32,000 nucleotides of DNA from Candidatus Calditenuis fumarioli (GCA_030059665.1 JANVYR010000002.1:99628-131627); one strand, 5' to 3'. Numbered from the stretch's first letter, positions 1 to 32,000 are shown. Notes: generated from the sequence alone by a model not told the origin. Translations and numbers: made by a program.

Positions 1-188
1 CCCAGCGCAACCCTCGCCGCCCTTCCCCTCCTCCCCTCAAGCCGCGAGAGGTTCCTGAGCTCCTCTACCACCTGCGGAATTGTGCGGGGCTCCAGGGGTT
101 CTCCGAGCTTGTCCGCCACCAGCGAGAGGAGGTCCCTCCCCAGGTCGGCGCAGAGCATCAGGAAGCTCGTGTCCAGAAGGGCCCTCAA
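1..188 (-). CDS. PIN-domain nuclease, Fcf1/VapC-like (N-terminal ~62 codons; gene continues past the left edge of the window)
   Basis: Not in the ORF track because there is no stop in the window. The minus-strand frame is open from 188 to 1: (TTG)RALLDTSFLMLCADLGRDLLSLVADKLGEPLEPRTIPQVVEELRNLSRLEG... The LLDTS acidic motif at the extreme N-terminus and VVEEL about 45 aa later fit the first two PIN acidic positions. The gene starts 1 nt after the aIF2-gamma stop. A PIN gene directly downstream of aIF2-gamma is, from memory, a conserved archaeal neighbourhood. Confidence 0.55.
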   Translation of the reverse strand, partial: MRALLDTSFLMLCADLGRDLLSLVADKLGEPLEPRTIPQVVEELRNLSRLEGRRGRAARVAL

Positions 189-189
189 C

Positions 190-1434
190 TCACCCGACTA
201 TTTTGCCGTAGCCGATCAGCCTCCAGCCGGTTCCGATCTTCCTGCTGATGGTCACCCTGTCGCCCGGTTTGGCGACCAGCGGTCTGGTCAGCTTGATCTC
301 CAGCCTCTCGGGTGTAACGCTCGTTACCGTTCCGCTAGTGACCGCCGAGTATGAGTTCAGGACTAGCGGCTCCCTCGGGTTGACCCTCGTCACCTTGACG
401 TCGCCGTCGACCCCCACCACGCGCTCGAAGAGGGTGTACTCCAGCGTCAGCTCCCTCCAGGTTGGCGGAAGGTGTCCCGGCTTTCCAGCCATGTTCCCGG
501 CGAGGCCGTCCGACTTCGTCAGCACAGGATCCACGTCCGTCTCGATCCCGACCAGCCCACCGCTCGTCGCCTCCCTCACGCTCTTGTTCCCGGCCTTGAT
601 GTGCCTTGCAACGGTGTGTATCGGCTCGTACGGCGAGTTCGGGTCATTCTCCCTTACCGGAAGACCGGGTGCTATCTCGATCTCGTCGCCCACCTGCACC
701 TTGCCCTGAACGATTGACCCGCCGATCACGCCTCCCTTTATCGCGGTGGCCAGGGTTCCGGGCAGGTTCACGTCGAAGGACCTGAGGACCGGCATCAGGA
801 ACGGAGCGTCCAGGTTCCTCTTGGGCGTCGGTATGTACTTCTCGATCGAGTAGAGCAGCGCGTCCACACCCACTCCCTGCTGTGCCGACACCGGGATCAC
901 CACGGGATCGCTGAACCCCTTCTCGGTCACGTAGCTCACTATCTCCTCGTAGTTCTCGATCGCCCTCTTCCGATCTACGACGTCGAGCTTGTTCTGGACG
1001 AAGACTATCCTCTTCATCCCCATCACCAGCATAGCCTCGAGGTGCTCCCTGTCCTGAGGCTGCGGGAACCTCACCCTCGAATCGATGACGAAGATCGCTC
1101 CGTCGAATAGCGGGGCTCCGCTGAGCATCGTTATCATCAGCGAGTGGTGGCCGGGGCAGTCGATGAAGGAGATCGCCCGCACGAACTCCGTCGGGACGTT
1201 GTGCGTCGGACAGACCTCCTGCGTCGTGTAGTTGAAGGGCTCAGCGCACTTGGGGCACCTGTAGATCGCCGCGTCGGCGTACCCTATCCTGATGGTTATG
1301 CCGCGCTTGAGCTCCTCCGAGTGCCTCGCGGTCCAAACGCCCGTTATCGCCTGGACCAGCGTCGTCTTCCCGTTGTCGACGTGCCCGAGCGTTCCGATGT
1401 TGACCTCCGGCTGCCGCGGTAGCGGCTTGCTCAT
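190..1434 (-). CDS. eif2g: Translation initiation factor aIF2, gamma subunit
   Basis: 414 aa. GTPase G1 motif GHVDNGKTTL, a zinc-knuckle insert (CPKCAEP...CPTH), NKLD G4 motif and EF-Tu-like domains II/III. A TATA-like CTTATTAG (minus strand, 1458-1465) lies about 27 nt upstream of the ATG. Confidence 0.97.
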   Translation of the reverse strand: MSKPLPRQPEVNIGTLGHVDNGKTTLVQAITGVWTARHSEELKRGITIRIGYADAAIYRCPKCAEPFNYTTQEVCPTHNVPTEFVRAISFIDCPGHHSLMITMLSGAPLFDGAIFVIDSRVRFPQPQDREHLEAMLVMGMKRIVFVQNKLDVVDRKRAIENYEEIVSYVTEKGFSDPVVIPVSAQQGVGVDALLYSIEKYIPTPKRNLDAPFLMPVLRSFDVNLPGTLATAIKGGVIGGSIVQGKVQVGDEIEIAPGLPVRENDPNSPYEPIHTVARHIKAGNKSVREATSGGLVGIETDVDPVLTKSDGLAGNMAGKPGHLPPTWRELTLEYTLFERVVGVDGDVKVTRVNPREPLVLNSYSAVTSGTVTSVTPERLEIKLTRPLVAKPGDRVTISRKIGTGWRLIGYGKIVG

Positions 1435-1551
1435 CCCGTGATCCGTCTCGCGTTCCGCTAATAAGTGTCCTCCGATGGGCCTCCGACGGGCAGCTCCGAT
1501 GGGTCGACGCGAAAGGCGTTTTTACCATGGCCTTGAAAGCTGTTGTAGAGG

Positions 1552-2136
1552 GTGGACCGGTTGAACGGCACGGCGACGTTCCGGGGGACGGTGACGAAGA
1601 TAGCGCTCGGGAGGTTGGGCGAGCTGCCTGCTGTGAGGGTCACAGTCACAACTCCGGAGGGGAAATCGGCCGACTACTACGTGGCAGATCCGCCGGACTG
1701 GCTCGAGGTCGGCGTCAGGGTCGAGGGTTCCTTCAGGGAGGCGATCACCACGAGGGGCGTCAAGAGGGTGGTGGACTCGATGAGGAGGACAGATGCGGGC
1801 CAGGCGTTCGAGCTCGAGGAGGTCGAGATCCGGCAGGTCACCTTCCCGCCCCACGGCCTCACCATCGTCGAGGGCGTCACCGGCGACGGCAGGGTCTTCA
1901 GCGTCACCGTAGACGACCCTGAGGTGGTCGAAGAGCTTAGGATGGGGTTGAGGAGGTCCTTCGCGCTCTTCTCCAGGTCCGGTGCGGTCAGGCGGCTTGT
2001 CGCGCTTCTGCCGTACCGTAGGACCGTCCTCGCCAAGAGGGTCAGGGAGCTCCTCGAGATGATCGCGAGGTCCGAGCGGTCCTACACCTCCGAGGAGGCC
2101 CTTAGGCTTCTCAAGGGATCGAGTGACCGGGACTGA
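1552..2136 (+). CDS. Hypothetical protein (no recognisable motif)
   Basis: 194-aa ORF with GTG start. Coding-like GC3 bias. The beta-rich N-terminal half (TFRGTVTKIALG...VRVTVTTPEG) may be a barrel/OB-like fold and the C-terminus is helical. A GTTTTTA box (1518-1524) lies about 30 nt upstream. Divergent from eif2g. Confidence 0.55.
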   Translation: MDRLNGTATFRGTVTKIALGRLGELPAVRVTVTTPEGKSADYYVADPPDWLEVGVRVEGSFREAITTRGVKRVVDSMRRTDAGQAFELEEVEIRQVTFPPHGLTIVEGVTGDGRVFSVTVDDPEVVEELRMGLRRSFALFSRSGAVRRLVALLPYRRTVLAKRVRELLEMIARSERSYTSEEALRLLKGSSDRD

Positions 2137-2204
2137 GCCGCCTGCCGGCCAACGGGTTCGAGGTCAGCGTTAAGCCACAAAAGTCGGCACCCAGTTTCAA
2201 TCCT

Positions 2205-2528
2205 GTGGTCTGGAGGGAAATCTGCAGGCTGAGCGAGCTGAGGGAGAACGAGATGAGGAGGGTCGATCTGGAGGACGCGGAGCTGCTCGTGGTCCGGATC
2301 GGCGACCGGGTCTTCGTCACCGACGCGTGGTGCACCCATCAGCGCTCCGACCTGACGCTCGGCATCCTCGAGGGGAAGAGGGTGAGGTGTGCGCTCCACC
2401 AGGCGCTCTTCGACTTGGAGACCGGCGAGGTCCTCGAGGGCCCGTCCGGCGAGCCGCCTTCCTCCATCAGACCCCTCAGGACCTATCGCGTCAGGGTTGA
2501 GGGCGACGTGGTTCTCGCGGACCTCTGA
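2205..2528 (+). CDS. Small Rieske [2Fe-2S] domain protein (Rieske ferredoxin / NirD-like)
   Basis: 107 aa with GTG start. Complete Rieske ligand motif C-T-H-x16-C-A-L-H (WCTHQRSDL...RCALHQ). Confidence 0.85.
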   Translation: MVWREICRLSELRENEMRRVDLEDAELLVVRIGDRVFVTDAWCTHQRSDLTLGILEGKRVRCALHQALFDLETGEVLEGPSGEPPSSIRPLRTYRVRVEGDVVLADL

Positions 2529-2590
2529 CCGACGACCGCGTGGGCAGGGCACAGTATTATACGAGGTCGTGCGTCCGTGGATGACCGAGC

Positions 2591-3826
2591 ATGTCCTCGT
2601 ACGAGTACCTGGAGAGAGGCCCCTGGCGCGGAGACAGGTGGTGGGTCACGCACCTCAATTACGCCGATGAGGTGGTCTCCCAGTTCAGCTTCCCGAACAA
2701 GATCGTAATCCACGACGTCACGCTCCGGGACGGAGAGCAGACGCCCGGCGTGGTCCTGAAGATGGAGGAGAAGGTGGAGATCGCGAGGGCCCTCGACGAG
2801 GCCGGCGTCGACAGGATCGAGGCTGGGATGCCCGTCGTCTCGGAGGAGGACTTCCAGGCGATAAGGGAGATCTCGAGGCTTGGGCTGAGCGCCAAGGTCT
2901 TCGGCTTCGGCCGGATCAGGACCGAGGACATCGATGCTTGCCTGAAGGCCGACGTGGACGGCGTCATCACCGAGGGACCGGTGGGATACCCGAAGCTCAG
3001 GTACCAGTTCGGGTGGACTCCTGAGCAGCTGGTGGAGTCCGCTGTGCGGGCCATCGACTACGCCAAGGACCACGGCCTCCAGACGATATTCTTCACCGTC
3101 GACGGAACGAGGGCTGACCTGGGATTCCTAACGGAGCTCCTACAGCGCCTCGAGCGGGAGACTAAGGTCGACGGCTTCACCATCGCAGACACCTACGGCT
3201 CTCTGACGCCGGAGGCCGCGAGGTTCCTCTTCAGGCACCTGAGGTCGAGGCTCTCGAGGCCGCTCGAGTTCCACGGCCACAACGACTTCGGCCTAGCGAC
3301 GGCCACCAGCATCGCGGCCCTCTCGGCAGGCGCTGAGGTGGTCCACGTGAGCGTCAACGGGATCGGCGAGCGCGCCGGCAACGCCTCCCTTGAGGAGGTG
3401 GTACTCTCGCTCCACCTGCTGTACGGCCAGCGGACCAACGTCAAGCTCGAGCGGCTCTACGGGCTCTCGAAGCTGGTGGAACGCCTGACGGGCTTCAGGC
3501 TGGCACCGAACAAGGCCGTCGTCGGCGATCGCGTCTTCACCCGGGAGTCCGGGATAGGCGTGGCCGGGTGGCTGAAGTACCCGCTGGGGAGCGAGGCCTT
3601 CAGCCCCGAGCTGGTCGGCAACAGGCCCGCGGTCATAATAGGGAAGAAGAGCGGACGTCACGCGCTGGAGTACAAGCTGAGGGAGCTGGGCGTCGGCAAC
3701 CGACTCAGCGAGGAGAAGCTCGAGGCGATATTGAGGGAGGTCAAGCGGCGCAGCCTGGAGAAGAAGGGCCCGCTCACCGACGAGGAGCTCCTGGAGATCG
3801 TCAACTCCGTCGCGGTCACCGCCTGA
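2591..3826 (+). CDS. HMGL-like (DRE-TIM) acyl-CoA:2-oxoacid condensing enzyme, 2-isopropylmalate / homocitrate / citramalate synthase family
   Basis: 411 aa. Motifs VTLRDGEQ, FHGHNDFGLATA and NGIGERAGNASLEE are hallmarks of the LeuA/NifV/CimA family. There is no LeuA-type C-terminal regulatory domain. An extra ~35-aa N-terminal segment rich in Trp/Arg is present. TATA-like GTATTATAC at 2554-2562. Confidence 0.85.
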   Translation: MSSYEYLERGPWRGDRWWVTHLNYADEVVSQFSFPNKIVIHDVTLRDGEQTPGVVLKMEEKVEIARALDEAGVDRIEAGMPVVSEEDFQAIREISRLGLSAKVFGFGRIRTEDIDACLKADVDGVITEGPVGYPKLRYQFGWTPEQLVESAVRAIDYAKDHGLQTIFFTVDGTRADLGFLTELLQRLERETKVDGFTIADTYGSLTPEAARFLFRHLRSRLSRPLEFHGHNDFGLATATSIAALSAGAEVVHVSVNGIGERAGNASLEEVVLSLHLLYGQRTNVKLERLYGLSKLVERLTGFRLAPNKAVVGDRVFTRESGIGVAGWLKYPLGSEAFSPELVGNRPAVIIGKKSGRHALEYKLRELGVGNRLSEEKLEAILREVKRRSLEKKGPLTDEELLEIVNSVAVTA

Positions 3827-3930
3827 TCCACCTCCTCCAGTCCCTCACCCATCCGAGCCTGCCAGTCCCCCGCCATCCATAACCAACTTATGTCATGATT
3901 TATCTCAGGCCGGACCGCTCTGGTGGCGAG

Positions 3931-4731
3931 ATGGTCTTCAGACCCGTCCCGGAGTCGGAGATCACCAGGGCGATAGCCACCTCCTTCATCGAGATGTTCA
4001 ACGAGTTCGCGCTGAGCGACGTGATCGTCGTGGGCGCAGGGCCTGCGGGTCTTATGGCGAGCAGAGAACTGGCGAGGCGCGGCGTGAAGGTCCTGGTGAT
4101 CGAGCAGAACAACTACCTCGGCGGCGGCTTCTGGCTCGGAGGCTACCTGATGAACCCGGTCACGGTCCGGGAGCCGGCACAGGAGATCTTCGACGAGCTC
4201 GGCGTCCCCTACCGGAAGTTCTCCGAAGGCCTCTACGTCGCCCACGGCCCCCACGCCTGCTCGAAGCTGATAGCCGCTGCCTGCGACGCCGGCGTCAGGT
4301 TCCTGAACATGACCAAGCTGGACGACCTGATCGTGAGGGACGGCCGCGTCTCGGGCGTTGTCGTCAACTGGACGCCCGTGGAGGCCCTGCCGAGGCAGAT
4401 AACCTGCGTCGATCCGATAGCGCTCGAGTCCAAGATCGTCATCGACGCCTCCGGGCACGACGCCGTCGCCGTCAGGAGGCTCGAGGCCAGGGGATACGTC
4501 AAGACGAAGGGGATGGGAGCGATGTGGGTCGAGCGTTCGGAGGACGCTGTCGTGGAGCACACGGGCTTCGTCTACCCCGGGCTGATCGTGGCAGGCATGG
4601 CCGTTGTGGAGACCTTCGGTCTGCCGAGGATGGGCCCGACCTTCGGCGCCATGCTCCTGTCGGGGAAGAGGGCCGCGGAGGTGGCCCTGAGGGAGCTCGA
4701 GGCGATGGAGGCTAAGGCCGTAAGGACCTGA
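3931..4731 (+). CDS. thi4: Thiazole synthase Thi4 (thiamine thiazole biosynthesis; formerly annotated ribulose-1,5-bisphosphate isomerase-like)
   Basis: Dinucleotide-binding [11 protein letters not shown]...VLVIEQ, GGG(F/M)W and IDASGHDA motifs typical of archaeal Thi4. The ORF track starts at ATG 3895, but that ATG sits inside an A/T-rich TATA-like box (ATGATTTATCTC, 3895-3906). The in-frame ATG 3931 lies about 30 nt downstream and gives the usual Thi4 N-terminus ([15 protein letters not shown]...). Confidence 0.9.
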
Positions 4732-4744
4732 TGAGAGCTGCGCC

Positions 4745-5543
4745 TTGGCTGGTACCTCCCGGAAGCTCGTGCTCTACGCCGATCCCTCTTCTCCGACCCT
4801 GAACGTCTCCGAGATCGCGGAATTCATCCGGTCCGAGATACCGTCGATCGAGGTTGAGGTCCGGCGGGACGTCTTCACCCACTTCCGGGGGACGTACGAC
4901 CCGGAGCGAATAGCCCGTAGGCTCGCCTCCATTAGGATCACCGACCCGGTTACCGGTGCCCTCAACGACGACCCCCTTCCGCTGGAGGTGGAGTACGAGC
5001 TGAGGCGCGTCCTGAACCCTGCCCTGAGGTGCCACGGCGTTCTGTACGACGGTTACGAGCTGATGGCGCTCCTCCGCGACATGATACCGCCTCAGGAGAT
5101 GAGCAGGAACGTCCTCCACCTCGTCTTCACGGGCAGGCTCGTCGGGACTAGGGAGCTGGGAGAGGACAGGGTCCACGCTCGGGTCGTGATCCTCGGCAAC
5201 CCCGCCATAGCCTCCACGAGCGGCGCCGTGGAGGCCCCCGCGAGGCCGCGGGAGTACTACCTGAGCCGTCTGACGACCGCCAACCCGCTGCTCCAGGAGC
5301 TTCTGGTCTCAGCAGGGAAGGCATCCGGTGGATGGGACTGGCTCGAGCACGACGACCCTCGCCTGACGGAGGTGATGAAGGGCTATGCGCTCCAGGCTGT
5401 CTTCTACTTCTTCCTCGGTGAGGCTTTCTGCGACGACGCGGACTGCAGGCTCTTCAACGCCCATCGCCAGTCAGAGCTGATAAGGGCCCAGCTGCTGAGC
5501 GGAAAGCTCTGCAACAAACACCGAGTGATGCTCGAGGGGTTTC

Positions 5544-5563
<20 letters not shown>
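4745..5563 (+). CDS. Archaemetzincin-like protein lacking the HExxH catalytic motif (function unknown)
   Basis: 272 aa with TTG start 14 nt after thi4. The C-terminal segment AVFYFFLGEAFCDDADCRLF-x17-LCNKH matches the archaemetzincin pattern HExxHxxG-x3-C-x4-C-x-M-x17-CxxC at the Gly and three Cys positions. The HExxH positions read AVFYF instead. The N-terminus (KLVLYADP...IEVEV...TYDPER) also resembles AmzA. The pattern comparison is from memory. Confidence 0.45.
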
Positions 5564-9338
<3,775 letters not shown>

Positions 9339-9339
9339 C

Positions 9340-12300
9340 TCACACCACCTCCTCCAGGACCACCTTCGGATAGATGCCCATCGAGAGGAGCTCGTTCAGG
9401 AGTAGGTAGAACGCGTACGACAGCGTCACGAGCTTCGCAGGCGGGTTCTTGCCGTGTATCGGGCACACGAGCCTCTCCTGCTTCAGGTCGTAGTAGGCCG
9501 CAAGCCCGCACTTCTCGCAGAAGTAGACCGAGTACTTGTCGCTCTGCTCCAGCATCCGGTCCAGAAGCAGGTAGCTCGCTCCGTACGCGAGCAGACAGTC
9601 CCTCTCCATCTCCCCGAACTTCAGCCCTCCTCCCCTCGCCCTACCCTCCGTCGGCTGACGGGTGAGCATCTGGACCTGTCCTCTCGACCTGGCGTGGATC
9701 TTGTCCCTGACGAGGTGATGGAGCCTCTGGTAGAAGGTGACGCCGATGAAGATCTCCACCTCGTAACGTCTTCCTGTGAGGCCGTCGTACATCACCTCGG
9801 TTCCCGAGCTCTTGAAGCCCAGCGCCTCCAGCTCGGCCCTGATCTCCTCCAGCGGCTTCCCGATGAAGGGCGATCCATCGATGAACTCCGCCTTCAGGGC
9901 ACCGAGCTTCCCAGCCAGGCTCTCGATCAGCTGGCCGACGGTCATCCTCGACGGGAAAGCGTGCGGGTTGATGATCAGGTCCGGAACGATGCCGCTCGCG
10001 GTGTAGGGCATGTCCGCCTGCCGGAAGACCATGCCGATCACGCCCTTCTGGCCGTGCCTCGACGCGAACTTGTCACCTATTTCGGGGAAGCACATCGCTC
10101 TGACCCTCGGCTTGACGAGCGTGTTCCCCTCCGTGGTGCGCGAGATGAAGACCTCGTCGAGCGTCCCAACCTCGGACGGCCTCACCGCCTCGGAGGCGTC
10201 GCGCCAGATCATCTCCCTCGCCGAGGCCCTGACGTACTCCTCCAAGAACCTGGGAGGGCTGACGACCCCGACCATCACCATGCCCCCGGTCAGCTCCGAC
10301 TCAGGAAGCGCTATCCCGTCCCTGTCGAGGGCCCTGTAGTACGCCTCGCCCCTGTAACCGCGGACGCTCGGGTCCGGTATCGTGATCCTGTCCTTCTCTC
10401 CTCCCAAGTACTGCCTCGCCTCGACCTCATAGGTCCTGTAGCTGATCGTGAGCGCCAGACCCCGCTCTATCGCGGATTTGTTCAGCACCACCGCGTCCTC
10501 GATGTTGTAACCGTAACCCGTCAGGATGGCCACGACGAAGTTCTGGCCGATGGGCCTCTCGTCGAGCCCGAGCAGCTCCATCGTCTTGGTCCTGACGAGC
10601 GCCTTCTGCGGGTAGATCATCAGGTGTAACCTGCTGTCGGTCCTGAGCTCGTACGTGACCAGTGGCAGCCCCAGCGCCTGCTTCGCCATCGAGGCCTCGT
10701 ACACGTTCCTCGGAGACTGGTTGTGGTTGCTGTAGGGTATGATCCCCGCAACCGCTCCCAGCATGAGCAGCGGGCTTATCTCGGCGTGCGTGTGCTCCTC
10801 CGTCAGCTCGTTGGGGTTGATCGCGACGAGAGCGTTCTCCTCCTCCGCCGCGTCGAGGAACTCGATCACCCCTACCGATAGCAGATCCCTGGCCTTCAGG
10901 GTCCCCTGTGCGATCGACTCGACCATCTGGCGCTTGAGCAGCAGCTGTCCCCTCTCCACCACCAGCAGAGGCCTCCTCACCCTGCCCTCGTCCGTGTAGA
11001 TCTCCACCTCCTGGAAGCCCTCGTACTCCCGAACGACGAAGTTGACGGACTGGCTTATCTCGCCGGCCCTCCTCATCCGCCGGAGCTCCTCCACCAGGCG
11101 CCTGCCATCGGGGTGGTATCCGATCAGTTCGCTGTTGATGTAGACCTTCGCCCTCAGGTCCTTCCTCTTCGTCCTCCGCTCGAGGACGCTCATCAGGCTC
11201 ACGAGCCCCAGCTTCAGCAGCTTCCCCCTCAGCTCGCTCTCCTCTTCCTCCGTCAGCGGCACCGTTATCTCAGCGCCAAGGGCCAGGTTCTTCACGAGCC
11301 CGGCGTTCGCTCCCTCAGGGGTCTCCGCAGGGCATATCCTCCCCCAGTGGGTGCCGTGGAGGTCCCTCGCCTCGAAGTGGGGCTGGCTCCTGCTCAGCGG
11401 GCTCTGGACCCTCCTCAGGTGACCGATGGTCGCGAGGTAGTTGGTCCTGTTCAGGATCTGCGTTACTCCCACCCTCCCTCCCGGCCAGTTGCCGGTCGAG
11501 AAGGCCGTGAGGACCGTGTCGTTCACGATCCCAGGTCTGATGAAGGTGGAGAGCGTGATCGGTTGCCTCGTGATCAGCACCCTCTCCAGCTGGTACCTGA
11601 GGTCCCTGACCAGCTTGTTCAGCGCGGCCCGATAGAGCTCCGTCAGCAGCGGGGACTCCATCTTGATCCTCTTGTTCGCGTAGTGGTCCTTGTCGTCCGG
11701 CTTCCTGAGACCAGCAGCGGCCTCCAGCATCCTCCCCACCATCTCGCACAGCAGTATGCCCTTCCTGAACCGGGCGTCCTTCGTGGTCCCCACGTGCACA
11801 AGGAAGTTGTTGTCGATCATCTGCTCCGCCCGCTCGGTCCTGAACTCCTCCGCGTATCCGTAGGCGATCCTGTTGCCGATGTACCTCATGGCCTCCTGGG
11901 GCGTCTCGATGCCCTCCGCCTCCATGAAGCTCGGTATCAGCATCTCCTGCACCTCCGGCACGCTCGAGACGAACTCCACGATCTGCTTGTCGTTCGTGAA
12001 GCCCAGCGCCCTCAGCATGATTATCAGCGGTATGCCCTTGTGTATCTTCGCGAAGAAGACCCTGACAGGCCCTCCTGGCTTGTAGGTCACCTCCACCTTG
12101 CTCTGCTTCCCGTAGGCTATCGAGATGAGGGTGGCCGAGTACTGCGGCGTGCTGTCCTGCTCCTTGACCGTCACCAGTATCTTGTTGGGCGCCAGGTCCT
12201 CGATCGGTACGATCACCCGCTCCGCGCCGTTGATGATGAAGTAGCCTCCGGGGTCCCTGGGGTCCTCACCGATCGCGAGGAGCTCCTCGTCGGTCATCTT

Positions 12301-12720
12301 GCTCAGCGGGCATATCGAGGACTTCACCATGATCGGTATGATGCCTAGCTGGACGCGCTCCCCCTTGACGATCTCCCTGTCGTCGAGCTTCAGCGTAACC
12401 TTCGCGTAGATCGGTGCCACGTAGCTGAGGTTCCGGAGCCTGCACTCGTTGGGCGTCACGTTGTGCCTCTCAGAACCGTCGACCTCCCTCACCGTCGGCG
12501 GCCCTATCTCGACGCCGGAGAAGATCAGCTGCGCCACGCCGTGCTTCGTCTTGATCTCTATCGGGCTCATGCTCCTCAGCAGCTTCATCAGCCCCTCCCG
12601 GACGAAGTACTCGTAGGACCTGAAGTGGTGCGCCACAAGCCCCTCCTCCTCGACCACGGCCCTCGCGACGGTCCAGAGCTGCTCGTCCGTGAAGACCTCC
12701 TGCTGAGCTTTCGCCTTCAT
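9340..12720 (-). CDS. rpoB: DNA-directed RNA polymerase subunit B (unsplit)
   Basis: 1126 aa with Rpb2-family motifs (GEMERDCLLAYGA, SRHGQKGV, C-terminal zinc ribbon CEKCG...CPIHG). Its stop lies 1 nt before the rpoA ATG and its start overlaps the rpoH stop (ATGA). Confidence 0.98.
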   Translation of the reverse strand: MKAKAQQEVFTDEQLWTVARAVVEEEGLVAHHFRSYEYFVREGLMKLLRSMSPIEIKTKHGVAQLIFSGVEIGPPTVREVDGSERHNVTPNECRLRNLSYVAPIYAKVTLKLDDREIVKGERVQLGIIPIMVKSSICPLSKMTDEELLAIGEDPRDPGGYFIINGAERVIVPIEDLAPNKILVTVKEQDSTPQYSATLISIAYGKQSKVEVTYKPGGPVRVFFAKIHKGIPLIIMLRALGFTNDKQIVEFVSSVPEVQEMLIPSFMEAEGIETPQEAMRYIGNRIAYGYAEEFRTERAEQMIDNNFLVHVGTTKDARFRKGILLCEMVGRMLEAAAGLRKPDDKDHYANKRIKMESPLLTELYRAALNKLVRDLRYQLERVLITRQPITLSTFIRPGIVNDTVLTAFSTGNWPGGRVGVTQILNRTNYLATIGHLRRVQSPLSRSQPHFEARDLHGTHWGRICPAETPEGANAGLVKNLALGAEITVPLTEEEESELRGKLLKLGLVSLMSVLERRTKRKDLRAKVYINSELIGYHPDGRRLVEELRRMRRAGEISQSVNFVVREYEGFQEVEIYTDEGRVRRPLLVVERGQLLLKRQMVESIAQGTLKARDLLSVGVIEFLDAAEEENALVAINPNELTEEHTHAEISPLLMLGAVAGIIPYSNHNQSPRNVYEASMAKQALGLPLVTYELRTDSRLHLMIYPQKALVRTKTMELLGLDERPIGQNFVVAILTGYGYNIEDAVVLNKSAIERGLALTISYRTYEVEARQYLGGEKDRITIPDPSVRGYRGEAYYRALDRDGIALPESELTGGMVMVGVVSPPRFLEEYVRASAREMIWRDASEAVRPSEVGTLDEVFISRTTEGNTLVKPRVRAMCFPEIGDKFASRHGQKGVIGMVFRQADMPYTASGIVPDLIINPHAFPSRMTVGQLIESLAGKLGALKAEFIDGSPFIGKPLEEIRAELEALGFKSSGTEVMYDGLTGRRYEVEIFIGVTFYQRLHHLVRDKIHARSRGQVQMLTRQPTEGRARGGGLKFGEMERDCLLAYGASYLLLDRMLEQSDKYSVYFCEKCGLAAYYDLKQERLVCPIHGKNPPAKLVTLSYAFYLLLNELLSMGIYPKVVLEEVV

Positions 12721-13067
12721 GCCTCGTCCACCACCCGGTAGTACACCGTGACGCCAGCGGTCGGTGAGGTCCTCGTGATCTTGATCACGTCTCCCGGCCT
12801 GGCTCCGAGCTTACGCACCACCGGATCCGACGTGAGTATCTTCGGTAGCTGCGTCCTGGTCGTTTTGTAACGCCTTAGGACCTCTTCCTGCTCCTGCTCC
12901 GAGAGCAGCTCGTGCACCAGCCTCCAACCGAAGACCTCCAGCTCCACCACCCGCGGCCTCTCCTGTGCGGCCTCCTTGGGCCTCTCCGCCTCCGGAGAGG
13001 GCTTCTCCTTCTTGGCCTTCGACCTGGATGAGACCCGAGCCGAGGACATAATATCCCCCAGATGCAC
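12717..13067 (-). CDS. rpoH: DNA-directed RNA polymerase subunit H (Rpb5 C-terminal domain homologue) with a basic N-terminal extension
   Basis: The C-terminal ~75 aa (HELLSEQEQEEVLRRYKTTRTQLPKILTSDPVVRKLGARPGDVIKITRTSPTAGVTVYYRVV) is a typical RpoH. GTG 13067 lies 27 nt downstream of a TATA-like CTTGATAAAAG (minus strand, 13089-13099). The alternative ATG 13049 is preceded by GGGGGAT. Confidence 0.85.
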   Translation of the reverse strand: MHLGDIMSSARVSSRSKAKKEKPSPEAERPKEAAQERPRVVELEVFGWRLVHELLSEQEQEEVLRRYKTTRTQLPKILTSDPVVRKLGARPGDVIKITRTSPTAGVTVYYRVVDEA

Positions 13068-13088
13068 TTGGGAGAAGTGATCTCAGCC

Positions 13089-13099
13089 CTTTTATCAAG
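13089..13099 (-). promoter_or_regulatory. TATA-like box of the rpoH-rpoB-rpoA operon
   Basis: CTTGATAAAAG on the minus strand is an isolated A/T-rich patch in GC-rich DNA, centred about 27 nt upstream of the rpoH GTG. Confidence 0.45.
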
Positions 13100-13173
13100 T
13101 TATGTTGTGCCCCCGCAAGGTTCCGTAAAACCTTATCACAAGATCGAGACGACGGGGACAGAGGTCGGGGGCT

Positions 13174-13671
13174 TTGGAGGTCGTAAGGGCGAACGACGCG
13201 CTGTACCGGCTCAGGCCGGTCACGGAGGACGAGATCCTCGAGGTGATGAACGTCAACCGGCTCACGCTCCCGGAGAACTACACCTACTCCTTCTTCTACA
13301 GCATCGCCAAGAGCTTCCCCAGCAGCTTCATCGTGGCCGAGCACGAGGGGAGGATCGTCGGGTACGTCATGTGCCGCGTCGAGCGGGGCTTCTCGAAGCT
13401 GGGAGGCCTCCGGTTCAGGAAGCTGGGGCACGTCATCTCAATCGCCGTGTTGCCGGAGCACAGGAGGAGGGGTCTGGGGAGGGCGCTGATGCTCGAGGCG
13501 ATGAGGGCGCTGAAGGGCGAGTACGGATGCGACGAGATCTACCTGGAGGTGCGGGTCTCGAACTACCCTGCGATCAACCTGTACAAGTCGCTCGGCCTGA
13601 AGGTCGTCGACGTCATCAAGCACTACTACCTCGACGGCGAGGACGCCTACGTCATGGCGGCCGAGCTCTGA
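13174..13671 (+). CDS. N-alpha-acetyltransferase, Ard1/Naa10 (RimI-like GNAT)
   Basis: 165 aa with TTG start and GAGGT SD at 13161-13165. GNAT acetyl-CoA motif HRRRGLGRALM. The overall sequence (LPENYTYSFF...IVGYVM...GHVISIAVLPEHRR...YLEVRVSN..AI.LY..LGF) resembles archaeal Ard1. Confidence 0.85.
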   Translation: MEVVRANDALYRLRPVTEDEILEVMNVNRLTLPENYTYSFFYSIAKSFPSSFIVAEHEGRIVGYVMCRVERGFSKLGGLRFRKLGHVISIAVLPEHRRRGLGRALMLEAMRALKGEYGCDEIYLEVRVSNYPAINLYKSLGLKVVDVIKHYYLDGEDAYVMAAEL

Positions 13672-13678
13672 AGGCGCG

Positions 13679-13769
13679 GTATCCCGGTCAGGACAGCGTC
13701 AACCAGGAGGAAGGACGGCGTGGTCAAGGAAATCAAGGTGCTCGTATCCCGGTCAGGACGGCGTCAACC
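13679..13769. repeat. Two copies of a 26-nt direct repeat separated by a 39-nt spacer
   Basis: GTATCCCGGTCAGGACAGCGTCAACC (13679-13704) and GTATCCCGGTCAGGACGGCGTCAACC (13744-13769) match at 25/26 positions with a 65-nt period. They lie in the convergent gap between the acetyltransferase and the zinc-ribbon membrane protein. Copy 2 includes that gene's stop codon. Confidence 0.8.
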
Positions 13770-14675
13770 GCTGAGGTGGACCCGCAGATCGGAGAAGCAC
13801 TGGGTGCAGACGAACCGGTCCGAGGAGATCCGCTTGGCCGTCCTCAGGGGTGCTGAGCAGACGGGGCACCTAAGGCCGTACCGGGCCTTTTGGAACGGTT
13901 GGCCGCAGAAGGTGCAGGCGTCGCTCGCCAACGGCGACTCCCTACCGCAGTTGCCGCACACCACGGACGTCCCCCTGCTCACGACCTCGACCTTGACCCT
14001 CGCCGGAGAGGTCTGAGCGGTCTCCTCGTGATGCCGGAGGTATGGAGGAGCGGGCGCGGTTGAAACCCGTGGACCGGGGCCTGCCGGAGGCCTAAGTGCT
14101 GGAGGCCGAGGCGGCGTCTGCGAGACACGCGTTCCGCGCACATAGGGCAGCTCTGGGCTGAAGCGGAGGAACGATGCGCCTGCGAGGGCTGCCGAGAGCA
14201 TGAGCAGCGCTCCCATCGCGATGAAGGCGCCCGACGGGCCCTCGGGCAACTGAAACCTGCCCGCAAGGGCCAGCACGATCGAGTCGAAGTAGAGCACCGC
14301 CGGGACGCTGACCGGTGCTGCGTAGAACGTCGCCCTGCGCGAGATCCTCCCAAGCCTGACGTACCACGCGGCCTCCACGAGGGAGTAGATCGTCCAGGGG
14401 ATCGCGGCCGCCAGGATCATCTGACCTCCGAGGTCGCTCGACTGCAGAACGAGGGCTCCCGCGACGAGGAGGTACGTCAGCCCACCCAGCACCCCGACCG
14501 CGAGGTAGGTCACGCCCGCACCCTTGACGCTCCGCGCCAGCTCCCTCCATCCCAGGGCCCTGAGGACCACAGAGACCGGATAGGTGATCAGCGCAAGGTA
14601 GATCGTCGCGCCCCCGGTCAGGAACACGGAGGAGTTGGCCACGCAGAGGAAGTACCCGACCGCGAGCTTCCTCAA
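13764..14675 (-). CDS. Polytopic membrane protein with Pro-rich linker and C-terminal double zinc ribbon
   Basis: 303 aa with about 6 hydrophobic helices in the first ~200 aa. These are followed by PPRPPALRPPAGPGP and then four CxxC pairs (CGNC..CTFC, CPVC..CTQC). The start overlaps the upstream nucleotidyltransferase stop by 4 nt. Confidence 0.7.
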   Translation of the reverse strand: MRKLAVGYFLCVANSSVFLTGGATIYLALITYPVSVVLRALGWRELARSVKGAGVTYLAVGVLGGLTYLLVAGALVLQSSDLGGQMILAAAIPWTIYSLVEAAWYVRLGRISRRATFYAAPVSVPAVLYFDSIVLALAGRFQLPEGPSGAFIAMGALLMLSAALAGASFLRFSPELPYVRGTRVSQTPPRPPALRPPAGPGPRVSTAPAPPYLRHHEETAQTSPARVKVEVVSRGTSVVCGNCGRESPLASDACTFCGQPFQKARYGLRCPVCSAPLRTAKRISSDRFVCTQCFSDLRVHLSG

Positions 14676-15442
14676 GCCGTCCGGTAAGTTCCCTTCTCCA
14701 ATAGTTCTCCCTTTTGCCTCAGAAGCACGTCCACCTCCTCCATGTCCTTGTGGGTGTCGATGGACTTCCAGAAGCAGTCGCCGAACGGAACCGCCACCAG
14801 CTGGCCCCTCGCGGCGAGCCTCGGAAAGACCTCCCTCTCCAGATCCCCTTTCTCCGGGACCTCCTCCAGCATCTCCGACCGGAACGCGTAGACGCCGGCG
14901 TTGATCCAGTGATCGCCGAGGACCGGCTTCTCCCTGAAGCCCCTGACGAGCCCGGTGCCCCGGTCGAACTCGACGATGCCGTAGGGCGATGGCAGCGGCA
15001 CCACCGCCATGGCCGCGAGAGCACCGTCGGTCGCCTCCAGCACCCGCAACGGGTTCAGATCGGTCAGGACGTCGCCGTTCAGCACGAGGAAGCTCCTCTC
15101 CCCGCTGAGCAGGTGCTCCGCGTTCTTCAGTGCCCCAGCGGTTCCGAGGGGTTCCGACTCGAAGACGTAGCCTATCCGGACGCCGAGGTGGTTACCGCTG
15201 CCGAGCTCCTCCACCAGCCTCTCCTTCAGGTAGCCCGCGCAGACGATGAAGCTACGGAGGCCGTAAGACGCGAGCCACCGGATCTGCCACTCGATGATGG
15301 GCCTGTCCGCCACCCTGAGCAGCGGCTTCGGGACCGTGTCCGTAAACGGCCTCAGCCTCTTCCCGTAACCTCCGGCCAGTATCACCGCCTTCGGAGACCT
15401 CGCAGGGTCCACGCACTTACCCATTCCCAGCGTATAGATCAT
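14672..15442 (-). CDS. Sugar-1-phosphate nucleotidyltransferase (NTP_transferase family, G1P-thymidylyl/uridylyl or mannose-1-P guanylyltransferase-like)
   Basis: The signature AVILAGGYGKRLRPFT..PKPLL, plus PLGTAGAL and LVLNGDVL. ATG 15442 is embedded in an A/T-rich box (ATGATCTATACG), so the true start may be ATG 15424 or GTG 15412. Confidence 0.9.
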   Translation of the reverse strand: MIYTLGMGKCVDPARSPKAVILAGGYGKRLRPFTDTVPKPLLRVADRPIIEWQIRWLASYGLRSFIVCAGYLKERLVEELGSGNHLGVRIGYVFESEPLGTAGALKNAEHLLSGERSFLVLNGDVLTDLNPLRVLEATDGALAAMAVVPLPSPYGIVEFDRGTGLVRGFREKPVLGDHWINAGVYAFRSEMLEEVPEKGDLEREVFPRLAARGQLVAVPFGDCFWKSIDTHKDMEEVDVLLRQKGELLEKGTYRTA

Positions 15443-15501
15443 CGTTTCCGCTGCTGGGGTTCGAGTGTGCGCAACGTATTTCGCACGGGGATGCGAGGCC
15501 G

Positions 15502-16167
15502 TTGGGGATGATGAGGTTCCGCCACGCCCTGCTGCTGACTCTCCTGCTGGCGCTGCTCATGACCGCCTTCACCTCGCTCGGTCCCTCTTCCTCCCGGGGC
15601 CCGGAGGGCCTCGGCCTGTCGAGCAGGGTCAGGGTCGAGGTCCTGATGGTGGGCCTGGACGGAAGGGAGGTTCCCGTTGAGGGCGCTCTGGTGGTGATCG
15701 GCGACCGAAGGGCCCTAACCTCCTCCGACGGTACGGCCACCGTTGCCGTGACGCAGGGCCGCTACAGCAGCTACTTCAAGCATCCCGATCCGAGGCTCGC
15801 GGTGGTTCTGATGGACCTGGTGGTGGAGCGGGACACGACGGTGCGGGTCGTCTTCGAGCTGAGACGTCTCGGGCTCGAGAGCGCGTCCTTCGTCTGGGGA
15901 GGCAACGGCTCCTCGGTGACGCTGGAGGTCGACGTCCCGGAGGCCGACTTCGCCTTCGCCTCGACACCGGTCCTCTTCGGGTTCTCCTCCGACGGCGAGT
16001 TCCTCAGGCTCTCCTCAACGCCCGACGACTTCGGTTATTTCTCGCTCTCGCTGAGACCCGGTAGCAGGAACTCGATCAGCTACCCGGTCAACGGCAACCG
16101 AGAACTTGCGGTGCTCCTCCCATCTTCTTACGTCCCGGTCCAGCTCGTCCGGATCACCGTCTCCTGA
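15502..16167 (+). CDS. Secreted or membrane-anchored beta-rich hypothetical protein
   Basis: 221 aa with an N-terminal signal/anchor (MMRFRHALLLTLLLALLMTAF). A carboxypeptidase-regulatory-like stretch (VVIGDRRALTSSDGTATVAVTQGRYS) follows. Probable start is ATG 15508/15511 within the TTG-initiated track ORF. Confidence 0.55.
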   Translation: MGMMRFRHALLLTLLLALLMTAFTSLGPSSSRGPEGLGLSSRVRVEVLMVGLDGREVPVEGALVVIGDRRALTSSDGTATVAVTQGRYSSYFKHPDPRLAVVLMDLVVERDTTVRVVFELRRLGLESASFVWGGNGSSVTLEVDVPEADFAFASTPVLFGFSSDGEFLRLSSTPDDFGYFSLSLRPGSRNSISYPVNGNRELAVLLPSSYVPVQLVRITVS

Positions 16168-16849
16168 AGGTCTCCAGCGCGGCCTCGCAGACCGACGTCA
16201 GGAAGCTCTGCGGGTCCCTGGCCTTGACGTACGCCGACGATATCAGCACCCCCACCGTTCCCAGCTCGATCGCCCTGGCCACGTCATCTGGTCCCGAGAT
16301 CCCCGCGCCGCAGACCACCGGGACGTTCAGCCCCAATGACCTGATCCGCGCGATCGAATCGGTGACGACCTCCGGTTTGGCTTTGGAGACGGAGATCCCC
16401 GTTCCGATCAGCTCGGGAGGCTCTATCGCGACGAAGTCTGGCTCCAACGCAGCGACCGCCCTCGCGACCCTCGGTGTGTCCGCGCAGACCACCGAGACTA
16501 GTCCCTCCTCCCTCAGGGCCTCGACGGCCCCCGCGATCTCCGATGCGCCCAACCTCCTCTCCGAGTGGTTGACGAGGCTACCAGCAGCCCCGGCCTCCTT
16601 CAGCGCCAGCGCCGTCACGTGCCCCGTCCAGCTGCCCTCCCTCTGGGGATCCACGTGCTGGGCGAGCACTGGTATCTCGTGCCTGCTGGAGATCCTGTAG
16701 ACGTCCGTCGGCTGAACTGCGACCGCAACGGTCACCCCCGTCTCCCTCGAGACGGTCTCGGCGACGTAAGCGAGCCTCTCCGCTCCCGGCCCTATCGCCT
16801 CACGGTACGCCTTGAAGTTCAGGATCACCACGGGCAACGTCCAGTTCAT
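16154..16849 (-). CDS. tpiA: Triosephosphate isomerase (archaeal type)
   Basis: VVILNFKAY, LVNHSERR, IAIEPPELIGTG and VVCGAGIS are archaeal TIM motifs. ATG 16849 (MNWTLPVVILNFK) is preferred over the upstream GTG 16876 of the ORF track. Confidence 0.92.
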   Translation of the reverse strand: MNWTLPVVILNFKAYREAIGPGAERLAYVAETVSRETGVTVAVAVQPTDVYRISSRHEIPVLAQHVDPQREGSWTGHVTALALKEAGAAGSLVNHSERRLGASEIAGAVEALREEGLVSVVCADTPRVARAVAALEPDFVAIEPPELIGTGISVSKAKPEVVTDSIARIRSLGLNVPVVCGAGISGPDDVARAIELGTVGVLISSAYVKARDPQSFLTSVCEAALETFRRR

Positions 16850-17002
16850 TTCGCCCCCACTCCCGAGCGGCTTCACTTAAGCCAGAGCGCTCGCATTCCG
16901 TCGCGGCCTTTCGGCGAACGTGAGTGTCTTAACCTGGGCTCGGCGCAGCGGCAACCGGATCGGCTGAATCCCCATATCCGACGGTCTCCGAAGGCGGCTG
17001 GC

Positions 17003-18328
17003 TTGGGCGTCAGCTTCGACGCGATCGTCGAGCGGATCCGGCAGAGACACGGAGAGGACGCGGTCAGGAGGGTGCTGGAGGGCGTTGAGGAGGCCATCAA
17101 AAGGGACCCGAGGCTGACCCGGTTCGGCGCGCTGCTGCTGGTGGCCAACGAGCTCGGATACCTCCGCTCTGAGGTCGGTCTCCGTTCCTCTCTCCGCATC
17201 GGCGAGCTCGTCGGTGGTCTCCGGTCGGTCTCGGTCGTGGGGAGGGTGCTGGGCGTGAAGGGGCCTCTCGAGCGCGGAACCCGCAGGATGGCTGTCCTCA
17301 GGATCTCCGACGGAACCGGCAGCATCGACGTGGTGGCTTGGGGCTCCGCGGCCGATCTGGTCTCAAGCTCCGGACTGAGGGCTGGGCAGGCGGTCCGCGT
17401 CGTCGGCGCGAGGACGAGGGAGGCCCACGACGGAGGTCTGGAGCTACACCTCGACGAGGGCTCCCGGATCGAGGCCGCTGAGCACCACGAGGTCCCGGAG
17501 CTGGAGGAGCTGGTCGTGAGGAGGTTTCCCGCAGGCGCTGGCAAGGCGCTGGACCTGATGGCCACCGTGGTCGGCCTCTCCGGCGAGCGGACCTATGCGG
17601 CCTCCGGAAAGGAGCTCGGGGTTAGGGACGCCCTTCTCTCCGTCGGCGGCGAGCTGGTGTACCTCTCGGTCTGGTCGAGCCACGTCGAGGGCACCGACGC
17701 TCTGGAGGAGTGGACGGACTTCCTCCTCACCTCCCTGAGGCACCGGGACGGAGAGCTCAGCACCACGCCCAGGACCTGCGTCACCAGGCTGTCACCCTCG
17801 GGACCTGAGGAGGCCCTGGGGCCGCTGAGGGTGGTCACCCACAGGCCGGACTTCGGGCACCTGCTCACCAACGGCAAGTCCTACCTCCTCGCGAGGGGCA
17901 GCGTTCCGGGACCTGGGGCCGTCATCTCGGTGAGGTCGTGCAGGTTCGTCAGGGAGGGGAGGCACTGGTGGCTGGAGATCGGCGATTACCGGGAGGTTCA
18001 CGGCGCAGAGGTTCCGGAGCCCGAGGCCGTTCCTCTGTCCGACCTCAGGAAGGGGATGAGGGGGATCGCCGTCTCGGGTAAGATCCTGAACAAGTCGCAG
18101 CTCTCCGAGGTCAGGACCTCCTCCGGCAAGGTGGCGACGCTGGCCTTCTGGCTCTCCTCCGGCGAACGCTCGGTCTACTGCAGGGCCTGGCGCGAGGCGG
18201 CCGAGCTGATCAGCTCCGTCCCGGAGGGCGCGTGGGTCAGGCTCAGGTACGTCAGGGTCGAGACCGACAGGTACGGTGAGATGCAGGTGACGGTCGATCC
18301 CGAGTCGGACGTCGTCACGGAGAGCTGA
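17003..18328 (+). CDS. Replication protein A-like ssDNA-binding protein with about three OB folds and no zinc finger
   Basis: The track ORF 16565-18328 overlaps tpiA at its 5' end. A plausible start is TTG 17003, about 27 nt downstream of CCATATCC. The N-terminal helical domain (FDAIVERIRQ...GALLLVANELGY) is followed by OB-like segments (VSVVGRVLGV...RISDGTGSIDVVAWG; LMATVVGLSG...; IAVSGKILNK...VATLAFWLSSGERSVYCRAW). Confidence 0.65.
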   Translation: MGVSFDAIVERIRQRHGEDAVRRVLEGVEEAIKRDPRLTRFGALLLVANELGYLRSEVGLRSSLRIGELVGGLRSVSVVGRVLGVKGPLERGTRRMAVLRISDGTGSIDVVAWGSAADLVSSSGLRAGQAVRVVGARTREAHDGGLELHLDEGSRIEAAEHHEVPELEELVVRRFPAGAGKALDLMATVVGLSGERTYAASGKELGVRDALLSVGGELVYLSVWSSHVEGTDALEEWTDFLLTSLRHRDGELSTTPRTCVTRLSPSGPEEALGPLRVVTHRPDFGHLLTNGKSYLLARGSVPGPGAVISVRSCRFVREGRHWWLEIGDYREVHGAEVPEPEAVPLSDLRKGMRGIAVSGKILNKSQLSEVRTSSGKVATLAFWLSSGERSVYCRAWREAAELISSVPEGAWVRLRYVRVETDRYGEMQVTVDPESDVVTES

Positions 18329-19145
18329 CGTCGAACTCGTCCGGGAACCGCTCCTCCTGCTCGAACCGCTCCTCCTGTCCGCTCACCGGCTGTCCCGACT
18401 CGAGGCTCGTCAGGGGTGGCCCTATCACCACGCCCCTCTTGTGCATGATCTCGAAGGTGTAGACCGTCATGTCCGCCGGGGACCAGCGCATCTTCCTCAC
18501 CATCAGGGTCCTGACCAGCCTGCCCCCCACGTTCCTCAGCCCCACCACGATCACGCCCGACGAGAGGAACTCCTCGTACCCGAACCTGCTGAGCCTGTTG
18601 GACCCGGACGGTATGTCGCACGTCAGGACCGTCGTCGCCCCGATCTTCTCCTCGAGGAAGAGGATGATCTCCCTGATGTACTCCCTCACCGCGAACTCCT
18701 CCAGGGCTCCGAAGGCCATGGCCGATATCGGGTCCAGGACGATCCGGGACACTTGGCCGCCGTTGGTCATCTTGATGATGGTGTCGATGTAGGCCTTGCT
18801 GCTCTTGCCGTACTTCCTCAGGTCCTCGGAGAATATCCTGATCTCGAACGGGTACAGGAGGCCCATCCGGTAGTAGGACCACAGGTCCCAGCCGAGCGTC
18901 ATGGCTCCGTCGAGCACTCCCTGTACCCTCTCGTCCAGCGAGACGTAGGCGACCCGCTCGCCGTTCCGTAGGCCCTCGAGGAGGAACTGGAGGCTCAGGA
19001 TCGTCTTGCCGACTCCGGTCTCGCCCGTGATCAGGTAGGTCTTCCCCCTGATGAACCCGCCTCCGAGGATTCTGTCGAGCTTCGGGACGCCAGTCGATAC
19101 CCGCTCCAGCACCAACCCTATCCACCGCTCAGTCGTTCCCCACAT
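18315..19145 (-). CDS. Single-domain KaiC-like / RecA-superfamily ATPase
   Basis: 276 aa. STGVPKLDRILGGGF followed by Walker A GETGVGKT, and Walker B-like RIVLDPIS. The acidic C-terminal tail has a tandem QEERF repeat. The start overlaps the aTrm56 stop by 17 nt, and a GTG/TTG a few codons downstream is also possible. Confidence 0.8.
   Translation of the reverse strand: MWGTTERWIGLVLERVSTGVPKLDRILGGGFIRGKTYLITGETGVGKTILSLQFLLEGLRNGERVAYVSLDERVQGVLDGAMTLGWDLWSYYRMGLLYPFEIRIFSEDLRKYGKSSKAYIDTIIKMTNGGQVSRIVLDPISAMAFGALEEFAVREYIREIILFLEEKIGATTVLTCDIPSGSNRLSRFGYEEFLSSGVIVVGLRNVGGRLVRTLMVRKMRWSPADMTVYTFEIMHKRGVVIGPPLTSLESGQPVSGQEERFEQEERFPDEFDVSSP
18345..18380 (-). repeat. 18-nt in-frame tandem duplication (2 copies) in the KaiC-like C-terminal tail
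   Basis: GAACCGCTCCTCCTG occurs at 18345-18359 and again at 18363-18377 (plus strand). It encodes ...QEERFEQEERFP... on the minus strand. Confidence 0.85.
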
Positions 19146-19737
19146 TTAATGCTTCGCGGCCCGGTGATCTGTCCTTCTCGGCTCCGGCAAGGGCCTCCTC
19201 CCTCCTCCGGAGTACCACCTTTCGCCGCGGATGAGGCACCACCCTCAGCCTGGCATCGGGGAAGCTGATCCTGAAGACGAGTCCGTCGAGGAGCCTGTCC
19301 AAGAAGACCGCCAACGCGGCCACCTCGCTGTGCGGCTGGTTCCCGATCGAGACGTTCAGGTCCGCGAGCTCGTAAACCTCCCTGGGCACCTTGCTCGACC
19401 CGACGACCACTACCATGTTCCTCTCCGACAAGGCCCTCCTAAGCTCCTCGAGGACCTCCGGCAGCGGCACGCCGTACATCGTCAGGTGGACGACTAGGTC
19501 GCCCCGCGACTTGGCAGACCTTAGGTACTCCCTCCAGTCCCCCACGTACTGGACCTCGAAGGGCCCTCCCCAGACCTCGGTGACCCGCCTCAGCGACTCC
19601 AGCACTCCCGGATCGTAGTCCCCTGCGATCGCGATGCCTTTCGCGCCGAAGGCCCTCGCCGTCAGCCCGACGTGGGTCGTGACCCTCTCGTCCCTTCCGA
19701 TCCTGTGCGATAGCCTGAGGACGGTGATCCCGCTCAT
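19129..19737 (-). CDS. trm56: tRNA (cytidine56-2'-O)-methyltransferase aTrm56 (SPOUT class)
   Basis: The sequence MSGITVLRLSHRIGRDERVTTHVGLTARAFGA...HLTMYG...VVVGSSKVPREVYELADLNVSIGNQPHSEVAALAVFLDRL closely follows the Pyrococcus aTrm56 sequence as I remember it. ATG 19737 overlaps the TFE stop (ATGA). The upstream part of track ORF 19129-20319 is out-of-frame overlap with TFE. Confidence 0.93.
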   Translation of the reverse strand: MSGITVLRLSHRIGRDERVTTHVGLTARAFGAKGIAIAGDYDPGVLESLRRVTEVWGGPFEVQYVGDWREYLRSAKSRGDLVVHLTMYGVPLPEVLEELRRALSERNMVVVVGSSKVPREVYELADLNVSIGNQPHSEVAALAVFLDRLLDGLVFRISFPDARLRVVPHPRRKVVLRRREEALAGAEKDRSPGREALNVGND

Positions 19738-20243
19738 CTCAGGAACCTCTGGAGCTGCTCGATCTTCTCGTCGACCGCCTCCAGCAGCTCGCGCGGATCG
19801 AAGGGTTCCAGCTGGCCTCCGCAGGTGGGGCACTTGAAGAAGTGGTCGACGGCGGATGAGAAGTCGAGCTTCCTGCAGGTGCTTTTGCCGCACCAGTAGA
19901 CCTGGTTCTGCGAGTAGAAGTCCTTGATCATCTTCAGCCGCTCGACGATCCTGACCACCTGACCCCTGACCGAGCTGACCAGCTGGTCCGTGTGGATCCT
20001 CCACCTGAAGACCCTCCGGGCGTTCTCCTTGTCGTAGCTGACCACGTACGTCACCAGCGAGAGCTCCAGGAGCCTGTGGAGGACCTTCCTGACCTGCTTG
20101 ATGTCCATCTGGAGCATCTCGGCGATCTCCATGTCCGAGACCTCGGGGTTCTCCATCAGGAGCGCCGCCACCCTCCTCGCCTCCTCCCCTCCCAACACCT
20201 CGATCAGCTTCAGGGCGTCCTCCGGCTCGATGTAGAATACCAT
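19734..20243 (-). CDS. tfe: Transcription factor E (TFE-alpha, TFIIE-alpha homologue)
   Basis: 169 aa from ATG 20243. N-terminal winged helix (EARRVAALLMENPEVSDMEIAEMLQMDIKQVRKVLHRL) and zinc ribbon (C-x4-C...CPTCGG). Confidence 0.85.
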   Translation of the reverse strand: MVFYIEPEDALKLIEVLGGEEARRVAALLMENPEVSDMEIAEMLQMDIKQVRKVLHRLLELSLVTYVVSYDKENARRVFRWRIHTDQLVSSVRGQVVRIVERLKMIKDFYSQNQVYWCGKSTCRKLDFSSAVDHFFKCPTCGGQLEPFDPRELLEAVDEKIEQLQRFLR

Positions 20244-20364
20244 CCCGTGGCCTCCAACAAGTAATTGCTGCATCGCTCCGTAAAAAGGTCGTGTTCCGAC
20301 GGGTTGTTGGTCTGCCCACGCGGTAATACCGGTTTTACCTCGCCCAGCGCTCAACGGGCCTCCG

Positions 20365-20371
20365 TTATTAT
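20365..20371 (+). promoter_or_regulatory. TATA-like box for the SMC-like operon
   Basis: TTATTAT is centred about 29 nt upstream of ATG 20397, consistent with a leaderless first gene. Confidence 0.4.
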
Positions 20372-20396
20372 GCTGGTCCTGTCTGGTCACGTGGGA

Positions 20397-22124
20397 ATGG
20401 AGAGGCTCCGCGCGACCGAGGCCGCTGCCCTCCAGAGGAGACCCGCGTACATCACGGAGGTGGTGCTCGAGAACTTCATGTCGCACGAGTACTCCCGCAT
20501 CCGCCTCACGCCCGGCATCAACCTGATAACCGGCCCCAACGGCGCCGGCAAGTCGTCGATACTGCTGGGGATCGCGGTGGCGCTGGGTCAGAGCTACACC
20601 GAGCGCGGCGAGCGGCTCGCGGACCTGATCAGGAGGGGGAAGGACTCGGCCAGGGTCACGGTCACGTTCGACAACAGACCCGTCGACGGCGAGCGCCCCA
20701 TCAAGCAGATCCCTTCAGACACCGTCTCGATCACCCGCTACATCAGGAGGCAGGGCGAGTACTGGTACTACGTCAACAACCGCTTCCGGACGAAGGCTGA
20801 GGTCGAGCAGCTGCTGAGGTCGATCGGCATCAACCCGAACAACCTGCTGATCGTCATGCACCAGAACATGATCGAGGAGTTCGCCTCCCGCGACGACGCG
20901 GAGAAGCTGAGGATGTTCGAGGAGGCCGTCGGGATATCCGCGCTGAGGGAGAGGATCTACCAAGCGCAGGAGAAGCTCTCGGCCCTGATGGGTGAGGCCA
21001 GCGCGGTCAGGAAGGCCCTGGAGGAGGCGAGGGCCGCGGTCGAGTTCTGGAGGAAGGAGATGGAGAAGCTGAACGAGCGCCGTGAGCTGGAGCGCAGGAG
21101 GTCGCAGCTCGAGCTGGAGTACCTGTACAGCCTCGTGAGGCAGACGGAGCTCGCGATAGAGAGGAAGCGGGGCTCCCTCACATCCGTCAGGTCGGAGCTC
21201 GAGGCCCTCAGGGCCAGGGCGTCGGAGCTGAGGTCCGAGGTCGCGAGGATGAGGGAGGAGCTGCTCAGGAGCGTCGATCGAGGCAGCCGCTCACCGGAGA
21301 TCGCCTCGGTCCTTGACGCCCTGATACAGCGGGCCGTAGAGAAAGGGGTGGCGGAGTACAGGGTGGCGGTCCTGGAGCGGGAGGAGAGGGAGCTGGAGCG
21401 CGACATCAGGGCGCTCGAGCGGGAGCTGGAGGAGAGGTTGAGGAGCGCTTCCTCCAAAGGGCCGCGCGTCGAGACCTCCAGGGAGCCCAGCGAGGTCCTC
21501 GAGGAGCTCAAGTTCGTCACGCTCCAGCTCTCATCGACGGGCCCGGTCGTGGCCGAGGCGGAGGAGATGTTCTTCGCTGCGGACTCGAAGTACCGTCAGA
21601 TGGAGATCAGGGCGCAGGAGCTTGAGGCCAACGTCAGGAAGGCGATGGAGGAGCTCGAGTACCGGAAGAGGCTTTGGAGGGAGAAGATGAGGGAGCTGAT
21701 CGAGGAGCTCAGCCCCATCTACGACTCCATCCTCTCCGCCGCAGGAGGCACCGGCTCCATCCGGGTCGCCAACCTCGACGACCCCCTCAACGCTAGGCTC
21801 GAGCTCTTCGCGGGCTTCAGGGGGAACCCTCCCACGCTGCTGGACGCCCAGACCCACAGCGGAGGCGAGAGGGTTTTGGCGACCATGGCCTTCCTCCTCG
21901 CGGCCCAGTCCCGGATCAGGTCGCCCTTCAGGGCGGTCGACGAGTTCGACGTCCACCTCGATCCCCTGAACAGGGAGATGGTGATGCGGATGCTGGTCGA
22001 GACGGCCAAGCGCAACGAGGGCGTTCAGTACCTGATCATAACTCCCGGAAGGGTCCCGGAGCTGGAGGGGATGAACGTGATCGTGGTCCAGAGCGTCTCC
22101 GGTCGCTCCTTCGTCACCCAGTGA
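20397..22124 (+). CDS. Short-armed SMC-like ABC ATPase (575 aa)
   Basis: N-terminal head half: ITEVVLENFMSH...LITGPNGAGKSSIL (Walker A, nt 20532-20558) and Q-loop-like LIVMHQN. About 270 aa of E/R/L-rich heptad sequence follows, with a mid-point break (VDRGSRSPE). C-terminal head half: signature HSGGER, Walker B FRAVDEFD, D-loop VHLD and QYLIITPG. The track ORF starts at 20265, but ATG 20397 fits the promoter spacing. Confidence 0.85.
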   Translation: MERLRATEAAALQRRPAYITEVVLENFMSHEYSRIRLTPGINLITGPNGAGKSSILLGIAVALGQSYTERGERLADLIRRGKDSARVTVTFDNRPVDGERPIKQIPSDTVSITRYIRRQGEYWYYVNNRFRTKAEVEQLLRSIGINPNNLLIVMHQNMIEEFASRDDAEKLRMFEEAVGISALRERIYQAQEKLSALMGEASAVRKALEEARAAVEFWRKEMEKLNERRELERRRSQLELEYLYSLVRQTELAIERKRGSLTSVRSELEALRARASELRSEVARMREELLRSVDRGSRSPEIASVLDALIQRAVEKGVAEYRVAVLEREERELERDIRALERELEERLRSASSKGPRVETSREPSEVLEELKFVTLQLSSTGPVVAEAEEMFFAADSKYRQMEIRAQELEANVRKAMEELEYRKRLWREKMRELIEELSPIYDSILSAAGGTGSIRVANLDDPLNARLELFAGFRGNPPTLLDAQTHSGGERVLATMAFLLAAQSRIRSPFRAVDEFDVHLDPLNREMVMRMLVETAKRNEGVQYLIITPGRVPELEGMNVIVVQSVSGRSFVTQ

Positions 22125-22196
22125 TCCTCCCGGATCACCCAAGGAGGCCGCACGGCAAAGGTTCTTGAGCGATTCCAGAGGCCTCATGGAGGGCGG

Positions 22197-22922
22197 ATGA
22201 AGGGGATCGAGGTCAGGCGGGAGGAGCTGATGAGGATGATCTCCTCGCTGGAGGCGGTGCTGAGGATGAAGGTTGAGCCCTTCACGGTCGAGGTCCGGCC
22301 TCTGCTGGAGAGGCTCAGGCGGATCGTCGAGGAGAACAGGGACGCGGAGACGCTCGTGCTGGACGCGGAGGCCCTCTACAGGGTATCGGTGGTTCTGGCG
22401 CTTCAGCAGAAGGCCATAGTCCAGTCGGCCTCCTCCCTCTTCGTCGACGCCCAGATCGTCGCATCCAAGGTCATCGGTTCTCCCCCCGTCGCGCTCGCAG
22501 GGGTCTTCCTCCTCGCCTGGCGCCCGCTCGTCAGGATCGAGCAGGTCTCTAACCCCTTGCTGCTCAGGGGGTACGAGCACTTCCTCTCGCTCCCGACGAG
22601 GGGTGTGGTGCAGCCCGAGCCGACAAGCGGTGGGGCCGTCGGTGCAGAGTGGGCCGTCCACGAGCAGCGGTTCGAGGAGGAGCTCAAGCGGCTGCTGGAG
22701 GAGCTCAGATCGAGGGGCGACTGGGTGGATTACTGGAGCTTCCTCTCCGAGGTCGGCGGTTCCAGCAGGGCCAAGGTCGCGTACCTCCTGAGCTTCCTGA
22801 TCACCCGCGGCGACGTCGAGGTCAGGTACAACCCCCTCACCGAGGAGCTCAGGATCAGGGCTGCCGAGAGGCGGGAGGATTCCGGCGACCAGAGGACCTC
22901 CCTCGTGGTCACGGTGAGGTGA
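22197..22922 (+). CDS. Kleisin-like protein (ScpA-like organisation)
   Basis: 241 aa. SD GGAGG lies at 22188-22192, 4 nt before the ATG. The N-terminal helical region (PFTVEVRPLLERLRRIV...LDAEALYRVSVVLALQQKAI) resembles the ScpA N-terminus. The C-terminal winged-helix-like segment (SSRAKVAYLLSFLITRGDVEVRYNPLTEELRI) resembles the ScpA C-terminal WHD. The assignment rests on pattern similarity and gene context only. Confidence 0.55.
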   Translation: MKGIEVRREELMRMISSLEAVLRMKVEPFTVEVRPLLERLRRIVEENRDAETLVLDAEALYRVSVVLALQQKAIVQSASSLFVDAQIVASKVIGSPPVALAGVFLLAWRPLVRIEQVSNPLLLRGYEHFLSLPTRGVVQPEPTSGGAVGAEWAVHEQRFEEELKRLLEELRSRGDWVDYWSFLSEVGGSSRAKVAYLLSFLITRGDVEVRYNPLTEELRIRAAERREDSGDQRTSLVVTVR

Positions 22923-23015
22923 TGAGCCCTGTCCGTCGAGCCGTTCGATGAGGGATCGGCGGAGCAGCCGGAGGAGGTCGTCTCAGATCGAGAGCTGACC
23001 AAGCTGGAGCGGAAG

Positions 23016-23585
23016 GTGGCCATCGCCGCTGCACTGATCCTGACCTCTGGCCACAGGCAGCCCGGGGTCAGGGGCTGGGAGCTCAGGAGGAGGCTCGGCA
23101 AGAACTACCCCAAGGTGCTCGAAGCGCTCGACTCCAGGCTTAAGCGGATAGGGTTGAGGCTCAAGGTGGTCCACGAGGACGATTCTCAGGATCCAGATAG
23201 GGCCAGGTACTACGTGGTGGTAGCCGAGCCGCTCGCGCTATCGGACCTGACGACGCTGGGCTACAGCATCGACGAGGTCGCTGTCTTGGCCGCAACGCTC
23301 GCCTACCTGTATGCCTCCAACGACAGGAGGCCCTACAAGGAGGTCGTGGAGCTGCTGGAGACCAAGTACCCCAAGTGGCGGGTAGAGAGCATACTGGAAC
23401 GTTTGATCAGGAGGGGCTATCTCGTCAGGACCGAGGACGACCAGCTGGTAGTCGGCTGGAGGTCGAGGGTCGAGGTCGACAAGCAGGAGCTGCTGAGGGC
23501 AATCGCCTCCCTCGGCAAGTTCCCGTCCGGCGAGCAGCCCCCTCAACCCGAGGCCGACAGCGCACCGAGCGAGGACCAGACGTAG
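23016..23585 (+). CDS. Tandem winged-helix protein, kite-like (ScpB / Nse3-MAGE-like organisation)
   Basis: 189 aa from GTG 23016. WH-A is ILTSGHRQPGVRGWELRRRLGKNYPKVLEALDSRLKRIGLRLKVV...ARYYVVVAE. WH-B is VAVLAATLAYLYASNDRRPYKEVVELLETKYPKWRVESILERLIRRGYLVRTEDDQLVVGW. The C-terminal tail is acidic and disordered. The frame is open back to 22926, so the real start may be upstream. Confidence 0.5.
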   Translation: MAIAAALILTSGHRQPGVRGWELRRRLGKNYPKVLEALDSRLKRIGLRLKVVHEDDSQDPDRARYYVVVAEPLALSDLTTLGYSIDEVAVLAATLAYLYASNDRRPYKEVVELLETKYPKWRVESILERLIRRGYLVRTEDDQLVVGWRSRVEVDKQELLRAIASLGKFPSGEQPPQPEADSAPSEDQT

Positions 23586-24199
23586 ACCATGTAGAGGCCT
23601 GCCGCGAGCAACACGAACCTCCCAAGGTACCACGTGTATCTGGTCGCGCCGGAGAACTTCCTGATCGCCCTGCCACCGATCAGCGAGAGGGCCAGCACCA
23701 GCGCTCCCACCGGCAGCAACATGCCTGCTGAGTACGCCGCCAGCAGCGGAACCGAGCCCTCCGGTCCCAGCAGAGCTGAGTACAGGACCAGAACCAAAAA
23801 GGTGGGAAGGGCGCAACCGGCAGCTCCGAACGCGTAGAGCGCACCGGCCGCGACCATCCTGAAAGAGCTTCGACTGCCGATCAGCAGCGGACCAGCGAGC
23901 CCGAGGCCCGACCTGCCAGCGAGGGCCAGCGCCACAGTACCGGCCCCTGCCACTAGCGTCATGTGGGGCATGACCGGTGCGAGCGCGAACTTAGCGGTGG
24001 ATGCTGCCAGCGTAAGGATCGCCAGCGTGCCGATCGATCCCATCGCCATCATGAGGAACCTCCTCAGCGCCTCCCTCGCGGTCGGGGTTCCGGAACCTCC
24101 GTAGAGCACGAGCGCCGGGAGCAGCGAGTAACCGCAGGGCGTGAGGACGGTCGAGAGGCCCGCGAGGAAGGCCGTGACGACCATCACAGGGTCAGGCAT
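23543..24199 (-). CDS. ccdA: CcdA/DsbD-family transmembrane thiol-disulfide electron transporter
   Basis: Polytopic membrane protein with the CcdA-type motif LTPCGYSLLPAL in TM1. ATG 24199 lies 1 nt after the upstream gene's stop. The track ORF extends to 24247 in overlap. Confidence 0.8.
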   Translation of the reverse strand: MPDPVMVVTAFLAGLSTVLTPCGYSLLPALVLYGGSGTPTAREALRRFLMMAMGSIGTLAILTLAASTAKFALAPVMPHMTLVAGAGTVALALAGRSGLGLAGPLLIGSRSSFRMVAAGALYAFGAAGCALPTFLVLVLYSALLGPEGSVPLLAAYSAGMLLPVGALVLALSLIGGRAIRKFSGATRYTWYLGRFVLLAAGLYMVYVWSSLGALSASG

Positions 24200-24200
24200 C

Positions 24201-25205
24201 TCATCCACCGCCAGAGCTGCGTGCGACCGCCTCGAGCGCAGCGGCAAGCTCCGACGGCGAGAAGACGCCCCACCTCCTCTCGTAGACGACCCGCCCGTCT
24301 GGATCGAACCCGAGCAGCGTCTCCTGCGAAACCACCTTCAGGTCGTTCAGGAACTGGATGTTGGCCGTCACGTAGATCCAGTCGTCTGGCAGGTTCATCC
24401 TTCGCTTGAAGTCGAGCACGTCATCGTCCGAGTCGCTCGGGTCGAAGCTCTTCGCAACCACCGTCACTTTTCCCCTGTACGGCTCGTAGGCCTTCGCAGC
24501 GTTCCGGACGTTCGTCGAGCACGTGGGGCACCAAGTCGCGAAGAAGATCACCAGCACCGGCCTTCCCCTCGATAGGAGCTCCCGGAGCGTCACGGTCCCG
24601 CCTCCTACCAGCCTGAGGGGCCTGTCGAGGTAGACCGGTTCGTGCATGCCCTCGTGGGTCTGAACGTACCGCTGCGTCTCACCACCGCGCAGAAGCGAGG
24701 CGTACTTCTCCACCAGAGCCTCCCAGGAGAGGAGCTGACCTCCCGAGCTGATCGCGTGCTCCGAGGCCGCCGAGATCTCCCTGAAGGCCACGATGCCCGA
24801 CCCCATCGGCGTCCTCACAGACGAACCCATGACGAACCACGCGCCCTCCGCAGAGACGGGCCGTCCAGTAGTCAGGTCGTGCACGACCACCTTCTCGACC
24901 TCGGAGAACCTGAGGCCGATCAGTTTGCCGGAACCCCTGATCCTTCCGGTCCCGACGAGGTAGAAGACCAAGAGGCAATAGATGTCGTCGAACCTCAGCG
25001 TTCTGCCGTCGGCCAGCATCGCCCCCGCGAACCTCCTGTCACGTATCGGCATCTCGCAGTAGTCGCAACGATCCTCTCCCTCTCGAATGAGCTCCTCCTG
25101 GTTCCACTCGGTTGTTCTCCTGAAGAAAAGGAAGGAGGCGATCAGGACCGCGGCCGATCCTATTGTTGCGAGGAACTCCCTGCGCCCGAGCCTCACCGGA
25201 GGCAT
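24201..25205 (-). CDS. NosL-like copper chaperone domain fused to a TlpA/ResA-like thioredoxin domain, with twin-arginine-like N-terminal anchor
   Basis: 334 aa. The N-terminus RLGRREFLATIGSAAVLI is a Tat-like RRxFL followed by a hydrophobic stretch. The NosL-type motif is CDYCEMPIRDRRFAGAML...FDDIYC...FVMGSSVRTPMGSGIVAF. The C-terminal thioredoxin fold has VLVIFFATWCPTC. Confidence 0.7.
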   Translation of the reverse strand: MPPVRLGRREFLATIGSAAVLIASFLFFRRTTEWNQEELIREGEDRCDYCEMPIRDRRFAGAMLADGRTLRFDDIYCLLVFYLVGTGRIRGSGKLIGLRFSEVEKVVVHDLTTGRPVSAEGAWFVMGSSVRTPMGSGIVAFREISAASEHAISSGGQLLSWEALVEKYASLLRGGETQRYVQTHEGMHEPVYLDRPLRLVGGGTVTLRELLSRGRPVLVIFFATWCPTCSTNVRNAAKAYEPYRGKVTVVAKSFDPSDSDDDVLDFKRRMNLPDDWIYVTANIQFLNDLKVVSQETLLGFDPDGRVVYERRWGVFSPSELAAALEAVARSSGGG

Positions 25206-25209
25206 CGCG

Positions 25210-25689
25210 TCACTGCTCGACTATCACCGTTCCGGTCATCCACGGGTGGAGGTTGCAGTAATAGTCGAACCTGCCAGGCTTTGTGAAGGTGAACGAAACC
25301 GACTGACCGGGGTTAACGGATGGGAAGTTGAACGACCCGTCCCTGGCCACAACCGCATGCGTGACGTCGTCCTCGTTCACCCATACCACCGTGTTGTTAA
25401 CGCCGATCTTGACCTTGACGACCTGCGGCTCGAAGGTCAGGTTCGGGTTCGTCCCGGAGCCTTTGGGGTTGATCACGGTGACCCTGCCGGATGCCTGCGG
25501 CGTGGTGCGCTGCGTCGTCTGCTGCACGGCAGTCGTGGTCTTAGTTTGGATTTGCGTGGTTTGAGGAGTGGTAACCCTCGTGGTTTGCTCCGCAGGAGCC
25601 CGTGGCGGCTGGGCTGACAGGTACAGGTAGATCGCTGCGCCCGCGATCACGAGGACCGCGAGCACCGCCATTGCCGAGACGTTCCTCAT
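25210..25689 (-). CDS. Membrane-anchored type-1 (blue) copper protein, plastocyanin/amicyanin-like cupredoxin
   Basis: 159 aa with an N-terminal TM helix and a Thr/Gln-rich linker (TTRVTTPQTTQIQTKTTTAVQQTTQRTTPQ). The cupredoxin domain has T1 ligands H (DVTHAV) and C-x2-H-x2-M (YYCNLHPWM). A strong SD GAGGTGA (minus strand, 25697-25703) is present. Confidence 0.85.
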   Translation of the reverse strand: MRNVSAMAVLAVLVIAGAAIYLYLSAQPPRAPAEQTTRVTTPQTTQIQTKTTTAVQQTTQRTTPQASGRVTVINPKGSGTNPNLTFEPQVVKVKIGVNNTVVWVNEDDVTHAVVARDGSFNFPSVNPGQSVSFTFTKPGRFDYYCNLHPWMTGTVIVEQ

Positions 25690-25706
25690 GGGTCCGTCAC
25701 CTCAAC

Positions 25707-26768
25707 TCACTCCTCGACTATCAGAAGGCCTATCATGCCGGCGTCGGCGTGGCTGACCACATGGCAGTGGAACAGGTAGACTCCGGGCTTCGTGTAGGTG
25801 ACCTCAACGGTGTCCGCAGCTCCGGGCACGAGGGGGACGACCTGCGCCGGCCACGACCTTCCTCCCAGCACCCACTTGGACTTCAGGTCCCCGACGTGGA
25901 GGTGCCAGCTGTGGTAGATGTCGCCGATGTTGACGATGTGGAACCTGATCTTCTCGCCGACCTTCGCCTTGAAGACCGGGAAGGACTTGTTGAAGAGCTG
26001 CGCCACGCCCTCGAGTCCCTTCAGGTTGGGGAAGATCTTGCTCTTTCCGGTGTAGACCAGCTCTAGCTCAGGCTCCCCTCCCGGCAGGCCCTTCCCGTTC
26101 ATGATGTAGAAGGGCCTCGGACCCTCGCCCGTTATAGCACCGGGAACCGAAGGAAGCTCTGACATGAAGACCACGAACTCCCTCGCCGGCGGCTCGTCGA
26201 AGTCGTAGACGATGATGGCTCCGTAGAGGCCCATCAGCATGTGGTCAACTATCCTCAGACCTCCTCCGGCCACCGGACCTCCCGAGTGGCAGTGGTAGTA
26301 CCAAATTCCGGGCTTAGTTGCAGGCCACTCGTAGACCCACTCTCCTCCCGGAGGTATCATCGATCCCTTTCCGACACCTGTCAGGATGTTGATCTGGCTG
26401 CCGTCGTGCTGGAGGTCGTAGTACGGCATATGCGGGTGGAGGCTGTGGGTGAGGTTCAGCTTGTTCACGGCCCTGACCCTGATGAGGTCGCCGACCCTCG
26501 CCACCAGCGTCGGTCCGGGAACGGTGCCGTTGTACGTCCACGCGTGCCACACCACACCCGGCGCGATCTCTATGTCAGCCCCTTTGATCTCGATGTAGTA
26601 CTCCCTCACCTGACCCGTTTGAGCCTGCACCGGAACGCCGACCTGCCTCGCGAGCTGCGTCATCACCGGCGAGACGTACGGGGCCACCAGAACGCCGATC
26701 ACGACGCCCGCAGCCACCAGCAGCAGGAAGAGCAACACCGTTCTTCCCTGATTTGTTCCCGACATCAA
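25707..26768 (-). CDS. Two-domain multicopper oxidase (both cupredoxin domains carry HxxHxH + HCH motifs)
   Basis: 353 aa with an N-terminal signal/anchor (RTVLLFLLLVAAGVVIG). Domain 1: WTYNGTVPGPTL, HSLHPH, YYHCHSGG...DHMLMG. Domain 2: HSWHLH, FHCHVVSHADAGM. The likely start is ATG 26765, because the TTG 26768 in the track is the adjacent codon. Confidence 0.85.
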   Translation of the reverse strand: MMSGTNQGRTVLLFLLLVAAGVVIGVLVAPYVSPVMTQLARQVGVPVQAQTGQVREYYIEIKGADIEIAPGVVWHAWTYNGTVPGPTLVARVGDLIRVRAVNKLNLTHSLHPHMPYYDLQHDGSQINILTGVGKGSMIPPGGEWVYEWPATKPGIWYYHCHSGGPVAGGGLRIVDHMLMGLYGAIIVYDFDEPPAREFVVFMSELPSVPGAITGEGPRPFYIMNGKGLPGGEPELELVYTGKSKIFPNLKGLEGVAQLFNKSFPVFKAKVGEKIRFHIVNIGDIYHSWHLHVGDLKSKWVLGGRSWPAQVVPLVPGAADTVEVTYTKPGVYLFHCHVVSHADAGMIGLLIVEE

Positions 26769-26784
26769 TTACAACTGCTTTTCG

Positions 26785-26811
26785 CTTTATGATAAACCTG
26801 TAGTTATAATG
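26785..26811 (-). promoter_or_regulatory. Promoter region of the copper operon (two TATA-like boxes)
   Basis: The minus strand reads CATTATAAC (26803-26811) and GTTTATCATAAAG (26785-26797). The proximal box is centred about 26 nt upstream of ATG 26765, implying a leaderless transcript. Confidence 0.5.
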
Positions 26812-26842
26812 AATCTCAATTTGTGAAGGCAGCGTAGCGAAC

Positions 26843-26860
26843 TGTACGCAATTGCATACA
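26843..26860. promoter_or_regulatory. 18-bp near-perfect palindrome, candidate transcription-factor operator
   Basis: In TGTAcGCAATTGCaTACA, 8 of 9 positions are self-complementary about the AATT centre. It is flanked by direct ACTGT(N0-2)TAC repeats (26841-26847 and 26861-26869) and lies 78-95 nt upstream of the oxidase ATG. Confidence 0.45.
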
Positions 26861-26888
26861 ACTGTGTACCACCAGCTGACTCGAGGCG

Positions 26889-29738
26889 TCACCTGAAGGC
26901 CTGAAGCAGGCGCTCCTTCTCCGCCTCCATCAGCAGCTCGAAGAACCTCGGCGTCAGCCTGGGCTCGGCGCTGAGGATCCGCTCGGCGTCCTTCACGGTC
27001 AGGTTCCTCCCGACCAGCGCTACGATCGCAGCCTTCCCGTACCTCTCGATCAGCTCCGCCGTTTTCTCGGCCTCCCTCAGGACCCTCCTCTCCTCGGAGG
27101 AGAGGGATTTGCCGCGCTTGGCGAGGACGGACGAGAGCAGGTCCTCATCGGCCCTGAACAGGCCGAGCTTCCTGGAGCCGCACGCGGGGCACCTGGGCTG
27201 GGGATCGAGGGACCCGACGTCAGAACGTATGGCATCGGCCAGGCACTCGACGCAGATCAGGGTCACGCGCTCCGACATCAGCCTCCCCTTGACCATGTTC
27301 AGCACGACCCTGTGCACCCGCTCGGGTGCGAAGGTCTCGAACTCGTACAGGTACCTGTTGATGGTGAGGGCCGCTAGCGGGCTCGGAGCCGGCAGCCTCA
27401 CGACCTTCACCGAGACCTCACCCCTGATGATCCGCTCCAGCTCCCTCCTCGTGCCGGGCCAGTCGTAGTCGGTGACCGAGGTGAATCTGAGGGCCTCCAC
27501 GTAAGGTGCCGATCCCCTGAGGGCCTCGACCAGCTGCCTCGCGCTGACGTCGAGGAGGCTCGTCTCCTTCCCCACAACGCCCATCTTCCTTGCCACGTGG
27601 ATCAGCCTGCGCCTGAAGACGCCGGAGCCCTCGATGGCCCTCCTCATCAGATCCTCCGAAAGCAGCCTCGGGATCGCCTCCACGACCGCCTCCGGCTCGA
27701 GCAGCTTCGACCTCAGCACTATCCTGTACGGATCCGACTGGACGGAGACCGGTGATCCCAGCTCCTCCGCGAGGTGCGTCACGAGAAGCCTCGCGATCGT
27801 CCTGTTGATCCTGAGGCCACCGCAGTGGTGGACGACCACGAACTCGCCCGCACCCTCCACCAGAACCTCCCTGTCGGTCGGGACCGGTATCCCCAGGTTG
27901 AGGTGCGCCTCGACCTCGGCAAGGGCCCTCCTCATGTCCTGCTCGGGGACCGAGTACTCGGCCGCCAGAACCGAGACCGCCGCATCGACGTCAACGCCAG
28001 ACCTCCTCATCTCGGCGTACCTCCGCCTGATCGACCCGACCTCCTGCGCCACCTCAAACGGCACCGGGATCTCGTCACCGACCCAGGATGGGACCGCGCC
28101 CTCGCCCTCCCTGAGGGGTGCAACGTAGATCCGGTCGCCCGACAGGCTCAGGATGACCCAGGGCCTGCCTCCCAGGATGAAGCGCGTGCCGACCTCGCCG
28201 TACTCCGCGACGAAGCTCTCGTCCAGTATCCCCACCGGCTCGTTCGTCCCCTCCTCGACCACCAGGTACTGCCTCTCCTCCGGGATCATCGAGAGGTTGT
28301 CGAAGTAGTAGCTGTAGAGGACCTTCGGGTTCGGAGGTCTCGTGACCCGGTCTCCCTGGACCCTGAGGAGGCCGATGCTCGACGCGAAGGCCAGCACCAG
28401 ATCCAGGTCCTCCTCCGGGAAGTCCCTGAAGTTGTAGGACGACCTCAGGAACCTCAGCAGCTCGTCCTTCCTGACCTCGCCGTATTCTATCAGCAGCCCC
28501 GCTATCTGGTGAAGGGCCACGTCGAGCGGGTTCCTGACCACCTCGGTCGGCTCCAGCTCCATCGCCTTAGCCCTCCTCGCGATCGCCATCGCCTCCAGGG
28601 CGTCGTCCGAGTCCATCACGATCACCACCCCCTTCGACTCCTGTCCTATCCTGTGGCCGCTCCGGCCGACGCGCTGGACGAGCCTCGTCACCTCCCTCGG
28701 CGAGTTGTACTGGATCACCAGGTCCACCCTTCCCACGTCTATCCCCATCTCCAAGCTAGAGGTGCAGATCAGTCCCTTCAGGTCGCCGTACTTCAGGTCC
28801 CTCTCGGCCTCGAGCCGCCTGTCCCTCGAGAGCGAGCCGTGGTGTATCGTGACCGGGAAGGCCTCGTCGAGCGCCTTGAACCTGTTCGCGAGGATCTCGG
28901 CCAGAGGTCTCGTGTTGGTGAAGATCAGCGTGGACTGGTGGACCTCGACCAGCGCCCGGATCGCGTTGAGACGAGCCGCCACGTCCGGCGCCACCCCCAG
29001 GTACTCCGCCAGCTCCCTGTCCTCCGGCCCCGGAACCGGGAAGAGTATGGTGACCGAGAAGCCCTTCGGAAGCGGCACCCTGACGACCCTGCAGCTCCTC
29101 CCCGGGCCCACCAGGAACCTCGCGACCTCCTCCGCGCTCCCCACCGTCGCCGAGAGGCCTATGATCTGGAAGTCCCTGCCGGTGATCCGCCTGAGCCTCT
29201 CCAGCGCCAGCGAGAGCTGCGCCCCCCTCTTGTCGGTCGCCAGCTCGTGGACCTCGTCGACGATCACGTACCTGACGTTGGCCAGGTGGGACCTCAGCAC
29301 CCTCCCCGTCAGGAGCGACTGGAGCGTCTCGGGCGTCGTGATCAGCAGCATCGGAGGCCTGAGCGTGTGGGCCCTCCTCTCCGAGGGCGCGGTGTCGCCG
29401 TGCCTTACGGCCACTGTCAGGTCGAGCCTCTGCGACCACCAGGCCATCCGCTCGAGGAGGTCCCTGTTCAGCGCCCTGAGCGGAGTGATGTACAGCGCCG
29501 CTACCGGTCTGAGGTCCCTGTTCACCAGGAGCTCGCTGAAGATCGGGAGCAGAGCGGCCTCCGTCTTGCCCGAGCCGGTCGGGGCCATCAGGAGCAGGTT
29601 CTCGCCGTTGAGGACGTGGGGTATCGTAGCCCTCTGGGTCTCCGCGAGCCCCCCGAACCTCTCGAGGACGGCCTCCCTCACCGGCTTCGCCAGCAGCTCC
29701 AGCGGGTCGGTCAGCATGATCCGCCAGAAGGTCTCCAC
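26889..29738 (-). CDS. lhr: Lhr-type large superfamily-2 helicase (DEAD/DEAH box plus DEAD-associated domain) with C-terminal zinc ribbon
   Basis: 949 aa with MAPTGSGKT (motif I), VIVDEVHEL (motif II), SAT and QRVGRSGH (motif VI). A Lhr-core WH/DEAD_assoc-like region (YYFDNLSMIPEERQYLV...GILDESFVAEY...FILGGRPW) follows, and the C-terminus has CVEC...CPACG. GTG 29738 is the track start. ATG 29717 lies about 30 nt downstream of GATAAAG (minus strand) and is an equally likely start. Confidence 0.9.
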   Translation of the reverse strand: METFWRIMLTDPLELLAKPVREAVLERFGGLAETQRATIPHVLNGENLLLMAPTGSGKTEAALLPIFSELLVNRDLRPVAALYITPLRALNRDLLERMAWWSQRLDLTVAVRHGDTAPSERRAHTLRPPMLLITTPETLQSLLTGRVLRSHLANVRYVIVDEVHELATDKRGAQLSLALERLRRITGRDFQIIGLSATVGSAEEVARFLVGPGRSCRVVRVPLPKGFSVTILFPVPGPEDRELAEYLGVAPDVAARLNAIRALVEVHQSTLIFTNTRPLAEILANRFKALDEAFPVTIHHGSLSRDRRLEAERDLKYGDLKGLICTSSLEMGIDVGRVDLVIQYNSPREVTRLVQRVGRSGHRIGQESKGVVIVMDSDDALEAMAIARRAKAMELEPTEVVRNPLDVALHQIAGLLIEYGEVRKDELLRFLRSSYNFRDFPEEDLDLVLAFASSIGLLRVQGDRVTRPPNPKVLYSYYFDNLSMIPEERQYLVVEEGTNEPVGILDESFVAEYGEVGTRFILGGRPWVILSLSGDRIYVAPLREGEGAVPSWVGDEIPVPFEVAQEVGSIRRRYAEMRRSGVDVDAAVSVLAAEYSVPEQDMRRALAEVEAHLNLGIPVPTDREVLVEGAGEFVVVHHCGGLRINRTIARLLVTHLAEELGSPVSVQSDPYRIVLRSKLLEPEAVVEAIPRLLSEDLMRRAIEGSGVFRRRLIHVARKMGVVGKETSLLDVSARQLVEALRGSAPYVEALRFTSVTDYDWPGTRRELERIIRGEVSVKVVRLPAPSPLAALTINRYLYEFETFAPERVHRVVLNMVKGRLMSERVTLICVECLADAIRSDVGSLDPQPRCPACGSRKLGLFRADEDLLSSVLAKRGKSLSSEERRVLREAEKTAELIERYGKAAIVALVGRNLTVKDAERILSAEPRLTPRFFELLMEAEKERLLQAFR

Positions 29739-29905
29739 GGCTTTGCTTTATCGCTGACCCGGTGACCGCCTCCGGGTCTCGCCTGGGATATGACCCCGCC
29801 CTCCCCGGATCCGCCGGTTCACATAGCGCTTGAACTCGGAGAAGGTCTGCGGCCCCTCAGGCGACGACATAGAGCCATATCCAGCCAGAGGGAGCGTAGG
29901 GGAAG

Positions 29906-31456
29906 ATGGCGGTAAGGACCAGGGCCAGGGGTAGCTACGTGCTCAGCGCCAGGCCGGAGCTTGCCGAGTCGGAGCTGAGGTCGCTCGCGGAGGAGGTCTC
30001 GGAGGCCCTGATGAGGGGTGTTCCGAGGGAGAGGGCCGAGGAGGGCGCTGCGCTACGTTCCCTCGAGCTGAGGGACAACAGGCTCGCCTTCGAGGTCGAG
30101 TGCGGCACGCTCGTCTGGGCCACCGACGCCGTGCTCCGGATGAGGAACGTCCTGGCAGAGCGCCTCGGCAAAACCTACAGGATCGGCATCAGGGGAATTC
30201 AGGTGGACAGGCTCGAGGTGGTGATCTCCGGTGAGGCGGTGGACAGGGAGAAGGCCTCGGAGGAGCTGAGCGGTGTTGCCGAGGTCTCCGCCACCGACGG
30301 CGAGGTCGTCCTGGTCTTCTCGAACCTCACGGAGGCCGAGCTCCAGGACCGAGTCGTCGAGCGCGCAGTCAGGCGGGTCAGGGTCACCTCCGTCAAGGAG
30401 GAGATAGTGGTGCCTGCTACGTTCGGGACCGTGCTGAGGAGAGGCCCATCGAAGCCCCAGAAGGTGACGACCGATGTCGGCGAGGTCGCCGAGTCGCTCG
30501 GCTGGATCAAGCGCTTCCCCGGAAGGGGCCAGTGGATCTACACGCCTCCGATGGCCGCACTGCTCAGGTCCATCGTCAACCTGATCATAGAGAGGGTCTG
30601 TTTGCCGCTTGGCTTCCAGGAGTGGGTCTTCCCGAGGCTGCTGCCGATGGAGGTCTTCGAGAAGCTCTCCACCTACGTCGAGCACCTCCCCGAGGGCCTC
30701 TTCTACGTCTGCCCGCCGCCGAGGGACCCGCAGGCCTTCTCCGAGTTCAAGCGCGAGTACTCCCTCAGGAGGGAGCTGAGGGTTGACCTGCTGAGGTCGG
30801 TGCTGGAGGACCCGAGGTACGTGCTCGACGCGGTGCAGTGTCCCCCCTTCTACCAGTTCTTCAGCAACGAGTACGTCCGGCTCGAGGACCTCCCGGTCAA
30901 GGCCTTCGACGTGATGGGCGGGTGGACCTGGAGGAACGAGGCCGGTGGCGTCGAGGGGATCGTCAGGACCAACGAGTTCCTCAGGATGGAGATGGTCTTC
31001 CTCGCCTCGCCGGAGGACGCGGTGGAGCTGAGGGACGCCATCGTCGACAGGGTGGTGGAGGTGGTCGACAAGGAGCTCGACCTGGAGTGGCGCGTCGTGG
31101 CCGGAGCGCCCTTCTACCTCTCACCCGAGGAGGCGAGCAAGCGCGTGATCGACGTCTCCACCAGCGCCAAGATACCAACGCTCGACGTGGAGGTATACCT
31201 GGAGTACAGGGGGCCGAGGGAGACCGCCGAGTGGCTCGAGATAACGGCGGCCACCGTCCACAGGGACTTCTACGTAAACGCCTTCAGGATAAGGGAGGTG
31301 AAGGGAAGGAGGATATGGACCGGTTGCGTCGGTCACGGCATCACCCGCTGGGCGGCCGCGTTCCTCGCGAGGCACGGCTTCAACCCCGAGGACTGGCCCA
31401 AGCCGATCCGCTCGCAGCTGAGGTACGAGCCCAAGCCTCCCAAGACGGTGAGGTGA
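29906..31456 (+). CDS. serS: Seryl-tRNA synthetase, methanogen-type (type-2 SerRS)
   Basis: 516 aa. GWIKRFPGRGQWIYTPPMAAL, the class-II core with putative zinc ligands in AVQCPPFY, WRNEAGG and TGCVGHGITRW, and the long non-coiled N-terminal domain. Together these match my memory of the Methanosarcina barkeri-type SerRS rather than the bacterial-type enzyme. Confidence 0.8.
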   Translation: MAVRTRARGSYVLSARPELAESELRSLAEEVSEALMRGVPRERAEEGAALRSLELRDNRLAFEVECGTLVWATDAVLRMRNVLAERLGKTYRIGIRGIQVDRLEVVISGEAVDREKASEELSGVAEVSATDGEVVLVFSNLTEAELQDRVVERAVRRVRVTSVKEEIVVPATFGTVLRRGPSKPQKVTTDVGEVAESLGWIKRFPGRGQWIYTPPMAALLRSIVNLIIERVCLPLGFQEWVFPRLLPMEVFEKLSTYVEHLPEGLFYVCPPPRDPQAFSEFKREYSLRRELRVDLLRSVLEDPRYVLDAVQCPPFYQFFSNEYVRLEDLPVKAFDVMGGWTWRNEAGGVEGIVRTNEFLRMEMVFLASPEDAVELRDAIVDRVVEVVDKELDLEWRVVAGAPFYLSPEEASKRVIDVSTSAKIPTLDVEVYLEYRGPRETAEWLEITAATVHRDFYVNAFRIREVKGRRIWTGCVGHGITRWAAAFLARHGFNPEDWPKPIRSQLRYEPKPPKTVR

Positions 31457-31461
31457 GGGCG

Positions 31462-32000
31462 ATGGAGGAGCTGATAGAGGCCCTCTCAAGCGGATCCCTC
31501 AGGCTCCACGAGCTCGACGTCAAGCTCGGCTCGAAGGAGGCAACACGCGTCAGGAGGTCCTTCCTGGAGCGCGTCACCGGTGCAGACCTCTCCGCCCTCG
31601 ACGCTGACCTCCCCTACGACCAGATCGTCGGGAGGAACTGCGAGAACACCATCGGTGCGGTCGCGATACCTGTGGGGGTTGCTGGGCCGCTTCCGGTCGA
31701 GGGCTCCGACTTCAGGAGGGAGGTCTACGTCCCGCTGGCCACAACTGAGGGCGCCCTAGTCGCGACGGTCAACAGGGGAGCGTCCGCGATCAGGAGGTCA
31801 GGCTGGGTCAGGAGCAGGACCCTCTCCGACAGGATGACCAGAGCGCCGGTCCTCGAGACGCCTGACCTCGACCACAGCATCGAGCTGGCCCGCTGGGTCG
31901 AGCAGAACCTCGAGCGTCTCAGGTCGGCCTTCAGGTCCACCACCTCCCACGGCGACCTGATCAGGGTCGTCCCGTTCGTCGTCGGCAAGTACGTCTTCCT
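31462..32000 (+). CDS. hmgA: 3-hydroxy-3-methylglutaryl-CoA reductase, class I (N-terminal ~179 codons; continues past the right edge)
   Basis: Not in the ORF track because there is no stop in the window. My translation from ATG 31462 is MEELIEALSSGSLRLHELD...GRNCENTIGAVAIPVGVAGPLPVEG...YVPLATTEGALVATVNRGASAI..., which carries the CEN(V/T)IG and ATTEG(A/C)LVAS-type HMGR motifs. It starts 5 nt after the serS stop. Confidence 0.88.
   Translation, partial: MEELIEALSSGSLRLHELDVKLGSKEATRVRRSFLERVTGADLSALDADLPYDQIVGRNCENTIGAVAIPVGVAGPLPVEGSDFRREVYVPLATTEGALVATVNRGASAIRRSGWVRSRTLSDRMTRAPVLETPDLDHSIELARWVEQNLERLRSAFRSTTSHGDLIRVVPFVVGKYVF

What the first reader, a model, noticed from the sequence alone, without database searches (positions are those of the whole stretch)
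20397..23585. Three-gene module: short-armed, apparently hinge-less SMC-like ATPase + kleisin-like + tandem winged-helix (kite-like) protein
Seen in ORF1 (575 aa): an SMC/Rad50-type split ABC head (Walker A GPNGAGKSS, Q-loop-like VMHQN, signature HSGGER, Walker B FRAVDEFD). The two head halves are separated by only ~270 aa of heptad-rich E/R/L sequence. That sequence breaks at its midpoint (..VDRGSRSPE..). There is no CxxC zinc hook and no room for a ~150-aa hinge domain. Seen in ORF2 (241 aa, own SD): an ScpA-like layout with a helical N-terminus and a C-terminal winged-helix-like ...AYLLSFLITRGDVEVRYNPLTEELRI. Seen in ORF3: two winged-helix repeats, which is the ScpB/MukE/Nse1-Nse3 'kite' layout. 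Established: SMC + kleisin + kite is the architecture of Smc-ScpAB, MukBEF, Wadjet JetABC and Smc5/6, whose SMC subunits are ~1100-1500 aa with very long arms. Inference: this is a miniaturised SMC-kleisin-kite complex with arms roughly one third of canonical length. I cannot confidently assign it to any characterised archaeal system. The archaeal SMC-related proteins I recall, such as Sph1/2 or ClsN, are not known to me as operon-linked to both a kleisin and a kite. The module is divergently transcribed from the tfe-trm56-kaiC-like operon, which suggests a chromosomal housekeeping role rather than a mobile one.
Basis: partly seen in the sequence, partly recalled or inferred. Interest (0 to 1): 0.8.

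Follow-up and report, generated by a model that had tools for sequence, protein, structure and literature searches.

The report
Hinge-less mini Smc5/6-like archaeal operon
This is a real three-gene operon encoding an archaeal relative of the eukaryotic Smc5/6 DNA-maintenance complex (ATPase, kleisin, kite) whose ATPase naturally lacks the hinge and about two thirds of the arms; the gene family has already been catalogued, but this truncated build and a conserved neighbouring Lhr helicase have not been described in the papers I could read.

Summary
ORF1 (20397-22124) has an intact SMC-type ATPase head. A confident AlphaFold2 model shows a 114-residue helix, a 4-residue turn and return helices, with no hinge and no zinc hook. 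ORF2 is an Nse4-type kleisin and ORF3 an Nse1/Nse3 (MAGE)-type kite.

The trio is syntenic in about 75 of 80 related genome loci from Caldarchaeales, Methanomethylicia and Hadarchaeota. ORF1's best solved-structure matches are yeast Smc5 and human SMC6. In a head-domain tree the short family groups with eukaryotic Smc5+Smc6 and away from canonical Smc.

The family is not new. van Hooff et al. (bioRxiv 2024/25) list the orthologous trio of Calditenuaceae HR02 as an "SMC5/6-related" operon. The texts I could read say nothing about the half-length, hinge-less SMC.

Two further points emerged. The arm tip varies greatly in length and sequence, and close relatives carry a hinge or a CxxC hook instead. 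An aLhr1-type helicase lies convergently downstream of the kite in 45 of 60 loci.

My best reading is a chromosomal, ATP-gated DNA-clamping complex held together by kleisin and engaged heads, probably acting in genome maintenance. Verdict: new variant of a known kind, moderately interesting.

The parts
20365..20371 (+). TATA-like TTATTAT, 26-32 nt upstream of the ORF1 ATG (possible promoter of a leaderless or near-leaderless transcript)
   Evidence: Direct reading of the 40 nt upstream of 20397. Inference only; not tested.
20397..22124 (+). ORF1: short-armed, hinge-less Smc5/6-related SMC ATPase (575 aa)
   Evidence: Pfam SMC_N 3e-36. Best PDB sequence hits are yeast Smc5 at 5.7e-37 and human SMC6 at 1.7e-28. 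AF2 mean pLDDT 87.6. Best Foldseek match is 5xei, a Pyrococcus Smc head + coiled coil + joint construct.
20445..20936 (+). N-terminal head half (aa 17-180), with Walker A GPNGAGKS (aa 46-53, nt 20532-20555) and Q-loop MHQN (aa 154-157)
   Evidence: These residues are invariant in alignment A3.
20937..21278 (+). Ascending arm helix (aa 181-294, about 17 nm)
   Evidence: AF2 secondary structure.
21279..21290 (+). Arm apex: a 4-residue turn (aa 295-298) where a hinge or zinc hook would sit
   Evidence: AF2. All length variation in the family maps here, and conservation is lowest here.
21291..21740 (+). Descending arm (aa 299-448): helices 299-354, 364-380 and 388-448, with joint-like breaks at 355-363 and 381-387
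   Evidence: AF2. Foldseek match to the head-coiled coil-joint construct 5xei.
21741..22124 (+). C-terminal head half (aa 449-575): signature SGGER (nt 21858-21872), Walker B/D-loop FRAVDEFDVHLD (from nt 21927) and the Smc6-like QYLIITPG motif
22188..22192 (+). GGAGG ribosome-binding site of ORF2
   Evidence: Direct reading.
22197..22922 (+). ORF2: Nse4-type kleisin (241 aa). N-terminal helices aa 2-80, low-confidence linker aa 81-147, C-terminal winged helix aa 148-222
23016..23585 (+). ORF3: Nse1/Nse3 (MAGE)-type kite (189 aa). Two roughly 80-aa winged-helix-like halves (aa 1-84 and 85-165) plus an acidic, Pro-rich tail. No RING finger
   Evidence: Start-codon issue.
26889..29738 (-). aLhr1-type Lhr helicase (949 aa, C-terminal CxxC...CxxC), a conserved convergent neighbour of the trio. 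Here it is displaced 3.3 kb by a copper-gene insert
   Evidence: Pfam DEAD, Helicase_C, WH_Lhr and DEAD_assoc. Neighbourhood statistics.

Best explanation
**What it is.** The locus encodes an archaeal Smc5/6-related SMC-kleisin-kite complex in a naturally truncated form. ORF1 is an active-looking SMC ATPase head on a roughly 17-nm antiparallel coiled-coil hairpin that ends in a plain turn. ORF2 is an Nse4-like kleisin. ORF3 is an Nse1/Nse3 (MAGE)-like tandem winged-helix kite.

**Proposed mechanism (inferred).** One kleisin binds the neck of one ORF1 through its N-terminal helices and the cap of a second ORF1 through its C-terminal winged helix. Its linker carries kite subunits. With no hinge or hook, the two SMC subunits are held together only by the kleisin and by ATP-driven head engagement. 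The complex would then act mainly as an ATP-gated clamp that grips DNA on the engaged heads under the kleisin/kite module. This corresponds to the DNA-clamped state of eukaryotic Smc5/6. It would not act as a large ring or long-range loop extruder.

**Proposed role (inferred).** It is a vertically inherited chromosomal function. It probably serves genome maintenance at replication forks or DNA junctions and is functionally linked to the neighbouring aLhr1 helicase.

**Shown:** subunit homologies, intact motifs, architecture, operon conservation, Lhr synteny, chromosomal context. **Inferred:** stoichiometry, clamping, and the repair or replication-fork role.
For: **Identity of the three subunits**
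- ORF1 has its best PDB sequence hits to Smc5/Smc6, ahead of prokaryotic Smc and far ahead of Rad50.
- The NJ head tree separates canonical Smc at 100% bootstrap. It joins the short family with eukaryotic Smc5+Smc6 at 90%. Clade identities were checked against PDB.
- ORF1 shares the motifs DEFDV.(L/M)D..NR and Q(Y/F)..ITP with Smc6.
- ORF2: Pfam Nse4_C in 19 of 30 members, PDB hits to Nse4/EID3, best Foldseek match Nse4 chain 7qcd_F.
- ORF3: MAGE and Nse1 Pfam hits, NCBI names of 'MAGE domain-containing protein' on relatives, top PDB hit Nse3.
- van Hooff et al. list the HR02 orthologues (my locus L010) as SMC5/6-related SMC, Nse4-related kleisin and Nse1,3-related kite.

**Architecture**
- The AF2 hairpin has no hinge and the protein has no cysteine.
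- The Walker A to signature span is 429-563 aa in about 47 representative clusters, against 858-925 aa in long relatives.
- The apex varies in length and sequence and carries no conserved motif.

**Operon**
- Genes mostly overlap by 4 nt in relatives.

**Head-only dimerisation is plausible**
- Engineered hinge-less yeast Smc5 and Smc6 sub-complexes associate only when ATP is present (PMC8327961).

**Housekeeping context**
- The window carries aIF2-gamma, RNA polymerase A/B, TFE, Trm56 and an aaRS-like gene.
- No relatives were found in viral, phage or plasmid collections.

**Link to repair**
- Lhr lies downstream in 45 of 60 loci across three lineages, convergent in 44, with overlapping 3' ends in 23.
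- Lhr also lies near the hinge-bearing relative.
- Archaeal Lhr preferentially targets replication-fork structures (abstract of PMC7437997).
Against: - No complex, ATPase activity or DNA binding has been shown for any member.
- The stoichiometry and the kleisin-neck and kleisin-cap contacts were not modelled, because no multimer tool was available.
- The N-terminal kleisin domain is supported only by a medium-confidence AF2 model (pLDDT about 70-82) and a weak full-length Foldseek alignment (E 2.5e-3).
- The kite evidence is individually weak (best E about 2e-4 in Pfam and 0.01 in PDB).
- Tip-to-tip arm dimerisation cannot be excluded from sequence. RecN-like proteins also dimerise through poorly conserved coiled-coil tips (my own knowledge).
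- Lhr is convergent, so it is not co-transcribed, and it is absent from 15 of 60 loci.
- The NJ support for monophyly of the short family is only 61-64%.
Confidence: 0.6

Rival explanations
1. A true mini-ring SMC. The two short arms dimerise tip to tip or zip into a rod. Together with the kleisin this gives a small closed ring that topologically entraps DNA and translocates or extrudes loops like Smc-ScpAB, only with a shorter reach.
For: - The full SMC-kleisin-kite subunit set is conserved.
- The arm retains the neck and joint-like breaks seen in canonical Smc.
- Related proteins carry a hinge (P0175) or a central CxxC (Bathyarchaeia) at the same position, so tip dimerisation is the ancestral solution in this clade.
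Against: - The apex is the least conserved part of the protein (0.27-0.30).
- It varies from about 48 to 177 residues with no shared motif, and it has no Cys.
- Arm length is not held constant, unlike the tuned arms of canonical Smc (PMC5344682 abstract).
Confidence: 0.2
2. A defence system against extrachromosomal DNA. Analogues would be Wadjet JetABCD or the antiviral role of human Smc5/6, with the Lhr-type helicase as effector or partner (Lhr-like helicases occur in BREX as BrxHI).
For: - ORF1 matches the PADLOC models mad3 (1.3e-34) and LmuB (1.3e-19), and Lhr matches BrxHI (5.9e-103).
- Upstream neighbours of the trio are not conserved between lineages.
- Smc5/6 and Wadjet are known DNA-restriction factors (PMC10586767 abstract).
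Against: - The PADLOC hits are generic head or helicase similarities and score lower than the SMC models.
- ORF2 and ORF3 hit no defence family.
- No nuclease (JetD-like) is nearby.
- The window is a housekeeping region.
- The trio is single-copy and syntenic across whole orders.
- No viral, phage or plasmid copies were found.
Confidence: 0.1
3. A stand-alone SMC-like repair or chromatin ATPase of the ASRP (ClsN/Sph), Rad50 or RecN type that merely sits next to two unrelated winged-helix proteins.
For: ORF1's length (575 aa) resembles ASRP and RecN. There are weak NCBIfam matches to ASRP (76 bits) and Rad50 (84 bits).
Against: - All of these score far below their cut-offs and below the SMC models.
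- There is no zinc hook, which is present in the vast majority of ASRPs (PMC9389158).
- ASRPs have no conserved neighbours, whereas this trio is conserved and its partners are Nse4-like and MAGE-like.
- No Mre11 gene is nearby.
Confidence: 0.03
4. A truncated gene or assembly artefact of a full-length Smc.
For: None beyond the short length.
Against: More than 1500 homologues of the same length come from many assemblies and sources. There are 80 genome loci, intact motifs, and a confident fold.
Confidence: 0.01

Closest known systems
Archaeal 'SMC5/6-related' SMC / Nse4-related kleisin / Nse1,3-related kite operons (van Hooff et al., bioRxiv 10.1101/2024.01.07.573240; SMC5/6-related aSMC of Yoshinaga & Inagaki 2021, PMC8665677)
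   Same: Same gene family. The HR02 example trio BEHE01000017.1_4/_3/_2 is my locus L010, whose SMC is 56% identical to ORF1. Gene order is the same, and it occurs in TACK archaea.
   Different: Those papers treat the proteins as ordinary SMCs and give no architecture. Searches of the main text and held supplements found 'hinge' only in the general description of SMC complexes and nothing on shorter SMCs. Their table scores SMC5_SMC6_related = 0 for most Methanomethylicia and Bathyarchaeia rows that do have the kite. The Methanomethylicia loci fetched here do carry the short SMC. No experiments exist.
Eukaryotic Smc5/6 core (Smc5-Smc6 with Nse4 kleisin and Nse1/Nse3 kites)
   Same: It gives the best sequence and structure matches for all three subunits. 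It shares the Walker B/D-loop and 'ITP' motifs and has the kleisin + MAGE-type kite module.
   Different: The eukaryotic SMCs are about 1100 aa with a hinge and long arms and form a heterodimer. Nse1 has a RING finger, and Nse2 and Nse5/6 are present. Here there is one 575-aa SMC (presumably a homodimer), no hinge, no RING (no Cys), and no Nse2/5/6 genes in the operon.
Prokaryotic Smc-ScpAB (condensin-like)
   Same: Operon logic of SMC-kleisin-kite, with a head, neck and joint fold. The top Foldseek hit is the Pyrococcus Smc head-coiled coil-joint construct 5xei.
   Different: Canonical Smc is about 1170 aa with 49-nm arms and a hinge. ORF1 scores only 186 bits against a 729-bit cut-off on TIGR02169. 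The partners are Nse4/MAGE-like, not ScpA/ScpB-like. The HR02 relative carries a separate Smc-ScpA-ScpB operon.
ASRP family (coalescin ClsN, Sph1/2)
   Same: Archaeal, SMC-superfamily, about 600-aa proteins with short arms.
   Different: ASRPs have a zinc hook and no conserved neighbours, and they form a separate clade. ORF1 has no Cys and scores 76 of the required 300 bits.
Engineered hinge-less or 'mini' SMC constructs (Smc5/6 delta-hinge; Pyrococcus head-joint construct)
   Same: Essentially the same parts list as ORF1. [quoted passage not shown]
   Different: Those are laboratory truncations. ORF1 is a natural, widely conserved protein.
Wadjet JetABC / MukBEF
   Same: SMC + kleisin + kite architecture.
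   Different: JetC and MukB are long with hinges. JetD nuclease is absent here, and ORF2 and ORF3 have no PADLOC JetA/JetB hits.

Membership tests
SMC superfamily (ABC-type split head) | Walker A, Q-loop, signature motif, Walker B/D-loop split by a coiled coil | tested here: met
   All motifs are present and invariant in the family. Pfam SMC_N 3e-36. Foldseek matches SMC heads at E about 1e-20 to 1e-23.
SMC proper (Smc, Smc1-6) | Central hinge dimerisation domain | tested here: not met
   No SMC_hinge Pfam hit. AF2 shows a 4-residue turn at aa 295-298. Only 268 aa lie between the head halves.
SMC proper (Smc, Smc1-6) | Long arms of about 45-50 nm with conserved length | tested here: not met
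   The ascending helix is 114 aa, about 17 nm. The Walker A to signature span is 429-563 aa in the family against 858-1045 aa in long SMCs. Arm length is variable.
Smc5/6-related clade | Head closer to Smc5/Smc6 than to canonical Smc, Rad50 or ASRP | tested here: met
   PDB phmmer: Smc5 5.7e-37, SMC6 1.7e-28, Pyrococcus Smc 5e-26, Rad50 about 5e-8. NJ tree: 100% split from canonical Smc and 90% grouping with Smc5+Smc6. Shared motifs. The tree is NJ only; no ML tree or distant outgroups.
Kleisin (Nse4 type) | C-terminal winged-helix domain (Nse4_C) | tested here: met
   Pfam Nse4_C in 19 of 30 family members, best 3.5e-7. Profile against PDB: EID3 1.6e-4, yeast Nse4 2e-4. AF2 winged helix at aa 148-222; ScpA cWHD 4i99_C matches at TM 0.72. 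ORF2 itself has no Pfam hit above threshold.
Kleisin (Nse4 type) | N-terminal helical domain that binds the SMC neck | tested here: inconclusive
   AF2 gives three helices (aa 2-22, 33-46, 50-80) at pLDDT about 70-82. There is a full-length Foldseek alignment to Nse4 chain 7qcd_F at E 2.5e-3. No sequence-level hit. Binding was not testable.
Kleisin | Bridges the neck of one SMC and the cap of another | not testable with these tools
   No multimer prediction or experiment was available.
Kite (Nse1/Nse3/MAGE type) | Tandem winged-helix (MAGE homology) fold | tested here: met
   - Pfam hits on relatives: MAGE in 14 of 29 (best 2.8e-4) and SMC_Nse1 in 12 of 29 (best 2.2e-4).
- ORF3 itself scores MAGE 0.0067.
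- The profile's top PDB hit is Xenopus Nse3 7dg2_C at E 0.01, covering aa 4-131.
- The N- and C-terminal halves align with score 40, against 25.9 +/- 4.9 for shuffles (18 of 1000 reach it).
- Each line is weak alone. No 3D model was made.
Nse1 specifically | C-terminal RING finger | tested here: not met
   ORF3 has no cysteine. This agrees with van Hooff et al., who report that archaeal kites lack the RING.
Smc5/6 holo-complex | Nse2 SUMO ligase and Nse5/6 subunits | not tested
   No such genes lie in the operon or its conserved neighbourhood. The rest of the genome was not available.
ASRP (ClsN/Sph) | Zinc-hook CxxC at the arm apex; NCBIfam NF045487 at 300 bits or more | tested here: not met
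   No Cys. Score 75.8 bits.
Rad50 | Zinc hook and an Mre11 partner | tested here: not met
   No Cys. Rad50 models score 84 bits or less against cut-offs of 700 or more. No Mre11 among the neighbours.
Wadjet / Lamassu defence SMCs | JetA/JetB/JetD or LmuA partners; defence-island context | tested here: not met
   ORF2 and ORF3 have no PADLOC hits, and ORF1 has only generic head hits. The context is housekeeping.

The most novel reading that the evidence does not exclude
Most of the nearest prokaryotic relatives of eukaryotic Smc5/6 recovered here are natural 'mini-SMCs' that work without any hinge, hook or long arms. In this clade the arm tip is an exchangeable module: a hinge in P0175-like proteins, nothing in the short family, and an ASRP-like CxxC hook in Bathyarchaeia. 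If so, the conserved core activity of the Smc5/6 lineage would be ATP-gated DNA clamping by heads + kleisin + kite rather than ring entrapment or loop extrusion. That core would be anciently coupled to an Lhr-type fork-processing helicase, foreshadowing the Smc5/6-helicase partnerships of eukaryotes.
Probability: 0.3. Interest if true: 0.75.

Novelty: new variant of a known kind. Interest (0 to 1): 0.6.

Why it matters
- **It challenges a standard assumption.** Hinge dimerisation and tuned, roughly 50-nm arms are treated as essential to how SMC complexes load onto and move along DNA. Here a complete SMC-kleisin-kite set is widely conserved and chromosomally encoded, yet its SMC is naturally reduced to head, neck and joint. 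That makes it a natural test of which SMC activities need the arms and hinge.
- **It bears on the origin of Smc5/6.** The family sits on the branch leading to eukaryotic Smc5/6, so it informs what the ancestral Smc5/6-type machine did.
- **It is a practical study object.** The thermophilic complex is small (575 + 241 + 189 aa) and would suit structural and single-molecule work.
- **It points to a function.** The conserved Lhr neighbour gives a concrete, testable lead.
- **It suggests a gap in published surveys.** The short SMC partner may have been under-counted.

Tried and rejected
- **ASRP/ClsN, Rad50, RecN and RecF membership.** Rejected on NCBIfam scores, the absence of a zinc hook, and the conserved kleisin/kite partners.
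- **Marine 'hinge-less SMC' of PMC12153180.** This is a different, bacterial (actinobacterial) group with no kleisin discussion.
- **Defence-system reading.** PADLOC gives only generic head and helicase hits. There are no viral, phage or plasmid relatives.
- **Structure prediction of ORF2 with the richer alignment A1.** The 20-sequence A4 was used instead and gave only pLDDT 64.
- **Profile-profile self-comparison of the two kite halves (hhalign).** It aligned only 16 columns at E 0.086. A plain local alignment with a shuffle control was more informative.
- **Pfam SMC_hinge on long relatives.** Only P0215 gave a weak hit (E 0.007). The hinge in P0175 and P0187 is inferred from their globular, non-heptad middle.
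- **Literature searches for 'archaeal Smc5/6-like' phrases.** Nothing further was found.
- **ORF3 start.** An earlier start was sought because relatives carry a conserved 'ELTKMERK' upstream. The window has no ATG, GTG or TTG there.
- **Upstream neighbours (TFE, Trm56, KaiC).** They are conserved only in the closest relative, so they are not part of the system.

Full report
**1. The observation**

The window carries three co-directional ORFs.
- ORF1 is at 20397-22124 (575 aa from the ATG also used by the closest relatives).
- ORF2 is at 22197-22922 (241 aa, GGAGG 5 nt upstream).
- ORF3 is at 23016-23585 (189 aa, GTG start).

The ORF3 frame is open from the ORF2 stop. Relatives carry a conserved 'ELTKMERK' just upstream of the start, but the window has no start codon there.

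None of the three proteins contains a cysteine. Upstream and divergent lie TFE-alpha, Trm56 and a KaiC-like ATPase. Further out are RNA polymerase A (unsplit) and B, aIF2-gamma, Thi4 and an aaRS-like gene, so this is a chromosomal housekeeping region. The closest relatives are Candidatus Calditenuis / Calditenuaceae (Aigarchaeota, Caldarchaeales) at 88% identity.

**2. ORF1 is an SMC head on a short hairpin arm**

Sequence evidence:
- Pfam gives SMC_N (3e-36) and no hinge.
- NCBIfam's best model is archaeal SMC (TIGR02169) at 186 bits, far below its 729-bit cut-off.
- ASRP scores 76 bits, Rad50 84 bits or less, and RecN 30 bits.

Structure evidence:
- An AlphaFold2 model built on 46 sequences is confident (mean pLDDT 87.6).
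- It shows the N-terminal head half, one helix at aa 181-294, a four-residue turn at 295-298, helices at 299-354, 364-380 and 388-448, and the C-terminal head half.
- The ascending helix of 114 residues corresponds to about 17 nm. Canonical Smc arms are about 49 nm (abstract of PMC5526789).
- The best Foldseek match in the PDB is 5xei, an engineered Pyrococcus 'Smc head with a coiled coil and joint'. It is followed by cohesin, condensin and Smc5/6 heads.

ORF1 is therefore a natural equivalent of a head-neck-joint construct, with neither hinge nor zinc hook.

**3. ORF2 is an Nse4-type kleisin and ORF3 an Nse1/Nse3 (MAGE)-type kite**

ORF2 alone has no Pfam or NCBIfam hit. The family-level evidence is stronger:
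- Nineteen of 30 members hit Pfam Nse4_C, best 3.5e-7.
- One database relative carries a precomputed PF08743 hit.
- The AF2 model (pLDDT 64) has three N-terminal helices at pLDDT 70-82, a low-confidence middle and a C-terminal winged helix at pLDDT 74-90.
- Foldseek ranks yeast Nse4 (7qcd_F, full-length alignment, E 2.5e-3) first. The ScpA C-terminal winged helix follows (4i99_C, TM 0.72), and Brn1, Rad21 and Scc1 also appear.

ORF3 evidence:
- ORF3 hits Pfam MAGE weakly (0.0067).
- Among its relatives, 14 of 29 hit MAGE and 12 of 29 hit SMC_Nse1.
- NCBI names several relatives 'MAGE domain-containing protein'.
- The top, and only plausible, PDB hit of the family profile is Xenopus Nse3 at E 0.01.
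- Its two halves align with each other better than 98% of shuffles.

Each line for the kite is weak alone, but they agree.

**4. The trio is a conserved operon**

A scan of one genome per species returned 80 loci with an ORF1 relative. They come from Caldarchaeales, Methanomethylicia, Hadarchaeota and one Thermoprotei genome.
- An ORF2 homologue follows in 77 of 81 loci and an ORF3 homologue in 74 of 81. Neighbouring genes usually overlap by 4 nt.
- Most exceptions are contig ends.
- The real exceptions are L003-L005 (kite elsewhere), L037 (a 2.5-kb insert) and L056 (dispersed).

**5. Where it belongs**

ORF1's best PDB sequence hits are:
- yeast Smc5, 5.7e-37
- human SMC6, 1.7e-28
- Pyrococcus Smc, 5e-26
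- Rad50, only about 5e-8

A search of 1.84 billion cluster representatives gave 130 clusters at E 1e-30 or better. The best roughly 55 are 548-685 aa, a few are long (928-1047 aa), and then come eukaryotic-type proteins of about 1100 aa.

A neighbour-joining tree of the head domains (99 sequences, 318 columns, 100 bootstraps) gave these results:
- It separates canonical Smc at 100%.
- It groups the short family with two clades that I verified to be Smc5 and Smc6, at 90%.
- It places the hinge-bearing archaeal proteins P0187 and P0175 just outside the short family, at 61-64% support.

ORF1 shares the D-loop 'DEFDV.(L/M)D..NR' and the 'Q(Y/F)..ITP' motif with Smc6. Canonical Smc has 'DE(V/I)DAHLD' and 'QFIVI(S/T)L'.

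This matches the literature. Yoshinaga & Inagaki defined 'SMC5/6-related aSMC' in TACK archaea. van Hooff et al. described paired archaeal operons, one condensin/cohesin-related and one SMC5/6-related with an Nse4-like kleisin and an Nse1/3-like kite. Their supplementary table names BEHE01000017.1_4/_3/_2 of Calditenuaceae HR02 as such an operon. That is my locus L010. The same genome also has an Smc-ScpA-ScpB-type operon on another contig.

The gene family is therefore already catalogued.

**6. What is not in those papers**

In the held main text of van Hooff et al., 'hinge' occurs only in the general description of SMC complexes and 'short' only for linear motifs. The held supplements contain neither 'hinge' nor 'shorter'. 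In Yoshinaga & Inagaki 2021, 'shorter' does not occur and 'hinge' again appears only in the general description of SMC proteins.

Their table scores SMC5_SMC6_related = 0 for most Methanomethylicia and many Bathyarchaeia genomes that do have the Nse1/3-like kite. In contrast, 16 of the 17 Methanomethylicia loci I fetched have the short SMC two genes upstream of the kite; the seventeenth is cut at the contig end. I infer that short SMCs were under-detected.

Findings on the architecture:
- The Walker A to signature span is 429-563 aa in about 47 representative clusters, against 858-925 aa in long relatives and Smc5/6.
- All length variation maps to the arm apex. After residue 295 the other members insert on average about 51 residues.
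- Conservation is lowest at the apex (0.27-0.30, against 0.7-0.9 in the head).
- The apex segments range from 48 to 177 residues, are coiled-coil-like, and share no motif.

Close relatives solve the tip differently.
- P0175 (982 aa) has a globular hinge-like middle. It is followed by clear ORF2 and ORF3 homologues (3e-36 and 4e-33 to my profiles) and has an Lhr gene nearby.
- The Bathyarchaeia proteins P0154, P0157 and P0171 (1016-1047 aa) nest inside the short family in the tree. They have long arms with a central CxxC.
- In P0154, the one of the three tested, the middle matches the ASRP model at 85 bits.
- P0157 has no kleisin or kite beside it.

**7. A conserved neighbour**

Clustering all ORFs of the 80 loci shows only four families shared across the three lineages: the SMC, the kleisin, the kite and an Lhr-type helicase.
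- Among the 60 loci with at least 3.5 kb of sequence beyond the kite, 45 have Lhr downstream. By lineage this is 30 of 43 Caldarchaeales, 13 of 13 Methanomethylicia and 2 of 4 Hadarchaeota.
- Lhr is convergent in 44 of these, and the 3' ends overlap in 23.
- In the window, Lhr (26889-29738, minus strand) lies 3.3 kb away. A copper-related insert shared only with the nearest relative L002 sits between them.
- Pfam finds DEAD, Helicase_C, WH_Lhr and DEAD_assoc domains.
- The C-terminal CxxC...CxxC motif marks it as aLhr1 in the scheme of Hajj et al., who found no conserved aLhr1 neighbours in their genome set.
- Archaeal Lhr is reported to prefer replication-fork structures (abstract of PMC7437997).

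**8. How it most likely works**

Shown:
- three subunits homologous to the Smc5/6, Nse4 and Nse1/3 core
- intact ATPase motifs
- operon organisation
- no hinge or hook, and a non-conserved tip
- chromosomal context, with no mobile-element relatives

Inferred: a kleisin-bridged pair of ORF1 heads closes on ATP and clamps DNA together with the kites, and this is probably coupled to Lhr in fork or junction processing.

[quoted passage not shown] That eukaryotic Smc5/6 regulates fork-remodelling helicases (Mph1/FANCM, Sgs1/BLM) is from my own knowledge and is only an analogy.

Rivals are a tip-dimerised mini-ring, a defence role, and a stand-alone ASRP/Rad50-like ATPase. They are weighed in their own sections of this report. 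The mini-ring cannot be excluded without multimer modelling or biochemistry.

**9. Verdict**

- The module belongs to an already catalogued but uncharacterised family, the archaeal SMC5/6-related operons.
- The hinge-less, short and variable arm, the interchangeable tip, and the Lhr synteny are not described in the literature I could search.
- I rate it a new variant of a known kind, with interest 0.6.

Noticed in passing
window 26889-29738 (-); loci L002-L079: An aLhr1-type Lhr helicase is the only other gene family conserved beside the SMC5/6-like trio across Caldarchaeales, Methanomethylicia and Hadarchaeota. It is present in 45 of 60 loci, convergent in 44, with overlapping 3' ends in 23. 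A published survey of archaeal Lhr found no conserved aLhr1 neighbours.
   Followed up: partly
window 23543-26768 (-): A 3.3-kb block lies between the kite and Lhr. It encodes a membrane protein with no Pfam hit, a NosL-thioredoxin fusion, a cupredoxin and a multicopper oxidase. It is shared only with the nearest relative L002, so it looks like a lineage-specific insertion of copper-handling genes.
   Followed up: partly
P0154, P0157, P0171 (Bathyarchaeia); locus L082: These relatives of about 1016-1047 aa nest within the short family in the head tree. They have long arms with a central CxxC. In P0154, the one tested, the middle matches the NCBIfam ASRP model at 85 bits. P0157 has no kleisin or kite next to it. 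They may be a head/arm chimera between Smc5/6-like and ASRP proteins.
   Followed up: partly
locus L081 4014-8261 and 10599-11962: A 982-aa hinge-bearing relative (P0175) is followed by clear homologues of the kleisin and kite, with an Lhr gene about 2.3 kb downstream on the same strand. The operon and the Lhr link therefore predate loss of the hinge.
   Followed up: yes
loci L059, L074, L077, L079, L060-L078, L012, L013, L056 (upstream of the SMC gene): A family of about 230 aa with no Pfam hit lies upstream of the SMC gene. It is usually divergent and 0-2.5 kb away. It occurs in 4 of 4 Hadarchaeota, 13 Methanomethylicia and 3 Caldarchaeales loci, but not in the window.
   Followed up: no
window 22923-23015: The ORF3 reading frame is open from the ORF2 stop and encodes the conserved 'RELTKLERK' seen in relatives. 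It contains no ATG, GTG or TTG; relatives have an ATG four codons before the window's GTG. The true start may be the GTG at 23016 or a non-canonical codon (CTG).
   Followed up: partly
loci L003-L005, L037, L056: There are exceptions to the trio's synteny. The kite is not adjacent in L003-L005. Unrelated genes (2.5 kb) are inserted between the SMC and kleisin in L037. In L056 the SMC stands alone and the kite sits next to Lhr.
   Followed up: partly
van Hooff et al. Supplementary Table 3 versus loci L058-L078: The published table scores no SMC5/6-related SMC in most Methanomethylicia and many Bathyarchaeia genomes that do have the Nse1/3-like kite. The Methanomethylicia loci fetched here do carry the short SMC, so it was probably under-detected.
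   Followed up: partly
window 5544-9338 (-) and 9340-12720 (-): An unsplit RNA polymerase subunit A (1264 aa, Rpb1 domains 1-5 in one ORF) lies directly downstream of subunit B.
   Followed up: no
window 16565-18328 (+): A large protein with a single OB-fold (tRNA_anti-codon type) domain is encoded convergently next to the KaiC-like ATPase. Its function was not examined.
   Followed up: no
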